IMG/VR virus record: IMGVR_UViG_3300003886_000002
DNA length: 64,000 bases
Direction: 5' to 3' (one strand)
Source: a virus
Part shown: piece after piece, positions 1-64,000 of the stretch
Layout of the letters: each line of letters opens with the position of its first letter
Numbering within the stretch: position 1 is the stretch's first letter
Notes under the pieces: model-generated
Database searches by the model: none
Told to the model about the DNA's origin: nothing
What the model saw: only the letters and a program-made list of their open reading frames with translations
Program-made: the position numbers and the translations under genes

Positions 1-258
1 CGCGTCCCTGAGCGCGGCCCTGGCTGCGGCCCAGGCTGCGTCCCTGAGCGCGTCCCAGGCTGCGTCCCTGAGCGCGGCCCTGGCTGCGGCCCAGGCTGCG
101 TCCCCGGCTGCGGCCCAGGCTGCGTCCCCGACTGCGTCCCTGGCTGCGGCCAATGCGTCCGCCTCATCGGGAGTCAATGCCTCCGCTCGTGCGACCACCA
201 CGAGCACAGCGTCATGCTGCGGCCCGTAGGCCACATCTAGATTCTCATTGTCGCTCAC
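1..258 (-). CDS. Ala-rich repeat protein (AARDAAWAA-type repeats), runs off the window edge
   Basis: GTG start at 258 overlaps the upstream TGA; translates MSDNENLDVAYGPQHDAV...ALAAARDAVGDAAWAAAGDAAW; tandem repeats at 1-150. Confidence 0.7.
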   Translation of the reverse strand, partial: MSDNENLDVAYGPQHDAVLVVVARAEALTPDEADALAAARDAVGDAAWAAAGDAAWAAARAALRDAAWDALRDAAWAAARAALRDA

Positions 259-731
259 GTTATTATCCCCTTGTTGAGTGCGTCACGACACGCCGCCCAC
301 ACGGCCTGAGAGTCGGGGAACCCGGCAAGCCCAACTTTCAAAGCCATCTCCTTCGCCACACCCCGTGGCAACACGACCTGCACCGTGTGCGGCGCGTATT
401 CGACCAGGCTGTACACCCGATGAGGGGCATCGTTAGGAAATTGCGCATCCAAACTGTGGGCTCGCACGGCCGCCTCGGCCCCGGTGTCACCGAAGTAGCG
501 TTGGCGGTCGTGCCGGTCGATGATGACCCACGGGGACCTAACCAGTTCAGGCTCAGGCTCAGGTTCGGGTTCAATCCACTGGCCGTCCACCCAACGGGCG
601 ACACGCAAGTCGTCGCGTCCTCCACGACCGACGATCCACTGTCGCGCTTGTGCTGCACTCGTTTGGGTCACCCACGCGCTGCCTGTCTCCCAGTTGACAA
701 CACTCCACACATCATCATCCTCGATACTCAC
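255..731 (-). CDS. hypothetical protein
   Basis: 158-aa ORF, GAGGAG RBS, coupled to neighbours. Confidence 0.65.
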   Translation of the reverse strand: MSIEDDDVWSVVNWETGSAWVTQTSAAQARQWIVGRGGRDDLRVARWVDGQWIEPEPEPEPELVRSPWVIIDRHDRQRYFGDTGAEAAVRAHSLDAQFPNDAPHRVYSLVEYAPHTVQVVLPRGVAKEMALKVGLAGFPDSQAVWAACRDALNKGIIT

Positions 732-898
732 AAGTTCTCCTCTGTTGTATACCCCATCCTGTCTGCGGCGTACTCGATCCCGTGCCTAACTTCCCGCAAA
801 GGGATCACCCGCTTGTCTCCAAACGCTTCTACGAGACGCGCCCATGACCATCCGTGCTCGTGACGGAGATGAGCAGCCAACATCCATTGATTGTTCAC
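728..898 (-). CDS. small hypothetical protein (56 aa, not in ORF track)
   Basis: AGGAGG RBS, GTG start, MNNQWMLAAHLRHEHGWSW..., promoter motif at 928-949. Confidence 0.6.
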   Translation of the reverse strand: MNNQWMLAAHLRHEHGWSWARLVEAFGDKRVIPLREVRHGIEYAADRMGYTTEENL

Positions 899-951
899 AG
901 GTCCTCCTGGTCGGACTCAGTGAAGCAAACCTAGCATGTAGGGGTGACACC

Positions 952-3078
952 TCAATCTGAATACAAGTCAACTCCAATTCCCACCCTCCCCAGCTCATCC
1001 GCACATTTAGGGACAGTCATACTCCCTGCAAACGGATCTAAGACCACGTCCCCCGCAACAGTAGAGGGCATGATGCAACGAACGGCAAGTTCGTCAGGGA
1101 ACGGGGCCAACCCCTTATCCCCCGACCTGTTAGGAGGAAAACGCCAAACTGTCCCCGTCTGCTCCAAATTGTCGGCGTAGAAACGGTGGCTACGGTCCCT
1201 AGCCAGCATGTAAATGAACTCGTGCTGCGGACGAGGGCGGCGGGCGTGATAAACAGACTCTGGGCGTTCAACCCCCTTGTCCCAAACTATAGTCTGCCGC
1301 AACAACCATCGGCGGTGAGGCCAAATGTCGTCACAGAATCTCGCATCGTCACCAAACATGGCGGTCACCCACCACGGCTGATCGCCTACAGGAGGCCCTA
1401 TCATTGCCTCAACAAGTTTAGGTGGGACATTGCACCACGTCATCTTCTGATAACCAGATTTCCCCTGACGCCACCTAGACTTACCGTCCTTACTGCCCCC
1501 TTTGTTGTAATCGCCTCCTGAACCACCTGAACCGGAGTTACCTGTGAAAAAAGGTGTCCCGTTTCGTCGAGCGAGCCAGGACCCATTTGGAGTAGACGGA
1601 CACCAAACAACCCCGTGATGCGAAACGACTTCAGCATCACATCGTGAAGGTTTGAAGAACTTCTTCGATCCAAGTGTTACTGACCATCCGTCGTGGGCAA
1701 TTCCATTGCGGTCCGGGCGAGGATCAGCGGAACGACGGATCTTATTGAGGGTGGCGTAGCGTCCAGAAAGAAGAGCAGCGATTTGAAACGCCTCAGCACG
1801 GCACCTAGCCTGCTTCGAGTTGTCTGACTGGTTTGACTGAACAAGTGCACCGCCCTGGCTAGTGAGGGTTCCATCAGCCATCATGCTGACATCGACGAAC
1901 AAGTCAAGCTGCTGTTGAGTGAGGCTCAACAAAAAGTCCATGCAAACCACTTTGCTTGGGGCGTGCTGTCGGATTTTATCTGCCGCTGCACCGTTCAACT
2001 TCCAAACAGTCGCTCCATCTTCGCGTCGTTCCTCTCGCCACTGCGGACACACTTCTGCCCCGCCTCTGCTGCGACCCTTCAGTCTTTCAACGGGGGGACC
2101 AAAGAAGCGAGCCATGCATGAACGAATGCGGCTGCAATATTCGTCGTACACTCGGGGCGACTGAGTTATCCAGATGCCACGAGCGCCACCATAGTTACTC
2201 CGATCATTCCCCTCCGTCCAATACCATGCCACCAACTCTACTAACTCATCATTGTGCTTCTTCACTACAGCAGTGTCCGACATGGCGGCACAGACCGGGA
2301 CCCGGCACTCGACGGAGAGCAGCGCATCAGAAGTAACCGTATCCGCAACCCATTCCCGAACCAGCAAACCATGTGCATCCCGAAGCGGGGCTTTCTCGGC
2401 CTGACGCTGCTGTGCCCATGTGCGGGATGTGACAATCTTGGAAATTGTCGTCTGCGTTACCCCGTACTTGTCTGCCAGATCGACCTGCCGGGAACCTTTG
2501 TCATATTCACCCTTAAAGGTCGCCACATCCATCTCTGACAACTTCGCCGACCCGTTCTGCTCTCCTGGTCGTGATGTTCCGATACCGCTCCTGGTCGTCC
2601 GACGCTCAACAAGCCAACGATGATTCAATGTCGTCATTGACGAGTGCCCTCTTACACCTTGTAAGCGAAGCATTGGGCGCTCCATGGCTTCATATACGTG
2701 TAAATCCTCGATAGGACCCCACTCAGACTCGCGGGTTTCTGGGTTAAGGGTTACAGCTTCATCGCCAACGACAACTTCATCAACTCCAAGCCACCCGCGC
2801 TTGGTTAAAATTTCGGTTTCTTCATCGACACATGCTGAATCTCCCACATTTAGCCACATAAGACCATCTGTTTTCAGGACACGCCAGCATTCATCTGCTA
2901 CACGCTTCCACTTCTCTACATACTCCGGTAGAGACTCAACCCCCAATTCGTCGGGAGAGTTTCCATAGCGTCTAAGTCCCCAAAACGGTTATGGGGGCGA
3001 AGTCACAATGCAATCCACAGACTTATCGTCTAATGGAATCTCATCAACCGAGTTTCCTTGCAAAACCTCGATGCTCAC
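952..3078 (-). CDS. N4-C/N6-A DNA methyltransferase with intein; in-frame TAA inside catalytic motif IV
   Basis: Frame from GTG 3078 reads DKSVDCIVTSPP*PFWGLRRYG; then RVLKTDGLMWLNVGDS, APFPDELA, VLDPFAGS; TAA at 2989-2991. Confidence 0.85.
1537..2832 (-). mobile_element. intein (432 aa) with LAGLIDADG-type endonuclease region and HTH-like insert
   Basis: Starts CVDEETEILT, block B TTLNHRW, AWYWTEG and SMMADG motifs, VWCPST, ends FFTGN followed by Ser. Confidence 0.85.
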
Positions 3079-3587
3079 TTCGCCCCCACCTCCTGTCCCC
3101 TGTTGCCCTCAAATGTTTCTGTCATGTACCAACTTTCCGTTTCGCGCATCGCAACGTTTCCTTCACGCAGCATCCTTTTCTGATGGGTTGATGCTGGGGC
3201 AGGCAGACCTGCTAAACGTCGCATAAAGTCGGTTGTCCACCGCTTCCCAACGTTCTTCTTAGTTTTGCTGTACAACAGTGAGTGCAGGTGTGTTAGAGAC
3301 AGCCCCCCGTCTTCTGCAATCTGAACCCACGTTTTACCTGTTCTATGTTTGAGATCCCACATAGCATTCCTGAAAACGTTAAGAGGGATCAGGTCTTTGT
3401 TCTTACGTCGCCTGCCGTCTAGGAGCCCATGTTTTGGTTGATGGTGCAACACGTACCGTCTAGGTTTACCATTTCCGTTGAAACGGACAGGTTCGCTGCA
3501 CCCACACTCGCACTCTGGGGGTTCCCCGTGGGCTGCCAGATACTTCGAGATTTCCCGTTGCCTGTATCGCTCTTGTGCACTACGCAT
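3075..3587 (-). CDS. hypothetical protein with CECGC motif and possible HTH
   Basis: PECECGCSEPV; TWVQIAEDGGLSLTHLHSL. Confidence 0.6.
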   Translation of the reverse strand: MRSAQERYRQREISKYLAAHGEPPECECGCSEPVRFNGNGKPRRYVLHHQPKHGLLDGRRRKNKDLIPLNVFRNAMWDLKHRTGKTWVQIAEDGGLSLTHLHSLLYSKTKKNVGKRWTTDFMRRLAGLPAPASTHQKRMLREGNVAMRETESWYMTETFEGNRGQEVGAK

Positions 3588-3642
3588 AGGGACACAAACT
3601 ACTAGGTGGGCATGACATGCCCGTTTCGTGTCACCGAATCAC

Positions 3643-4098
3643 CTACTGGTCAACCCATTTCGTGTTCTCGTCGTCTATCTGTTCCCCATGCCATCCCCAT
3701 GGGGTCACAGAGAACCGAATTGCGATAGTGTCAATAACGCCTTGCAGGTCAGCCACCAGCCCTTCGTAGGTTACCCATAGGGCACTGTTGTACTTAGAGT
3801 TAATCTCCTGCATAGAAACTTCACGTCCACGGACACGATCCCCGAATCGCGCCACCCGAGACTTGTCGGTAGCTACAGGATCACGCGTTATCACCACGAC
3901 CCCAAGGTGCCCATCGAAATTGCGGGCGCCATGCGACTGATCATGGAAAGCATGAAGGTCAGGGGATGCGTCTATAACACGGGCGAGGATACGAGTCCCT
4001 GAACACGCAGGTCCGACAACAACAACAGCCCCCTCGATCGGCGGGAGTTTATCGACATGTTGGTCTTGTAGAAAATTTGGGACGTGTCTTAAATCCAT
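3643..4098 (-). CDS. sulfotransferase-like / P-loop-fold protein
   Basis: VVGPACSGTRIL, ITRDP and VTYEGLVAD resemble PAPS-binding motifs. Confidence 0.5.
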   Translation of the reverse strand: MDLRHVPNFLQDQHVDKLPPIEGAVVVVGPACSGTRILARVIDASPDLHAFHDQSHGARNFDGHLGVVVITRDPVATDKSRVARFGDRVRGREVSMQEINSKYNSALWVTYEGLVADLQGVIDTIAIRFSVTPWGWHGEQIDDENTKWVDQ

Positions 4099-4107
4099 AT
4101 GCGGGCA

Positions 4108-4611
4108 CTACCGAATCTCAAAGTCGTAGACATAAGTAGGGACTCCCTTGTCAGTCAAAGACCTCTCAACTATCGGTTCAATCATCCCCCAATTAGACCC
4201 ACCAAGCCCGCACCCTATACGTGGCATGTGGACGGAATATGGGATACCTGATGCCGCAACCATACGCTCAACGCTATTGAGACACTGCTCCAAACAGTCG
4301 TAGCGTATGCTGGGCTCTGACTCTCTACGTGTATACCCTGCCTGCGCCACCATGTTACAAACAACCAAGCCTCCGCCTACCGGGACCACCTGTATTTGAC
4401 CGAGTGCGAATGGGACATACCCTACCCCGTCTTTGCTGCAAACCCTGTCGCGATGCCACCTACGGTATGCTGCCTCAGGGGCAGCCCACCTGTCGGAGAG
4501 GGATAGCACAAACCCTCTCCCCCATCCGCCCAAGCTGTTGCACACATGTGCGATGACAGCAGGGCCTTTAGTCTGCGGTTGTGTAGCGTCCCCACTCAGG
4601 TACGTGATCAT
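4108..4611 (-). CDS. macro domain protein (Appr-1-p processing family)
   Basis: GDAT, IAHVCNSLGGWGRGF, MPRIGCGLGG. Confidence 0.9.
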   Translation of the reverse strand: MITYLSGDATQPQTKGPAVIAHVCNSLGGWGRGFVLSLSDRWAAPEAAYRRWHRDRVCSKDGVGYVPFALGQIQVVPVGGGLVVCNMVAQAGYTRRESEPSIRYDCLEQCLNSVERMVAASGIPYSVHMPRIGCGLGGSNWGMIEPIVERSLTDKGVPTYVYDFEIR

Positions 4612-4639
4612 GGAAGCAACCTAACAGATGGGGGTGACG

Positions 4640-5260
4640 TCACCCAAGGAGGCCGTCCTGGCGCTGTTGGCGGGTAACCGCCAAATGGCATTCTCCACAC
4701 AGGGTTTCCAAGCCGTCGAGATGGTGTATGCACCCGTAATCTGCGTGGCGGCCCTTGACAGGCTGTATGTGGTTAACCTCAAGAGAATAGTTCGTTATGA
4801 CGCGTTTAGCGAGCCTCTCGAACTCTGCCATCATGTCCTCATACCCAATGCCTGTTTCCTTATGGAACTCGCGACGTTGCCTCTTCCCCCGTGTCCCCCC
4901 AGCCATGTAACGGAACCGACCGGGGTCCTTTCGCAGTTCCCCACTAACCCATTCCCGAAACGCGAACCGTTGAGGGTGACGATTTACGATTCGACGCATC
5001 CAACCAACAAAATATGTAACATCGTCAGGGACTGTTCCGTCACGGCCACACTTCACACAGCCACCATCACGTTTAATCGCAGCAGAACGAGCGTCCTGCC
5101 AAGAGTGTTGACAAAGGAAGAGTCTGGTGCACTCATAAGAACACCAGCGGCGGGTAGGTTTCCCAAGATCCTTGTTACACCCACAACAGAACCCGGGGCC
5201 GTCCCAATTGTAGAGCGGGCACGACTCGACGACAAGTTGGGTCTGGGACTTGCGGGCCAT
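4640..5260 (-). CDS. HNH endonuclease
   Basis: RDGGCVKCG...LEVNHIQP...LETLCGECH. Confidence 0.8.
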   Translation of the reverse strand: MARKSQTQLVVESCPLYNWDGPGFCCGCNKDLGKPTRRWCSYECTRLFLCQHSWQDARSAAIKRDGGCVKCGRDGTVPDDVTYFVGWMRRIVNRHPQRFAFREWVSGELRKDPGRFRYMAGGTRGKRQRREFHKETGIGYEDMMAEFERLAKRVITNYSLEVNHIQPVKGRHADYGCIHHLDGLETLCGECHLAVTRQQRQDGLLG

Positions 5261-5296
5261 GAAAGCAGACTAGCCGGTGGGGGGGACAGGCTCGAC

Positions 5297-5548
5297 TCAG
5301 CCGAACCCAATGTAGATTAGGTCCTCATCCATGACGGACTCGGGCACCACGATATCGTCGACATCCGTTTCACCGAAGTCGAACCGCAGCCGAGCCGCAC
5401 CATCACCGTCGTAGTGAACCTCAATCGTGCGAGAAGCGCCAGCCGAACCGAGAAGGTGCATCGTCTTACACAGCTCTACGAACTGGGAGAGGTGTTCCTC
5501 CCTACCGGTTACGGTCGCAACCAGAGTCATCTCGTCGTCATCAGCCAT
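5297..5548 (-). CDS. hypothetical protein
   Basis: 83-aa acidic ORF co-oriented with neighbours. Confidence 0.6.
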   Translation of the reverse strand: MADDDEMTLVATVTGREEHLSQFVELCKTMHLLGSAGASRTIEVHYDGDGAARLRFDFGETDVDDIVVPESVMDEDLIYIGFG

Positions 5549-5686
5549 AGGACAAGGCTACATGCTTTTGTGCCCCGCCACAAGGGTTGAACCCCAGACC
5601 GTCAAATCGTTGATTTCGCTTCTCCCGATACTTGCGATTGTATAGACTCATGGCCCCCCGACACGACAGATGATAGCATCAGCGCC

Positions 5687-5878
5687 ATGCCCTACGCCTC
5701 CGCGACGATCATCATTGAACCCCTTGGGGCGGAGGTGGGCTGGTGGTGCAACGACTGCCTTCTCCCATCGGGAGTGAATTTCACGTTTGCTATGCGGATC
5801 GGCACTTCACTCGACTCAATCAATCAAGACATCGTTTGCTGCGACTGTGGGGGAAGGGATTTGTCGCCGCCCGAGTAG
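5687..5878 (+). CDS. small CxxC zinc-binding protein
   Basis: WCNDC...CCDCGG. Confidence 0.5.
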   Translation: MPYASATIIIEPLGAEVGWWCNDCLLPSGVNFTFAMRIGTSLDSINQDIVCCDCGGRDLSPPE

Positions 5879-6017
5879 ATGTCCTTTCAGAAATCTTACA
5901 TCGCGACTGCCGTCCATCCAGGGCAACACTCCGCTTGTAAAACTCCTCCAGCAATTTGTCTTGGCCGCAGCAGAGACACGTCTTCGTCACCATAGACGAG
6001 TCTTAACACTTTCTCAG

Positions 6018-6090
6018 TACCTCGCAGTGGACTCGAACCACTATCTCCAAATTAAGAGTTTGGCCGTCTAACCAGTTGACATAGCGAGGC
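6018..6090 (-). tRNA. tRNA-Lys(CTT)
   Basis: Cloverleaf, CCAAA-CTCTTAA-TTTGG, GTTCGAGTC; no CCA. Confidence 0.9.
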
Positions 6091-6091
6091 A

Positions 6092-6169
6092 TGGTGAGGG
6101 CGACAGGAATCGAACCTGCGTTTGAACCGGGTAAAAGCCGGATGCAAGACCAACGTTTGCTACACCCTC
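6092..6169 (-). tRNA. tRNA-Lys(TTT)
   Basis: CCGG-CTTTTAC-CCGG, GTTCGATTC, CCA. Confidence 0.85.
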
Positions 6170-6189
6170 AGGGGGCGCGCCTGGGGTAA

Positions 6190-6306
6190 TCAGCGATGTT
6201 TCTTGAAGCCAGAGCGCCCCACGCCAGGTTTCGCTCCGCCAGCATCGTCCGACGCCTTCCGGCACGCCATGAGCTTTCGTTTGGCATTCGCTTCGCTGTT
6301 TCTCAT
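6190..6306 (-). CDS. 38-aa Lys-rich ORF upstream of the tRNA-Lys pair (candidate internal leader)
   Basis: AAGGAGGT RBS; MRNSEANAKRKLMACRKASDDAGGAKPGVGRSGFKKHR. Confidence 0.6.
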   Translation of the reverse strand: MRNSEANAKRKLMACRKASDDAGGAKPGVGRSGFKKHR

Positions 6307-6385
6307 GACGCACCTCCTTGGCGTGTCGGTTGCGAAAATATAGTTTGCTTTAAGTGCCCTAATGGGAACTTTACTTTCTATTGTG

Positions 6386-6459
6386 CTGTAGAGGAGAGAC
6401 TCGAACTCTCAACATCGGCCTTAACAGGACCGCTCCCCTGCCAATAGGGACCCTCTACA
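6386..6459 (-). tRNA. tRNA-Asn(GTT)
   Basis: CGGTC-CTGTTAA-GGCCG, GTTCGAGTC. Confidence 0.85.
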
Positions 6460-6570
6460 CCGTCACAGCGGACCATCAAGAGCAGCAAGTAAAACTTCTC
6501 GATCATTCAACCTTGATGCCATTGTGCAATTGTACCACGATTGACCCGTCGACTGCGGTCCAATTTCCTA

Positions 6571-6646
6571 TGGCTGAGGGGGCGAGAATCGAACTCACGT
6601 GCCCCTGATTCAAAGTCAGGACGGGATGCCAGCAACCCTCCCCTCA
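6571..6646 (-). tRNA. tRNA-Gln(TTG)
   Basis: CCTGA-CTTTGAA-TCAGG, CCA. Confidence 0.9.
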
Positions 6647-6691
6647 ATGCACTCTTCCTTATTCCGGAAGATATCTTCCAGAATAAGGAAC

Positions 6692-7207
6692 CTATGTGAC
6701 TTGATACTGTAAATAAGGAGCCCAAGATTCTTTAGGACTGAACCCGAATACAACCATCAGATCCCCCTTGGGGACAAACGGTTTGACACGAAGAGTCCAT
6801 CTCTCCGCCCCGAAACGCGTTTGAAGCTCTGAAAGCGTCATATCGTCCTTATCTGTGTTGCAACGACGGCATGCCGCTACAACATTCTCCCAACGATGCA
6901 AACCCCCACGAGACCGTGGAACAATATGGTCCACAGTATGTGCCCTCCCGCCACAGTACCCACACTTGTGACTATCCCTACCCAAAACGTTGCGTGTGTT
7001 AAGAGGAATACGTGAACGGTAGGGAACCTTAACGAAACGGTTCAACCTGATTACATCTGGCATAGGGACAGACACAGAAGGGGAACGCACCTCCCCGTTC
7101 CCGCGCTCAACTATCTCTGCCATGTCTTGCAACACAAGGACAACCGCGCGCCTCCACGTAATAACCCTTAACGGCTCCCATGTAGCATTCAGCAACAAAG
7201 TAGACAT
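6692..7207 (-). CDS. HNH endonuclease (McrA-like), inside the tRNA operon
   Basis: LLLNATWEPL, RDSHKCGYCG, TVDHIVPRSRGG, WENVVAACRRCN. Confidence 0.9.
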   Translation of the reverse strand: MSTLLLNATWEPLRVITWRRAVVLVLQDMAEIVERGNGEVRSPSVSVPMPDVIRLNRFVKVPYRSRIPLNTRNVLGRDSHKCGYCGGRAHTVDHIVPRSRGGLHRWENVVAACRRCNTDKDDMTLSELQTRFGAERWTLRVKPFVPKGDLMVVFGFSPKESWAPYLQYQVT

Positions 7208-7271
7208 TCCACACCTCCCTATACTTTCGTCCAACTACAGAAACCTGAGCTTCCCATCTTCCCTATCCTCC

Positions 7272-7343
7272 GGGTGGCTGAAGGGACTCGAACCCTCGCT
7301 AGCAGGGACACAACCTGCTGTGCTGCCACTACACTACAGCCAC
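7272..7343 (-). tRNA. tRNA-His(GTG)
   Basis: GCAGG-TTGTGTC-CCTGC, GTTCGAGTC. Confidence 0.85.
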
Positions 7344-7366
7344 ATCCTATAGCGAATCTCTTCGCT

Positions 7367-7445
7367 TGGCTGGGAAGGTAGGAATCGAACCTACGCATCT
7401 CCTGATCCAGAATCAGGCGGGTTTGCCAACGTCCCCCACTCCCCA
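7367..7445 (-). tRNA. tRNA-Gln(CTG)
   Basis: CCTGA-TTCTGGA-TCAGG, CCA. Confidence 0.9.
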
Positions 7446-7557
7446 TCACGACAGATAAAAGAACGAATCGTCAATACACTTTCCCGTAGACACCCCACAC
7501 CCCGGTTACTAAACTGCTGGGGATAGATGCCCACGAAACAATCTATTCTATTATCAG

Positions 7558-7631
7558 TCGGGTGTGTGAGAATCGAACTCACCTGATGTCCGCGCCCCAA
7601 ACGCGGCGTCCCTCCTTGAGACCGACACCCG
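7558..7631 (-). tRNA. tRNA-Pro(TGG)
   Basis: CCGCG-TTTGGGG-CGCGG; CGG/CCGA acceptor. Confidence 0.85.
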
Positions 7632-7716
7632 CTATGTGCAAACCATTACCACCTATCCATCATCTACCATTATAGGCACATCTACCACAGATCAACCACA
7701 CCTATTCTATTGCCTG

Positions 7717-7796
7717 TGCCCGTGGGGGGAGTCGAACCCCCATGCCGAAGCGCTCGTCCTTGAAGCGAGTGTGTATACCAGTTCCACCACACGGGC
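7717..7796 (-). tRNA. tRNA-Leu(CAA)
   Basis: CTCGC-TTCAAGG-ACGAG, long variable arm. Confidence 0.85.
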
Positions 7797-7890
7797 ATGT
7801 GAGCATACGGTTACAAACATCCTTCCTGCTGGTCTGCCTATGTGACATGTACAGAGCCCTAGATTTTCACAAAAGTTTTCATGCATGCTG

Positions 7891-7976
7891 TGCCCCCTGT
7901 GGGATTCGAACCCACACCGGGAATTCTCCCACGCGGGTCTAAACCGCGCCTCTCGACCAAATTGGAGTAAAGGGGC
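7891..7976 (-). tRNA. tRNA-Leu(TAG)
   Basis: CGCGG-TTTAGAC-CCGCG, long variable arm. Confidence 0.85.
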
Positions 7977-8007
7977 TTTGAACATCCTTTCCTACTATCT
8001 ATTTACG

Positions 8008-8081
8008 TGCTCCCCCCGGGACTCGAACCCGGAATACCTCAGGCTTAAACCGAGTGCCTTTACCAATTAGGCCAGGGGAGC
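8008..8081 (-). tRNA. tRNA-Leu(TAA), short variable loop
   Basis: CTCGG-TTTAAGC-CTGAG; variable region about 5 nt. Confidence 0.8.
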
Positions 8082-8152
8082 AGACATGCTGCACGCCACT
8101 GCAAAAGAGAAGTGCCTAGGGTTGGGCCTAAACCCACATGGCTACAAGCAGA

Positions 8153-8263
8153 CTAGATGTGCAGCGGTAACTGCTCGGCATCGAACGGTCGAGGCTTGTC
8201 ACGCCCCAAGCGTTGCCGATTCTTATGGGCATGTGCCCCTGTGAGTCGCAGCCGCTTCATCAT
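8153..8263 (-). CDS. leader peptide of tRNA operon A (Leu/Pro/Gln/His/Asn/Lys)
   Basis: MMKRLRLTGAHAHKNRQRLGRDKPRPFDAEQLPLHI; ATG 9 nt after TATGAT. Confidence 0.7.
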   Translation of the reverse strand: MMKRLRLTGAHAHKNRQRLGRDKPRPFDAEQLPLHI

Positions 8264-8272
8264 GGTGACCCT

Positions 8273-8300
8273 ATCATATCAGGTGGGCATGACACGTCAA
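8273..8300 (-). promoter_or_regulatory. promoter of tRNA operon A
   Basis: TTGACG-N16-TATGAT with TGTCATGCCCA motif in the spacer. Confidence 0.75.
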
Positions 8301-8304
8301 GTGG

Positions 8305-9048
8305 TTATCTGCCCCCACCTGGGATATGGAACCTGCTACCCATGACATCTACAGCCCGGGGGTTCGAATCCACTAGGAGGGAGTGCCGTCCAAGACGCAT
8401 AGCGGCATCCCCTGTCGTTCCGCTTCCAGCCATCGGATCGAGGACCAGATCACCAGGGTCGGTGAATGCTGTTATGAGACGGTTCAGCAACGCTACAGGC
8501 TTCTGAGTGGAATAGCCTGTCCTCTCAGAAGCAGAGGTAGACAGAAACGGGATCTGCCACCAATCATTCATTATCCGACCATCCGGGTGAAACCCTTTAC
8601 GGTCACCGTAATCGTGAGGATACGGTTCTCTAAGGGTATTGAACCTGTACAGATCCGATTTCGAATACACCAGCAGGTCATCATGCTTTCGACTGAAATG
8701 CCGTTTAGACGCACCCCCGGAGGCGTAACACCAAACAATGCTGTTGACAAACCTGTTCTCTCCGAACACGTCATCCAACTCTATGCGTATCCTGTGGGAC
8801 GCATGCCAATCACAGTGCACGACGATACAGGCCCTATCATCCATAACTCTTTGGCAAGCAGACAAAACACTGTTAATCCATATGCAATAATCTTGCAAAG
8901 TTCCCCGCCGATCGTCGAAATCAACGAGCCGTTTACCAGACCTAAAGGGCGGGTCGACGTAAACAAACTGCACCTGACCATCCCCAACATGGCTCAAAGC
9001 GTCGATACAGTCTCCGCACACCATGGAAGGCATAAACTCATTAGACAT
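8305..9048 (-). CDS. DNA adenine/N4-cytosine methyltransferase (beta class)
   Basis: YVDPPF, YSTQKPVALL, VLDPMAGSGTT. Confidence 0.9.
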   Translation of the reverse strand: MSNEFMPSMVCGDCIDALSHVGDGQVQFVYVDPPFRSGKRLVDFDDRRGTLQDYCIWINSVLSACQRVMDDRACIVVHCDWHASHRIRIELDDVFGENRFVNSIVWCYASGGASKRHFSRKHDDLLVYSKSDLYRFNTLREPYPHDYGDRKGFHPDGRIMNDWWQIPFLSTSASERTGYSTQKPVALLNRLITAFTDPGDLVLDPMAGSGTTGDAAMRLGRHSLLVDSNPRAVDVMGSRFHIPGGGR

Positions 9049-9073
9049 CAACGCTGCACCCAAACCTTCGCAC

Positions 9074-10255
9074 TCAAGTCCCCTTGTAGTTGAGGACGGC
9101 CTCTAGGGTATGGACAACATCAACCAGGTCAGATTGGGCGTCCATAACAGTCGCAATGTCCTTGTACGCCCCAGGGTGCTCATCTACCAGTTTGGCAGCC
9201 CGCCCGCGGTCCCACGAACGACCCCCCATGGCGGCAGTCAAACTATCTGCATCAAACATCTTTTTCGCTTGCCTGCGCGACATTTTCCGGCCCGCCCCAT
9301 GGCTACATGAGTGATAGGCAGCATCATTGCCTAAACCACGGACAACATATGTAGATGTGCCCATCGACCCTGGGATGACCCCAAGATCCCCCGACCGTGC
9401 ACGGATAGCCCCTTTACGCGTTAACCAGACAGACTTTCCGTGATGCTGTTCCCGGACCGTATAGTTGTGGTGGCAATTGATTCGGCTCTCCTGCAAACCC
9501 ACGCTGACCCCAAGTTCTTCTGCAATGCACCCCAGCACTGCGTCCATCATCTCTTCACGACTCAACAGGGCATAATCCTGTGCCCACAGCATGTCAGATA
9601 TGTAAGCATCGAACTCTAAAGAGCCCTCCACAAGGTATGCAAGATCAGGGTTAGGGATGCTGATGAACCACTCCTGCATCAGATGCTTAGCACGATCAAT
9701 ATGGAAACGAGCCAACTGATTCCCAATTCCGCGGCTACCCGAATGCAAAACTACCCAAACTCCGCCACCCTCGTCTATGCAAACCTCTACGAAATGGTTG
9801 CCTGAGCCGAGTGACCCGAACTGATCGAATACCTTACATGTCTGCCTGTCGTCGAACTCTGTGAACGAATTCGTCTCAGTCCAAAACTTGTGGAACCGTG
9901 TCGACGGCGCTTTCCCGTCATGACCCTTCCCAACCCCCGCGGGGATACTCTGCTCAATCCTTGAGTGAAGCCCCCCAAGGTCATCGGGAAGTTCATCGCC
10001 GCTAATGTTTAGCTTTGCTGCACACATTCCACATCCGATGTCCACCCCGATAGCCGCTGGGATGATTGCCCCACGGGTAGGGATAACTGACCCGATAGTG
10101 GACCCAAGCCCAAAGTGTGCGTCAGGCATCAAAGCTATGTGCCCCTGTACGAACGGCATCAGGGCTGTCTGTGCAGCTTGGGCACATGTGTTATGGTCGA
10201 TGCCCTCAACCCCCCAGGCGAGGACACCTTCTGCTGCCTTCGTTGGTTTTGACAT
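9074..10255 (-). CDS. rtcB: RtcB RNA ligase
   Basis: MPDAHFG, GVDIGCGM, GSGNHF, HSGSRG, HHNY, SCSHGAGR, DEHPGAYK. Confidence 0.97.
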   Translation of the reverse strand: MSKPTKAAEGVLAWGVEGIDHNTCAQAAQTALMPFVQGHIALMPDAHFGLGSTIGSVIPTRGAIIPAAIGVDIGCGMCAAKLNISGDELPDDLGGLHSRIEQSIPAGVGKGHDGKAPSTRFHKFWTETNSFTEFDDRQTCKVFDQFGSLGSGNHFVEVCIDEGGGVWVVLHSGSRGIGNQLARFHIDRAKHLMQEWFISIPNPDLAYLVEGSLEFDAYISDMLWAQDYALLSREEMMDAVLGCIAEELGVSVGLQESRINCHHNYTVREQHHGKSVWLTRKGAIRARSGDLGVIPGSMGTSTYVVRGLGNDAAYHSCSHGAGRKMSRRQAKKMFDADSLTAAMGGRSWDRGRAAKLVDEHPGAYKDIATVMDAQSDLVDVVHTLEAVLNYKGT

Positions 10256-10293
10256 GGCAGCAACCTACCACGTAGACATGACGCTACAGTCCA

Positions 10294-11061
10294 TCAGGAC
10301 CTTAGTCGTGCAATCTCTTCATCTAGCGCATCAGTATCCAAAATCTTCCAAGCCAAAGACCCCGTTTTCGAGTGATTCAAACCAAGGATAGATGTGTCCC
10401 CTCGCTTGCCAACTAGCCGATGGTGATAGTGGGCATGGACTGCAAGCCTAGGGTTAAGTTCATCTACTACCCCATCCAAGGCGTGACGATTAGCCATCGA
10501 CTGATGCTCTAGATTGTACGACAGATTGAACTGTCGCAATATTGCAGACAGATCACTGTAATTAGGGGAATCGTGCGTCAGCAGGACATCGACACCGCCG
10601 CCCCCGTTGCGTAAAGCACGCTCTACGTCCCCATAAGTGATTGTCTCCTGAGGCCACCACGAGATGAATGGGATACGGTGGCTGACGTCAACAGAGAACG
10701 CCCCCCCTAGAGACATGAAGCGCACCCCACCCCACTCCCACACTAAGCCGCGTGGGAGATAAGTAATGTGGCTATGCAACTGCACCATAGAAGGAGCATC
10801 CACCTTCGCCCCCAAGAATTCCATTACCTCAAAATTCTCATGGTTCCCATCCAACCAGTAAAGAGGCATATCTGCCTCAGAAAACCACCTGTTAAGGTTC
10901 CCCAAAGTCCTGTTGACATCTTCCTGGTTACACGACCATATAAACCCGAAGTCCCCCAGTTGCACCACTGCGTCAGCACGGACCCTCTTCGCGTAACGAA
11001 TTACCTTTGATTGCATCCACGCGAAGTCGCCGTGTGTGTCCCCAAGTAGCAACAATCTCAT
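10294..11061 (-). CDS. calcineurin-like metallophosphoesterase
   Basis: GDTHG, QLGDFG, DGNHEN, LTHDSP, HAHYH. Confidence 0.9.
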   Translation of the reverse strand: MRLLLLGDTHGDFAWMQSKVIRYAKRVRADAVVQLGDFGFIWSCNQEDVNRTLGNLNRWFSEADMPLYWLDGNHENFEVMEFLGAKVDAPSMVQLHSHITYLPRGLVWEWGGVRFMSLGGAFSVDVSHRIPFISWWPQETITYGDVERALRNGGGGVDVLLTHDSPNYSDLSAILRQFNLSYNLEHQSMANRHALDGVVDELNPRLAVHAHYHHRLVGKRGDTSILGLNHSKTGSLAWKILDTDALDEEIARLRS

Positions 11062-11093
11062 GGCAGACACATTATCATACAGGGTGGACAAGA

Positions 11094-11657
11094 CTAAATG
11101 TGTTGGAACAGCAGACCTGTATAGGCGCCAGTGCTTACCACTAGTGGCTGTCCAGGCAGCAGTGCCTGCTCTGCGATTGCAGCCACATCATCCACATCCA
11201 AACCCACTTGGAAAGTGTTGCGCTTCGCTGACGAAATCCACCCGTCGCCATAGCATTCCCACCGTCCACGTAACGCAGCAGATGCAACGTCCCCCCTGGT
11301 GCGCACAGCCACAAATACGTCACCCCCAAGATACGCAGACTCTCTCAAAACCCCCACCCTCTCTATGGGTGACGCGATCACATTGAGAACATAGACACAG
11401 GCAACAAGATCGAACCGCTGTATAGAACACTGTCCGTACCCATAAGACCCGTATGGATCGAAGCCCTCTGACTCAAACCCATTATCCCTATAGAACTCTA
11501 CATCTGTGCCGCGCCCGCATCCGTAATCCAGAACAGATCCCCAATGCTGCCCGCCACACAACCCCAGCAGATCGCGCGCAGGACGCGACGGCGTTCGCCT
11601 AGCAATAGCAGTTAAATGTGATGCTGCCCCAGGGAAACTACGCTCACCGGATCTCAT
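11094..11657 (-). CDS. class I SAM-dependent methyltransferase
   Basis: VLDYGCGRG, FDLVACVYVLNVI. Confidence 0.8.
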   Translation of the reverse strand: MRSGERSFPGAASHLTAIARRTPSRPARDLLGLCGGQHWGSVLDYGCGRGTDVEFYRDNGFESEGFDPYGSYGYGQCSIQRFDLVACVYVLNVIASPIERVGVLRESAYLGGDVFVAVRTRGDVASAALRGRWECYGDGWISSAKRNTFQVGLDVDDVAAIAEQALLPGQPLVVSTGAYTGLLFQHI

Positions 11658-12372
11658 CGATCAAACCGAATCGGAGTGCGTCATCAGATGACAGCCACCA
11701 ATCCTTGCGACGCCACCTATTCTTTAGCTTCGCCTTAGAAAGGTTAGACCGCTCAGCAAAGATGTCCAAGATTCTTTCCTGAACCATCTTAACCCACTCA
11801 ACAATATCCTCCACCTCCCCGATTTTCCCTGATGTACCAAAACTCGCCTCATGTATCATGAGCCAAGATTCTGCCCCCATGACACGGTGGTCTCCTGCCT
11901 GTAGTAAAATGCCTGCCATCGACGCGGCATACCCAATGGATGATGTAGTCACATTGAATCCGGCAGAACGCATTGCCTGTATGCAGTCAAAGAGGGCCAT
12001 CCCCGGGACGATAGTACCGCCCGGCGAATTGAATTGGACTTCAATAGGGTTTCCCTCAGGGCTCTCAATAGTGCGACGCCACTTTGTAAGCTGCTCAATA
12101 CACTTATTCACTGATCCAGATTCCACTGCACCAGTAAAGGCATAGAACAAGTGGTGTTCATCGTCGGCAAGTTCTCTACGTCGCTTATGGCGCTCCCGAT
12201 CAAGCACAATCTGAGCTGTCTGAATGTCTATCCTGGCTTCCTCCGACTCAAGATCTACCCTAACCCGTTCAGCGTTAAACTTTGCTGCCTCCGCGTCGAG
12301 ACAACCTGCTGCGGCTTTACGCCTAGATTTCTCAACGTCTATAAGCTCAGCAGGAATGTGTTCTTCCTCCAT
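11644..12372 (-). CDS. clpP: ClpP-family protease with N-terminal coiled coil
   Basis: FNSPGG, GYAASMAG, LMIHE, DWWLSSDDALRFGLIDEI. Confidence 0.9.
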   Translation of the reverse strand: MEEEHIPAELIDVEKSRRKAAAGCLDAEAAKFNAERVRVDLESEEARIDIQTAQIVLDRERHKRRRELADDEHHLFYAFTGAVESGSVNKCIEQLTKWRRTIESPEGNPIEVQFNSPGGTIVPGMALFDCIQAMRSAGFNVTTSSIGYAASMAGILLQAGDHRVMGAESWLMIHEASFGTSGKIGEVEDIVEWVKMVQERILDIFAERSNLSKAKLKNRWRRKDWWLSSDDALRFGLIDEIR

Positions 12373-12457
12373 ACACGCTCCTTCCCTTACACGACTATAT
12401 CAAAGTGGGCATCGACTAAAATCCGTGGCACCTTTACCGCACATACCTTGAGGGGTC

Positions 12458-12531
12458 GGAGCCTCCGGGGAGAATCGAACTCACCGCTTCCATCGTACCA
12501 AGATGGCGTGCCACCACAACACTTCAGAGGC
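12458..12531 (-). tRNA. tRNA-Thr(GGT)
   Basis: CCATC-TTGGTAC-GATGG. Confidence 0.85.
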
Positions 12532-12532
12532 T

Positions 12533-12603
12533 TGGAGCCGTACCGGGGAGTCGGACCCCGCCTTGTCAGGTACAAACCGACAGTCCTGCCACCAGGGCAC
12601 GGC
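12533..12603 (-). tRNA. tRNA-Thr(TGT), atypical D arm
   Basis: TGTCGG-TTTGTAC-CTGACA, CCA; no 8/9 linker. Confidence 0.75.
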
Positions 12604-12604
12604 T

Positions 12605-12679
12605 TGGAGCACCCACTCCGACTTGAACGGAGTTCCGTCGCTTACGAGGCGACTGCATCACCATCAATGCTTTAGGTGC
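12605..12679 (-). tRNA. tRNA-Thr(CGT)
   Basis: GTCGC-CTCGTAA-GCGAC, CCA. Confidence 0.9.
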
Positions 12680-12691
12680 ATATCTCCTTCG

Positions 12692-12763
12692 TGCGCAGAG
12701 GAGGAATCGAACCCCAAAGGCGGTGGAATAAGCACCGCTGTGGCAACCAACCACACTCCACGC
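12692..12763 (-). tRNA. tRNA-Ile(TAT)
   Basis: GCGGTG-CTTATTC-CACCGC, GTTCGATTC. Confidence 0.7.
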
Positions 12764-12776
12764 ATATCATTGCCTG

Positions 12777-12847
12777 TAGCGCCGGAGGGAATCGGACCCT
12801 CATCGCCCGAATATGAGTCGAGCACTCTACCATTGAGCTACGGCGCA
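12777..12847 (-). tRNA. tRNA-Met/Ile2(CAT)
   Basis: CTCGA-CTCATAT-TCGGG; T1:T72 mismatch. Confidence 0.8.
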
Positions 12848-12890
12848 GCGCAGATACCGTACCTGCTGAGGTACAGGTCGATCATATCAG

Positions 12891-12963
12891 TTGCCAGCCA
12901 GAGACTCGAACTCTGCACGGCCGCGATATCAGCACGGCACCATCACCCGATGGTCCACTGGCA
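12891..12963 (-). tRNA. tRNA-Ile(GAT)
   Basis: CCGTG-CTGATAT-CGCGG. Confidence 0.85.
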
Positions 12964-12970
12964 CTGGTTG

Positions 12971-13045
12971 AGCACCGGGTGAGATTTGAACTCACGACTA
13001 TACGGATTTGCAGTCCGTTCCTTTGGGCCGCTCAGGCACCGGTGC
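12971..13045 (-). tRNA. tRNA-Cys(GCA)
   Basis: ACGGA-CTGCAAA-TCCGT, U73. Confidence 0.9.
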
Positions 13046-13058
13046 TTACTTCGTTACG

Positions 13059-13131
13059 TACCCGAAGAGGGATTCGAACCCCCGTCACCTCGGTGTAAAC
13101 GAGGAGCTAGGCCAGACTCAGCTATTCGGGC
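13059..13131 (-). tRNA. tRNA-Val(TAC)
   Basis: CCTCG-TTTACAC-CGAGG. Confidence 0.9.
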
Positions 13132-13138
13132 TCGTTAT

Positions 13139-13213
13139 TGGTGGCCCCCGTGGGATTCGAACCCACCTCTCTTGCTCTTCAAACAAACGCTAATCCACCT
13201 CAGCTAGAGGGCC
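13139..13213 (-). tRNA. tRNA-Phe(GAA)
   Basis: TTTGT-TTGAAGA-GCAAG, CCA. Confidence 0.85.
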
Positions 13214-13253
13214 ATGGGCATCAGCCTTTAGGCATCTGCGATCTACTCCCGTA

Positions 13254-13328
13254 TGGAGCGAGTGCGGAGAGTCGAACTCCGTTTTCCGACTTGGAAGGAC
13301 GGCGCATCACCACCAATGCTTCACTCGC
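13254..13328 (-). tRNA. tRNA-Gly(TCC)
   Basis: CCGTC-CTTCCAA-GTCGG, GCG/CGC-T-CCA. Confidence 0.9.
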
Positions 13329-13394
13329 TAGATCTCTTTTGTTGTCAAGTGAAAGGCCCCTGTGAGAACCAGGGCACATTCTGTGCTGTTTCCG

Positions 13395-13467
13395 TGGAGC
13401 ATCGGGGCTTTGATCCCCGCACCTCCTGTTTGCAAAACAGGTGCTCTTCCAAATGAGCTAATGCCCC
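13395..13467 (-). tRNA. tRNA-Ala(TGC)
   Basis: CCTGT-TTTGCAA-ACAGG, G3:U70. Confidence 0.9.
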
Positions 13468-13545
13468 ATGGGGTGGGGACGGTTGCATTCAGCAGAACGC
13501 CTACTAACCGTCCCCACCCACCCAGCCCATCGCCTCTGGCAAGGT

Positions 13546-13620
13546 TGGGGGCGGGAGGGAGAATCGAACTCCCGGAACCTGGCTTATGAGGCCAAGTGGG
13601 CTACCAGCAGCCTTCCCGCA
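13546..13620 (-). tRNA. tRNA-Met(CAT), possibly initiator-like
   Basis: TTGGC-CTCATAA-GCCAG; 1:72 mismatch; CCA. Confidence 0.8.
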
Positions 13621-13638
13621 CGATCCTGGAACCTGAGG

Positions 13639-13731
13639 TCAGTCTATGCAGACTGTGCCTGTCCCTAAGGCGCCACCACGCGTAAACGTGGCAGCGGTGA
13701 TGATTCGTGCCGCTCGCTGTACTGTTCTCAT
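13639..13731 (-). CDS. leader peptide of tRNA operon B (Met/Ala/Gly/Phe/Val/Cys/Ile/Thr)
   Basis: GAGGAGG RBS; MRTVQRAARIITAATFTRGGALGTGTVCID. Confidence 0.8.
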   Translation of the reverse strand: MRTVQRAARIITAATFTRGGALGTGTVCID

Positions 13732-13769
13732 TGCGTTGGGCCTCCTCTCAGGTCCAGACCTGTGAAAGC

Positions 13770-13797
13770 ATCATAGCATAGATGCATGCCAGGTCAA
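13770..13797 (-). promoter_or_regulatory. promoter of tRNA operon B
   Basis: TTGACC-N16-TATGAT with extended TGn -10. Confidence 0.75.
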
Positions 13798-13804
13798 CCC
13801 CATA

Positions 13805-14488
13805 CTAGATGTTGTTACCTAAACGAATATCAACCAATAAGTCGTTGACCGCCCCCACGTTGGGGACTTCTGGCAAAAGGGAGTCAATGTTGCCTAGGCG
13901 GTCCAACAACTCCATAATCATTTGTTCGTAGTGCCCCACATTTGATACAGCAAGTTCCCCAGCCTCGAAACATGCATCTGCCTCTTCAGGCTCCAAACGC
14001 ACCTTTAACTGCCCCTCACGGAGAATATGCGCCCCCTGGATGGCCAACCGGTAACAGTGACGGCCGTGCTTCTCCGTTCGTTTCCTGAGATCCGATGAGA
14101 AGTCCCCACGCTGTTTAAGCCGATTCAGTTGCTGAAAGGCATACCCACCGTAGGTGTTACGGACCCGCTGTGACAAGAACAGGCTACGTGCATCGATAAG
14201 AACGTCTCCAATCTGTGTTCTAAGCACATATTCTGGGAGCCACAACAACTCGCTTATCGTTGGGTTAGCAGCCAAGGCAAGACGGCAGAACTTCCCCAAC
14301 TCGTGTATCGTACGATCCGGGGATCTCTGAACATAAGACTGATCCGTTTTGGATGCACCATTCAAACCCAAGACAGCATCTAGGGGTTCTACATAGATCC
14401 CAAGGAAATCTTGGTCACTATATGGGGTCGCGAGCCCATATGCACGAGACCCTACCATCCCCTCTAAAACAACATTGTGCCCACTCAT
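13805..14488 (-). CDS. Pol-beta-family nucleotidyltransferase (YcgL/RlaP-like)
   Basis: VGSRAYGLATPYSDQDFLGIY, ELGKFCRLALAANPTISELLW. Confidence 0.85.
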   Translation of the reverse strand: MSGHNVVLEGMVGSRAYGLATPYSDQDFLGIYVEPLDAVLGLNGASKTDQSYVQRSPDRTIHELGKFCRLALAANPTISELLWLPEYVLRTQIGDVLIDARSLFLSQRVRNTYGGYAFQQLNRLKQRGDFSSDLRKRTEKHGRHCYRLAIQGAHILREGQLKVRLEPEEADACFEAGELAVSNVGHYEQMIMELLDRLGNIDSLLPEVPNVGAVNDLLVDIRLGNNI

Positions 14489-14519
14489 CCGCCAAACCTA
14501 CCATACAGACATGACGCAT

Positions 14520-14654
14520 CTAAGCAGGCTGAGGGACAGGTTCCCTTACAGGTGGGGTTGTGGGCTGCGGTGATGGTTCCACACGCGCAGGCTCACGAAT
14601 AGGGGCGGGAACCACCAGGGGTTCTTCCCGTGTTGGCTGACCGATCTTACCCAT
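14520..14654 (-). CDS. 44-aa Pro-rich peptide (not in ORF track)
   Basis: MGKIGQPTREEPLVVPAPIREPARVEPSPQPTTPPVREPVPQPA, overlaps upstream stop, GGAG RBS. Confidence 0.6.
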   Translation of the reverse strand: MGKIGQPTREEPLVVPAPIREPARVEPSPQPTTPPVREPVPQPA

Positions 14655-15459
14655 TATCAATCTCCTCTAATTCATTTAGATACTGTAACATCTGTTTCCG
14701 CCGCAGCAAATGCATCCGTGCAGTTACCAGTAATAGGACTAGGATGACCAAGTTCCATACTGCTGGCAGCCAATCTGCTTTTCCGAGTAGAGACGATAAC
14801 CTTGACCAAGATTCCCAAGATAAACCGATGAATAGAATTCCCCACATCAAATCAAGACGGGTATCCCCACGGACTACCTTGATAGCGTCGCTTAAATCGT
14901 CACCAGATAGGTTCACCAAAGGGATATAAGAGTCACGTACCATCCGGGTGTGCTGCAACAGAGCCTCGCGTTCTGTTATAGGCGCTTCCTGGACAGGAAC
15001 CCCATAGGTTTTCCCCAAACGTTCGTGTCGTGTCAGTTTGATAGGACGATCCCTAAAGAATGCAAGACTCCTAATCTGCGCGTGCTGTGCACGATACCCC
15101 TTATCGTGTTCAAACACATTCCCGAACAACAATATCTGCCCGAACACGAGCCCATTCTCAAATGTCGCCGGGTCGAAATCTGCGAAGATGTCTGCAATGT
15201 CCTTATACCCATAGATCCCACACCCGTAAATGCCCTGTTTGCACTCTCTAGATGGAGATGCATGATCTGAATATGGGTCGGTCCCAGAGATTGCCACACA
15301 TTTTGCAGTCAGATACGTGGTATTCGGCCACACTGTGTTATTCATCGACAACAATACAGGAACATCCGCGTCATCAAACACACCCCACACCCGCCACGCA
15401 ACAATAGGCTCTGCCACGTCAGGGGTGAGGGCGTCGTCAAGGATAATCCCGATTGCCAT
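14647..15459 (-). CDS. hypothetical protein with C-terminal TM helices; paralog of next gene
   Basis: EPIVAWRVW, GCGIYGY, GNVFEHDKGYRAQHA. Confidence 0.75.
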   Translation of the reverse strand: MAIGIILDDALTPDVAEPIVAWRVWGVFDDADVPVLLSMNNTVWPNTTYLTAKCVAISGTDPYSDHASPSRECKQGIYGCGIYGYKDIADIFADFDPATFENGLVFGQILLFGNVFEHDKGYRAQHAQIRSLAFFRDRPIKLTRHERLGKTYGVPVQEAPITEREALLQHTRMVRDSYIPLVNLSGDDLSDAIKVVRGDTRLDLMWGILFIGLSWESWSRLSSLLGKADWLPAVWNLVILVLLLVTARMHLLRRKQMLQYLNELEEIDNG

Positions 15460-15494
15460 AGGGGAGATGCTAACAGGTGGGCATGACCGATGTT

Positions 15495-16115
15495 TCAGAG
15501 ATCTCTGATCGGGTCGGCTGTGTGAGAAGAATCTATCTTGTTTCCCCCTGGTTCGAGCACACGTGTGGTCGCGTTCCACTGTCCTCGTTCCCAAACCTTA
15601 CGTGCATCATGGATTAGCCCAACGCCATAAGCTTTAGAGAGTGCCCGCGCTACCTCTTCTACGCGCGACCCCAGTGTCCAAGCAAAAGCAGAAGGGTACG
15701 CATACTGTGCACGGAAACCGTACTCGTGTTCATAGACGTTCCCCCACATTAAGACCTCACCCCAAATCCTACCCCTCAAGTGCATGGGGTCGTTGTTCAT
15801 TGCGGCCATAGGCGGATCTCTGTAGGCATAAATGCCACAACCAAACCCATAGTGTGCACGCGAATCAGGTGATGGGCATTCCCCACAGTCTTTACCCTGC
15901 GTGCGACTGTCGATTGACGGGATGAGGCTATTTGCGCATACAGCGACAACATCTTTACCCGGCTCCCATATTTCTATATCAAGTTTCGACGACACACGTA
16001 CAGAAGGGGAAACATGGCTGTCCTGTAAACCTTTTACGTTCCAACCCCTATAGCCGACAATCGGCTCAATGACGTCAGGGATCAGAAAATCTAGTGGCTC
16101 TTCACCGAAGTCCAT
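15495..16115 (-). CDS. hypothetical protein; paralog of previous gene
   Basis: EPIVGYRGW, GCGIYAY, GNVYEHEYGFRAQYA; start trimmed to exclude tRNAs. Confidence 0.75.
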   Translation of the reverse strand: MDFGEEPLDFLIPDVIEPIVGYRGWNVKGLQDSHVSPSVRVSSKLDIEIWEPGKDVVAVCANSLIPSIDSRTQGKDCGECPSPDSRAHYGFGCGIYAYRDPPMAAMNNDPMHLRGRIWGEVLMWGNVYEHEYGFRAQYAYPSAFAWTLGSRVEEVARALSKAYGVGLIHDARKVWERGQWNATTRVLEPGGNKIDSSHTADPIRDL

Positions 16116-16170
16116 GTGGGACAGGTTACCTGATGGGGATGACACCACTGCCAATCTGATCCTATCTAAG

Positions 16171-16241
16171 TGCCCCGCCGGGGAGTCGAACCCGCGAACG
16201 GTAGAGGTAGAAACCCCACCTGAGCTTCCGGCTCGCGAGGC
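16171..16241 (-). tRNA. tRNA-Arg(TCT), atypical
   Basis: GGTGGGG-TTTCTAC-CTCTACC; no 8/9 linker. Confidence 0.75.
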
Positions 16242-16242
16242 G

Positions 16243-16314
16243 TGGCGCCCTTGGCGGGAGTCGAACCCGCTCGCCGCGTGTAGGAGACGCGTGTCTGGGT
16301 CCACCAGCAAGGGC
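16243..16314 (-). tRNA. tRNA-Arg(CCT), atypical
   Basis: CGCGT-CTCCTAC-ACGCG, CCA. Confidence 0.8.
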
Positions 16315-16318
16315 ATTG

Positions 16319-16392
16319 TCGGGCACCCGAGATTCGAACTCGGACTACCGGCCCCCCAGGCCGGGGTGCAACCAAACCGACACTCGTGCCCG
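16319..16392 (-). tRNA. tRNA-Pro(GGG)
   Basis: CCGGC-CTGGGGG-GCCGG. Confidence 0.85.
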
Positions 16393-16394
16393 CG

Positions 16395-16463
16395 CACCCA
16401 GGGTGAGACTCGAACTCACTAAACGTGGCTTCGGATGCCGCGTCCCATTCCTTTGGCCTGGGT
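16395..16463 (-). tRNA. tRNA-Arg(CCG), atypical
   Basis: ACGCGGC-ATCCGAA-GCCACGT. Confidence 0.75.
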
Positions 16464-16587
16464 AAATCGTCACCGTATCCCCTTTCAACCAAGTGTTTGC
16501 AGCAAACCCCTACAGTCTACCTGCACCCATATGTGTTGGCTTCCCCCACCACGGTAGAGACTAGTTTATCCTTGTGTGGCGAAGTTG

Positions 16588-16656
16588 CACCCCCGGCGCG
16601 AATCGAACGCGCTCGCCAGGATTCGTAGTCCTAGGTCCCTATCCATGGGCGGGGGT
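16588..16656 (-). tRNA. tRNA-Arg(ACG), atypical
   Basis: CTAGGA-CTACGAA-TCCTGG. Confidence 0.8.
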
Positions 16657-16743
16657 ATTGTTACCTACCCTGTCTTCTGTGTTCCGTGTTCTGGTATACC
16701 CGAACAGTGTAACCTATTCCATTCTTTAACATTCTTGTTTATG

Positions 16744-16821
16744 TGGCAGGGTCGTGAGGAGTCGAACCCCATCGTGTATCAGCAGGTTTGGAAGCTGCCC
16801 GGCAACCGTCGCCTCGACCCC
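16744..16821 (-). tRNA. tRNA-Trp(CCA)
   Basis: GCAGC-TTCCAAA-CCTGC, G73 CCA. Confidence 0.75.
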
Positions 16822-16837
16822 AGGTTGTAAATCTCAG

Positions 16838-16910
16838 TACCCCCAACGGGATTTGAACCCGTGTTACCTACGTGAAAGGCAGGCGTCCTGGGCCGCTAGA
16901 CGATGGGGGC
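16838..16910 (-). tRNA. tRNA-Glu(TTC)
   Basis: Canonical; CCTGC-CTTTCAC-GTAGG. Confidence 0.95.
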
Positions 16911-16927
16911 TTGTTCTGTGTGTTCCG

Positions 16928-17000
16928 CGGTCCTGCGGGGAGTCGAACCCCGATCTTCGCCTCGACAGGGCGTTATAATGAGCCGTTATACGACAGGACC
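16928..17000 (-). tRNA. tRNA-Asp(GTC)
   Basis: CGCC-CTGTCGA-GGCG. Confidence 0.9.
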
Positions 17001-17004
17001 TCAG

Positions 17005-17076
17005 TACCCCGTAGGAGAATCGAACTCCTGTTTCTGCCATGAGAAAGCAGTGTCCTAGCCACTAAACGAACGGGGC
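17005..17076 (-). tRNA. tRNA-Glu(CTC)
   Basis: CTGCT-TTCTCAT-GGCAG. Confidence 0.9.
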
Positions 17077-17111
17077 AGGTAGTGACAGCAAGGGCATCCC
17101 GCCCCCGTCAC

Positions 17112-17207
17112 TCAGATATCTCGTCTGCGCCTGGGCTCAGAATCAACGCGCGGCGAACGGGGCCATCGTGGCTCAACCTGTTCTACGGGTACCTCTCGCG
17201 TTTCCAT
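17112..17207 (-). CDS. leader peptide of tRNA operon C (Glu/Asp/Trp/Arg/Pro)
   Basis: METREVPVEQVEPRWPRSPRVDSEPRRRRDI; ATG 9 nt after TATAGT. Confidence 0.8.
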   Translation of the reverse strand: METREVPVEQVEPRWPRSPRVDSEPRRRRDI

Positions 17208-17216
17208 AGCAAAGCC

Positions 17217-17244
17217 ACTATAACAGGTAGCCATGACATGTCAA
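17217..17244 (-). promoter_or_regulatory. promoter of tRNA operon C
   Basis: TTGACA-N16-TATAGT. Confidence 0.8.
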
Positions 17245-17250
17245 GGCAGC

Positions 17251-17292
17251 AATAAAACAACCTACGCCCCCTGCCGAAACAGGGGGCGTAGG
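17251..17292 (-). terminator. intrinsic terminator
   Basis: CCTACGCCCCCTG-TTTCGG-CAGGGGGCGTAGG followed by TTGTTTTATT. Confidence 0.85.
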
Positions 17293-17515
17293 AGAAGCGA
17301 GGACTTGGCTGCCTCGAACAGGGGGCATCGGGTTGCCAATGCATTTGCCCCTGTACCACTCAATTGTCTGCCGACATCAGATTCCACCATCCACCGATGG
17401 CAGCCCTCCGCACAGACGTGCCTCGGGACCTTCTGACTTAAGTGTGCTGTGCGGCCAGCCGATGCGTACCGCTATTGAGCCACTCCTTACTCTCAGGAAG
17501 CTATCCCTTGAGCAA
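17255..17515 (-). ncRNA. candidate structured ncRNA (about 260 nt)
   Basis: Own promoter (17521-17542) and terminator, no credible ORF, several nested helices. Confidence 0.5.
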
Positions 17516-17542
17516 CCGACACCCTACCACATGGGGGTGACA

Positions 17543-18088
17543 CTAACCGGATGGGAAATGTTCGCAACCAAATACTTCCGACAGCGGTACCATTGCAACT
17601 ATGTCATCGCGCCCTGCAACGGGACGTGTGACCAAACGAACGGCCCCGTGCTCCTCGCATTCAGGGGAATGAAACCAGACGTCGTTGTTTCCGCTAGGGC
17701 CAGATGGGTAATCGACTAGGCAGTGTGAGCATATGGTCCACTTGGGATAGTCCCCATGAACCCGCATGACAATCTTTGCCAAAGCAATGATAGCGTCCTC
17801 AAACGTATCCCCGCCACAGTCCAATTCCCAATCATGCGTCTGGCCCCCATCGTCCTCCAACGGCCCACACTCTACCCAAATGTTGGTCTTGGTGTTCAGG
17901 GAATCATCATCTTCGACACGATCATTAACAGGATTCACTTTTACCACAATGAGATCGTATGCGATGGTGAAACCCTCGCTTCCCTTCATCGGGCCGTCCC
18001 TATAGCGAAAGTATGGATGTCCATAGAGCCAATCCCATGCTTCATGGAAATCGTCAAGGTTCGGGGTGAGCAATGGAAGATCAGTCAT
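17543..18088 (-). CDS. hypothetical protein
   Basis: 181-aa ORF, ATGA coupling. Confidence 0.7.
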   Translation of the reverse strand: MTDLPLLTPNLDDFHEAWDWLYGHPYFRYRDGPMKGSEGFTIAYDLIVVKVNPVNDRVEDDDSLNTKTNIWVECGPLEDDGGQTHDWELDCGGDTFEDAIIALAKIVMRVHGDYPKWTICSHCLVDYPSGPSGNNDVWFHSPECEEHGAVRLVTRPVAGRDDIVAMVPLSEVFGCEHFPSG

Positions 18089-18474
18089 CGTCTAAACCTC
18101 GGCCACCATCTGCGATGGGAGTAGGCCAATATGAGGTGTGAGAATAGGTGCGCCACGCTTGGGGAAGGGATCGCAGCAAATGCTGTCGCCTCAAAGGACA
18201 AATCGGGTTCACGGAATACTTCACGTACATCAACCCAATGCTTGATCCTGTAGTAGAAGTCAAGTAGCGCTTGCTGGTCATCTACTTCTAGAACGATAAG
18301 GTAATTCCCGTTAGGGTCGTCATGCCAACTCTTTGATGCGTCAGGAGCCCGTAGGCACATCTCTGCGACTGCGTGGCCAACCTGGGCGGCACGAAGCCCC
18401 GGGGGGAGATCCCCGCGGACAACGACATACATTTTCGTTTTTCCTGCCATTGCAGGAAGATCATCCGGTCTCAC
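18085..18474 (-). CDS. peptidyl-tRNA hydrolase, Pth2-like
   Basis: KMYVVVRGDLPPGLRAAQVGHAV, YLIVLEV, FREPDL. Confidence 0.8.
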   Translation of the reverse strand: MRPDDLPAMAGKTKMYVVVRGDLPPGLRAAQVGHAVAEMCLRAPDASKSWHDDPNGNYLIVLEVDDQQALLDFYYRIKHWVDVREVFREPDLSFEATAFAAIPSPSVAHLFSHLILAYSHRRWWPRFRR

Positions 18475-19133
18475 CTATAGTCCTTCCGTTTTATCTTCAC
18501 AGTGATACGTTTCCCTCTACCGTCGTAGATGTCAACTGCTGGACGCCCTACGATCCCTTCGGGGTGTGCAACCCCTTGCCACTGCGACCCTATATGGCCA
18601 TTTACGACGAAACCTTCTGCTGTGCAAATGTCGGCGGTAGCAGCCCCATCGAATTGGACCGTAGGGACTACGTCAATGCCCAATTTGTTGGCAATATCAA
18701 CAACGTTTGCACGTGAAAGCCAATAACGCCCTACCCGCACATCGAACAGCACGAAGTCTACGCTGTCCGCAATGTAATCCCCGCCTCCTTTCTGGATGCC
18801 AGCCCCATATCCTTCACCATACAACGTCACGTAATAGTTGGTGTCTGGGAAGGATTCGCGCCATGGGATAGTCTCTTGCAAACCTATCAGGCGTGCCAAA
18901 AGAGCAGAAGGGATCTGGGCACGGTCAGTGCGACCCCCGATATCGTATAGGGAATCATCTGGGTCTGTGAGGTCCTTCCCAAGCCTAATGTTGGTTCCGT
19001 CGATCTTCTCGGTCCAAACCCATTGGTTGTAGCGAAGGTACTCGAATACGGGGAGGCTAAACTGACCGTCGATGATCTTGCCTTTCTCCCCCCGCTTGTA
19101 CAGGCCGTTGATCTTAGGGTAGGCAGCGAACAT
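18471..19133 (-). CDS. ATP-dependent RNA ligase (Rnl2-type)
   Basis: YPKI, TEKIDGTN, LYGEGYG, FVLFDV, EGIV, VKIK. Confidence 0.9.
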   Translation of the reverse strand: MFAAYPKINGLYKRGEKGKIIDGQFSLPVFEYLRYNQWVWTEKIDGTNIRLGKDLTDPDDSLYDIGGRTDRAQIPSALLARLIGLQETIPWRESFPDTNYYVTLYGEGYGAGIQKGGGDYIADSVDFVLFDVRVGRYWLSRANVVDIANKLGIDVVPTVQFDGAATADICTAEGFVVNGHIGSQWQGVAHPEGIVGRPAVDIYDGRGKRITVKIKRKDYR

Positions 19134-19167
19134 GGGGATCACCTTACTAGGTGGGCATGACCCTGGG

Positions 19168-19581
19168 TCACGCCAAGTATGTTTCATGCATCTTGCGGAT
19201 GACCGCCTCACCAACGTGTCCCACCTCGCGGGATGCGTCGCGGCGAATGCACTCATCTAGGGGGACGCTGCGAAAATCTCGTATAAGGAACCTGGCCCCA
19301 TAGATGACAGCGAAACCCTCCAGGGCTGCAATGCACGATGGGTGAAAATTCGTGTCATCGCAGACAACAGAAAATCCTCTCCCCAGGAAACAACCCAGGA
19401 TGACGTCGCGGGCAGCTATGATCGTGACCTCGTTTTCCTCAGACCAAACCCCCACATCGACCATGCAACGTAAATCATCCCTGTTGATCCTCTTCACGGC
19501 ACCCCCCGAGCGAGACACGATACCTTTGGCCCAGGTTGTCTTACCAGATGCAGGGAGCCCAATGGTTGCGATCAAATCCAT
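19168..19581 (-). CDS. polynucleotide kinase (kinase domain only)
   Basis: GLPASGKTT, INRDDLR, DDTN, ECIRRDASR. Confidence 0.9.
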   Translation of the reverse strand: MDLIATIGLPASGKTTWAKGIVSRSGGAVKRINRDDLRCMVDVGVWSEENEVTIIAARDVILGCFLGRGFSVVCDDTNFHPSCIAALEGFAVIYGARFLIRDFRSVPLDECIRRDASREVGHVGEAVIRKMHETYLA

Positions 19582-19656
19582 GCTCGCACAGTAGCAGGTA
19601 GGGGGGACAACGCTTAGAGAAAGTGGCACAACCCGCTGTCCCGGTCCCATCTGTAT

Positions 19657-20829
19657 GTGGAAACCCTACACTTTGCCCCCCAACTATGGCAGACTGGTCG
19701 TATGACTTTCGGAGAAACAGAAGCATATTTAAACGCTAACGGACTCACTCCCCAATCGGTTTTCCAAACCCTTTTGATGCAACGAGTGGTAAACGGCGAC
19801 TTCAACTACATCGCGACAAAAGTGTTTGACAGCCCGTCAACGTGGTCTAGCGTCATCGAAGTATTAGCAGCAACCCCCGGTATACAGATCAAACAGGTTG
19901 GGGAAGTCAAATCGACCCTAAACGTTGCAGCCTTTGAACGTAAGAACTCTACGGCAGTGCTTACACAAGACCATTGGGGGGAGTGGGAGCTGCTAGTCGC
20001 CGTCAACGACTCAGGTGAAGCAGACCGCTGGATCGGGGCAGTTAAATCTCTACTTCCCCCGCACCCCCCCATCCCTGTCCCAGATCTTCCAAACAACATT
20101 GTCCCAGTGATGTTCTGGATGCAAAACCCCTACACAGGGGGAGCGGACTATCGACGCAGGAACATTGAAGTCACTAAATGGGAAGAGATCGAAGCCAACT
20201 ATCCCTGCGACACACGACACCAAATATCCGAGGTCATGGGCTCCGTCCAACCGGATGGGGAAGGCAAACTGATACTCTTCCAGGGTCCGCCGGGGACAGG
20301 GAAGACAAGGTCGATCCTGTCGCTGATCAGTGAATGGCGTGACTGGTGTTTCTCGTCTGTCGTTACGGACGCTGACAGGCTGCTAGGTGACCCAACCTAT
20401 CTCAACGATCTGCTATTCAGCATGGAAGGCCGAGGGGATTATCTCCTACTGATCATAGAAGACGGTGACGAATTCGTCAATGTTGACGAACGCTCATCTA
20501 AAGGCCAGGCACTTAGCCGTATCCTCAACATCGCCGACGGCATTATGGGGCAGGGGCTCAACATGTTGACCCTCATATCTACGAATGTATCCGTAGACAA
20601 ACTGAACCCGGCAATGGCACGCCCTGGGCGCTGCATGGCGAACATCCACTTCCCAGGGTTCTCATCTGATGAGGCTGCACAGTGGATGGAAGGGAAGATT
20701 GCAGAAAGTGATCTTGTCCCCGATGCCATTGAGGCGCTTACGCAAAGCAAATATGGGGTTTCTACAGACGACGTATCTTCGCCAGAACACATGTTCACTC
20801 TGGCAGAGCTTTACGATGCGCTGCGTTAA
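19657..20829 (+). CDS. AAA+ ATPase
   Basis: GPPGTGKT, LLIIEDGD, LNIADG, ARPGRC. Confidence 0.85.
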   Translation: METLHFAPQLWQTGRMTFGETEAYLNANGLTPQSVFQTLLMQRVVNGDFNYIATKVFDSPSTWSSVIEVLAATPGIQIKQVGEVKSTLNVAAFERKNSTAVLTQDHWGEWELLVAVNDSGEADRWIGAVKSLLPPHPPIPVPDLPNNIVPVMFWMQNPYTGGADYRRRNIEVTKWEEIEANYPCDTRHQISEVMGSVQPDGEGKLILFQGPPGTGKTRSILSLISEWRDWCFSSVVTDADRLLGDPTYLNDLLFSMEGRGDYLLLIIEDGDEFVNVDERSSKGQALSRILNIADGIMGQGLNMLTLISTNVSVDKLNPAMARPGRCMANIHFPGFSSDEAAQWMEGKIAESDLVPDAIEALTQSKYGVSTDDVSSPEHMFTLAELYDALR

Positions 20830-20832
20830 CGA

Positions 20833-21069
20833 CTAGTCCTCGACAAATATGCATTCGCCTGGGCAAGACTCAGCCGCCTCTGATACATCATCCTCGCATT
20901 CTTGAGGGACGACAGCCGCCTGTTCGCTCCCCCCGGGGGTATCCAGGACAACCCCATTCTGAACTGCGTAGGCCAAGGGGTTACGGCCGCGCATAATGAA
21001 CACGTTAGGGCAAATCTCTTCGCAGAGCCCATCGCCTGTGCAATCTTCTTGTATGATCCATACCTTCAT
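20833..21069 (-). CDS. ferredoxin
   Basis: MKVWIIQEDCTGDGLCEEICP...AAESCPGECIFVE. Confidence 0.9.
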   Translation of the reverse strand: MKVWIIQEDCTGDGLCEEICPNVFIMRGRNPLAYAVQNGVVLDTPGGSEQAAVVPQECEDDVSEAAESCPGECIFVED

Positions 21070-21132
21070 AACGTACCCCCGTGGCGCTACTCCCACCATA
21101 CGCGCAAGAGCCACCCCGTAGGGTGACCCTTT

Positions 21133-21548
21133 TGGTGGAGCCGGGGGGTATCGAACCCCCGTCCAATGAGAGATTACGCTGTCCGATGTACAACCATCCT
21201 TCGTCTTTCCGAAGCGTCAGTGCAATGGGGTTTCCCCTGTCGCAACTAGCGGGTCTTTCCCCGCAGTCGTGAACAGTATGCCTGTCCCGGCATTCAGTCT
21301 TTCCTGAATGTCAACTCGTCTGTCCGTGTTGTCAGACTGATTGGATAGCAAGGTTCAGTCAGACCCCGTCCTGCTCGTCTATCAAACGAGGACGCTTTCG
21401 CAAGCATCAAACTCTGCCCAAAGGGCGTCAGATTCAGGAGCCTCGGTGTTGTCCTCGGCGTGTATTTTGGTGCCCCGTTTCACGAGTCTGAGCAACTCGG
21501 GTTGCGTTCGGCGCTCACAGGCTCATTGTCGAATCCTGTTTCAGCCCC
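21133..21548 (-). ncRNA. ssrA: tmRNA
   Basis: 5' GGGGCTGAAACAGGATTCGAC; 3' GTTCGATACCCCCCGGCTCCACCA; tag ORF 21459-21382. Confidence 0.95.
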
Positions 21549-21585
21549 TAGTTGTTGCTACACACCCTACCACATGGGGGTGACA

Positions 21586-21867
21586 TCAGTTGTACCCCAT
21601 GCGACCCTTCATCGCATTCATTGCAACATCCGAATTAGCGATAATCGTTTCAATCGCATCTGGGTTGTCTACATTGTGTAGGTTTACCCCAGACATGCGG
21701 GCCAATACCCCATAGGCTGCTGCTACCGCTAGGAAGGCCCCACGTAACTCGTCGAGATCCATCGCTATAAGCACACTATGTGCTGCACCCATGTCGCCTC
21801 GTTCTACGGGGCCTAAGAACTTGCAGATATTGGTGAGGTTGCGGCGGATTATCTGAGAATCTTCCAT
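21586..21867 (-). CDS. hypothetical protein
   Basis: 93-aa ORF behind promoter motif. Confidence 0.6.
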   Translation of the reverse strand: MEDSQIIRRNLTNICKFLGPVERGDMGAAHSVLIAMDLDELRGAFLAVAAAYGVLARMSGVNLHNVDNPDAIETIIANSDVAMNAMKGRMGYN

Positions 21868-21921
21868 ACGGCATCATACCCCATTCTATGGTCACCCGGG
21901 ATGCTGCATCTTTCTACTTTG

Positions 21922-22004
21922 CGGAGAGCGGAGGACACGATCCCCAAGCCTTACGACTCCGGCCACTTTCCAGGTGGCGTCAACACCTTGTCGATTCACT
22001 CTCC
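21922..22004 (-). tRNA. tRNA-Ser(GGA)
   Basis: GCCAC-CTGGAAA-GTGGC, long variable arm. Confidence 0.85.
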
Positions 22005-22086
22005 ATGTTGAGAGAATCATGTATCTAAATCCTCTCAAGGAATATAAGACTCATGACCCTTAACGCAGGGACATGTATCTCATTTG

Positions 22087-22169
22087 CGGAAGGAGAGGGA
22101 TTCGAACCCCCAACTCCTGACGAAGCCACAGTTTTCAAAACTGCTTGGCACCCCAATGCCGGTCCTTCC
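22087..22169 (-). tRNA. tRNA-Ser(TGA)
   Basis: GCAGT-TTTGAAA-ACTGT. Confidence 0.9.
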
Positions 22170-22188
22170 TTGTCTAATCTATCCTGAG

Positions 22189-22271
22189 CGGAGAGTGGAG
22201 GAGTTGCACCCCATGCCTCGCGACACGTATCGCTTTCGAAACGACCCCAGCGCTTTGCCGGTTCGCCCTCC
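22189..22271 (-). tRNA. tRNA-Ser(CGA)
   Basis: GTCGT-TTCGAAA-GCGAT. Confidence 0.85.
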
Positions 22272-22324
22272 AATATGTAACCGAACGTCTACATTCGTTC
22301 CCTGTAAAGGTTCGGTTACATAAG

Positions 22325-22411
22325 CGGAACGTCGAGGACTTGCACCCCAACCCCATGTGGGATCGAACGCCTTAGCAGGGCGCCCCGGCACGCTTGTCCG
22401 GTTGGCATTCC
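22325..22411 (-). tRNA. tRNA-Ser(GCT)
   Basis: GCGCC-CTGCTAA-GGCGT. Confidence 0.85.
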
Positions 22412-22475
22412 ATCGCTTACATCTAAACCGGATTCGCTGCCGAGAACACACAGATTCCGGTATGGATCTAAGTCG

Positions 22476-22554
22476 TGAGAGGGGTGAGAATCGAACTCAC
22501 CATGCCTAAGCACCTGGGTTACAGCCAGGTTGTCCACCTTGGAGCGTCCCTCCC
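22476..22554 (-). tRNA. tRNA-Tyr(GTA)
   Basis: CCTGG-CTGTAAC-CCAGG, long variable arm. Confidence 0.85.
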
Positions 22555-22576
22555 GAGAGAGGACACGCGCGTGCCC

Positions 22577-22633
22577 TCAGTCGCTAGATGAGCGACTCGA
22601 ATACGATGCGGACGAATACAGAAGACGATTCAT
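22577..22633 (-). CDS. leader peptide of tRNA operon D (Tyr/Ser)
   Basis: MNRLLYSSASYSSRSSSD; ATG 9 nt after TATGAT. Confidence 0.85.
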   Translation of the reverse strand: MNRLLYSSASYSSRSSSD

Positions 22634-22673
22634 GACTATCTCATCATAACACACGGGGGGGACATCGATAGAC

Positions 22674-23309
22674 CTAGGGTCGAGCTAATGCACACTCCAC
22701 CACTTCAAGAGCATCAATTTCGTTCCATGCCCCATCACGCCCACCGTCAGAAATCAACCATCGGTATAGATCGTTTACCTGTTCGAATACAGGGGACACA
22801 GGGGTCCCATCTGTAATGGTTTCGTACACTTGCCAGCTAGTCGGGGCCTCATCGAATGTCGGGCGGAACGTGGTACTGTTCTGCCGTTGAGATGGTTTAG
22901 GCCCATGCCATTCGTCGAAAGCCGGGCCTGTTTGCGGCATGTCGTCGGGCTGATTGGGATACTCCCCAGAAATCCACTGCAACAGATATGACTCCCATTC
23001 CACACAAGCCTCATCAAATGTCTGGTCGTGCATAGGGATAAACGTCTCCCCGTCAGATAACCCGAGGTCGAGACGGTACTTAGTGACAGCGTCCATACGG
23101 GCCTCATTGCCCTCTGGGTCACCGGGAGACATTCGGCCAAGATACCTGTCCTCTAACGATGCCCTAATGTAAGAGTCATGTGCCATCTCGTTACGCGTAA
23201 TCACAGATGGGTGTGCCCACGCGGCAGAAGGAAACGCATCGGTGTCTGTAGACTTTGGGTGCTGCCATCCAGGCGGAACCCTACGGATCTCACGATTCTT
23301 TTTCGACAA
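22674..23309 (-). CDS. hypothetical phage protein
   Basis: REIRRVPPGWQHP...WQVYETITDGTPVSPVF; GGAGG RBS. Confidence 0.75.
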   Translation of the reverse strand: MSKKNREIRRVPPGWQHPKSTDTDAFPSAAWAHPSVITRNEMAHDSYIRASLEDRYLGRMSPGDPEGNEARMDAVTKYRLDLGLSDGETFIPMHDQTFDEACVEWESYLLQWISGEYPNQPDDMPQTGPAFDEWHGPKPSQRQNSTTFRPTFDEAPTSWQVYETITDGTPVSPVFEQVNDLYRWLISDGGRDGAWNEIDALEVVECALARP

Positions 23310-23318
23310 TGTTCCTCC

Positions 23319-23876
23319 CTAAGGTTTCGGGGCTATCCTATCTAACATTCCGAGCACCCGCCGAGGCAAATCATCCAAAACCCCATTGTTGTAGATGGTG
23401 TGACCGAAATCCCATTGGTCCAAATCCTTTTCGGACGTGTGTCCGTTCACTGCTTGCACCCCTGGCCTTATAATGCGTACAGCAGTTCCGCCAGCAGCAA
23501 CAATTGCGCCTGCTTCATTAGCGAAACGCATATCTGTGAAAACGACTCGTTCGAATTTCTTAGCTCGCATCATCCCGATGGTAACCCACGTGTCCTTGCC
23601 TATGATTTCCCGCACTGCTTCTGTGCCTAGGACTTGCAAGAAACGTCGTACCTCTAGGTGATCACGTTTTGCCCTTTCGTATCCCACGTCATCCAGCAGA
23701 TCACTGTACCTGATGAAACGAAGCCCTTCATCGCTGTCGATAATTGGGTTTATTGCAAGTGCCATCTCACGGAGGGGATCAGCAAAACCCATTTTCGTAA
23801 ACGAAAAGTCGTCGACAAGTATGTCTGCTATGGCGTCTTTGCCACTACCTGCCCAGCCTGATAAACCAATGATCAT
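23319..23876 (-). CDS. deoxynucleoside monophosphate kinase
   Basis: MIIGLSGWAGSGKD, FADPLRE, RRFLQVLGTE, DMRFANE, HTSE. Confidence 0.9.
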   Translation of the reverse strand: MIIGLSGWAGSGKDAIADILVDDFSFTKMGFADPLREMALAINPIIDSDEGLRFIRYSDLLDDVGYERAKRDHLEVRRFLQVLGTEAVREIIGKDTWVTIGMMRAKKFERVVFTDMRFANEAGAIVAAGGTAVRIIRPGVQAVNGHTSEKDLDQWDFGHTIYNNGVLDDLPRRVLGMLDRIAPKP

Positions 23877-23939
23877 GGGGTCTGCCCACACGCGCTGATA
23901 ACGGAACTGCTGGTGACTCCCAAGGAGGTACACGCATTT

Positions 23940-24260
23940 TCACTCATCTGTATCGTCCCCACTGTCCTGTTCTCTCCGGGTGCGTACGCGTTCGCGTCTT
24001 ACTCTACGCCGCTCACGTTCACTTAACCCACCCCATATCCCAAACTTTTCGTTGTATTCAAGAGCAGACTCCAAACACTGTGCCCTCACCTTACAATCGC
24101 TACAAACCTGTTTTGCCGCCCTAGTTGACGCCCCCCGCTCGGGGAAGAACATGCCAGGATTAGCCCCTCGGCACTTAGCTTCTGCTTCCCACAGGTAATC
24201 TAAGCTATCTTCCCATTTAGGGTGCACTGACTCTCTCTTTACCATTGGATACAGAAACAA
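23940..24260 (-). CDS. whiB: WhiB-family transcription factor
   Basis: AKC...FFPERG...AKQVCSDCKVRAQCLESAL...GIWGG. Confidence 0.95.
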   Translation of the reverse strand: MFLYPMVKRESVHPKWEDSLDYLWEAEAKCRGANPGMFFPERGASTRAAKQVCSDCKVRAQCLESALEYNEKFGIWGGLSERERRRVRRERVRTRREQDSGDDTDE

Positions 24261-24296
24261 TAGTGCATCTTAGACTATTCAGTCATGATGATTCAA

Positions 24297-27200
24297 CTAC
24301 AGGATTCTCAAGAAATCGTACCCAAGTTCATTACCCTGGTTAGCCCCAACGGTACACACAAGTGCCCCTGGGGACGATTGTGACCCTGTTGCGTTCTGCC
24401 ACCAGATAGAACCCCCGTCCTGTGCAGGGCACTGTATCCATGTACGCGGCCCAAAGTTCTTAACGCATAGGTGGTGGTAATGCCCTGTGAAAAGAAGTCG
24501 GGCATCCCCTACAGGACGCTCCCCTGCCATTTGCCCCGTCCACCAGTTATAGACCTTCTGTTCCACAGCTCCCCCCTTGGTACATAGATGACCGTGGGTG
24601 AAACCTACCACAACCCCACCGATGTCTAACACTATCGCCAACTCTTCATCCGGGATCACATATTTTACATGACCAAAGGCATCGTCGTTCATCGACAGGA
24701 TTTCGGCAACCATCTCGAAGATAGCGACATCGTCGTTATCCCCCGGGGTTGTAAATGCCTTAGCCTTCCCACCCGATGAAGATGACCCGCCACGGTTCTC
24801 CCCATGGTTTCCCCCCACCCCACCTAATATCAGGCGTGGAACAATCTTCGAGAGTCCTATCGTTCCATCCCTGAGGCAACGACGCGTAAGCCTAAGCTGC
24901 TCACGCCGATTCAGTTCAACTGTAAAGGGTTGCGACGGATAGTTCCCCCAACAATTGCCTGTCAGGAGATCGTTCACCAATGCGAAGGCGTGCGTCTCAG
25001 ACACCACAGCACAATACACTTCGTCTTCTCGTCCCACATCTTCAACTGATTCGATACACCAATACCTGTCACGATCACAACATGACAAGTAGTTAGATAA
25101 GGCACCGACCATCTGCTTGAACGCAAGCCTGTGGGGTTCTTCTACAAAGAACCATTCTGGGATGGTTGACTCAATGAGTGCAAGTCTATATGAGGAAGCA
25201 AACCCCCCGTCAGCAGTTGTGTATCGTTTGCATGTAATGGGCTGTGTCCCTATACCTACATGTGAACAGACCCAAGCATAGCGTTCTAGGGCAGACACAT
25301 CCGTTGAAGAAACATGGACAGTTTCGTCCACATCTCCCGCAGTAGCGAAATATCCTGCGGCCCAACCCATCAGGTACTCAGGAGTCTCGTCTCCTCTTGG
25401 GAAGGGTCTGACATCCGGCGATGTAGGTATAGGGCTATTAAGGGAACTACTGTGTCCATCGGGGCAACCGTATCCGTGTTGCACCCCAAGCGCGTCTATC
25501 TGGTATGGGTTGTCCGCAAATGTGCTTGCCAGGAAGTCTCCTTGACCAAGTTCTGCGGTAACAACCTCTTCTCCATCTGTCGCATCTAGCGAACTATCTA
25601 GACGGAACCAGCGGTGCCCAGGGGTCGCCCACTCTGTCCGCTCTACCCCCATACGTGACATCGTGATCTTTAGGAGTCTCTGCTTCCCAAACGACTTGAC
25701 GTCCGCGTTTACCCACTCCCCGCGGGTGGTTTGCAGCACTGCATGCCCTTCAATGGCAAGTTTATCAATCCTCTGTGTCCCGCTGTTAGTCACCACTTGA
25801 GTTTCTGGGGCAACACACTGCTCTACAAGGTCCCCCATACCAATAAGGTATAGGCAGCCGATATCAATGTTGATTCTTCGGAGATCTGCAACATAGTCTG
25901 CCACGCGGTCAAATGATGTCATAACCCGGTCAATTGTTCCCTTAACTCCATCCCCGTCACTATTATGTGTCACAACAAGGTCGTGTCCTGCAAGGTATAG
26001 GCCACCTTCAACAGTGATGCACTGTGCGCTCACCATCCCTGCGGGCTCCACAGACCTAACCAACAGCGAACGGGACTGTCCACTATCCGATGTAGTCAGC
26101 TGTGCGAGTTTCGGCTTCATCCTAAACACTTGGTGATCTTCACGATCCCCGTCCGGCATGAACTCCACACTATAGATAGGCTTCCCTGACGTATTGGGCA
26201 GTAGCCCTTGTACCTGTGAGCGTAATGTTTTCATCCCAAGGCTTGCCACTAGCCAATCCACAGCATCTACAATCTGGATATCGGCAGTGACTTTAACTAT
26301 CCCGGATGATGTAACACTAGCCCCCACGTCAAGCAGCCCTTGTAGGAGCCTTAAACGCTGGGATACAGAACCAAGCAACAGATTGGGTGGGATCTGCCCA
26401 GGGGACAATAGCCCGGCAATATACAGATCATCTAACAACCCTTCTATAGCAATACCTACATATCCAATCTGAGGGACAGCATGGAATGTTGCCTGTGTCT
26501 CAAACAAGTTAGCCCAGTGGGCAGCATCACCTAATGGAACTACTATCTTGCCTGTATCTGCGTCCCCTCCACTGATCCACGCCCCCCATAGGTATGGGTC
26601 AACCCCCATTTGGACAGAGTCAAGGAGCACGGGCTGTGGCAGACCAATACGGAAACCCTCACCTGCCTGATCAGGGGCGTCTTGGTCAATGAATCTTCGT
26701 TGAATAATCTCCTGTGTTGTGTATACCAACTGTTGTTGCGGAGGTTGACCATCTGATGCTTTTCGTGAGTCCCACCCAAGCCAGCCATGCTGACCAGAGG
26801 CAACCAACGAAACCCCATTGTCAAACCCAATACGGGAGCAAGGCTGTTCAGCAGAACCTGTTACAGACAGAACCCTGACAGGGTTGCCATTTACTCCATA
26901 CACACTGTCCCCTGCCCGGAGATGCCCATGCAGCACCCACCCTCCTGGGGTAAGAACCGGAGTGTCATCCGATAAAGCTTTACCTATCTGCCAATCAGAC
27001 AGGCACATGAGCAGGTCAACGGGTTCGTCAGGAATCAGGAGTGAACGTTTAGGTTTCTTGTGCCTCCCGATACCAACTAAAAGTTCTTTAATGTCAAGGC
27101 CATAGTATGCTGCTCGCAGCCTTATACGTGCCTTGTAGTAATAGAACCGTTCAATGCTCCCGGCCCCCATGTTGGCGTCCCATGCACGAAACTCTGGGTT

Positions 27201-27449
27201 GTAGTTTGGGTCTATCTCATATACTTCTGGGTCCAGATCCCATACATTCAGTAGATCTGTCCATTCAGCATTGCTAGGAGCCCCTGGGACTGTACGGGGG
27301 CCTGTAGACAGAACCCCTGTTTGTCCTGTGAATTCGACCCCCGACTCCCATCCTTTAGGGTGGGTGCGCTCAACGCGTTGCGCCTCTGCTTGCCGCCGCT
27401 TCGTCCCCTGCACTACCTCAAGATTCTCGATGTCGTCGGATAAACCCAT
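24297..27449 (-). CDS. metallophosphoesterase/nuclease with two inteins
   Basis: Extein motifs SDWQIGK, GDLVE, GGNHGE, THGH, GHYHH. Confidence 0.85.
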   Translation of the reverse strand: MGLSDDIENLEVVQGTKRRQAEAQRVERTHPKGWESGVEFTGQTGVLSTGPRTVPGAPSNAEWTDLLNVWDLDPEVYEIDPNYNPEFRAWDANMGAGSIERFYYYKARIRLRAAYYGLDIKELLVGIGRHKKPKRSLLIPDEPVDLLMCLSDWQIGKALSDDTPVLTPGGWVLHGHLRAGDSVYGVNGNPVRVLSVTGSAEQPCSRIGFDNGVSLVASGQHGWLGWDSRKASDGQPPQQQLVYTTQEIIQRRFIDQDAPDQAGEGFRIGLPQPVLLDSVQMGVDPYLWGAWISGGDADTGKIVVPLGDAAHWANLFETQATFHAVPQIGYVGIAIEGLLDDLYIAGLLSPGQIPPNLLLGSVSQRLRLLQGLLDVGASVTSSGIVKVTADIQIVDAVDWLVASLGMKTLRSQVQGLLPNTSGKPIYSVEFMPDGDREDHQVFRMKPKLAQLTTSDSGQSRSLLVRSVEPAGMVSAQCITVEGGLYLAGHDLVVTHNSDGDGVKGTIDRVMTSFDRVADYVADLRRINIDIGCLYLIGMGDLVEQCVAPETQVVTNSGTQRIDKLAIEGHAVLQTTRGEWVNADVKSFGKQRLLKITMSRMGVERTEWATPGHRWFRLDSSLDATDGEEVVTAELGQGDFLASTFADNPYQIDALGVQHGYGCPDGHSSSLNSPIPTSPDVRPFPRGDETPEYLMGWAAGYFATAGDVDETVHVSSTDVSALERYAWVCSHVGIGTQPITCKRYTTADGGFASSYRLALIESTIPEWFFVEEPHRLAFKQMVGALSNYLSCCDRDRYWCIESVEDVGREDEVYCAVVSETHAFALVNDLLTGNCWGNYPSQPFTVELNRREQLRLTRRCLRDGTIGLSKIVPRLILGGVGGNHGENRGGSSSSGGKAKAFTTPGDNDDVAIFEMVAEILSMNDDAFGHVKYVIPDEELAIVLDIGGVVVGFTHGHLCTKGGAVEQKVYNWWTGQMAGERPVGDARLLFTGHYHHLCVKNFGPRTWIQCPAQDGGSIWWQNATGSQSSPGALVCTVGANQGNELGYDFLRIL
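24954..25817 (-). mobile_element. intein (288 aa)
   Basis: CVAPETQ...ATPGHRW...VYCAVV...LLTGN/C. Confidence 0.85.
25962..26978 (-). mobile_element. intein (339 aa), Ala1, class-3-like
   Basis: ALSDDTPV...SGQHGW...LQGLLDVG...AQCITV...VVTHN/S. Confidence 0.85.
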
Positions 27450-27742
27450 CACTCCACCTGCGTCCATTGGCAACGGCAAACGCTACGACGATGCCTCTGT
27501 ATCGAGCTGCTAACCACCCTGCTGGCTGCGTCCCTAAACAGGGACGGAAATGACTCATCGGATGCCCATACAGCAACCATTTCGGCTATGTGGGTTCCAT
27601 AAATATGGGAGTCTAATAATTCCTTAAAGGCGGAACAGTCTTTATCAGACATCTGCTCCATGAGTGTGGCAACTCCGCATGATGGGCCTGAACTAGGCCG
27701 CCACCCTTTGCGAAAGTTTTGGATCTCGTCTGCCAGATTCAA
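27449..27742 (-). CDS. hypothetical protein
   Basis: 97 aa, coupled to the phosphoesterase; SIQRHRRSVCRC. Confidence 0.7.
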   Translation of the reverse strand: MNLADEIQNFRKGWRPSSGPSCGVATLMEQMSDKDCSAFKELLDSHIYGTHIAEMVAVWASDESFPSLFRDAASRVVSSSIQRHRRSVCRCQWTQVE

Positions 27743-27790
27743 GATAGCCCCCCTCGGCGTAGCTTCAAAGCATTGAGGGTGAAACCTAAA

Positions 27791-30700
27791 TCATGTACCA
27801 CAGCATGGGGGCTCTGCCTCATCTTGCACATCTGCAACCTCGGGGTTGATTGTCTCTACCCCATTATCGTTGCCGACGCGTCCCAAGATTGCAAAAAGAC
27901 GTGACGCTGCACGTTCTGCACGGATAGGTCGCAGAGCCCCACGAAGCTCAACAATCTCTGCACGAAGCTCAGCCACGTCAGCCCCAAGTGATCCCACCTG
28001 GGGAAATGTGCGCTGCACCATACCTGCCGCGACAAGTGACCTCATTTCACCAGAACCTGAATCGTAGATACCCTGAGGGTTACGACCAGCAGATGCAACC
28101 AAACTGTCTTGGACAATGAACCCTGAGAGGTTCACAGCCAACAGCCCAACCACCTCAAGGTTCTTCCTGATCCTACGCCAGTCAGGAGAGATATCTGAGC
28201 CACGGAGCGCTTGCACCTGCTCCGGAGAAGCGCTAGGTCGAACCGCCCCAGCGGCAACAATTCCCCACGCATTCTCATACAGGTGAACGTCTGCTACAGC
28301 ACACCCCGTATCTGCATAGTGCGCCTCAGCATCCGAAGCCAACAACCGCAGGTTGGGGTGAACCGTATCCATGTAGACAGGGCCACATAGCACCTGCTCG
28401 CCCTCATCAGTAACAACCCCGGGCTTATGGAATGCACTGAACCTGTTCTCTGTATGTGGGACACCCACACACTTATCGGAGAACCCGATATGGCAAGATC
28501 CCCACCGGGCAATCAACCCATAGCAGCGTCCATCTGCATATACCTGAAACTCCTCAGGCTCACCCATGTCGTCAAGTTCGAACCAAGAAGTAGGGGGATT
28601 CAAAGGAGGCGTCAAATTCTTGTTCCCTGCACTGGCGACAAGCGAATCAGGACTCACACGCTGCATGCGCTCTCCCTGCAAAGCGATAGGGACTGGTGAT
28701 GTAAAGCGCCACACATCCCCACGCTCATACCCAGAGGCAACCAATGCTTCGTCATCAGATGCTATGTCTGCGTCAATCACGTGTACCTGTGCCTCTTGGA
28801 ACGCTGGAAAAGGTGTAAGCGTGGCTCCCATGAGCCTGCCTTCTATGAGGACCTGTAGTATATCGTCATCAGAAAGCATCGCGTCAAGAGGGTCTACCTG
28901 ACCGCCACTTGCGTCTTGGAACTCGATAGTTACCATGTCTATGTCTGCGGAAACTCCACGCATGGTACCTTCCGCTATGAGGCGGCGCGCTTCCTTCCCT
29001 TGCTCCCCAGAATCAAAGGAACCACGTCCTATGATCTCTTGGCCTACACGCTCAATCTCCTGTATAGACCCGGCGATAGCTGCACCATCGTGGCCCTCAG
29101 CGTTTACTGTCTGCAACATGAGGGGCAGTGGCAGCTTGCGCCACGTTAGGGTACCTTCGCTTATGAGGCGCCCATCACCAGAAACAACCCCTTCCACAAT
29201 GAGTACCCCCTCCCATTCGAAGTCGCCGCTGACAACGTCCCCATCGATGATCGTATCGTCGCTAGACGTTGCGCTATCCCCATCTGTTCCATCTGGCTGA
29301 GAGTTCGGGCCGTCAACGATTTCATCGTCTCCTGCAAGCTCCTGTACGGAGTCGTCGCTCAACCCCAGTTCGGTTTCTAGTTCCTGTTGTTCCTGAGGGG
29401 TCAATGTTGACTGGCTCTGCTCAACCCATCGGTGAACAATTTCACCAATAAGTTCCCCGTCATTGAGTTCAGTAATATCGCGCTTGCCTGCAAGGTTCGC
29501 TACCTGTTCAAACCACTGAGCCCTCATGTCGCCTATAGCGCTTTCTACATCTGTGATGGGCTCGGCCTCACCTAGATCTGGGACGTTGACCCCTCCGTCG
29601 CGGAGGTGGCGGGCAAGGTGGTTAAAGACCCCTTGGTAATCGCTTGTTGGGATGGTGGAATCATCGATTACGGTAATGGCAGAATGGGCTGCCCACATGA
29701 CTGCTGCCCCAGGGTTGCCATCTTGGTCCACCACGTGGTGAATGAACTTGTATGCGGTCTTTGACCCGGCGGCTCTGTCCTCGTCTCGCCAAGCGAAGAT
29801 ACGTGCGTAGTAGCTTTGGTCTTCTCCCTGGCGGGTACGTTTCTTCGCCTCGTCACCGTTCCACCCTTCGAAGGTGGCAGGGTTGATCGTGGGGGTGCTA
29901 TGGGATGCTAGTGGCCCAAACTCTGCCACTATTTCAGTGGCTGTTGTGTCAAAGTCTTCGTTGGGGTCTACAGGGTTGTTGATGTAGTAGAGATCTACTA
30001 AGTCTGACATGTACCTATGGTCAGTAGGGTTAACAACTACCCCTTCTTCTACGGCCTGTGCGAGCAGTCCAGCATCTTGCAGCGACATCAGCTCAGGTGG
30101 TTCAAGGTCCGCATCGCTCAAATGGGATGCCAGGTGTTTGTAAACCCCTTCCCTGTCTCCACTCGGGATGGTTGTTCCCCCACGTGCCCCATTTAGGACA
30201 CCGATGCCTGTAGACGCCGCGACTGTTGATGCATCCCCTGGGGTTCCGTCATCACCAACGAAGTGATGTATGAACCTGTAGGCGGCTTTCACAGTAGTGT
30301 CTGCCTCATCATCACGCCACGCGTAGATACGAGCGAAATAGTCCTCGTCGCTAGGGGACGTAACCTTCTTCTCGTTCTCCGGCCCATCCCAAGTGTCGAC
30401 AGATGTAGGGGTGTCATGAGGGCTGATAGCAGCAAACGGTTCACTTCCGTCGTCCATCTCGTCTTCATCATCTGTCGTGTCTGTGCCCAAATCGGCAGCA
30501 ATGCCACTCATGAATTCCAAGATGGCTGCCCACTGATCTTCCGTAACCGATGACGATTCTTCACCGTCAGGAGTATCCTCGCTTTCAACCAACTTATCCA
30601 TAGCTTCCTGGGCGGACTCTACAGAATCGTGGCAGCTGATGACAGCCCCGGATTCTGGATCTACGAGTGCCACTGTTGATTCCCCATCGGTGCTCTCGAC

Positions 30701-31417
30701 ACAGTCAGCAGAGTCCTCAACAATGTCCAACCCCGCGGGGTCACCTACAAAGGTCTCCTGTGTACTACCTACTACGGTCTTTGCGGCCACGGTCAATTCC
30801 TCCTCAGTCGGCCCGGAAAGACCCACGTCAACGATTTCTGTACCCCAACGTAATGTGATGTTATCTAAATTCAATGGTAGACCAACTAGGTCCGCGCTGT
30901 CGGGAACTGGCCCATAGTTCAACGTAATATGTGGCTGGAAGTCGTGGTCTTGACGCACTGAGACGCCATTCTCGTTTAGCAGATGCACCAAATCGCTTCT
31001 GAACTCACCTAACCCAGGGGCATCTACCAACGCCAAAGTAATCCCATCAGTCCCGCTCTTCCCGAAAGATCCGATACCTGCTACTTCCCCATCGAAAGGG
31101 GAATAACGCTCTGCAACCCCAGCGATAACTGCCTCTACTGTTTCGCGATCCAACCCGTCACTGATAGCCCCCAGGGAAGCAAGAGTGACATGTAGAGATT
31201 CAGGCTGTTCCCCGCCTGACCGGGCCAACTCTTGTTTCTGGTCGTCTGTAGGCTCAACAGTAACGATGGCACTGTTGGAATGGTCAGCAAACGCCTGTGC
31301 GCGTTCCATCTTTGACGATAGAAGCACAAACAGGTTCTCAGGGAACTCCCCTACACTAACCAGCCCAGGGGTAGACACATCGGCAGAGCCACCGCTTATG
31401 GTAGTGATATCAGTCAT
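27791..31417 (-). CDS. head maturation protease-like protein fused to 2H phosphoesterase and duplicated domain
   Basis: LHVTL and PHITL motifs; two ARI[YF]AWRD...Y[RK]FIHH repeats; WEGVLIVEG..SGDGR..LPLPL..GHDGA..GVSAD; directly after portal. Confidence 0.75.
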   Translation of the reverse strand: MTDITTISGGSADVSTPGLVSVGEFPENLFVLLSSKMERAQAFADHSNSAIVTVEPTDDQKQELARSGGEQPESLHVTLASLGAISDGLDRETVEAVIAGVAERYSPFDGEVAGIGSFGKSGTDGITLALVDAPGLGEFRSDLVHLLNENGVSVRQDHDFQPHITLNYGPVPDSADLVGLPLNLDNITLRWGTEIVDVGLSGPTEEELTVAAKTVVGSTQETFVGDPAGLDIVEDSADCVESTDGESTVALVDPESGAVISCHDSVESAQEAMDKLVESEDTPDGEESSSVTEDQWAAILEFMSGIAADLGTDTTDDEDEMDDGSEPFAAISPHDTPTSVDTWDGPENEKKVTSPSDEDYFARIYAWRDDEADTTVKAAYRFIHHFVGDDGTPGDASTVAASTGIGVLNGARGGTTIPSGDREGVYKHLASHLSDADLEPPELMSLQDAGLLAQAVEEGVVVNPTDHRYMSDLVDLYYINNPVDPNEDFDTTATEIVAEFGPLASHSTPTINPATFEGWNGDEAKKRTRQGEDQSYYARIFAWRDEDRAAGSKTAYKFIHHVVDQDGNPGAAVMWAAHSAITVIDDSTIPTSDYQGVFNHLARHLRDGGVNVPDLGEAEPITDVESAIGDMRAQWFEQVANLAGKRDITELNDGELIGEIVHRWVEQSQSTLTPQEQQELETELGLSDDSVQELAGDDEIVDGPNSQPDGTDGDSATSSDDTIIDGDVVSGDFEWEGVLIVEGVVSGDGRLISEGTLTWRKLPLPLMLQTVNAEGHDGAAIAGSIQEIERVGQEIIGRGSFDSGEQGKEARRLIAEGTMRGVSADIDMVTIEFQDASGGQVDPLDAMLSDDDILQVLIEGRLMGATLTPFPAFQEAQVHVIDADIASDDEALVASGYERGDVWRFTSPVPIALQGERMQRVSPDSLVASAGNKNLTPPLNPPTSWFELDDMGEPEEFQVYADGRCYGLIARWGSCHIGFSDKCVGVPHTENRFSAFHKPGVVTDEGEQVLCGPVYMDTVHPNLRLLASDAEAHYADTGCAVADVHLYENAWGIVAAGAVRPSASPEQVQALRGSDISPDWRRIRKNLEVVGLLAVNLSGFIVQDSLVASAGRNPQGIYDSGSGEMRSLVAAGMVQRTFPQVGSLGADVAELRAEIVELRGALRPIRAERAASRLFAILGRVGNDNGVETINPEVADVQDEAEPPCCGT

Positions 31418-34400
31418 TGTTCTGATAGGGGTCTACATCCACCTCATACGCCTTCTCTAATGATCCCACAACGAACCCTGTAGGAACACTCAATCCGTTT
31501 ACCCCTGTACGTATAGGCTTTATGAATGCTGTCGCCATATGGGCTGTAAGCACAACAGACAGGTACTGCGAAGCCGCTTTTGCACGCTCGTCCGCCATGA
31601 AAGGATTCTCACCCTTTACTATAAAGTATTCCCTGACCCAAGCTGTGACATCTACCTCAAGGTTGACCCATGCGTCACGCATGAGATCTTCCTTGTGAAG
31701 ATTCATAACGCTGTAGTCATTCTCAGAGAGAACAGAAAGCATCTCATACTTATCGTGCTTGCGGATCTCATCCTTCACAGGCAGATCCGTCCCGTTCAGT
31801 CTAGATATGATTCGATTCGATGCGCGTTCAATAGCTCGTTTCAGCGCAGCATCAGCGGCAGTCTGCAAACGTTCCAGGAGAGCAGCCTCGCCTCCACCCC
31901 CTGGGATACTTGGTCCCCGCGCCTCAGGAACCTGCTGCCCTGTATCAGAATCTGGGATATCTACATCTGTCCCCCCGTCACCCGCCCTTGGCCCCTGGCC
32001 ACGCTGACGCGCCTCATTACCCGGAGATGTCAAATCTTCAGGAGTGAAAATGTCCCCTAGATCTGGGTAAAGTTCTCCAATAACCCGTGTACCCCACAAG
32101 ATGGGTTCTGAGAACATAAGCTTCTCAAGGGTGCGCCTCTTACGCTCCTCCTCATCAGGGGCATCTGAAACATCGAACCCGTTTGCACGCAGATACGACG
32201 CCTCTTTGATAGCTATACGGTCATATGCCCCACGGGCTGCCGGTCCCGTATCTGTACGAGACGTCAACAAGGTTGCATCAAAATTGAGCCTGTAACGAGC
32301 CGCCTTCTCCTCAGTCATGCTCTCACATGTAATTAGCATCGGACGCAAATACGCAACCGTAAGAAACTCAGCTATCTTCTGACCCTTAGGAACAATATGC
32401 TTATCAATGAAATCTGCGTCAATGTTGTAGGAGGTCTGCCCCGTATAGACAACCTTGCCGCTACGCCGGATCATCACGCTGTGATGCGGGGGAACCGTCG
32501 GGCACCAGATCGTGCCCGTATACGATTCGACAGACATCTCCTTCCGCCCCAGGCCGAATGTCGTTTTCCGTGAAATCGACAGCATCGTGCCATTTTGCTT
32601 CGTCTCATAAATATGCGTGGACCGCCCAGAAAGGATGGCTGCCAACTCCAACGGAGCGAGACGATCGCGTTCGGACTGAGTGATGTGCATGGTCCCTGCG
32701 GAGAGAACTGTTCCATCAGCACGAACAGACACATCAATGAACAACTCAATCTGAGATGCCGTCAGGTCATGAATGAATCCCAAATCAAGAACCTTGCGTT
32801 CTGGGTCGGAAAAGAACGGAACCAGCAAGTCCGCTGCGGAAGCGTTCAAACGGAAATCGGTCATGTCGGGACGTTCTGGCCGAATTTGCTCAGCCCACGC
32901 AGGGTCACGCCTCCCTCCGGTCGGACGACCCACGTGACCATCCGTCAAATGCTCTTTGGCATTCCCTAACAAAAGTGTCAAGGAGTTACGAATCCGCTCG
33001 ACATGGAAGGGGTTCACCTTATTCGACTGACATATCGATACCTGTGGGGACTGGTCACGATTTTTGAATCGAATGTTCCCTTCAGTCCAGAGCCACGCAA
33101 GGACCTCGACTAATTCGTCGGACCACTTCATCTCCTTCGGGCGGTCCGATGAAGGGGCTGCCACAAGGAGCGAATCATTTGAGTTGAGTTCTTCACTGGT
33201 GGTCCAGATACGGTCCTGACCGACCACACGGGATGTTGTGCGGCCATCCACGTCAGTCACATTTTCTCGGATCTTGTGAAGTGTCGGCCAACGGTGGTCC
33301 ATCGTGGTCAACGACGAATGTCGGTCACCCTCTATAGAGAGCATCGGTAAATCAACCACGTCGGCTCGGTAAACGTCAGTCGATGGGCGCCACTCGGTTG
33401 CCCCTGTCTCATGGTTCAATGACAGCAGAATGTCCCCCACCTCAAATTCGTCTATCCCCTTCCAACCATCAGTGGTAAGAACCTCCGTCTTGTCGTCGCA
33501 ACACCAATGGTTAAGCCCACCCTTTCCACCAATCACTTCTGGAGGGGCGTCCATACCTGTTGCAAGACGCTGTAGCGCCTCTTGACGCAGCGACTGGTAC
33601 AGGGTGTCTAATCCACGTGCAAGGTCTACCAAACCCATCAGGTCCTTAGCAGGCTTGCCGTCGATCATGGCAGGGCCACGCATAAGGAGCGGGATCAGCG
33701 ATGCGGCAGATGTACGGTCTTCGACCGGTGCTTTGATCTGGTCGATCCACTCTTCTGAGAACTCGTCAATTTCGTCAGTATCTGCCCCATCATTCTCCGT
33801 TTCGTCGAATGACCCGAATGAGAACTCGTCGGGAAGATAGTAGATTCCTGCGTTGAGACGACCCTTAGCAATTGCATCCACAACCTGGGTAAGTAAAACG
33901 ATTTCACGACAGTTGTGAACCACGACCCCCTGTACAATGAAGTTGGCTGGTCCCGGCACCGTCAGGTCCCATACAGGGGCAACTCCGTCCGGTTCTACGG
34001 ACTGCACCCGGGTGACTGCGAACCCGTCCCCGACAGCGCCTTCGTCAGCGGTGACGATGCAATGATCACCAGTGAGTTCCTGGACCTGCACCCATTGAAC
34101 GTCATCTGATGGAACTATTCCCCCGTCACCCACAACATGCTGGGTTGCCAGGATGCGGTGGTCTGCTGTAGCCCGTACAGTGTAGACGCCTGCCTGAACC
34201 TTCAACACGGGTTTGTCACCATTCGCTGTCACGGCAGACACAGGGGAGAGGACGGCGCGCCCACCATCCCACGCCCATACTTCGTCGCCAACACTGACAT
34301 CCTGAATCGCAACTAACCCTAAATCTGTGGAAACCAGTTCTCCTTCTGCTACACAGATGGGGAGCAAACGTTTAACCGCAGAATATGCTCTGTGATAGAA

Positions 34401-35051
34401 GCGGGGGTCAGGCTGCCATAAGCGTGCTACGTAAGTTTCTTTCGGAAGGTCTACCCGCCCACCTGAGCCTGTCTCCCCGATACGCTGTATCTTGTTTCCG
34501 CTAGGCTTGAGTTCCTCTGTAGACAAGAACTCCCACACAATTCCTTCGTCTACACCTGTAAGCTCATTCTTTATTGGGGTGCCCACAAGGTAGGATTCCC
34601 CTGCCGTGTACAAGTGTTCTGATGCACGTTTGATAAGTTCTTTCTTCCCCCCCTGCGGACCTACGAAGGCGTCCCATATGCTGTTAACCTTTTCATCTGC
34701 CGTATCAACCCAGCCGAAATCATTGGCAAGGTCACGTTCTTGTGTCCGTATGACACACGACGATATTGCGTCTGATGTCAACTCAATCAGATAGCCCAGC
34801 TCGCCTATCACCTCTGCAAACCCATACGCGTCCCGCTGCCACGCCTCATTTGGGGTAAGGGGAATCGCAAGATCCCCAAGCTTGGTTAGGCGTCCCGGAG
34901 CAAAAATGGCAGACTGCCCCGGCTTGATGATTGCAAACTCTGCCCCTCGGCCCCGCATGGAACCGCTGCGGCGAAGTGGTCCTTGTCTCGGCACGCGTGT
35001 AAACCTCTCCACATTCGTTACATCTAGAGCGTAGCCTACTCGGCGACGCAA
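31410..35051 (-). CDS. portal protein with two inteins
   Basis: WQRDAYGFAEVIGEL, RLWQPDP, RLATGMDAPPEVIGG..LNHW; position upstream of protease. Confidence 0.8.
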   Translation of the reverse strand: MRRRVGYALDVTNVERFTRVPRQGPLRRSGSMRGRGAEFAIIKPGQSAIFAPGRLTKLGDLAIPLTPNEAWQRDAYGFAEVIGELGYLIELTSDAISSCVIRTQERDLANDFGWVDTADEKVNSIWDAFVGPQGGKKELIKRASEHLYTAGESYLVGTPIKNELTGVDEGIVWEFLSTEELKPSGNKIQRIGETGSGGRVDLPKETYVARLWQPDPRFYHRAYSAVKRLLPICVAEGELVSTDLGLVAIQDVSVGDEVWAWDGGRAVLSPVSAVTANGDKPVLKVQAGVYTVRATADHRILATQHVVGDGGIVPSDDVQWVQVQELTGDHCIVTADEGAVGDGFAVTRVQSVEPDGVAPVWDLTVPGPANFIVQGVVVHNCREIVLLTQVVDAIAKGRLNAGIYYLPDEFSFGSFDETENDGADTDEIDEFSEEWIDQIKAPVEDRTSAASLIPLLMRGPAMIDGKPAKDLMGLVDLARGLDTLYQSLRQEALQRLATGMDAPPEVIGGKGGLNHWCCDDKTEVLTTDGWKGIDEFEVGDILLSLNHETGATEWRPSTDVYRADVVDLPMLSIEGDRHSSLTTMDHRWPTLHKIRENVTDVDGRTTSRVVGQDRIWTTSEELNSNDSLLVAAPSSDRPKEMKWSDELVEVLAWLWTEGNIRFKNRDQSPQVSICQSNKVNPFHVERIRNSLTLLLGNAKEHLTDGHVGRPTGGRRDPAWAEQIRPERPDMTDFRLNASAADLLVPFFSDPERKVLDLGFIHDLTASQIELFIDVSVRADGTVLSAGTMHITQSERDRLAPLELAAILSGRSTHIYETKQNGTMLSISRKTTFGLGRKEMSVESYTGTIWCPTVPPHHSVMIRRSGKVVYTGQTSYNIDADFIDKHIVPKGQKIAEFLTVAYLRPMLITCESMTEEKAARYRLNFDATLLTSRTDTGPAARGAYDRIAIKEASYLRANGFDVSDAPDEEERKRRTLEKLMFSEPILWGTRVIGELYPDLGDIFTPEDLTSPGNEARQRGQGPRAGDGGTDVDIPDSDTGQQVPEARGPSIPGGGGEAALLERLQTAADAALKRAIERASNRIISRLNGTDLPVKDEIRKHDKYEMLSVLSENDYSVMNLHKEDLMRDAWVNLEVDVTAWVREYFIVKGENPFMADERAKAASQYLSVVLTAHMATAFIKPIRTGVNGLSVPTGFVVGSLEKAYEVDVDPYQNND
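32436..33503 (-). mobile_element. intein (356 aa) ending in Gln
   Basis: CCDDKTEVLT...TTMDHRW...AWLWTEG...IWCPT...VYTGQ/T. Confidence 0.85.
33912..34355 (-). mobile_element. mini-intein (148 aa)
   Basis: CVAEGELV...ATADHRI...VWDLTV...VVHN/C. Confidence 0.9.
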
Positions 35052-35101
35052 GTGTCACACCCAGGTGTTAGCATACCGAAGTTCACTAAGAAAGGGTTTC
35101 C

Positions 35102-35896
35102 ATGGCTATCGATGAACAATACGCCTCCCCCGGGTTGAGATGGGGGCTGCTACAGGACGATTATCCTGAGGCAACCAATGAGTACACTCTGATCACAGCG
35201 GAGGGCATCCCGGGAGGACACCCGTTCGCAGGTCCGGACGATGAGTTCGTTCTATGCACCATCGCTTTCCCTCTCCCATGCCGCAAGGCTCCTGCCTATG
35301 GGTGGAAACCACTGTCAGAGGCACGCAACAGGGATGACGAATCGTACGCTGCCCTGAGGACCAAAGCGCTTGGGCGCGCCCTCAAGGACGCAGGGTACCC
35401 TGACAAGTTGCCGGATCTCAAGGCTTTAACATTTTGGCGGAAGCGTTCTGCTGAGATCGATGCTATGACTCTTGGGCACCCCCTAGAAATCGACTCAACC
35501 AACGAGGTTGTGGCGGCACTTGATGCTGCGGCTGAGTCAACCCCTGATGCTGTCGGTCACGATGAGCGGGGGGACGTAGTGGACGCAACTGTATCGCAGA
35601 TCCAAGAAATAGTGGATGACCGTGAGAAGCACAGCCAGCAGGAATCTGTGCAAGTCAACAGCGACAGCACAGAGGGCGACAGTCCCGAGTTCGATATCGG
35701 AGATGGACTAGACGAGAAGCGCGTAGAACTCATGGAGGTGATCGCAGGACTTGATCCAGACACGATAGCCCGCTTGAAAGGGTTCGTGTCCGACAACGAT
35801 CTAGTGGAAGACTTGTCTACGTGGGGGGCAGAGGAACTAGACAACCTTGAAGGTTGGCTGCTGTCCCCTGTGGCAAACTCTGATGACGGCAGGTAG
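35102..35896 (+). CDS. hypothetical acidic protein
   Basis: 264-aa ORF behind promoter motif at about 35053. Confidence 0.7.
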   Translation: MAIDEQYASPGLRWGLLQDDYPEATNEYTLITAEGIPGGHPFAGPDDEFVLCTIAFPLPCRKAPAYGWKPLSEARNRDDESYAALRTKALGRALKDAGYPDKLPDLKALTFWRKRSAEIDAMTLGHPLEIDSTNEVVAALDAAAESTPDAVGHDERGDVVDATVSQIQEIVDDREKHSQQESVQVNSDSTEGDSPEFDIGDGLDEKRVELMEVIAGLDPDTIARLKGFVSDNDLVEDLSTWGAEELDNLEGWLLSPVANSDDGR

Positions 35897-35904
35897 GAGA
35901 TCTC

Positions 35905-36270
35905 ATGGTTGACAAGTTCGAATCGAAAGTCGTTGGGGTCTCGTTTGCCCCGGGGTACCCCGACAACATTCACACACTAGAAAAAGTGGCAGGGCGCGCT
36001 TTCATCGAAGGGGGGGAAGGGGTGACTGCTACCTTGATTCGAAACCCCAATAACGAATTCGACGAAAATGCGATTGAGGTTCACGTCTCCGCACTAGGGG
36101 ATGACAGTATGATAGGGCACTTGCCACGCGACTTGTCATCGAAGATAGCGCCGATGATGGATAATGGTCTGGCATGGGACGCAACGATCAAGAACGTGTA
36201 TGTGAACCCTGACCACCCCGAACGCCCAGGTATTTCGATTCTGGTGCAACGAGGGGACACTCTGCTCTGA
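35905..36270 (+). CDS. HIRAN domain protein
   Basis: VVGVSF, LIRNPNNEFDENAIEV, IGHLPR. Confidence 0.85.
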   Translation: MVDKFESKVVGVSFAPGYPDNIHTLEKVAGRAFIEGGEGVTATLIRNPNNEFDENAIEVHVSALGDDSMIGHLPRDLSSKIAPMMDNGLAWDATIKNVYVNPDHPERPGISILVQRGDTLL

Positions 36271-36340
36271 AGGCGAAGGAAGACACGAATAGCGCTGCGA
36301 TGGCGTAGAGATGCACGAATAACGTGCAGGGAGCACTGCG

Positions 36341-36589
36341 ATGGCGAAGAAAAACACGAATAGGGTATGCATCGCAGTCTTGAAGGGTGGACCACGTGAC
36401 GCAGATAAATGTAGGGTTGTTTATCCACCTCCCCCCTATTTCCGTCTTGCGTTCCCTGAATGGTCAACCTACGTGCTGGAAGAGAAAACATCAGAAGCAG
36501 ACGCCCATAGACTCGCTACATTCCTGTTTAGGTACACGGGACCGGAGCCCCCTTCGGAAGATCTGGTCAACCAAGTCAAAGGGTTCTGA
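36341..36589 (+). CDS. hypothetical protein
   Basis: 82 aa, LKGGPRD. Confidence 0.55.
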   Translation: MAKKNTNRVCIAVLKGGPRDADKCRVVYPPPPYFRLAFPEWSTYVLEEKTSEADAHRLATFLFRYTGPEPPSEDLVNQVKGF

Positions 36590-36701
36590 CCGTCTGCTAC
36601 GACCATCCGTGTATAAGGAACGACATGCGTCATGCCTATGTGGTAAGCATGTTAGCCACAACTTGTGTTGCGTAAGCAGCCTATAAGGAGAATCAACATC
36701 T

Positions 36702-37199
36702 ATGTCCTCACATGAGAATACGACAACGCTGACAGGGAACATCACCCGCGACCCAGAGATACTCTTCACCAATAGTGGCGCGGCTGTGTGTACCTTCGGT
36801 TTGGCAGTCAACCGTAGTTGGCGCAACAAAAAGACTAACGAATGGGAGGAGGCGACATCGTTCTTTGATGTGAAGGTCTGGAAGGATGTCGCCGAGAACG
36901 TAGCGAACTGTCTCCAAAAGGGGGACAGGGTCACACTTGTCGGGCGTATAGATCAAGAGACGTGGGAGGACAAGGACACAGGAGCTAACCGATCCAAGAT
37001 CGTGCTCGTGGCAGATGAGGTTGCGGTATCGCTACGGTGGGCCACTGTGCAGATAGTGAAGAATCCGCGTGCGGGGGAAGGCAAGGGGCAGGGGGGGTTT
37101 GGGGACTCCAAAACTCAGGGTTCAGGCTCTCAGGGCTGGACACAAAAGGGTGGAAGCGGATTCGGCCAAGGCCAAGCATCTGACGGAGACCCGTTCTGA
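36702..37199 (+). CDS. ssb: single-stranded DNA-binding protein
   Basis: LTGNITRDPE, FGLAVNR, KGDRV, Gly-rich tail ending DPF. Confidence 0.97.
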   Translation: MSSHENTTTLTGNITRDPEILFTNSGAAVCTFGLAVNRSWRNKKTNEWEEATSFFDVKVWKDVAENVANCLQKGDRVTLVGRIDQETWEDKDTGANRSKIVLVADEVAVSLRWATVQIVKNPRAGEGKGQGGFGDSKTQGSGSQGWTQKGGSGFGQGQASDGDPF

Positions 37200-37219
37200 T
37201 CGTCTGAGGAGATGGTACG

Positions 37220-37645
37220 TTGAAAAGAAGTTCCCCTATCCGTAGGGATACGGAGAAGTCCCGTGAATGGGCACGTAAGCGCACCCCGCTTCGTTCACGA
37301 TCCGGGAAACGCAAGAAGTTCATGGCGGAGGTCCGTGTCCCCGCGATACGTAAACTTGTAGAAGCGGGATGTGGATGTGAGATTGGTCCGGTACTGGCCA
37401 ACGCAGGGATGTATGAAGCCTTGCATTGCCGGGGGGTGATCGAGGGTTTGCACGAACGCAGGAAACGATCTGCGGGGGGGTCGCTAATCAACGAAGCGAA
37501 CTTGGTCCCATCCTGCAACTGGTGCAATGGGTTGATAGAGTCTGAACCAAACATGATACGTAGACTGACAGGGTCAATGTTTATCGTCTCAGAGGGGGAT
37601 GACGAGTGGGACAACCTAGGGAAACGGAACGATGATTCCCTGTGA
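37220..37645 (+). CDS. HNH-like protein
   Basis: CEIG...LHERRKRSAGGS...NLVPSCNWCN. Confidence 0.65.
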   Translation: MKRSSPIRRDTEKSREWARKRTPLRSRSGKRKKFMAEVRVPAIRKLVEAGCGCEIGPVLANAGMYEALHCRGVIEGLHERRKRSAGGSLINEANLVPSCNWCNGLIESEPNMIRRLTGSMFIVSEGDDEWDNLGKRNDDSL

Positions 37646-37675
37646 GCCCCTTCGGGCTGCAAGGAGGGAACTGAT

Positions 37676-38002
37676 ATGAGTAGCACATTCGCCATACAGG
37701 AAATAGCGATTGAACGTAAACGCATGTCCCAGGTTTCGGAATGGGATGATGAATGGGAAGACCAACAGAGGGTGCAGCAGTTGCTGCATGCTGCGTCTTG
37801 CTACCTGCGGGAACCACGCAACCGCCCGTCTATCCGATATAAGCCACCTGTGGATTGGCCATTCCGCAAAGACGTATGGGACCCACTAGTCTCCGCTACC
37901 CGCCCTGACACGGATGCACGGATAGTTGAGCTGGTGCGTGCCGCCGCGTTTATCTCTGCGGAGGTAGACCGCCTGAACCGCATCAGGAACTCGTCGCAAT
38001 AG
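37676..38002 (+). CDS. conserved phage hypothetical protein
   Basis: IAIERKR...WP...ELVRAAAFISAEVDRL. Confidence 0.7.
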   Translation: MSSTFAIQEIAIERKRMSQVSEWDDEWEDQQRVQQLLHAASCYLREPRNRPSIRYKPPVDWPFRKDVWDPLVSATRPDTDARIVELVRAAAFISAEVDRLNRIRNSSQ

Positions 38003-38191
38003 CGGCTACCAGGTATGGTGTCAGGCATGGCTGACAGTGATGAAACTAAGTCGAAGCAGCGTTGCCCCGACTGCAAAGGAACGGGGCTTGTTGACACAGA
38101 GATAGGAACTACTTGTTGTGACTGTCCCGTTGGTCGTATCAGGAAAGCAGCAGAGAGTGGCTTGGACTTCATGGACTGATGGGGTGCCCCT

Positions 38192-39028
38192 ATGAATGGG
38201 AAACTTCCTAAGTCGTTGTCTCCATCGTCTATCGACCTGTATCAACAATGTCCTCGGCGATTCTACTTTGAGAAAGTTGTCGGAGAGTATTCTCCGTCAG
38301 GCCCTGAGGCGCTCCTGGGGACTTTCGTGCACGCCATATTAGAAGAGCTGATGGGCAACCCCCCTGAGAAGCGGACACTTGATGTCGCTAGGGAATGTGC
38401 CCGAAGGGTTTGGCCTAAGACTGAGAACCATGGGGATTTCAAACGGCTCACACTCGATGCTGAATCCATCAGGGTGTTCAAATGGGATGCATGGCGTTCA
38501 ATAGAAACATATTTCACGATGGAAGACCTTGGTAAGGTTGAAGTAGTTGCGACAGAGCGGCGTGTTAAAGCCGAAGTTGCGGGCATCCCTATGTCAGGGA
38601 TCGTTGACCGTCTTGACCTTGAAGGCGATGATCTGATCGTCGCAGATTACAAGAACGGGAAGGTTCCTGTCCCTAAGTATCGTGGCTCTAAATGGAGGCA
38701 ACTGAATTACTACGCGAATCTCATTGAGGTTACTGAACATCAGCGCCCGTTAGAGGGCCGCCTCATTTTCACTGCTCACGGCCAAATCTTGACGACCAAG
38801 TTCACAGACGAGTCAATGGAAGAGGCACGTACGGTCCTAACGGATACGTGGAACGGGATGCATGCCGACTTTGATCTTGATGAGTGGGAGCCTAAGCCTC
38901 AACCTCTTTGCGGTTGGTGTGATGGGATAGGCCAATGTCCTGAGGGGTTAGCGAACACAAGAATGACCTACAAGAAAGGGCGACTTAAGAAGACTGCTCC
39001 CGCATATGAGGTTGTAGCAAACCTTTAG
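38192..39028 (+). CDS. PD-(D/E)XK RecB/Cas4-like exonuclease
   Basis: LSPSS..CPRR, GIVDRLD, DYKNG, QLNYY, CGWC...C. Confidence 0.9.
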   Translation: MNGKLPKSLSPSSIDLYQQCPRRFYFEKVVGEYSPSGPEALLGTFVHAILEELMGNPPEKRTLDVARECARRVWPKTENHGDFKRLTLDAESIRVFKWDAWRSIETYFTMEDLGKVEVVATERRVKAEVAGIPMSGIVDRLDLEGDDLIVADYKNGKVPVPKYRGSKWRQLNYYANLIEVTEHQRPLEGRLIFTAHGQILTTKFTDESMEEARTVLTDTWNGMHADFDLDEWEPKPQPLCGWCDGIGQCPEGLANTRMTYKKGRLKKTAPAYEVVANL

Positions 39029-39693
39029 GCTGTGTTGCGGGTGGCGTCGTAGGCTTCACGGACAGCTATCTGACGGTCGAATAAGTTCTCGAAATCTCCT
39101 CCGCCGTCGGTGTATGCATGCAGGTATGCATCTATGGATGTGACGACTTTGTAGAACTCTGCCCAATCTTCGACACGCCGCCCGGGGTGGCTTGCGTTCC
39201 ATGGTTGTGTGAACAGTACAGGCATGGTTTCTGCCCCCATATCTAAAAGGTTATAATTGTCTGGGGAGTCATCGAGGAATAGATCTGTAGGGAGTATCCC
39301 TTTGTCGGGGGAAATGACTGCCCCCTCTAGTGGGATGCTGTAATGGGCCAGCCACTTCAATGTCGCACAGCATACTTGTTTTTCTGCCCCTTTCACTGAG
39401 CGTGATGTGACTGCAATGAGATGGTGTCCTTGGTCAGAGAGCCTATTGATTACATCAAGGGACCCGGGGACAGGTTCACCTTCGATGAACATGAATCCTG
39501 CATTGATTGAGTCCCTGAGTTCTTTAGCAAATTCGGTGGAGGTCAAACCCCAGTCTTCGTAGAATTCCCATTTTACCGCCGGTGGGCATTGTTCTGTTCC
39601 CAAACAGCCCTGCTCGTCAACCATCCATTTGCGTAACGTAGCAACGAATGGGTACAGCACACCGTCGAGGTCTAAACCTATTTGTAGAGTCAT
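39025..39693 (-). CDS. 5'(3')-deoxyribonucleotidase, HAD family
   Basis: GLDLDGVL, VTSR, FLDDSPDN, QPWN. Confidence 0.85.
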   Translation of the reverse strand: MTLQIGLDLDGVLYPFVATLRKWMVDEQGCLGTEQCPPAVKWEFYEDWGLTSTEFAKELRDSINAGFMFIEGEPVPGSLDVINRLSDQGHHLIAVTSRSVKGAEKQVCCATLKWLAHYSIPLEGAVISPDKGILPTDLFLDDSPDNYNLLDMGAETMPVLFTQPWNASHPGRRVEDWAEFYKVVTSIDAYLHAYTDGGGDFENLFDRQIAVREAYDATRNTA

Positions 39694-39806
39694 GCACCTA
39701 ACCTATATCTAGAGTGCCCTTAGGATGCAACAATCTTGTAGGCTGGCGCCAGTAAAGGTAGCGGCCGCGGTGCGCCGACCGATAATCCATATGCAACACA
39801 ACAGGA

Positions 39807-40136
39807 GTGTCCATGCAGAATCAGACAGAACCCATCGTGGGGAGTTCCCCTGACGGGGCGGCACTGAACGATCCAGATGAACTATGTGATGCTGCGCGTG
39901 TGCTGCGTGATGTGTCTGCCGGGTCCGCATCTGTACATGATTCCGATGTGTGGACTCAAGAGTTCTGGGAGGATCTCAGCGTTGCGGAGACTCATGCCCA
40001 GGATGCCCTGGATGCCCTGTGGGAAGCGTCGTCTAGCGGTTCTGCATGTGCGTGTGGGGTTTGCATCACCCGTCTCGTCCTTGAGGTAGTGATGCCTGTG
40101 ATCACGGGACACGTGGAGTCCGTCACAGGAAGCTAG
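39807..40136 (+). CDS. hypothetical protein
   Basis: 109 aa, CACGVC, AGGAG RBS. Confidence 0.6.
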   Translation: MSMQNQTEPIVGSSPDGAALNDPDELCDAARVLRDVSAGSASVHDSDVWTQEFWEDLSVAETHAQDALDALWEASSSGSACACGVCITRLVLEVVMPVITGHVESVTGS

Positions 40137-40191
40137 TGTCACCTCGACCTGTTAGTATCGCATTCAATCTGATTCTTGTAGAGGCAGGGCA

Positions 40192-41589
40192 ATGACGGAT
40201 TTCGTTCCACCGAGTGATATCGACGCTGAGAACTCGGTGCTCGGGGCTATGTTGCTGAGCAGCGACGCTATAGAACGCGTCCAACGGATTTTAACCCCGG
40301 CAGATTTCTACGTCCCAAGTAATATCTGTATCTACGATGCGATTCTGCTGCTGTGGAATGATGGCAAAAAGGTGGATGCGGTAACGGTCGCAGATGTGCT
40401 CAGATCAGATGGGACTTTGGACCGTATAGGTGGCTCAGCCGCATTGGTGTCACTGATGGCGTCTACCCCTGCTATCTCATCTGCTGGTCGTTACGCTGAG
40501 ATCATTGCGAATAAGTCAATGTACCGGCAGGCGATTCGTGTAGCGGGGGACATTCGTCAAACTGCTGTGAGCCAGTCTATGGACCCTTCTGCTTTGATCG
40601 ACGAGGCTGTCAGGCAGTTGAAGGCTGCTCAGGTGAGTTTGGGGGACATGCCTTCTTCTGTATGGCGTATAGATGACTTCATAGATCAGCCTCCTGAGGA
40701 TACCCCTGGGTGGATCATCAAGGATGTGATCCGGAAGGGGTGGCGGGTCATGTTGGTGGCGTCGGAGGGATCAGGGAAAACTGTTCTGTTTCGCCAAATT
40801 GCGATATGTACTGCGCAGGGGATACACCCGTTTCTGCATACCCCTATGCCCCCTAGACGCACGTTGATTGTTGACTGTGAGAATCCGCAGGATTCAATTG
40901 TGGATGTTTGCCATCCCATTAGGCAAGAGGCTATGCGCCGAGTGGGGGATGACTATGACGCCGATAGGGCGTGGCTGTGGTGGCAGCCGCAGGGGATCAA
41001 CTTGCGGAACAGGTCAGATCGGATACGTTTGGAGACTGTGATCCAAAATGTGAACCCTGATTTGGTTGCTATCGGTCCTGTGTACAAGGTGTACCAGGTT
41101 GCCGCCCACGAGAACGACGAGCTTGCCGCGAGGGAAGTGATGTCCACTCTCGACGATTTGAGGACACGTTACGGCTTTGGGCTGATGCTTGAGCATCATG
41201 CCCCGAAGGGGACCGGGGGGAAGCGTGACATGATGCCTTACGGCACGTCGCTGTGGTTGCGGTGGCCAGAGTTGGGGATATCTATGGAACCTGTTGACGG
41301 CCCCGGGGGGGATATGACCCATATGAAGGTTGGGCGCTGGAGGGGTGACCGTCTGAGGAACGATTGGCCTATTGAACTTCACCATAGTGACATTTGGCCG
41401 TGGGAGGGGATTTATGAGACGGGAACCCATATGTCTACCCCATCACGAGCTACCCCCCAGGATTTCTCTGACCCTGCTGCATCTGAGCATGATTCTGCAT
41501 CAACTGATGAGCAGATAAGGTTGCTTCAGAGCACAGTGGAGGATAACGGGGTGGTGCGGGGGTACGGTCCGCGGGATGAACCGTTCTAA
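40192..41589 (+). CDS. replicative helicase-like protein (DnaB N-domain plus RecA-fold ATPase)
   Basis: PPSDIDAENSVLGAMLL, DFY, ASEGSGKT, DCEN, LEHH; ends DEPF. Confidence 0.85.
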   Translation: MTDFVPPSDIDAENSVLGAMLLSSDAIERVQRILTPADFYVPSNICIYDAILLLWNDGKKVDAVTVADVLRSDGTLDRIGGSAALVSLMASTPAISSAGRYAEIIANKSMYRQAIRVAGDIRQTAVSQSMDPSALIDEAVRQLKAAQVSLGDMPSSVWRIDDFIDQPPEDTPGWIIKDVIRKGWRVMLVASEGSGKTVLFRQIAICTAQGIHPFLHTPMPPRRTLIVDCENPQDSIVDVCHPIRQEAMRRVGDDYDADRAWLWWQPQGINLRNRSDRIRLETVIQNVNPDLVAIGPVYKVYQVAAHENDELAAREVMSTLDDLRTRYGFGLMLEHHAPKGTGGKRDMMPYGTSLWLRWPELGISMEPVDGPGGDMTHMKVGRWRGDRLRNDWPIELHHSDIWPWEGIYETGTHMSTPSRATPQDFSDPAASEHDSASTDEQIRLLQSTVEDNGVVRGYGPRDEPF

Positions 41590-41610
41590 CACTTTAGGAG
41601 GTATTGGCTT

Positions 41611-41970
41611 ATGTCGTTCGACACGTTACATGGCGATTTGTTCAAGGTTCTGCTGTCGCGGTGGCAGGAGATCTGTGACGCACAGCAAGTTGAGGTGGAG
41701 TTCGTGTGCCGTCAAGCTGCCACAGAGATGAGTGCTGTTGTGATGCAACACTTCAATGAGACCCTGATGCGGCACATGGGGGATTTACGGCACCGTGACG
41801 AGGGGGTGGCGTATGAGAAGGCTGCTCGTTGGCGTGCAGAGCGGCGCTGCGCGGAAGCGTATTCGATCATTAGGGCTGCTGGGCGAACTCCGCCACATCG
41901 TTGGGGGGAGTGGGAGCAGTCGGCAAGGGAGTGGCTGTCTACCCAGGAGTCGTCAGGTGTCTCGGGGTGA
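41611..41970 (+). CDS. hypothetical protein
   Basis: AGGAGG RBS, 119 aa. Confidence 0.65.
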   Translation: MSFDTLHGDLFKVLLSRWQEICDAQQVEVEFVCRQAATEMSAVVMQHFNETLMRHMGDLRHRDEGVAYEKAARWRAERRCAEAYSIIRAAGRTPPHRWGEWEQSAREWLSTQESSGVSG

Positions 41971-42146
41971 TGTAGGTTCTTGCGGTTCTGCCGCGCACAG
42001 GTACGGGGGGGACACGACACGTGGGGTTGAGTCCTGTTGACATGTTTTCCACGGGCAGTTTCCGTCTCTGCGTTCACACACCACGGTGCGCCATACGTGT
42101 CCTTCACGGAACTCTAGTGCTATTTCGGCACCGCATATTGAGTCGG

Positions 42147-42371
42147 TCACTGCTTGAGTCCTCCGACGAACGCGAGGTCTTGTTCCACGAGTTCCCGTAT
42201 CCTGTCTATGGCTTTTGGGTCATCCTGGCTTTGCGTGACGCTTTCCTCTACTAGGTTGCGGCACAAACCTGTGACGGTGTTGCCTTCGATCCGGGACAGG
42301 AGTTCAAGGAACCGATACGTTTCGGTGTCGATGCGAAAGTTGACTTGCTTGGTCTTTGTAGTATCCATCAT
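42147..42371 (-). CDS. ribbon-helix-helix DNA-binding protein
   Basis: KQVNFRIDTETYRFLELLSRIEGNTVTGLCR. Confidence 0.65.
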   Translation of the reverse strand: MMDTTKTKQVNFRIDTETYRFLELLSRIEGNTVTGLCRNLVEESVTQSQDDPKAIDRIRELVEQDLAFVGGLKQ

Positions 42372-42904
42372 GTTGCTAGAACCTACCATATGGGGGTGAC
42401 ACTCATCTTTTGGGTTGTGTGTTGCGGGGACGGAGATGCCTAAAGGCATCTAACAGTGCAGCAGGGAAGATCCTACACACATGTGGGGGGCTGCGCCAGG
42501 TGGGGCCGGGGTTCGGTTATTCCCACACCAGTTCCATGTGTTCGTAGGGGTCGTCGGGGTTAACCCCGTGTGCCGTGAATGTCATTCGAACATTCGTTTC
42601 TATGGCAGACGCTTCCGGTGCGTTGACTGTGCCACCTATGAGTCTTGTGATTGTTTCGTGGTGGGCTTCCAGGAGGTGGTGTGTCGTGTATGCCGCTATG
42701 AGAGGGTGGACGATGACCGTCTGGTTGGATGATAGGAAGTTTTCGATTTCCCAGGAACATCCTCTTTGCTGGCACGCGATGGTTACTGCGGCGGTGTCTC
42801 CCATCAGCAGCTGTGGCGATAGGCCCCCTGTCGATTTCATGGTCGAACCTCTTTTGGGTTTGGGTTGTAATGCAACTTCACTTTGCAGCCATTACCATTG
42901 GGGT

Positions 42905-43117
42905 ATGGACTGTGTTTGCAGTGTAGTTGGACTTAAGGAGATTGCTGAGTTGCTTGGGGTGGCGGCACGTACCCCTCATACTTGGGCGCATCGCGGGGTC
43001 CTCCCTCCACCTGACCATAGCAGCATTAATGGATATCGTGCATGGGATCGCGCTACGATCATTGCTTGGGCAGCGGAAACTGACCGTTTACCTGACTGTT
43101 TGCGCAAAGAGTTGTGA
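42905..43117 (+). CDS. HTH DNA-binding protein (MerR/excisionase-like)
   Basis: VVGLKEIAELLGVAARTPHTWAHRGVLPPPD. Confidence 0.75.
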   Translation: MDCVCSVVGLKEIAELLGVAARTPHTWAHRGVLPPPDHSSINGYRAWDRATIIAWAAETDRLPDCLRKEL

Positions 43118-43164
43118 CCTAACATGTTTCCGTGTCCTGTAGGGTCAAATAGTTTCGTTGGGTA

Positions 43165-43584
43165 GTGGAAGGGAGTGTTGTGGATACACGTTTGGCTGTA
43201 GGGGCTTTAGAGTTGGTGGTGTTGATTGCTGCCAGCTACAGGGTTACGCGTTTCTTGGTTGAGGATTCACTGTTCGGGTTCGGTCCTTCGTCTGAGTCGC
43301 GTATGAGTGTGCGGGTGGATCGTTTCGCATATTTCGATGCTACCGACAGTGAGGTGTTGTCTGGGGATCGTCTAGACGGGGAGGGTCGCACTTGGGTCCG
43401 TGAGAAGATTGGCGATTTGCTGACATGCGTTTTCTGTCTAGGGTTTTGGGTGAGTGCCGCAGTGTATATGGCGTTTATTCTGGCTACAGGTTCCTGGGGG
43501 GCTGCTGATCCTGTGGTGCACGGCATCTCTGTGTTTGCTGTGGCGGGTGGTCAAGCGTTTCTGAATTCTCGTCTCAATGCCTAA
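43165..43584 (+). CDS. DUF1360-like membrane protein
   Basis: ASYRVTRFLVEDS...GDLLTCVFCLGFW. Confidence 0.75.
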   Translation: MEGSVVDTRLAVGALELVVLIAASYRVTRFLVEDSLFGFGPSSESRMSVRVDRFAYFDATDSEVLSGDRLDGEGRTWVREKIGDLLTCVFCLGFWVSAAVYMAFILATGSWGAADPVVHGISVFAVAGGQAFLNSRLNA

Positions 43585-43951
43585 ACGGTTGTCTGCGCAG
43601 GAGCGGGCCTACCGTTCTGTGTCTGAGAAGGACTTTCAGGGGCAGATCATTGACCTTGCTGTAATGTATGGTTGGGCGTGGTGCCATTTACAGGATTCGC
43701 GTAAGATGGTGCGTAGAGGGGATACAACGTTTCTGGTTGGGGATGTGGGGGCGAAGGGGTGGCCTGATCTTGTTCTCGTTAGGGCACCGGAGGTCCTGTT
43801 TTGGGAGGTGAAGAAAGAGTTGGGGAAGACTACACCGGAGCAGGATGAGTGGCTGTTGCGGCTTTCAGAATGTGGTTTAGAGGCGCGGGTTGTGCGCCCT
43901 AGTGACTTTGACGATTATGTGTCTGTGCGTTTGAAGCGTCGAAAGTTTTGA
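43577..43951 (+). CDS. VRR-NUC nuclease
   Basis: SEKDFQ, GWPDLVL, EVK..GKTTPEQ..W. Confidence 0.9.
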   Translation: MPKRLSAQERAYRSVSEKDFQGQIIDLAVMYGWAWCHLQDSRKMVRRGDTTFLVGDVGAKGWPDLVLVRAPEVLFWEVKKELGKTTPEQDEWLLRLSECGLEARVVRPSDFDDYVSVRLKRRKF

Positions 43952-44098
43952 TGTTGGGAACCAGTTTTTGTGTCATGAATGCGCGTATCCCTTGGGCGAG
44001 CAGGTATGGGATTGTTTCTTGTGGGATGGTTACGGGTGTTTCGTTGTCGATGGCGAATGTGTAGTCACCGTTTGCGTCGGGTCCCTCTGTTTGGATGT

Positions 44099-45505
44099 TC
44101 ATATTTCTAGTTTATGCTGTAAAGGGAGTTGGGGGCGGGATCGTTTCTTGGTTCGGGGTCCGGGGTCGTGGGGGAGTTGTGGGACTGTGAGACCGTTTTG
44201 TCGAATGTATTCTTCTAAAGCTTCGACTCGTTGTTTGATTATGGTTACCCGATGCTCTTTCCACTGTCGCTGTTGAGCGTTTTGTGCATGTTTTTGGTAG
44301 TGCCCGGATTCTTCTGTACGCCATTTGGCTAGTTTGATGTAGTCTGTGGAGAGGTCTAGTCCTATTCCGTGTCGCCCTAGTGCGTTGGCTACCATGATGG
44401 TTGTGCCTGTTCCTGCGAATGGGTCGAGGATGACTGCTGGGCGGGTTGGGGGCTGGTTGGGTTGCCCTGTGTGCCAGCAGTCGCATTGGGTGCCGACGTT
44501 GGTGGTTTCTGTTTGGTGTCCGAGTGTGGACCGTTTTGTGCCGCCTGTAACAGTTCCGCCTGTGGCGGCGACGCGTTCGTTTGCACGTTGCTCACTGATG
44601 TCGTAGTTGACGTTGCTGCGGTCCTTTTGTACCAGGGGGCGTCGCCCTTCCCCGCAGGCGGTGCAGATCCCGCTTGGGGACCAGCCTTTGATGATGCGGT
44701 GGGGGAGTTCTTGGGGGAACGCTGCGTAGTGGTCGACGCCTAAATGTTGGGGGACGTGTAGTGGTTGGCTGGCGATTGACCATACGGAGCCGGGAAGTTT
44801 GCCGAGAGGGTTGTGTGTCAGGTCGTGTTCGATGGCGATGCAGGGATTGGAGGTTTGGTGTGCTTGTGTTGCAGACGATTTTTGTGCTTGTGCCGGGGGT
44901 GACGTGTAGGGTTCACGGATTTCGTCTATGGCACTGTAGTATCGCCCCTCTTTTGTGAGGTGGAACCATTGTTCGTGGCTGCGTCGCACCCGGTCGGTGA
45001 CAGGTTCGGGTAGACCGTTGCGTTTTCCCCACACTATTTCGGCTCGTAGAATCCATTGCTGCCCGTCGGGTGCGGCCGCGCCGTCGATGCATCCGATGGC
45101 GTATCGCCACGGGAGTCCCATGAGGGATTTGGGGCGCATGGGGGCGGTGATGTGTTGTGTGCGGGTTTGGTTTCTGTCACGGACCGATGGGGTTCCCACT
45201 AGAGTTGAGGAGCCGGTGCCGTTGTTGTTTGTTGCGTTGCTGCCTGCGTATTTGTCGCCCAAATTTATCCAAAGGTTGCCGGTTGGTTTGAGTACCCGCC
45301 AGCATTCTGTGGTGACGGTCCATAGGGCTTGTAGGAACGCGTCCGGTGTTGCTTCTGAGCCGATCTGCCCGTCGTAGTGCTCTCCGCCGTCTGTGTAGGA
45401 ACGTAAAGCGAAATACGGAGGCGATGTCACAATTAAGTCCACGGTGGCGTCGGCCAAAGGGATTTGGACTGCGTCGGCTTTCAAAAGTGACGTGGCGGCT
45501 GTCAT
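44099..45505 (-). CDS. N4-C/N6-A DNA methyltransferase
   Basis: VTSPPYF, INLGD, HYAAFP, ILDPFAGTGTT. Confidence 0.92.
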   Translation of the reverse strand: MTAATSLLKADAVQIPLADATVDLIVTSPPYFALRSYTDGGEHYDGQIGSEATPDAFLQALWTVTTECWRVLKPTGNLWINLGDKYAGSNATNNNGTGSSTLVGTPSVRDRNQTRTQHITAPMRPKSLMGLPWRYAIGCIDGAAAPDGQQWILRAEIVWGKRNGLPEPVTDRVRRSHEQWFHLTKEGRYYSAIDEIREPYTSPPAQAQKSSATQAHQTSNPCIAIEHDLTHNPLGKLPGSVWSIASQPLHVPQHLGVDHYAAFPQELPHRIIKGWSPSGICTACGEGRRPLVQKDRSNVNYDISEQRANERVAATGGTVTGGTKRSTLGHQTETTNVGTQCDCWHTGQPNQPPTRPAVILDPFAGTGTTIMVANALGRHGIGLDLSTDYIKLAKWRTEESGHYQKHAQNAQQRQWKEHRVTIIKQRVEALEEYIRQNGLTVPQLPHDPGPRTKKRSRPQLPLQHKLEI

Positions 45506-45945
45506 GTTTGTTGTTTCTTGTGTTTGGCAGCATTTTTGAGACGGTTTTTTTGTACACGTTGTTTATGGCATTGTCTGCATTTGCGGGATGTGGTGCCGTT
45601 GGAGCGTTTATCTGTGTAGGCGTCATGGAGGCTGTGTCCGTGTTTGCAGTGTGTTTGCTGTGCTTTGCTGCCTCGTTGTATGTTTTCGCGGGTGGTGACG
45701 GCTTCCAAATGTCGGGGGTTGACGCATCTGGGGTTGCGGCACAGGTGGTCGATGGTGAGTTTGTCAGGTATGGGTCCTATGAACAGTTGGTAGGAGAGTC
45801 TGTGGGCGTACTGTTTTTTACCGTCAGGTCCTGTGGCGCGTCCGTACCCTGATTGGTTTGTGTATCCACCCCATTCCCAACAGTTGGGGCCTGTACAGAT
45901 TTTTGACATGAATTTCGTGACCCACGGCTGCCGTACCTCATCCAT
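45502..45945 (-). CDS. HNH endonuclease
   Basis: CWEW..GYG..AHRLSY..DHLCRNPRCVNPRHLEAV..HCKHGH. Confidence 0.92.
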   Translation of the reverse strand: MDEVRQPWVTKFMSKICTGPNCWEWGGYTNQSGYGRATGPDGKKQYAHRLSYQLFIGPIPDKLTIDHLCRNPRCVNPRHLEAVTTRENIQRGSKAQQTHCKHGHSLHDAYTDKRSNGTTSRKCRQCHKQRVQKNRLKNAAKHKKQQT

Positions 45946-46162
45946 AGGGGCAGTCTAACCGTTACCGTGCGGGTTGTCGAGTTTGCCCCACGTTTTACGT
46001 GCCCTGCGTTCCGCACGTGCAGCTGTGAAGGCCACGCCACCCGTGACCGTCCCCCACGGGGTCACCCCCCCGGGGGGGCGATCCTGTATGACCCATGTGT
46101 ATCGAAAAAACTTTTTGGAAGGATCGTGCACAATTCGGATACGGTATTGGATACCCATGGGG

Positions 46163-46375
46163 CTACCGGTACAGGGGGTTGACGTCAGGAAGATCCGGGG
46201 CCACCTGTGCGACATACCCCCAGAGGGCGTCAACAAAATTTTCGTCACCAATCACAGACGGATCACCCCCGCAGGCGTTCACAATGATTTCCCCCAACCC
46301 CAAATCAGGGTACAGGTGTGCAGCCACATGCAACGCCGCAACGAAACGCCTGTACTGCCCGTCACTCACCACCAC
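46163..46375 (-). CDS. hypothetical protein
   Basis: 70 aa co-oriented with neighbours. Confidence 0.5.
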   Translation of the reverse strand: MVVSDGQYRRFVAALHVAAHLYPDLGLGEIIVNACGGDPSVIGDENFVDALWGYVAQVAPDLPDVNPLYR

Positions 46376-46378
46376 AAC

Positions 46379-46585
46379 TCAACCACCCTCAACCCCACCA
46401 TCCCCAGGTGCCCCCGCCTCAACAGGCGGCACCACCTCAACCATCCGATCAGCAACCTCCCCAGACAAATACTGCTCAAAAAGCAGGGCACGCCCAACAA
46501 TCACCTGCGCAGACTCCCGATCAGCAGACTCAACCGCCAAAGCCAAACAAGTCCTACGCATCTCATTCGTAATCTTATAAGCCAT
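46379..46585 (-). CDS. hypothetical protein
   Basis: 68 aa, MAYKITNEMRRTCLALAV. Confidence 0.55.
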   Translation of the reverse strand: MAYKITNEMRRTCLALAVESADRESAQVIVGRALLFEQYLSGEVADRMVEVVPPVEAGAPGDGGVEGG

Positions 46586-46815
46586 AAACCCAACCTACCC
46601 CAACCACAAACCCCAACACAACCAAACCACACCCGGCCCATACTATCACCACAAACGGCCGCCACACCCAACCCATACTATCACCACAAAACCCGGGACC
46701 CCACCCAACCCCCACCCGACCCCCACACCCCCGACACCAACACAAACCCACACCAACACATCAACACAAAACCCACAAAACCCACAAAACATGCAAAAAC
46801 ATGCAAAAACATGTC
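46586..46815. repeat. A/C-rich low-complexity tract with direct repeats
   Basis: CATACTATCACCACAAA x2, AAAACCCAC x2, CATGCAAAAA tandem repeat. Confidence 0.8.
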
Positions 46816-46920
46816 AACGCAGGTAGGGGGGTGTCAACAGCTGCTGTGTGTGGGTTTCGGTGCTCGGGAGCTGAACAATGCGTACGTGTGTTCGGTCTGG
46901 GTGGATGGTCGTTTTTGGTG

Positions 46921-46970
46921 CGAACGTTTGTTCGATGATCGAACGTTTGTTCGATGCGAACGTTTGTTCG
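46921..46970. promoter_or_regulatory. three tandem LexA/SOS boxes
   Basis: CGAACGTTTGTTCG at 46921, 46940 and 46957 matches CGAAC-N4-GTTCG. Confidence 0.75.
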
Positions 46971-47306
46971 GTTGTTGTTGGTCTATGTGGATGATCCCGA
47001 TATTGTTACGATCGTATGACGATATCGGATATTCGCTAGACAGATCGGCCGCCATGGGGGATGGTCGAGACGCGCCCCGCTCGGGGCGCCCGATTCAGGA
47101 GATGACGATATGCGGAATCACTTGTGCGACGCGACGGGGGCTGAGCTGTGCGTAGTGTGCGGCGAGGACTTCGGCCTATGCAACGATCCCATGGACAAGT
47201 GGGCTATCACCATCATGTGGGATCATTACGACGGGGATCATGCGCAGTGCCATCCCGCGGGTTGCGCGGTTGCTTCTACCCGGTTCTACAACTAAGGGGT
47301 GTAGCG

Positions 47307-47717
47307 ATGCAGACTCTATCATCCACCATCGTCATCACGACAGACGATGATGGTCACCAAGAGCTACAGGTAGTAGTAGTGGGCGCTCTTGTGAGCGTCC
47401 GCTACTCCGCGCCGGGCGGCGTCCGCGGCCGCGGCGCGCACCACGAGAACGAGGGGAGCGTGGAGCGGGAGCCGGGGCGCGGGACATTCGTCTCGGCGAT
47501 CGTGCGAGACCTGATAGACGCCGTGGGCAAGCACCGCGGACCTGCCATCAGGCTAGACGGCCAATGGAAGATTCGCGAGACGAACGTCCTGGCCGTGCGG
47601 CACCTAGACACCGGTGAGATCATCGGTCGTTGGCTCCCGTTGTGGCGCGCCGACGGGAGCCCATCCACCCAGCTCCGAGCTGTACTCGGACGCGACAACA
47701 ACAACAGGAGCGTGTGA
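47307..47717 (+). CDS. hypothetical protein
   Basis: AAGGGG RBS; flanked by small Cys-rich ORFs 47110-47295 and 47720-47896. Confidence 0.6.
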   Translation: MQTLSSTIVITTDDDGHQELQVVVVGALVSVRYSAPGGVRGRGAHHENEGSVEREPGRGTFVSAIVRDLIDAVGKHRGPAIRLDGQWKIRETNVLAVRHLDTGEIIGRWLPLWRADGSPSTQLRAVLGRDNNNRSV

Positions 47718-48174
47718 TAATGACCGATCTAGAGAGTGCGATCAGCGCGGGACGCGACGACGTTCACTTCTGCCCCGAGTGCCACAACTTCTACGTGTTG
47801 GGAGGGGAGCCGTGCGCGTGCGATGCGCAAACAGTCACGTGGCCATGCGTAGACGCGCCGTGTTGTGGATGTTGCGGCGATGCTCTGACCATCTGACAAC
47901 GTACGATTGTGGCGCCGCCAGAGATGGTGGCGCCACTGTCGCGCTCGGCCACGCGTCCACGCGTCGTATGTGGCCGTCTAAGCGTTCGCGATACGTAGTA
48001 TGATGCACTACAGCGCAACGTACGTAGCGACGCGTTAGGCGGCCATACGGCGCACAATGGTGGCAAGATGAGACGCGGGGCACTAGCTGACGCGTGCCAC
48101 ATACGGCCATCGTTCACCTCGACCATGCAACGCGAACCGTCGACCCCGGGAGTACTGGAACATACGTTCGGTCT

Positions 48175-48295
48175 AGGTGGATGGTTGGGTCCGATGGTCG
48201 ACCTGGATGGTCGAGCCCGATGGTCGAGGTGGATGGTCGAGCCCAATGGTCCGGCTGGACGGTCCGGGTGGATGATCTAGATGGATGGTCTATAT
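48175..48295. repeat. about 10-bp periodic GATGGTC-type repeats
   Basis: Roughly ten degenerate GGATGGTCGA units. Confidence 0.7.
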
Positions 48296-48296
48296 G

Positions 48297-49052
48297 GGTT
48301 ACTGCCTCATAGATATAGCAACATTGCATTATCCAGTTCCTTATAGGAAAAGTTGTGTCTAAACCATATATATATGACCGTGTGTCTCTATAGAGGTCAC
48401 TGCCTCACATGGACGGTATGGTGCGCGGCAGAGGCATGCTACAGGTGGCGGCACCGTCACTGCCGTAGAGGTCACTGCCTCACGGGGGTGCACCGTGCCC
48501 GTGAGTAGGTATGTCTAGAGGGTTTCCCCTGGACACTTGACAGTAACGTATACGGTGCCACAAGACTCTTGTGGACTACACCGGTGGTGACCGTTGGGAG
48601 GGGTCACTGCCTCACGCGGGGTGCCGTGGGTTCGCGGCCGTAAGAATGCTTGCCGCCGAGGCCTGCCACTATAGAGGGGCCGTGTACCATCACCTGTCTC
48701 TAGGGGGGCTGCCTCACGTGGAGAGGTCACTGCCTCCGCGGGTGCCGTGCAACACTCTAGACGTTACAGTTCCATAGTGTCAGGTGGGTTAGAGCGGTAC
48801 AGGGAACTCTACTGGATACGAAACTCGTGCTGCTCACTGTGCTGTAACGGTTGACACTGTAACACCTGTAGGGGTTGCAGGCTCCTGTAGGGGCCGCTCC
48901 ATAAATACACTTTAGGGGTTGACTACCCCACCATGCCGCGCGATAATGGTGGTGACTACAGAAAGGACACTACCCATGAAGATGTTATGGAACGGGGGCT
49001 ACAGCTACTCCATAGACCCCGCGTCACTAGACCCCGTGAGGTCACTGCCTCA
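48297..49052 (+). repeat. dispersed direct repeat GAGGTCACTGCCTC
   Basis: Copies at 48393, 48468, 48601 (one mismatch), 48723 and 49038; degenerate at 48297, 48455 and 48706. Confidence 0.85.
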
Positions 49053-49272
49053 AGCGGTAGCCCTATGCGAGCACCGGGAGAACAACCGAGACGGCCACAC
49101 CCCGTGCGTACAGTACGGGCACAACGCCCACGCCGCATGGGTCTACCAAGACCCAGACAACACCCTCACAGACAGTACCGACATGTACCCTGATTACATC
49201 ATTAGGGTAAAGGTGGTGACAGACAAGGCCGGGGAGCACCTCGGATACAGGTACCGGCCCGAGCCCGCCTAA
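48976..49272 (+). CDS. hypothetical early protein
   Basis: TTGACT-N17-GATAAT promoter, AAAGGA RBS. Confidence 0.7.
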   Translation: MKMLWNGGYSYSIDPASLDPVRSLPQAVALCEHRENNRDGHTPCVQYGHNAHAAWVYQDPDNTLTDSTDMYPDYIIRVKVVTDKAGEHLGYRYRPEPA

Positions 49273-49800
49273 CCCGCGTAACCCCCCGGGGCGCATCCCG
49301 GGGGGCGGCACCCCACACGAGATATGCAACAAACGAAACCAAACAGTCCACACTGGATCACCACACCCTCAAGAGCTTCACTGGATCACCCACCCCATCC
49401 CCCATGGGACACGACTGGACGCGTCACCGTAGGGATGCACCCCGGGGGACTGTCACACCTACCCGATACCATGTAGTGACCGCTTACGACCCGAGAGGAC
49501 ACTACCCCTATGCTCCCGTTCCCACCTACCCGCGGCACCCTCGCTATGGCGGCCGCCATACTAGCGGCCCGCGGCGGAGACATACCCTGTACGCAAGCGT
49601 GGCTACATGATCTAGCCGATACGCTGGAAGATAGGGCCATACTCCATAGCGCCGTAGGGGACATGACCACAGGGGACAGACAGGCGAACCTAGCTCACAT
49701 AGCCCGAGTAGCCGCAATGTGGATACCCTCATTCAACTGAGCCGGAGACCTACAACATTCACCTAGGTGCTGCGCTCAACATTGCTCAGGAGCGACAACG

Positions 49801-49840
49801 ACAAAAGGCCAGAGCTGCGGTAATAGCTCTGGCCTTTTGT
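49801..49840. terminator. bidirectional terminator-like hairpin
   Basis: ACAAAAGGCCAGAGCT...AGCTCTGGCCTTTTGT. Confidence 0.8.
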
Positions 49841-49975
49841 CGTGGGATGGGTTGCGGGCGCTTCAGGACTCGCGGCGGGCCTCAACCTGTCCATATGGGC
49901 CGCCGCGCGCGGAAGGGCCATTGTGCCTATGCACTCAACTTGACATGCTCGCGCGGGGCTGATACCTTAGCACTT

Positions 49976-50098
49976 GTCAGCAGGTGGGCGGGAAACCGCA
50001 GCTTGTATCCACCCCGCACCGAGCGCACCATGTCATGTGGGTAAGTCGAGCACGAACGGCCACGGCACTACGGCACACGGAAGCGCCCACCTGCTGAC
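49976..50098 (+). ncRNA. candidate sRNA
   Basis: TTGACA-N17-TACCTT promoter; perfect 15-bp 5'/3' closing stem. Confidence 0.6.
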
Positions 50099-50286
50099 AC
50101 CTAAGCCCCCACCGAACGGGGAGCGCCCAGGCGTTCCAGTCCAGATGACCGGGACCGTCCGTTTAGATGGTCGAGCGCCGCCCGCTGCCGCTAGGTCGAG
50201 CCCCACCACGCGGCCCCTCAGGGGTGTACACGTGCCCGTACGCGAAGAAAGGGCGCTCCCCTGCGCCCCTCCCTCTCTGTTGAGCC

Positions 50287-50427
50287 TCAGCCCTCGCGGG
50301 CCTCTGTGATGGCTGCACGGCGAGTGCTGGCCTTGCGGGCCTTCGCCTCAGCCTTGCGGGCCTTGCTACCCCACTCGGTCATTCCGGGGGTGGCCTTGCG
50401 AACTGAGGTGCTCGTGGGACTCTGCAT
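50287..50427 (-). CDS. 46-aa basic peptide
   Basis: AGGAG RBS behind repeat promoter; MQSPTSTSVRKATPGMTEWGSKARKAEAKARKAS... Confidence 0.65.
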   Translation of the reverse strand: MQSPTSTSVRKATPGMTEWGSKARKAEAKARKASTRRAAITEAREG

Positions 50428-50741
50428 GATCGTTGCTCCTGATCGGTGGTTGCTGACAAGGGAAGTATCTCACACTATCGCGCGCCCGGCAAGGGTTTTG
50501 TTTACCAAACACGCGCTAACAACCGCGAGCGAACACGTGTTCCAGTCCCGGGGGTTGCGCGGCGGCGCCTCTAGTGGGGTGTATCACCTCTCCATGCCCT
50601 GGCAGGGGCCTACGTGCTGCCACACGTGCACTACACCGGCCTAGTTGGTCGGCTGCGCTTGAGTTGATACACCCCTCTAGAGGCACCCCCGGGAGGGGCC
50701 TAGGTTTCTGTTGCCACCCCCTAGGCGGGGCCGAGTCTTAG

Positions 50742-50870
50742 TCAGTTGGAGTACTCTACGAGCACGGCGCCGCCGCGGGCCTCCACCCATTCTGCGGCTC
50801 TGTCCTCTGCCGCTGAGGTCTTGCGAACCTTGCGGGCCTTCTGTCGCTCTGTGAGCTGACGCTTAGTCAT
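50742..50870 (-). CDS. 42-aa basic peptide
   Basis: AAGGGGGTG RBS; MTKRQLTERQKARKVRK... Confidence 0.6.
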   Translation of the reverse strand: MTKRQLTERQKARKVRKTSAAEDRAAEWVEARGGAVLVEYSN

Positions 50871-51126
50871 TCGTTCACCCCCTTGGGACTTGCTGACATG
50901 ATGATAGTACCCTACTGGCATGTCGAAAGGCGCGCGAGGGTATTACGGTTGCGTTACAGCATAAATGGAACGAACGTTACATAAATGCTACGCATCCAGT
51001 CCCGCCCGATGCTGCACGGTGCACCATTGGATCGTAATGAGTCGAACGGCCTATAGTTACGGCTTGCACTGCTAGCCGCTAGCCCCTATAGTGATTCATG
51101 TCAGCAACCTACCCACAGGAGACCCC

Positions 51127-51567
51127 ATGTCCATAACGTTCGGATTCCACACGGAAGGCCCCCGCGCCTCCGAAACCTTCTGCAATCACACCTGTCCCAT
51201 CCCCGGGGGGTGCGATGAGCAACAGCTCTACTTCTACTGTGACCACATGCATGAGGCCACAGAGGCATGCCACAAGTGCGCTCTACGCGTCAACCTGTCC
51301 AACAGTAACGCAGAGATGGTGCTAGAGCGCCTCGGTATCCCTTTCGACTACTGCGGCACCGTCGCAGCAGACGACATGCTAGGCCGCGCACTAGTGGCAA
51401 ACGTAGGGCGCGACGACACCGGCGCAGCCCCCACGGAGGACACCTACGGGCATGCGACCATAGTCGAGTGCGGTGTACCTGAGGGCTACTACGAGAACGT
51501 TATGGGGCGCCTAGTGGCACTAGCGACAGAGGCCAAGTTCAACAACTTTGACATAGGGTGGTCCTAG
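51127..51567 (+). CDS. hypothetical Cys/His-rich protein
   Basis: AGGAG RBS, promoter with GTCAGCA leader. Confidence 0.7.
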   Translation: MSITFGFHTEGPRASETFCNHTCPIPGGCDEQQLYFYCDHMHEATEACHKCALRVNLSNSNAEMVLERLGIPFDYCGTVAADDMLGRALVANVGRDDTGAAPTEDTYGHATIVECGVPEGYYENVMGRLVALATEAKFNNFDIGWS

Positions 51568-51659
51568 CCACTGCGCAACAACTCGCAAGCGTACAAGCAC
51601 GCCGCGCACAGCACCACAGCGGCACAGCACCCCACGCCTTCCAGTCCTACCGGCGGCGC

Positions 51660-52136
51660 CTACCGTGCGATAGGTGGAAGTATCCTAGGGTCGACCACCT
51701 GCAAGACAGGTAGCCCTATCTCCCGCCACATATCTACCACTTGTTGCCGGTCGTCAACAACGTAGCGGACATCATAGAACGGGGCTATCTGCTCACGGTA
51801 TATCTCTTCTTTCACCACCGAGTCTCTACGTTGGTCACCACCTTTACGCATGATGAGCACGTCAATAGGTAGGGCGTGCTTACGTAGCCACGCGGTCATC
51901 AATAAGCGGCGGTGAGTGTCCCCTACATGGTCTCCCGCCGCACGGCCGCTTGTCATTATGCGCACCACCCCGGGCCGGATAGAACGCAACAGAGCCGCCA
52001 CTACAGGTACAGGGGCATCAAAGGGTAGAGCTGCGTTGTATTGCCGCCACGCGCTACCCGAGCGGTCAAGCGGCGCAATGTACGCGACACTAGCAAGAGT
52101 GCCATCACGATCGAAAATAACGGCAGGGGGTCTCAT
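51660..52136 (-). CDS. HAD phosphatase (PNK 3'-phosphatase-like)
   Basis: IFDRDGTLA, TSGR, MRKGGDQRRDSVVK, VDDRQQVVDMWR. Confidence 0.9.
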   Translation of the reverse strand: MRPPAVIFDRDGTLASVAYIAPLDRSGSAWRQYNAALPFDAPVPVVAALLRSIRPGVVRIMTSGRAAGDHVGDTHRRLLMTAWLRKHALPIDVLIMRKGGDQRRDSVVKEEIYREQIAPFYDVRYVVDDRQQVVDMWREIGLPVLQVVDPRILPPIAR

Positions 52137-52846
52137 TGGGCTAGCGTAGCGCTCAACCTGAGCCCATCACGAAAGATATGCAAACGCGTCAGAGCCGGAA
52201 TGTCGGCCATTAGGTCAAGTGTACCTAACGTGTTGTGAACCATCATACGCTCGACCTCATCGCGTACACGTTCTGCACTCACTAGCCCCAGCATGCGGGC
52301 CGCATCACGGCTGCATAGCGCATCCCAAGTATCGACCGTAGGCTCTAGGCCCTTGGTTATGCAGAAGCGCAACCCGCGTAGCACGCGTAGCCCGTCCTCT
52401 GCTATGCGCTCCGAAGGATTACCAACGAACCTGAGCACCCCGTTACGGAGGTCGTCTTGACCGCCGTGAGGGTCGATAAGGTCCCCCGTGAGAGGGTCGC
52501 GAGCCATAGCGTTCACGGTGAAATCTCGGCGTGCCAGATCATCGGCTAGCGTGCCGGGCTCCACAAAATCAGGGCGGCGACCGTCGCTACCGGCGGAATC
52601 TTTACGCGCCAGCACAAAATCTGCATCCCGAGTACGTTCCCGCAACACGTGCCCTTTCGGCACCCCTGCGCGGATAGTGACAAACTCAGGATGTTCCACG
52701 TGCAACACGAAACCCTCGGCGACAAGGTGTGAGCGCATGGCTTGGAACGAGGGAGCGATAACGGCAAAGTCGATATCCTTTGTAGGGATACCCATGAGGT
52801 CATCGCGTACGCACCCCCCTACCTCAAACATTTTGATGTCTGCCAT
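52133..52846 (-). CDS. CCA-adding enzyme / class II tRNA nucleotidyltransferase
   Basis: VGGCVRD, KDIDF, DLARRDFTVNAMA, EDGLRVLR, VSAERVRDE. Confidence 0.9.
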   Translation of the reverse strand: MADIKMFEVGGCVRDDLMGIPTKDIDFAVIAPSFQAMRSHLVAEGFVLHVEHPEFVTIRAGVPKGHVLRERTRDADFVLARKDSAGSDGRRPDFVEPGTLADDLARRDFTVNAMARDPLTGDLIDPHGGQDDLRNGVLRFVGNPSERIAEDGLRVLRGLRFCITKGLEPTVDTWDALCSRDAARMLGLVSAERVRDEVERMMVHNTLGTLDLMADIPALTRLHIFRDGLRLSATLAQ

Positions 52847-52866
52847 GATCCCCTCCGGGCCGTTGG

Positions 52867-52909
52867 TTGCTGACAGAAAAAGTATACAGCACTATCGCGC
52901 GTCCGTCAA
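52867..52909 (-). promoter_or_regulatory. repeat-family early promoter (example)
   Basis: TTGACG-GACGCGCGATAGTGCTG-TATACT-N6-GTCAGCAA. Confidence 0.85.
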
Positions 52910-53025
52910 GGGTTTTGTTTACCAAACACGCGCTAACAGCCGCGAGCGAACACGTGTTCCAGTCGCCCCGGGGCGGTGTGGGCGCGGCTGTAGGGTGGGC
53001 CGTGAGGCCCGCCCCTACTGCTCTG

Positions 53026-53223
53026 TCAAGGCCCGAATATGTCGCTCGGGTCGTAGGTGAGGGCCTCGCCGCAGTGCTGGCACGTAGTAGCGAGAGTGTC
53101 CTTGTGGCCCTTGTAGTTGACGGCGGCGGCCTCGTCGTAGGTCTCCTTCTCGCAGTGGTAGCACTCGGCGGTAAATGCCACCTCGAAGGGGTAATCATCT
53201 GTCGCGGGGTAAGCGGGCATCAA
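53026..53223 (-). CDS. small CxxC protein
   Basis: AGGAGGT RBS, CYHC..CQHC. Confidence 0.65.
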   Translation of the reverse strand: MMPAYPATDDYPFEVAFTAECYHCEKETYDEAAAVNYKGHKDTLATTCQHCGEALTYDPSDIFGP

Positions 53224-53913
53224 GACCTCCTGAGGTCTAGGGTTGCTGACAAGGAAAGTATCTCACACTATCGCGCGCCTGTCATGGGCCGAAAGACCCT
53301 ACAGGGCACGGCCGAACGGCCCACATGTAAACGTTCCCGTCACCGCGGCGACGGGCATCCAGTCCAGGGGGGTTTAGATGGTTCATGTAGACGGTTCGCA
53401 TGGCATTAGGCCGAATGGCCTATGGTGTTGTAGCTCCCCGTGTGAGATACTTTCCTTGTAGCAGAGATACACCTTGGCCTAGTGTGAACAGGCCCCCTCC
53501 CCAGGTAAGGGGCGCAGGGAAGCTGCGTAACGTACCCGGCGCCGTGGACCGACAGAACACGGACCGCCTAAGTCTGAGGCGGACAGAATCGGACCCTTCC
53601 ACCGGTTAGTGGCGCAGGGAAGCTGCGTAACGTGCCCGAGATGCCCCGGTGATCTGCACCGGGGCATCGTCGCGCCAACGGTAATGGCCTTCCAGTCTCC
53701 CGGGGGTGGGCGCGGCGGTAGGGTCAGACTGTATGGTCTGACCCTACCGCCATCGCTAAAGGTTGTAGCGGTCCTCATCCTCCAGCCATGGGTTGCGGTG
53801 CTCGCGCCACGGGGTGCCGTACAGGTCTATCTCCTCATCCTTCCACGCGTCATACGCGTTATCGTCGTCAAAGACGATAGGGCGCCCGGTGGTGAGGCTC
53901 CTGTAGGTTTCGC

Positions 53914-54078
53914 TCACGGTTGCACCTCACATGCGGCTATGAACAGCTCGCGGTTGAATCGGCTACTGTCTGCTTCACAGAAGTCCGCGAGTACGTGAGC
54001 CAGCTTTTCGGGACCGATACCCTGTCCAGGTATGCTGGCCACGATAGCGGCTAGCCTTTCGTAGTGCTTACGCGTCAT
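53914..54078 (-). CDS. small hypothetical protein
   Basis: GGAGGT RBS; MTRKHYERLA...RFNRELFIAAC. Confidence 0.7.
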   Translation of the reverse strand: MTRKHYERLAAIVASIPGQGIGPEKLAHVLADFCEADSSRFNRELFIAACEVQP

Positions 54079-54750
54079 GTCTTGACCTCCCGGTTGACTG
54101 CAACAAGTGCCTCGGCCTCTCGCCGGTCGATACGCAAATACTGTACCTTTGGATGGTGGTACATCTGCCCCCTCAACCGCTCCACAACACTTCGCACCGT
54201 CTCCCGTTGCCTCTCTATGTCCATATCTTGACCTCCTGAGGTCTAGGGTTGCTGACAAGGAAAGTATCTCACACTATCGCGCGCTTGGTAAGGGCCGAAA
54301 GACCCTATCGGGGGTGGCCCGGGGGTGAGCGATCCAGTACAGGTGTACCGAATCGGGCCGGGCCATCGGGTCGCCTACCATCCCCGCATCGGTGCACCTC
54401 CGCGGTTACTCTCGGCTACCGTCTAGCCCGTTCTCCCCGTTCGCTCACCTACTTGGCACATCCATCCACTACCCTTCATTCAGGGATCGCCTACCATTCC
54501 CAGGTAGGACGTGATCGTTAGCCGTCAGGGGTAGTTTCATATGGCGTGCTTGATGGCACCTCGGGGGTCCCGATTCGTTTACAAGGAAAGCCTCTCACAT
54601 TATCGCGCGGCCGTCAAGTGTTTTGTTTACCAAACACGCGCTAACCGCCGCGAGCGAACGTGTGTTCCAGTCACCGCAACTGTGGGGGCCTTCCAGTCCT
54701 TGTGGGTGACGCGCGTGTGAGGCCGACCGTTAGGTCGACCTCACTAGCGT

Positions 54751-54933
54751 CTAGATGTATCCCAGAAGCAGAAGCGGCGAACGGTGCCCATGCGGGCACC
54801 TACCGTCGGGCTCTACGATGCAGCCGTCGGCGGTCTCGGCCACGCCTTCCGACATGATCCCCTCAAGCTCAGAGAAGTCTAGGCCCTCCGCGTACTCCAC
54901 GTCGGCCCGAGCAATCTCGGTGGTATCGTGCAT
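54751..54933 (-). CDS. small hypothetical protein
   Basis: GGAGGT RBS; DGCIVEPDGRCPHG. Confidence 0.7.
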   Translation of the reverse strand: MHDTTEIARADVEYAEGLDFSELEGIMSEGVAETADGCIVEPDGRCPHGHRSPLLLLGYI

Positions 54934-55170
54934 TCTCTCACCTCCCTAGAGTTGTGCTGACAAGACAAGTCTGCCAGATAGCGGCTAGCATGTCAAGCCT
55001 AAACGGTAGGCCGAAAGACCCTATCGGGCACGGCCGAACGACCCACGTACAAACGTTCGCCCCCGCCACGTCATCCAGTGCCATCTGGCAGAACCGGGTT
55101 TTGGGTCTTGACTCACCCCCCATGACGCGCGACACTAGTAGGGATACATCACCTAACGAGAGGTCCGCCT

Positions 55171-55407
55171 ATGCGCACATGGAGACAGACATACGCCATG
55201 GTAGCTCTACTCGCCCTAGTGGCCCTAGTGCTCACATGGAGAACGGGGTACGATGCCGGGAAAGGTAGCCACCCTACCGACATACCTGTAGAGCGAACCA
55301 TTCCAAGCGAACCATCCTGTACCCTATATGAGGATGGCAGCACCTACTGTAACAGTAGCGGCGCCGATGGTTCGGCTTGCATCATACCCGAATGGGGGTG
55401 CCTATAG
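55171..55407 (+). CDS. small membrane-anchored Cys protein (paralog of 59576-59794)
   Basis: TM segment plus CTLYEDGSTYCNS...DGSACIIPEWGCL. Confidence 0.75.
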   Translation: MRTWRQTYAMVALLALVALVLTWRTGYDAGKGSHPTDIPVERTIPSEPSCTLYEDGSTYCNSSGADGSACIIPEWGCL

Positions 55408-56079
55408 ACCATCGGGTCCGACCATCCACCCGAACCATCGGACCCCGGGGGGTACTGGAACACGTGTTCGGTCGGATCGGACCATCGGGTCGGACCGTCG
55501 GATCGGATGATCGGATTTGATGGTATAGGTGATTTGTGCTGATTAGAGACTCTGTATCTAATCATATGTTTGTACCTGATTATAGATACAGTATCTAATG
55601 AGATCTAACGTATCTAACAAGGGGGGACGCGTCACATGGAAGCGCTAGAGCGGAGCGGCAGAGGCGTAGCCGCGTGTCCCAACGGTAGCGCGAAGGGCGT
55701 CCAAACTGTAGCGTGGCTACACGGTTACATGCCGCCCGGGTGCTGCCCTGCCACTAGGCAAAGCGTGTTAGATGCCCCTGGCCGCTATGTCTCATATGTC
55801 ATACGGTGCACGCTAGACATATGGCAGACGGCCCCTGTCCCCGCATGAAACTACCGACGGCACCCGTAGAGGCAACAAACCCAACCCTACCCTTGGGGAC
55901 AGTGGCCGCCTAGAGCCACCTACAGAGGCCACCTGAGGGCACCCGCGGGCTACAGGGGACAGCAGCGACAGTAGCGGCAACGGTACAGGTGGGGGCGGCG
56001 TCACGGCAAAACAGACGTGTGCCCCGTAGGGTGCGCGGAGCATGCCACGCTACCCTACAGGGCACACACCACAGGGAGT

Positions 56080-56457
56080 CTACGTGAGATACTGTACCAT
56101 GTTCTCCAGGTACTCCATCACATCACGGTCAGCGGTCCGGATCGTAGCCCCGTCGAACCAATCGGAGAAACGGTACGCCGCGGATGTCTCTGCGAGTTCC
56201 CACCCGTAGGTGCCGCGCTCGATCTCCACCTCCAGCTGATCGCCGGGGCCACCCGTGGACAGGAGCACCACCATAGTGGTATGTGTCTCTATCCCTAGAG
56301 CGTATTCGGCGATCCTATCAAGCGCGTCGTCGGAGGTTACGTCTTCCCCGTCGATCACGCCACCATCCTGATTGATGACGGCGTGCATATGGGCAAGGTC
56401 CTCTATACGGCTACGCAAGTGCCCTTCGATGCGGTCATCGCATGTAGGGTTGCTCAT
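56080..56457 (-). CDS. hypothetical protein (paralog of 60403-60783)
   Basis: MSNPTCDDR...LSTGGPGDQLE...YRFSDWFDGA. Confidence 0.8.
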   Translation of the reverse strand: MSNPTCDDRIEGHLRSRIEDLAHMHAVINQDGGVIDGEDVTSDDALDRIAEYALGIETHTTMVVLLSTGGPGDQLEVEIERGTYGWELAETSAAYRFSDWFDGATIRTADRDVMEYLENMVQYLT

Positions 56458-56660
56458 GCGTTCATCTCCTTTTCGTAGGTGATCTGCTGACACTCATACC
56501 CTCACACATGCGCGCGAAGATGTCAACCCCCGAAACGAAGAATCTTCCACACCCCAAAACCCATAGAACCACCCAGACTGGATCACCACACAGCATCCGA
56601 AACGTGTGGGACTGGATACCCGATGTCGTAGCGGCCGCGGGGGCTGCTACGGTTACCGCG

Positions 56661-56879
56661 TTACTGTCCCGTGAGGGCAGTTTCGATATCGTCTGCTATA
56701 GCAGCGATCTCTTCTGCGGCGGTCTTGCGGGCCTGTCGGTGCCACCCTATGTCTTGTAGAGCGCAGTCCATGGGGGCTGTAGGTCGATCTGTGCGACGGT
56801 CGGCGTCCCTGATATCCCCTAGGCGCTCCGCTATGCCCTGTAGCGTGCTGAGCCTCCGCATGATTAGTTCCATGTCCAT
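56661..56879 (-). CDS. small coiled-coil protein
   Basis: Behind TTGACA-N17-TAGAGT promoter. Confidence 0.6.
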   Translation of the reverse strand: MDMELIMRRLSTLQGIAERLGDIRDADRRTDRPTAPMDCALQDIGWHRQARKTAAEEIAAIADDIETALTGQ

Positions 56880-57267
56880 GTCTTTCCCCTGTCGGTTGGC
56901 TTTTGCTGACAACAGAACTCTACCATCGGCGCGCGATGCTGTCAAGCAGATTTTGTAGACCCGAGGGACACGGGCGTCCAGTCACATGAGCCCGGGCTAT
57001 CTGCCGCCGCGCCCGGCCGCTACCCCGCAGAGGTAGGCGGCAATCAAAGTAACCCACCATACGGCTAGCAGGGTGGTGGCTACCCCGCCGCTCATGGTTC
57101 GTCCCCCATGCCTACCCGTAGTTGCACCGCTGGGGTCCGCCACGCCACAACCCCTTGGTGGTAGATGTCCGCGGCACGGTGCGCCGCGTGTATCCCGTCA
57201 GTACCGTTCACCGTGACGGTACGGCCGTCCTCTAGCTTCAGCTCATACGGCCACATAGCTCGCGCGC

Positions 57268-58060
57268 TCACAAGGCGCCCCGATATATAGCGTCAAACGC
57301 ATGAGCCGTAGCGTCATCGCTAAGCGCCCCACCATCGGGCCGTACAGGGCCAGGGGACCTATCCGAATACGCATTAGGGCCGTGGCCGCTACGCACAAAG
57401 CGATGATGCCGCGCACAACACTTGACGGCCGCCCCGATGGTGCGATGCAAAATGCAGCAGCGCCCGGTAACGGGGCCGTAGCAAGTCCAGCGAACGTAAA
57501 CGTTGTTTAGGGCGGTCATCGCCACCACCCCTCGGCTTCCCATTCCCACGGCTCAGCCTCGAACTCAATCACTTCACGTGCACGCCATTCTGCGCATCCT
57601 TGGTGGATCGTCGGGTCATCTACTGACGGCGGCCCGTAGCACTTGACGATGCTCACCGCGGCGTCGGCGTCTATCACGCCAGCCCACCTCGGAGCGGTCG
57701 GGTCGAGAGCTTCCTCACAGATGAGACATACCCCGTTCGCGACGGTCCGGGCGGCGTCCTCGAACTCACGCGTGAGCATGTCGGCGTCGTTGTTCGGGTC
57801 GATCATCGCGCACCCTCGAACAGTACGCGGCCATCATACACCTCAGGGGTGAGACCGGCATCAGCGCACCCCTCTAGGGCAACCGAACCTATGTCATCCC
57901 ATATCTCGGCGCTGATAACGCGGGGCCGGATACCGTCGCCCATGAGAAGCACCGAATCGGTGATGTCCAAGACCTTCCCTGTAGCGGGGCAGAAAATCTC
58001 GCGCTGCACCGCGTAGCGGAGAATCTCGCGGTCCGCTATCTCTTGCATCGTATCGCTCAT
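57268..58060 (-). other. operon of three small coupled hypothetical genes
   Basis: ORFs 57803-58060, 57516-57806 and 57268-57519 with ATGA overlaps behind repeat promoter 58084-58127. Confidence 0.65.
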
Positions 58061-58237
58061 GTCTCGCACCTCCTGATAGATGTTTGCTGACAAAGAAAGT
58101 CTCTCACACTATCGCGCGGCCGTCAAGCGTTTTGTTTACCAAGCACACAGATAGATACTCCAGTCCCGGGGCGCCGACACGGGCCGGAGAGTGGATGGGT
58201 CTCCGGCCCGCGGGGTCAGCGATCTGTACCCGGGGGG

Positions 58238-58660
58238 TTATGCGGCTAGCGCCTGCCGCACCTTCTCGTACTTGACGCGCTCGCCGTCACAGAAGGTCCA
58301 GGGCATAGCTACCCCGGCGACAAAGAATGCATCCCCCATGTAGTCGTACACCGTGACAGGGGCGCCGCCCTCGTCGCTCTGTGCAGATACCACGGTGCAC
58401 CACGTGCCCGTATCATCCTCCGGGTGGGTACGGCAATCTCCCAGCGACGGGTTGTGGCGTAGGGCCGTCTGTGCCATCCTGTCTAGCAGGGGGATGACAA
58501 GCGCCGCTACCCCTTCCGCCGTTTCCCTGTCGGGAAGGTACCCCGTGCTCGTCACGTACGGCGACCCTAGCATGATGTTGCCGAAGTCTAGAGAGTACCC
58601 CTCGGGGTGCTCCTCTTTACCTGCCCCTAGGGCGCCTATAGCGTCTATCACGTCTACCAT
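58238..58660 (-). CDS. hypothetical protein
   Basis: GAGGAG RBS, repeat promoter. Confidence 0.7.
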   Translation of the reverse strand: MVDVIDAIGALGAGKEEHPEGYSLDFGNIMLGSPYVTSTGYLPDRETAEGVAALVIPLLDRMAQTALRHNPSLGDCRTHPEDDTGTWCTVVSAQSDEGGAPVTVYDYMGDAFFVAGVAMPWTFCDGERVKYEKVRQALAA

Positions 58661-58805
58661 CTCGTGCTCCTCTCGGTTGCTGACAAGGGAAGTCTCCCAC
58701 GTCCGCGCGAGCATGTCAAGAGGTTTCTCAAATTCCCCCCCAACCCGAACGGGCATCCAGTCCTGTAGGGCCGGTGGGGATGATGGTCCATCCCCACCAT
58801 GTGGG

Positions 58806-59402
58806 CTACATGTTCGAGAACACGTACACGGTGCCCGAGGCTACGTGAGTCCAGATGTCGCCGCCCATCTCCCACTCGCGGCCCATGCGCTCCCAATCCA
58901 CGTAAGGGGCGAGCATGTCCGTATCGCTGGGGGTACCATGCATCCCGCAGTAGGTGTCATAGGTGTAGTCGCCCAACGAGTCCCACTCGCCGCGGTAGGC
59001 GTCACAGAACAGCTCAGACCACTCCACGGGGTCGTTTGCCTCGTCTTCGCACATACTGTGCCAAGCTGAGAATGCCACGGGGTCATGCTCCGAGAGGCAC
59101 CCGGCGAGAGCCACGATAGTCGCTAGCGACTCATGCTCTCCGATACGGATAGAGGCGAACCCCTCATAGTCGTGGATCGCCCACTCTTCTGCACCGGGGC
59201 GAGGGGAGAACTTGAGCATGCACTCTATGTCCTCCGCCAGATCATCCACGTCTGCCGGAATGTCAAGCCACTCGCCGTACATCTCCCCGTTGTTGTAGTC
59301 GCTCAGACTAGCGACATAGATACGTGGTATGCTGCAACCCCGGGAGTGGCCCGGTTCGGGTACCCCTCGTGGATTGCTGATGGTGGTCTGTAGGGTGCTC
59401 AC
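58806..59402 (-). CDS. ardA: antirestriction protein ArdA
   Basis: PRIYVASLSDYNNG..GEW, AEEWAIHDYEGF, YRGEWDS, YVDWE; very acidic. Confidence 0.9.
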   Translation of the reverse strand: MSTLQTTISNPRGVPEPGHSRGCSIPRIYVASLSDYNNGEMYGEWLDIPADVDDLAEDIECMLKFSPRPGAEEWAIHDYEGFASIRIGEHESLATIVALAGCLSEHDPVAFSAWHSMCEDEANDPVEWSELFCDAYRGEWDSLGDYTYDTYCGMHGTPSDTDMLAPYVDWERMGREWEMGGDIWTHVASGTVYVFSNM

Positions 59403-59575
59403 TATTGAACCTCCTGATAGATGTTTGCTGACAAAGAAAGTCTCTCACACTATCGCGCGGCCGTCAAGCGTTTTGTTTACCAAGCACACAGATAGATACA
59501 AACATTTGGGCTTGACTTCTGCGATGAGACGCGCGAGACTTGATGTGTCAGATACAACTATTGCCGGAGGTACCT

Positions 59576-59794
59576 ATGAATCGTTGGGAAGCGCTATACG
59601 TCGTCGCCATAACGGTGGTGGCGACCGTACTCATATGGGCGTACACCGTGACCATACACATAGACCATGCAGAAGTGACGGATACGCCGCCGTGCACCCT
59701 ATACGAGGATGGCAGCGTCTACTGTAACAGTCCAACCGGGAGCGTACCAGCCGATGGTTCAGGCTGCATCATCCAAGAATGGGGATGCCTATAG
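59576..59794 (+). CDS. small membrane-anchored Cys protein
   Basis: GGAGGT RBS; CTLYEDGSVYCNS...DGSGCIIQEWGCL. Confidence 0.75.
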   Translation: MNRWEALYVVAITVVATVLIWAYTVTIHIDHAEVTDTPPCTLYEDGSVYCNSPTGSVPADGSGCIIQEWGCL

Positions 59795-59995
59795 GGGTAC
59801 CCCCCACCCCTATGGGCAGCACCGAACACACGTTCGCCCCTACTGGACACCGACAGGCCAGATATGGGCTGAATGCTCTTTGATACATATAGATACATCT
59901 GTTTCTAATAGAGAGTCCTGTATCTAATCGGGATCGTTGTATCTAAACCATGCCGCTACCCTATGGGGAATAACCCATACGGACTCACCGCCAGG

Positions 59996-60223
59996 TCACA
60001 CGTCGGTAGCGCAACGCGGACACAGCCCCGTACGGGGGTCGAGCACAACGTCATCGTACTCCCCGCACATACCGCATTCCTCTGGGACACGGTTCAAACG
60101 CCCATAGTCCCCATAGGGATCATAAGAGTCCGATGGATCGGGTTCGCTAGGGTAGTCCCACCCGAGCGGCTCGCCCGCCTCGTTGCGGTACACCACTGCA
60201 CCTGCACCGGGAAACATGCTCAT
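59996..60223 (-). CDS. small zinc-ribbon protein
   Basis: AGGAGG RBS; CGMC..CPRC. Confidence 0.65.
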   Translation of the reverse strand: MSMFPGAGAVVYRNEAGEPLGWDYPSEPDPSDSYDPYGDYGRLNRVPEECGMCGEYDDVVLDPRTGLCPRCATDV

Positions 60224-60402
60224 GATTACCCCTCCTGTAGTTGACTATCTGACACTCACATCATCCCACGCCCGCGCGAACATGTCAAGCCCCAACCCCC
60301 CAACCCCACAGCCCCCACTATGGCATCCAGTGAAACGTCTTGACGTAAAGGAGCCCTGACCCATACAGGCCAGGGCTCCGTCTGATGTGACCGTGGGGGA
60401 GG

Positions 60403-60783
60403 CTAGAACGGGAGGCGTCCCACCATGGACTGTAGATAGTCCATGACTGCATCGTCGTTGGTTCGACGTGTTGCCCCGTCCCCCCAATCCAGGAATCGGT
60501 AGATGGCGCTGGTGTCGGCCAGCTCCCACCCGTGCCCGTCGTTGATGACTTCGATCTCTAGCTGATCGCCGGGGCCACCCGTGCTGATGGTGACGATCAA
60601 GGTGGATCGGAGATCAACTGCTAAGGCGTAGTCCTCGATCATGTCGAGCACCTCATCGGAGGTCACCTCTTCCCCCTCGATGACGCCGCCATCTTCCCCT
60701 AGGGCCTCTTGCATCTGCTCAAGGTCCCGGATTCTGCTGGCCAAGTGACCTGCTACCCGATCTTCACATGTAGGGTTACTCAT
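60403..60783 (-). CDS. hypothetical protein (paralog of 56080-56457)
   Basis: MSNPTCEDR...ISTGGPGDQLE. Confidence 0.8.
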   Translation of the reverse strand: MSNPTCEDRVAGHLASRIRDLEQMQEALGEDGGVIEGEEVTSDEVLDMIEDYALAVDLRSTLIVTISTGGPGDQLEIEVINDGHGWELADTSAIYRFLDWGDGATRRTNDDAVMDYLQSMVGRLPF

Positions 60784-61090
60784 GCGTTCACCTCCTCTAG
60801 TGACTTGCTGATAAGGGAAGCGTCTCACACTATCGCGCGGCCGTCAAGGGGGATCTTTAGAATCTTCCAACAACAGAATATGTCGACACTCCACCTACAC
60901 GCTCGGGGAACCATGGTGCAGGCAGAACCATCGTGACTGGATGCCAACCCACCGGGACTGGATAACCTTTATGGTTGTTTGGGCTGTGGGGGTTGTGTTG
61001 GGTGGAGAATTTTGAGAAACCCCTTGACTGCCGCGCGAGCATGTGGTTTACTTTTGCTGTCAGCAACAACCCCACAGAAGGAGATGACCT

Positions 61091-61348
61091 ATGCAGACCC
61101 TCTCAACAATCCTATGCATCGCTCGACTTGCCCAAGTGCAGGAGTCCCTGGTAGACGCGTACTGCCAGATGGCGCACCTCGGGACAACGACCGGCACAGA
61201 CATCCGTTACGACGAAATCGTGATGGCATCAGCAAGGTGCGGTGCAGACGTAACGGCCTCCCTCCGGGCTCTCCGGATGGACCCAATCGACAGGTGGGGC
61301 ATCTCCGCTTCCGCATCCAAGAACATCAAACGGTACCCTTGGATGTGA
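61091..61348 (+). CDS. hypothetical protein
   Basis: AAGGAG RBS, repeat promoter at 61024. Confidence 0.65.
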   Translation: MQTLSTILCIARLAQVQESLVDAYCQMAHLGTTTGTDIRYDEIVMASARCGADVTASLRALRMDPIDRWGISASASKNIKRYPWM

Positions 61349-61978
61349 CCATCGGGGTCGGGGCATGAACCCCCGGCCCCGCTCACATCCCTTTGCCGCC
61401 GCTACTGGAACACATCCGCCGGTTTTGCCGATTTTGTGTATATCTGTTGGATGTCTTTGATATAGGGCAACGCGTCTGATATAGAGCAACGCGTCTGATA
61501 GGGGATAACGCGTCTGATAGGGGATAGAGCGTTTGGGGTAGGGGGAAGTCTCTATGCGGGTGGCGCAGCATTCGTCTCTAAAATGACGAAGGCCCCCGGG
61601 CACGACAGACCGGGGACCTCGTCGCAACACGAAGGGGGGTTCGTGTGCTATGGCAGCACCCTAGCACACGGGGGTGACATCTATCTACAGGTCCTTGACG
61701 GCTACCCCCAGAGGTGTAGGATGAAAACAGATCAGGGTCCTATGAGCCCATGGGGTCTGACTGGGAAAGCAAGAACCCGCCCTGGAGTGGCTCTCCGGTA
61801 GGCGGGTTCTCGTGTCTCCAACCCCCACTCTCGTTACAGCATGGGGATCAATAACTATCACACCTGTAGGGCATAAAGGACCAACCCAATGCACCCACTC
61901 AACGAAGCCTGTAGAAGGACAAACGATGCATACACATGCTAACACAAGGTACGCTAGCTGTGCAAAAGATATCACGCC

Positions 61979-62953
61979 ATGAGCGCTGAAGCGGTCGGCT
62001 GGGTCTACAAACACTCCCCGTATGACGGAGTGAACTTCGCAGTACACCTCGCTACAGCAGACTCGGCCAATGATCTACACGAATACGAGATATGGGCAAG
62101 ACAGCAGTGGATCGCGGACAAGGCGCGGGTGTCACGCTCGGGGGTCAACAGGTTCATCAAGCAGGCTATAGATGATGGTCTCCTGCTTTTGATGGAAGAC
62201 AACAGTCGTGCAGGGCATGCCAACAGGTACCGGCTTTTGATGCCTGATGATACCCCAAAGGCGTGGTCCCCATCCACAGATACTACCCCACGGGTAGGTG
62301 TCGCACCACGCTACACCCCCCCCAATAGTACCCCGTGCCTAGGTGTAGCACCACACGACAGGGGGTGTAGCACCACGCTACAGGGGGTGTCGCACCACGC
62401 TACACATAACCCAAGAGAACCCAACAGTAACCCAACCAATACGTCGGCTCCGCCTCCTGCGACTCCTTCGGAGCCGCGCGTCTTTGATGATGACGGACTG
62501 GAACAAGTTTTAGAATCAGGAAGCGCTGAGACTGGATCAAGCGTTGACCGCGATGACTGTGTGGACAGGTTTGATAAATCTGGGCGCGCGCGCGAAATGT
62601 GTGACATGCTGGCGCGCGCGATTGAAAGTGAACATGGGTTCACCCCTAAGGTGACCGACACCCAATGGGTGCGGCCCATGGACCTGCTGTTGCGGCGTGG
62701 GGCTACAGAGTGGGCTGACCCTAAACCTATTGACCGCGAGCGGGTGGAAATGATGATCGGGTATGTTTACACTTACGGGACCGAAGGGGACCGGTTCCGT
62801 TGGGCAGACCAAATCAAGTCCCCTATGGCCCTCAGACGCCATTGGGAGAAGCTTCGGGTGTGGGCTAACAGAGAACACCAGGCAAGGGCTAAGGGCGCAA
62901 CACAGGGGTCAATCAGCGAAGCGTGGATGGTGAGGTCAGGGACAAGTGGGTAA
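61979..62953 (+). CDS. HTH replication-initiator-like protein
   Basis: MSAEAVGWVY, LATADSAND, IADKARVSRSGVNR, NRYRL; C-terminal FRWADQIKSPMALRRHWEKL. Confidence 0.75.
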   Translation: MSAEAVGWVYKHSPYDGVNFAVHLATADSANDLHEYEIWARQQWIADKARVSRSGVNRFIKQAIDDGLLLLMEDNSRAGHANRYRLLMPDDTPKAWSPSTDTTPRVGVAPRYTPPNSTPCLGVAPHDRGCSTTLQGVSHHATHNPREPNSNPTNTSAPPPATPSEPRVFDDDGLEQVLESGSAETGSSVDRDDCVDRFDKSGRAREMCDMLARAIESEHGFTPKVTDTQWVRPMDLLLRRGATEWADPKPIDRERVEMMIGYVYTYGTEGDRFRWADQIKSPMALRRHWEKLRVWANREHQARAKGATQGSISEAWMVRSGTSG

Positions 62954-64000
62954 CCCGAGTAGGAAAAACCGGCGCAGCAAACGTGCACGACGAAAGAAAA
63001 AGCAACACCGGACAGGTCACGGACAACCCCCTCCACCCGAACGTGTCATGCCCCCCGTGATGACGCCAGAGCAGATAGAGACTGCATTCGCCCCCCTCAG
63101 GAAGGCATTCGCCAATGCACGAAAACCAACACCAGAAACGTCCGATATGGAGACCAACGAAAGAGTTTCCGGTACACCCACAGAAAAGTAACCCAGACAT
63201 GAAACATGTCCCCACAAACGGATGGGCAGGACGACTCGGACAAATCACTGCGTTTACCGTAACTCTGGCCGTCGCACTGCTGTTGCTGGCCCCACTGGTG
63301 TGGGGGCTCAGGCAAGCATGGGAATGGGCTCTCGGCTAGACAACACGAACCTTGATCCAGTCATGGGGACGGTAGATCACCCGGAGGCTATCTACCGTCC
63401 CCCCGCTCATCGTGGCAGCGGCGCCCAGGAGCGTCCGTCCTCAGGGCTGTAGCCGAGAAAGGTGAGGTCAGCAGTGTTGCCGCTGAAGGTGGCGTGACCG
63501 TTCGTGAGCCCGTGGTAGGTGCACACGACCCCGACAGGCTCGTCAGGATCGTCAGGGTCATCCACTCCTGTGCCGACACCACCGCTGATGTGGGCGCCGG
63601 AAAGGATGATGCGCTGCCCCACACGGGGCAGGTTGCCGGGGATAAGTGGTCTCATGTGGTTCTCCTTTGGTTGGTTCTACCTGACAAATGCCATTATACC
63701 CCTTGGGGGTGACATGTCAAGTGGGAAGTTTATCTAACCGCGCTGACCTGTCTAGTGCTGTCGGGCTAGGCGACACGACACGTCATGAGCAAAACCTCGC
63801 GGTCCGTGCCGAACCAAGGCTTGAGCGCACCGGTTCCCACAATCGTCGGGCCGTCATGGTCCAACATGTCGGCGAGGAACCTGGGGTTGAATGCACCTGG
63901 ATCGTCGGCACCCGTAACCTGCACCGCGGGGCCGGTGAGGGTGGGTCCATCGGCTTCGCTCAGCGTCATGCGCCACACGTCGCCATATTGGACGATCCGT

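What the first reader, a model, noticed from the sequence alone, without database searches (positions are those of the whole stretch)
22556..22664. Leader D uses all six serine codons plus two Tyr ahead of tRNA-Tyr and four tRNA-Ser
Sequence: ATG AAT CGT CTT CTG TAT TCG TCC GCA TCG TAT TCG AGT CGC TCA TCT AGC GAC TGA. It has 8 Ser covering TCT, TCC, TCA, TCG, AGT and AGC in 18 codons. Hairpin GAGGGCAC-GCGC-GTGTCCTC overlaps the TGA and ends just before tRNA-Tyr. This is the clearest single case and suggests sensing at isoacceptor level.
Basis: seen in the sequence. Interest (0 to 1): 0.9.

Follow-up and report, generated by a model that had tools for sequence, protein, structure and literature searches.

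The report
Serine/tyrosine test gene heading phage tRNAs
An uncultured actinobacterial phage puts a conserved 18-codon mini-gene made mostly of serine and tyrosine codons directly in front of its tyrosine and serine tRNA genes, and it likely lets ribosomes gauge whether those tRNAs are short so that the phage would make more of them, a control I found described in no paper.

Summary
On the minus strand, ATG 22633 to TGA 22577 encodes MNRLLYSSASYSSRSSSD: 8 Ser using all six Ser codons, plus 2 Tyr. It sits 9 nt after a TATGAT -10 box. Its stop overlaps a hairpin that ends 4 nt before tRNA-Tyr, which is followed by four tRNA-Ser.

The Ser/Tyr richness is not chance: 10 of 17 codons against 9% expected (P=5e-7), and none of 769 short ORFs in the window matches it. 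Three more leaders in the window (A, B, C) are each rich in the amino acids of their own tRNA block.

Five related metagenomic contigs carry the same system; all 16 leader-block pairs are enriched. The D peptide changes almost only by synonymous third-position substitutions. In more distant relatives its sequence diverges but its Ser/Tyr content and two stop-codon hairpins persist, with compensatory changes.

The match is at the amino-acid level. Codon- or isoacceptor-level matching is not supported (235 of 263 codons readable, 233.7 expected).

There is no U-tract terminator and no antiterminator pairing, so this is not a classical attenuator. The most likely role is a ribosome-based sensor of decoding capacity for its own tRNA array; the regulated step is unknown.

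The parts
22641..22670 (-). Promoter of the D unit: -10 TATGAT at 22648..22643 with TG upstream, a weak -35, and a GTC-CCCCC-GTG spacer motif of the phage's promoter family. The ATG lies 9 nt after the -10.
   Evidence: Sequence. Alignment with promoters A, B, C, the tmRNA promoter and the L001/L002 D promoters. An nhmmer profile hits 22670-22641 at E=2.7e-4, though this site was one of the sequences the profile was built from. The same promoter type precedes real leaderless genes at 4652 and 42407. Not mapped experimentally.
22577..22633 (-). Leader D mini-ORF, MNRLLYSSASYSSRSSSD plus TGA.
   Evidence: Enrichment statistics. Orthologues: L001 9062-9118, L002 1233-1289, L016 1952-2005, L017 2729-2782.
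22579..22597 (-). Hairpin P1 (AGUCGCU-CAUCU-AGCGACU), inside codons 13-18 and ending on the U of the UGA stop.
   Evidence: Minimum-free-energy and consensus folds. Three of 8 pairs changed on both sides in L016 and L017 with pairing kept.
22559..22578 (-). Hairpin P2 (GAGGGCAC-GCGC-GUGUCCUC), starting on the GA of the UGA stop. No U tract follows.
   Evidence: C-G changes to G-C in L002 and G-C to G-U in the window. L016 has a hairpin of different sequence at the same place. No terminator-like site was reported here.
22555..22558 (-). 4-nt spacer (UCUC) between P2 and the 5' end of tRNA-Tyr.
   Evidence: The spacer is UCAC in L001 and L002. Four to six unpaired nt separate the last hairpin from the first tRNA in 7 of the 9 D- and C-type leaders folded; L001 (1 nt) and L017 D (2 nt) fall outside.
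22475..22554 (-). tRNA-Tyr (gta).
   Evidence: ARAGORN default.
22324..22411 (-). tRNA-Ser (gct).
   Evidence: ARAGORN at relaxed threshold. Orthologues in L001, L002, L016, L017.
22185..22270 (-). tRNA-Ser (cga), approximate ends.
   Evidence: ARAGORN at a very low threshold. Cloverleaf-like consensus with the L001 and L002 orthologues.
22086..22169 (-). tRNA-Ser (tga).
   Evidence: ARAGORN default.
21921..22004 (-). tRNA-Ser (gga).
   Evidence: ARAGORN at relaxed threshold.
17112..17207 (-). Sister leader C, METREVPVEQVEPRWPRSPRVDSEPRRRRDI. It precedes Glu, Asp, Glu, Trp, Arg, Pro, Arg, Arg tRNAs.
   Evidence: 21/30 codons, P=2e-6. Promoter TTGACA-16-TATAGT at 17244-17217.
13639..13731 (-). 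Sister leader B, MRTVQRAARIITAATFTRGGALGTGTVCID, with a Shine-Dalgarno site. It precedes Met, Ala, Gly, Phe, Val, Cys, Met, Ile and three Thr tRNAs.
   Evidence: 22/29 codons, P=2.7e-4. Promoter at 13797-13770. A long stem joins the 5' UTR to the sequence after the stop.
8153..8263 (-). Sister leader A, MMKRLRLTGAHAHKNRQRLGRDKPRPFDAEQLPLHI. It precedes three Leu, Pro, Gln, His, Gln, Asn and two Lys tRNAs.
   Evidence: 17/35 codons, P=2.6e-3. This is the weakest leader; 15 of 769 window ORFs do as well. Promoter at 8300-8273.

Best explanation
Leader D is a conserved 18-codon mini-gene, 10 of whose 17 codons after the start are Ser or Tyr, placed at the head of the phage transcription unit that carries tRNA-Tyr and four tRNA-Ser. 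It likely acts as a ribosome-based gauge of how well Ser and Tyr codons are being decoded, and would set the output of that tRNA array.

Proposed mechanism:
1. The unit starts at its own promoter, with the ATG 9 nt after the -10 box, so the mRNA is nearly leaderless.
2. A ribosome translates the leader on the new transcript.
3. If Ser or Tyr decoding is slow, the ribosome lingers on the ORF. This could happen when host tRNAs are cut or do not suit the phage.
4. A lingering ribosome keeps the two conserved hairpins from folding. P1 lies inside the last six codons. P2 overlaps the stop and ends 4 nt before tRNA-Tyr. Array output would then rise.
5. If decoding is fast, the ribosome terminates and leaves, P1 and P2 fold, and output would fall. 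This gives negative feedback.

Shown: the ORF and its codon content; the matching of four leaders to four tRNA blocks; conservation in five related contigs; the synonymous substitution pattern; the hairpins with compensatory changes; the promoter motif.

Inferred: translation itself, the direction of control, and the regulated step. There is no U-tract terminator and no competing antiterminator pairing. The step may therefore be hairpin-dependent pausing or termination, Rho access, or RNase P access to the first tRNA.
For: 1. Block-specific match. Own-block counts are 10/17, 21/30, 22/29 and 17/35, against 0-12 for foreign blocks. Binomial P values are 4.6e-7, 2e-6, 2.7e-4 and 2.6e-3, and the true pairing is the best of 24 permutations.
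2. The match is frame-specific, and D and C are unmatched among 769 short ORFs in the window.
3. All 16 leader-block pairs in 6 contigs are enriched (P from 2e-7 to 2.4e-3, with at most 10 candidate ORFs per site). Of 138 tRNAs, 135 have a readable codon in their own leader.
4. Coding constraint. Between the window and L001, 8 of 9 substitutions fall at third positions, giving 7 synonymous and 1 non-synonymous codon change.
5. In L016 and L017 the D peptide diverges (MKRFSVSEVYSSYSSSS, METRSPLSESYRYSSSS) but keeps 9-10 Ser/Tyr of 16.
6. P1 and P2 are conserved with compensatory changes.
7. The same promoter type sits 6-8 nt before the ATG of real genes, so leaderless translation is normal in this phage.
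8. Context. The arrays are interleaved with RtcB, RNA ligase, RlaP, PTH2, a kinase and a tmRNA, which together form a tRNA-repair and ribosome-rescue island.
9. The method gives no such signal in 8 other phage tRNA loci from 6 phage records.
10. Precedent. The uORF composition of mycobacterial whiB7 decides which shortage is sensed, and knockdown of tRNAs or tRNA synthetases induces it (PMC10274678, passages read).
Against: - No terminator-like site lies between leader D and the tRNAs. P2 is followed by UCUC or UCAC, not a U run.
- Folding with a stalled or a terminating ribosome masked shows no alternative pairing that replaces P2 or the tRNA fold in all three lineages. The classical switch is therefore absent.
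- No expression data: no sequencing run could be listed.
- The codon-level match is no better than codon usage predicts, so sensing of tRNA species rather than amino acids is not separable here.
- A terminating ribosome would itself melt P2, which fits the opposite sign of control equally well.
- Leader A alone is weak (15 of 769 ORFs do as well).
- An earlier claim of this class on other DNA was later marked 'in doubt' in this scan's notes.
Confidence: 0.5

Rival explanations
1. Opposite sign, a licensing or positive-feedback switch. Only a ribosome that completes the leader melts P1 and P2. This would expose the single-stranded 5' leader that RNase P needs, or release a paused polymerase, so the array would be matured only when Ser and Tyr decoding already works.
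For: The stop codon lies inside P1 and P2, so a terminating ribosome must unfold both. Four to six unpaired nt separate the last hairpin from the first tRNA in 7 of the 9 D- and C-type leaders folded. No terminator or antiterminator was found.
Against: Positive feedback on tRNA supply gives no obvious benefit when tRNAs are short. Processing of the first tRNA alone would not control the other four. That a nearby helix blocks RNase P is recalled knowledge and was not tested here.
Confidence: 0.15
2. The leader is translated but does not sense anything. Ribosome loading at the 5' end would protect the long untranslated tRNA transcript from Rho or RNases, and P1/P2 would insulate tRNA folding and stop ribosomes from running into the tRNA.
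For: The architecture is leaderless. Hairpins sit at the stop codon in all leaders. In Mycobacterium tuberculosis, premature termination is reported to be linked to Rho and translated uORFs (10.1101/2022.06.01.494293; only the start of the abstract was seen, in the listing).
Against: This does not explain why each leader is rich in exactly the amino acids of its own block and not of the other blocks. It also does not explain why that composition survives sequence divergence.
Confidence: 0.12
3. The mini-ORFs encode functional micropeptides, and the tRNA match is secondary.
For: The substitution pattern shows purifying selection at the peptide level.
Against: Four unrelated peptides each match their own block. 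Between lineages the sequences diverge while composition is kept. The N-terminal residues vary freely.
Confidence: 0.03
4. Chance ORF on a structured RNA leader: only the hairpins matter and the reading frame is incidental.
For: P1 is built from Ser codons of the two boxes (UCN and AGY), which can pair with each other. The nucleotide sequence of the D leader is highly conserved in L001 and L002.
Against: The binomial P values, the frame specificity and the 0 of 769 result. Eight of 9 substitutions fall at third positions. The unstructured codons 5-12 are also Ser/Tyr-rich. All 16 leader-block pairs are enriched.
Confidence: 0.03

Closest known systems
Leader-peptide transcription attenuators of amino-acid operons (trpL, hisL, pheL; multivalent thrL and ilvGMEDA leaders)
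   Same: A short translated ORF at the 5' end is rich in the codons whose decoding the downstream genes support. Several amino acids are sensed by one leader, as in the multivalent cases. A hairpin sits at the end of the ORF. General principle from PMC1183508 (only the start of the abstract seen, in the listing) and from recalled textbook knowledge.
   Different: The controlled genes are tRNAs, not biosynthetic enzymes. The host is a phage. The mRNA is nearly leaderless. No U-tract terminator and no terminator/antiterminator alternative were found for leader D.
Mycobacterial whiB7 uORF attenuator
   Same: An actinobacterial setting. A uORF whose amino-acid content decides which shortage is sensed. 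Knockdown of tRNAs and tRNA synthetases induces it (PMC10274678, passages read).
   Different: whiB7 uses a rho-independent terminator and an antiterminator, and it controls a transcription factor. Here no such pair was found, and the output is the tRNAs themselves.
T-box riboswitches
   Same: They sense tRNA status in order to control genes of the translation apparatus (recalled).
   Different: A T-box binds uncharged tRNA directly and needs no ribosome. No T-box or other cis-regulatory Rfam family reached its threshold here.
Cyanobacterial long tRNA array (L-array) operon induced by translational stress
   Same: A tRNA gene array behaves as a regulated operon that responds to trouble in translation (PMC8421152: title and start of the abstract seen in the listing).
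   Different: A term search of that paper's text found no occurrence of 'leader', 'attenuat', 'small ORF', 'upstream ORF' or 'terminator'. That array is chromosomal, not phage-borne.
Phage tRNAs as a counter to tRNA-cleaving host defences
   Same: This gives a reason why a phage would want tRNAs on demand (PMC10264068, PMC11555353; only the starts of the abstracts seen, in the listing). The arrays here sit among RtcB, RNA ligase and other repair genes.
   Different: Those abstract starts, the only part I saw, concern the tRNAs themselves rather than control of their expression.

Membership tests
Classical leader-peptide transcription attenuator | Short ORF in the 5' leader enriched in codons tied to the function of the downstream genes | tested here: met
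   10 of 17 codons are Ser or Tyr before the Tyr and Ser tRNAs, P=4.6e-7. All 16 leader-block pairs in 6 contigs are enriched.
Classical leader-peptide transcription attenuator | The ORF is translated | tested here: inconclusive
   Indirect support only. Eight of 9 substitutions fall at third positions, with 7 synonymous and 1 non-synonymous codon change. The ATG lies 7-10 nt after the -10 box, as in real leaderless genes of the phage. No ribosome or RNA data are available.
Classical leader-peptide transcription attenuator | Intrinsic terminator (GC-rich hairpin plus U tract) between the ORF and the controlled genes | tested here: not met
   No terminator-like site was reported between 22640 and 21900. 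P2 is followed by UCUC or UCAC. Only leader A has a weak hairpin followed by a T run, at 8133-8114.
Classical leader-peptide transcription attenuator | Mutually exclusive antiterminator pairing selected by ribosome position | tested here: not met
   Constrained folds of three lineages, with stalled or terminating ribosome footprints masked, keep P2 and the tRNA fold. They show no shared alternative helix.
T-box riboswitch | Specifier loop and T-box motif recognised by the Rfam model | tested here: not met
   No such match at gathering score in 4000-26000, nor at E<=1 in 21500-22700.
Codon-matched leader ORFs before phage tRNA arrays (a class noted only in this scan's own unchecked notes) | Promoter, then a mini-ORF rich in the amino acids of the tRNAs that follow, then a hairpin, at the head of each array | tested here: met
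   Met for four arrays in the window and for 12 more leader-block pairs in relatives. The 'switchable terminator' that those notes claim was not found here.

The most novel reading that the evidence does not exclude
A lineage of actinobacterial phages gates each of its tRNA arrays with a translated 'census' mini-gene spelled in the amino acids of that array. Ribosomes slowed by a shortage of just those tRNAs, for example after a host anticodon-nuclease attack, switch on the replacement tRNAs. They do so through a stop-codon twin hairpin that works without a classical terminator. This would be a new kind of tRNA homeostasis and counter-defence control.
Probability: 0.4. Interest if true: 0.9.

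Novelty: new variant of a known kind. Interest (0 to 1): 0.8.

Why it matters
Why phages carry tRNA arrays, and when they use them, is an old open question. A leader that reads out decoding capacity for exactly the tRNAs behind it would mean that phage tRNA supply is regulated on demand, block by block. It would also tie the arrays to the neighbouring tRNA-repair and ribosome-rescue genes. The principle of leader-peptide sensing is known for enzymes that make amino acids. Extending it to the tRNAs themselves, and to a form without the classical terminator/antiterminator pair, would be new. The system is compact (promoter, 18 codons, two hairpins, tRNA), so it can be tested directly with reporters. 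It could also serve as a natural sensor of isotype-specific decoding stress. Six literature searches found no paper describing it. This scan's own notes list similar cases in other uncultured phages, so it may be widespread.

Tried and rejected
**Searches for relatives that found little or nothing**
- DNA search of 21800-23400 against phage records: no match.
- tblastn of the upstream 211-aa protein against phages: none.
- Single-protein scans of viral contigs with the 211-aa and 204-aa proteins: no new locus.
- RtcB-anchored loci L008 and L009 are not syntenic.
- The 315-aa protein has no close relatives.
- Scan of genome contigs with alignment A1: nothing.
- The leader peptide was too short as a query.
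- No whole genome is held for the window.
- For sequencing runs, none was listed and no RNA holder was listed.

**Mechanistic ideas tested and not supported**
- A classical terminator or antiterminator for leader D was looked for and not found.
- Pairing of leader codons 6-8 with the 5' acceptor strand of tRNA-Tyr appears in the L001 fold but not in the window or L002, so it was dropped as not conserved.

**Isoacceptor-level sensing: tested three ways, not supported**
- Synonymous shuffles.
- Readable-codon fraction, 235 of 263 against 233.7 expected.
- Presence or absence of anticodons against codons. CGG with Arg(CCG) and ATA with Ile(TAT) agree in 4 of 4 genomes. Many other pairs disagree. 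The absence of CGG among 8 Arg codons has P=0.28.

**Generality**
- No comparable leaders were found in Streptomyces phage Sham, Mycobacterium phage ScoobyDoobyDoo or IMG/VR record G002, nor in L019, L020 and L022.

**Other**
- A K-rich ORF before the Lys tRNAs (P=1e-3) has no counterpart in L016 and is left as a weak candidate.
- tRNA calls dropped before the counts were isolated low-score ARAGORN calls outside the arrays: L016 5281 and 12671; L018 13 to 425 (the truncated D block), 3164, 7652, 11461 and 11986; L001 2580.
- A degenerate promoter pattern search was not run; the promoter family was studied from referenced alignments instead.

Full report
**What the window is.** All tRNA genes lie on the minus strand. 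ARAGORN at default settings finds 29 tRNAs and a tmRNA between 6017 and 22554. They are interleaved with:
- RtcB, an RNA ligase, an AAA_33 kinase and RlaP;
- a PTH2 peptidyl-tRNA hydrolase and a Clp protease;
- a WhiB regulator and a deoxynucleotide kinase.

WhiB and the best protein matches point to a phage of Actinobacteria. No close relative exists among cultured phages: a DNA search and a tblastn search with the upstream 211-aa protein both returned nothing. No whole genome is held for the window. The protein database lists the source contig as 158,210 bases.

**The observation.** On the minus strand, ATG at 22633 to TGA at 22577 reads MNRLLYSSASYSSRSSSD. It has 8 Ser codons that use all six Ser codons, and two TAT Tyr codons.
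- The hairpin GAGGGCAC-GCGC-GTGTCCTC (22578-22559) starts on the GA of the stop and ends 4 nt before tRNA-Tyr at 22554.
- Four tRNA-Ser follow, with anticodons gct, cga, tga and gga.
- Only Ser(tga) is called at the default threshold. Ser(gct) and Ser(gga) need relaxed thresholds, and Ser(cga) a very low one.
- Rfam's tRNA model does not reach its gathering score for any tRNA of this block.
- All four tRNA-Ser are conserved in the same order in relatives. The cga gene folds with its orthologues into a cloverleaf-like consensus with compensatory changes.

**Is it more than chance?**
- Ten of 17 codons are Ser or Tyr, against 9.2% in the phage's long ORFs. This gives P=4.6e-7, or 5e-6 against random codons.
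- The other five frames of the same bases give 0-4 of 16-17.
- None of 769 ORFs of 15-40 codons in the window is as enriched.
- Using all six Ser codons in eight draws is only mildly unusual (P=0.089).

**It is one of a set.** Each of the four tRNA blocks in the window is preceded by one of the best sigma-70-like promoter matches in the region and by a mini-ORF. The promoters are TTGACA-16-TATAGT at 17244, TTGACC-16-TATGAT at 13797 and TTGACG-16-TATGAT at 8300. The D promoter has a TG-extended TATGAT. The mini-ORFs are:

| Leader | Position | Tested against |
|---|---|---|
| A | 8263-8153 | its own tRNA block |
| B | 13731-13639 | its own tRNA block |
| C | 17207-17112 | its own tRNA block |
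| D | 22633-22577 | its own tRNA block |

- The leader-by-block matrix of amino-acid matches is strongly diagonal. D scores 10/17 on its own block against 3, 1 and 3 on the others. C scores 21/30 against 2, 6 and 6. B scores 22/29 against 0, 5 and 2. A scores 17/35 against 0, 12 and 9.
- The corresponding P values are 4.6e-7, 2e-6, 2.7e-4 and 2.6e-3, and the true pairing is the best of 24 permutations.
- Leader A alone is weak: 15 of 769 ORFs do as well.
- In A, C and D the ATG lies 9 nt after the -10 box. B has a Shine-Dalgarno site.
- The promoters share a GTCAC-CCCC-...-TAnnnT motif, which is also found before the tmRNA. The same motif lies 6-8 nt before the ATG of ordinary long genes at 4652 and 42407. 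Leaderless starts are therefore normal in this phage.

**Close relatives of leader D.** Relatives of the upstream 211-aa protein (52-69% identity) led to contigs L001 (identical to L005), L004, and L002/L003.
- Their D leaders read MNRRLYSSASYSSRSSSD and MTRHLYSSASYSSRSSSD.
- Between the window and L001, 8 of 9 substitutions are at third positions, with 7 synonymous and 1 non-synonymous codon change. Between the window and L002 the count is 9 of 11.
- This three-base periodicity is the mark of selection on the reading frame.
- Ser codons swap identity (TCG>TCC, TCG>TCA, TCA>TCG, TCT>TCG). L002 has lost TCT.

**More distant relatives.** An alignment of RlaP relatives retrieved three syntenic viral contigs, L016, L017 and L018 (about 52% identity). 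They carry the same four blocks in the same order.
- Each block again has a promoter of the same family and a mini-ORF.
- The D leaders there are MKRFSVSEVYSSYSSSS and (GTG start) METRSPLSESYRYSSSS.
- The peptide sequences have diverged, but the composition still follows the block.
- Over 6 contigs, all 16 leader-block pairs are enriched. P values run from 2e-7 to 2.4e-3, and the best of at most 10 candidate ORFs was taken at each site.
- Of 138 tRNAs, 135 have a codon they can read in their own leader.
- Isolated low-score tRNA calls outside the arrays were dropped before these counts. They are listed under Tried and rejected.

**Controls.** The same scanner finds nothing comparable before the tRNA arrays of:
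- Streptomyces phage Sham, Mycobacterium phage ScoobyDoobyDoo and IMG/VR record G002;
- the more distant RlaP-bearing phages L019, L020 and L022.

The pattern is therefore a property of this lineage and not of the method.

- With the peptides fixed and synonymous codons redrawn from phage usage, every tRNA of the block is still covered in 64%, 74%, 50% and 45% of trials.
- Over the 16 leaders, 235 of 263 block-amino-acid codons are readable by the block's tRNAs under strict wobble. Codon usage predicts 233.7 (z=0.32).
- Two anticodon-codon pairs co-vary in 4 of 4 genomes. tRNA-Arg(CCG) goes with CGG in the C leader, and tRNA-Ile(TAT) goes with ATA in the B leader. Many other pairs do not co-vary. 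The absence of CGG from 8 Arg codons has P=0.28.

**RNA structure.** The 3' end of leader D folds into two adjacent hairpins.
- P1 (22597-22579) lies inside codons 13-18. P2 (22578-22559) overlaps the stop.
- P2 shows a C-G to G-C change in L002 and a G-C to G-U change in the window.
- P1 has three pairs changed on both sides in L016 and L017, with pairing kept.
- L016 has a different P2 sequence at the same place. L017 has a weaker one.
- Leaders of types C, B and A also place their stop codon in or next to hairpins. In 7 of the 9 D- and C-type leaders folded, these end 4-6 nt before the first tRNA; L001 and L017 D have 1 and 2 unpaired nt.
- No U tract follows P2, and no terminator-like site is reported in the D unit.
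- Folds with ribosome footprints masked reveal no shared alternative helix.
- The two defining RNA features of a classical attenuator are therefore not met. The phage does use a canonical hairpin plus U tract elsewhere, at 17292-17261.

**Interpretation.** The block-specific and frame-specific composition, conserved through sequence divergence, is hard to explain unless the speed of translating each leader matters for its own array. The most economical reading is a ribosome-based sensor of decoding capacity that sets array output. It is most likely negative feedback acting through P1 and P2.
- The sign of control and the regulated step are inferred.
- The candidate steps are pausing or termination without a U tract, Rho access, and RNase P access 4 nt downstream of P2.
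- The surrounding tRNA-repair and ribosome-rescue genes fit a module built to cope with damaged or missing tRNAs.
- The closest tested precedent in Actinobacteria is the whiB7 uORF. Its amino-acid content sets what is sensed, and it responds to knockdown of tRNAs and tRNA synthetases (PMC10274678, passages read).

**Literature and earlier notes.**
- Six full-text searches found no paper that describes leader ORFs before tRNA arrays.
- PMC8421152 reports a cyanobacterial tRNA array induced by translational stress. A term search of its text found no mention of a leader or of attenuation.
- This scan's own unchecked notes list many similar cases in other uncultured phages. One such claim was later marked 'in doubt'.
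- I took those notes as leads only. The statistics, controls and comparative tests here are independent of them. I did not find the 'switchable terminator' that they describe.

**Verdict.** The leader idea is well supported by comparative evidence. Isoacceptor-level sensing is not supported. The mechanism is a reasoned inference that awaits a reporter test.

Noticed in passing
window 17112-17207, 13639-13731, 8153-8263 (minus strand): Three sister leaders (C, B, A) are each rich in the amino acids of the tRNA block behind them. Orthologues are present in L016, L017 and L018.
   Followed up: yes
window 17255-17543 (minus strand): A promoter of the phage family (17543-17520) is followed by about 250 nt with no ORF of note and then a strong terminator (17292-17261). 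The RNA folds at -114 kcal/mol (z=-3.63; 0 of 200 shuffles fold as well) and matches no Rfam family. It is a candidate phage small RNA lying just upstream of the leader C promoter.
   Followed up: partly
window 8270-8301, 17214-17245, 21561-21592, 22640-22671, 13767-13798, 61655-61685, 925-956, 63690-63721, 4615-4652, 42378-42407: A shared promoter family (GTCAC-CCCC-n5-G-TAnnnT) lies before the tRNA arrays, the tmRNA, ordinary leaderless genes and small ORF-less units. The conserved spacer may be a site for a phage regulator.
   Followed up: partly
window 6190-6306 (minus strand): A 38-codon ORF with a strong AAGGAGG ribosome-binding site and 6 Lys codons sits just before tRNA-Lys(ttt) and tRNA-Lys(ctt) (P=1e-3). 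It could be a fifth leader, but no counterpart was seen in the L016 gap.
   Followed up: partly
window 6692-7234 (minus strand): An HNH endonuclease gene sits inside tRNA block A, between His and Gln(ttg). L016 has no gap there, so this looks like a homing-endonuclease insertion.
   Followed up: no
window 8305-21548 (minus strand): A tRNA-repair and ribosome-rescue island is interleaved with the arrays. It holds RtcB, a metallophosphoesterase, a methyltransferase, Clp protease, RlaP, PTH2, RNA ligase, an AAA_33 kinase and a small ferredoxin. It also holds a tmRNA whose tag ARAGORN reads as AEDNTEAPESDALWAEFDACESVLV.
   Followed up: partly
window 27791-31417 and 31410-35051 (minus strand): Two proteins of about 1,200 aa. 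One has an N-terminal 2H/LigT-like phosphoesterase domain. The other has Hint/intein matches, which suggests an intein-bearing gene.
   Followed up: no
L001 9080-9090 with 9146-9152: In L001 (and possible in L002) leader codons 6-8 (UAU UCC UCC) can pair with the 5' acceptor strand of tRNA-Tyr over 7 bp. In the window a mismatch breaks this pairing, so it was not taken as conserved.
   Followed up: partly
window 21586-21867 (minus strand); L001 9810-10090: A conserved 93-aa ORF of no known family lies between the last tRNA-Ser and the tmRNA, in both the window and L001.
   Followed up: no
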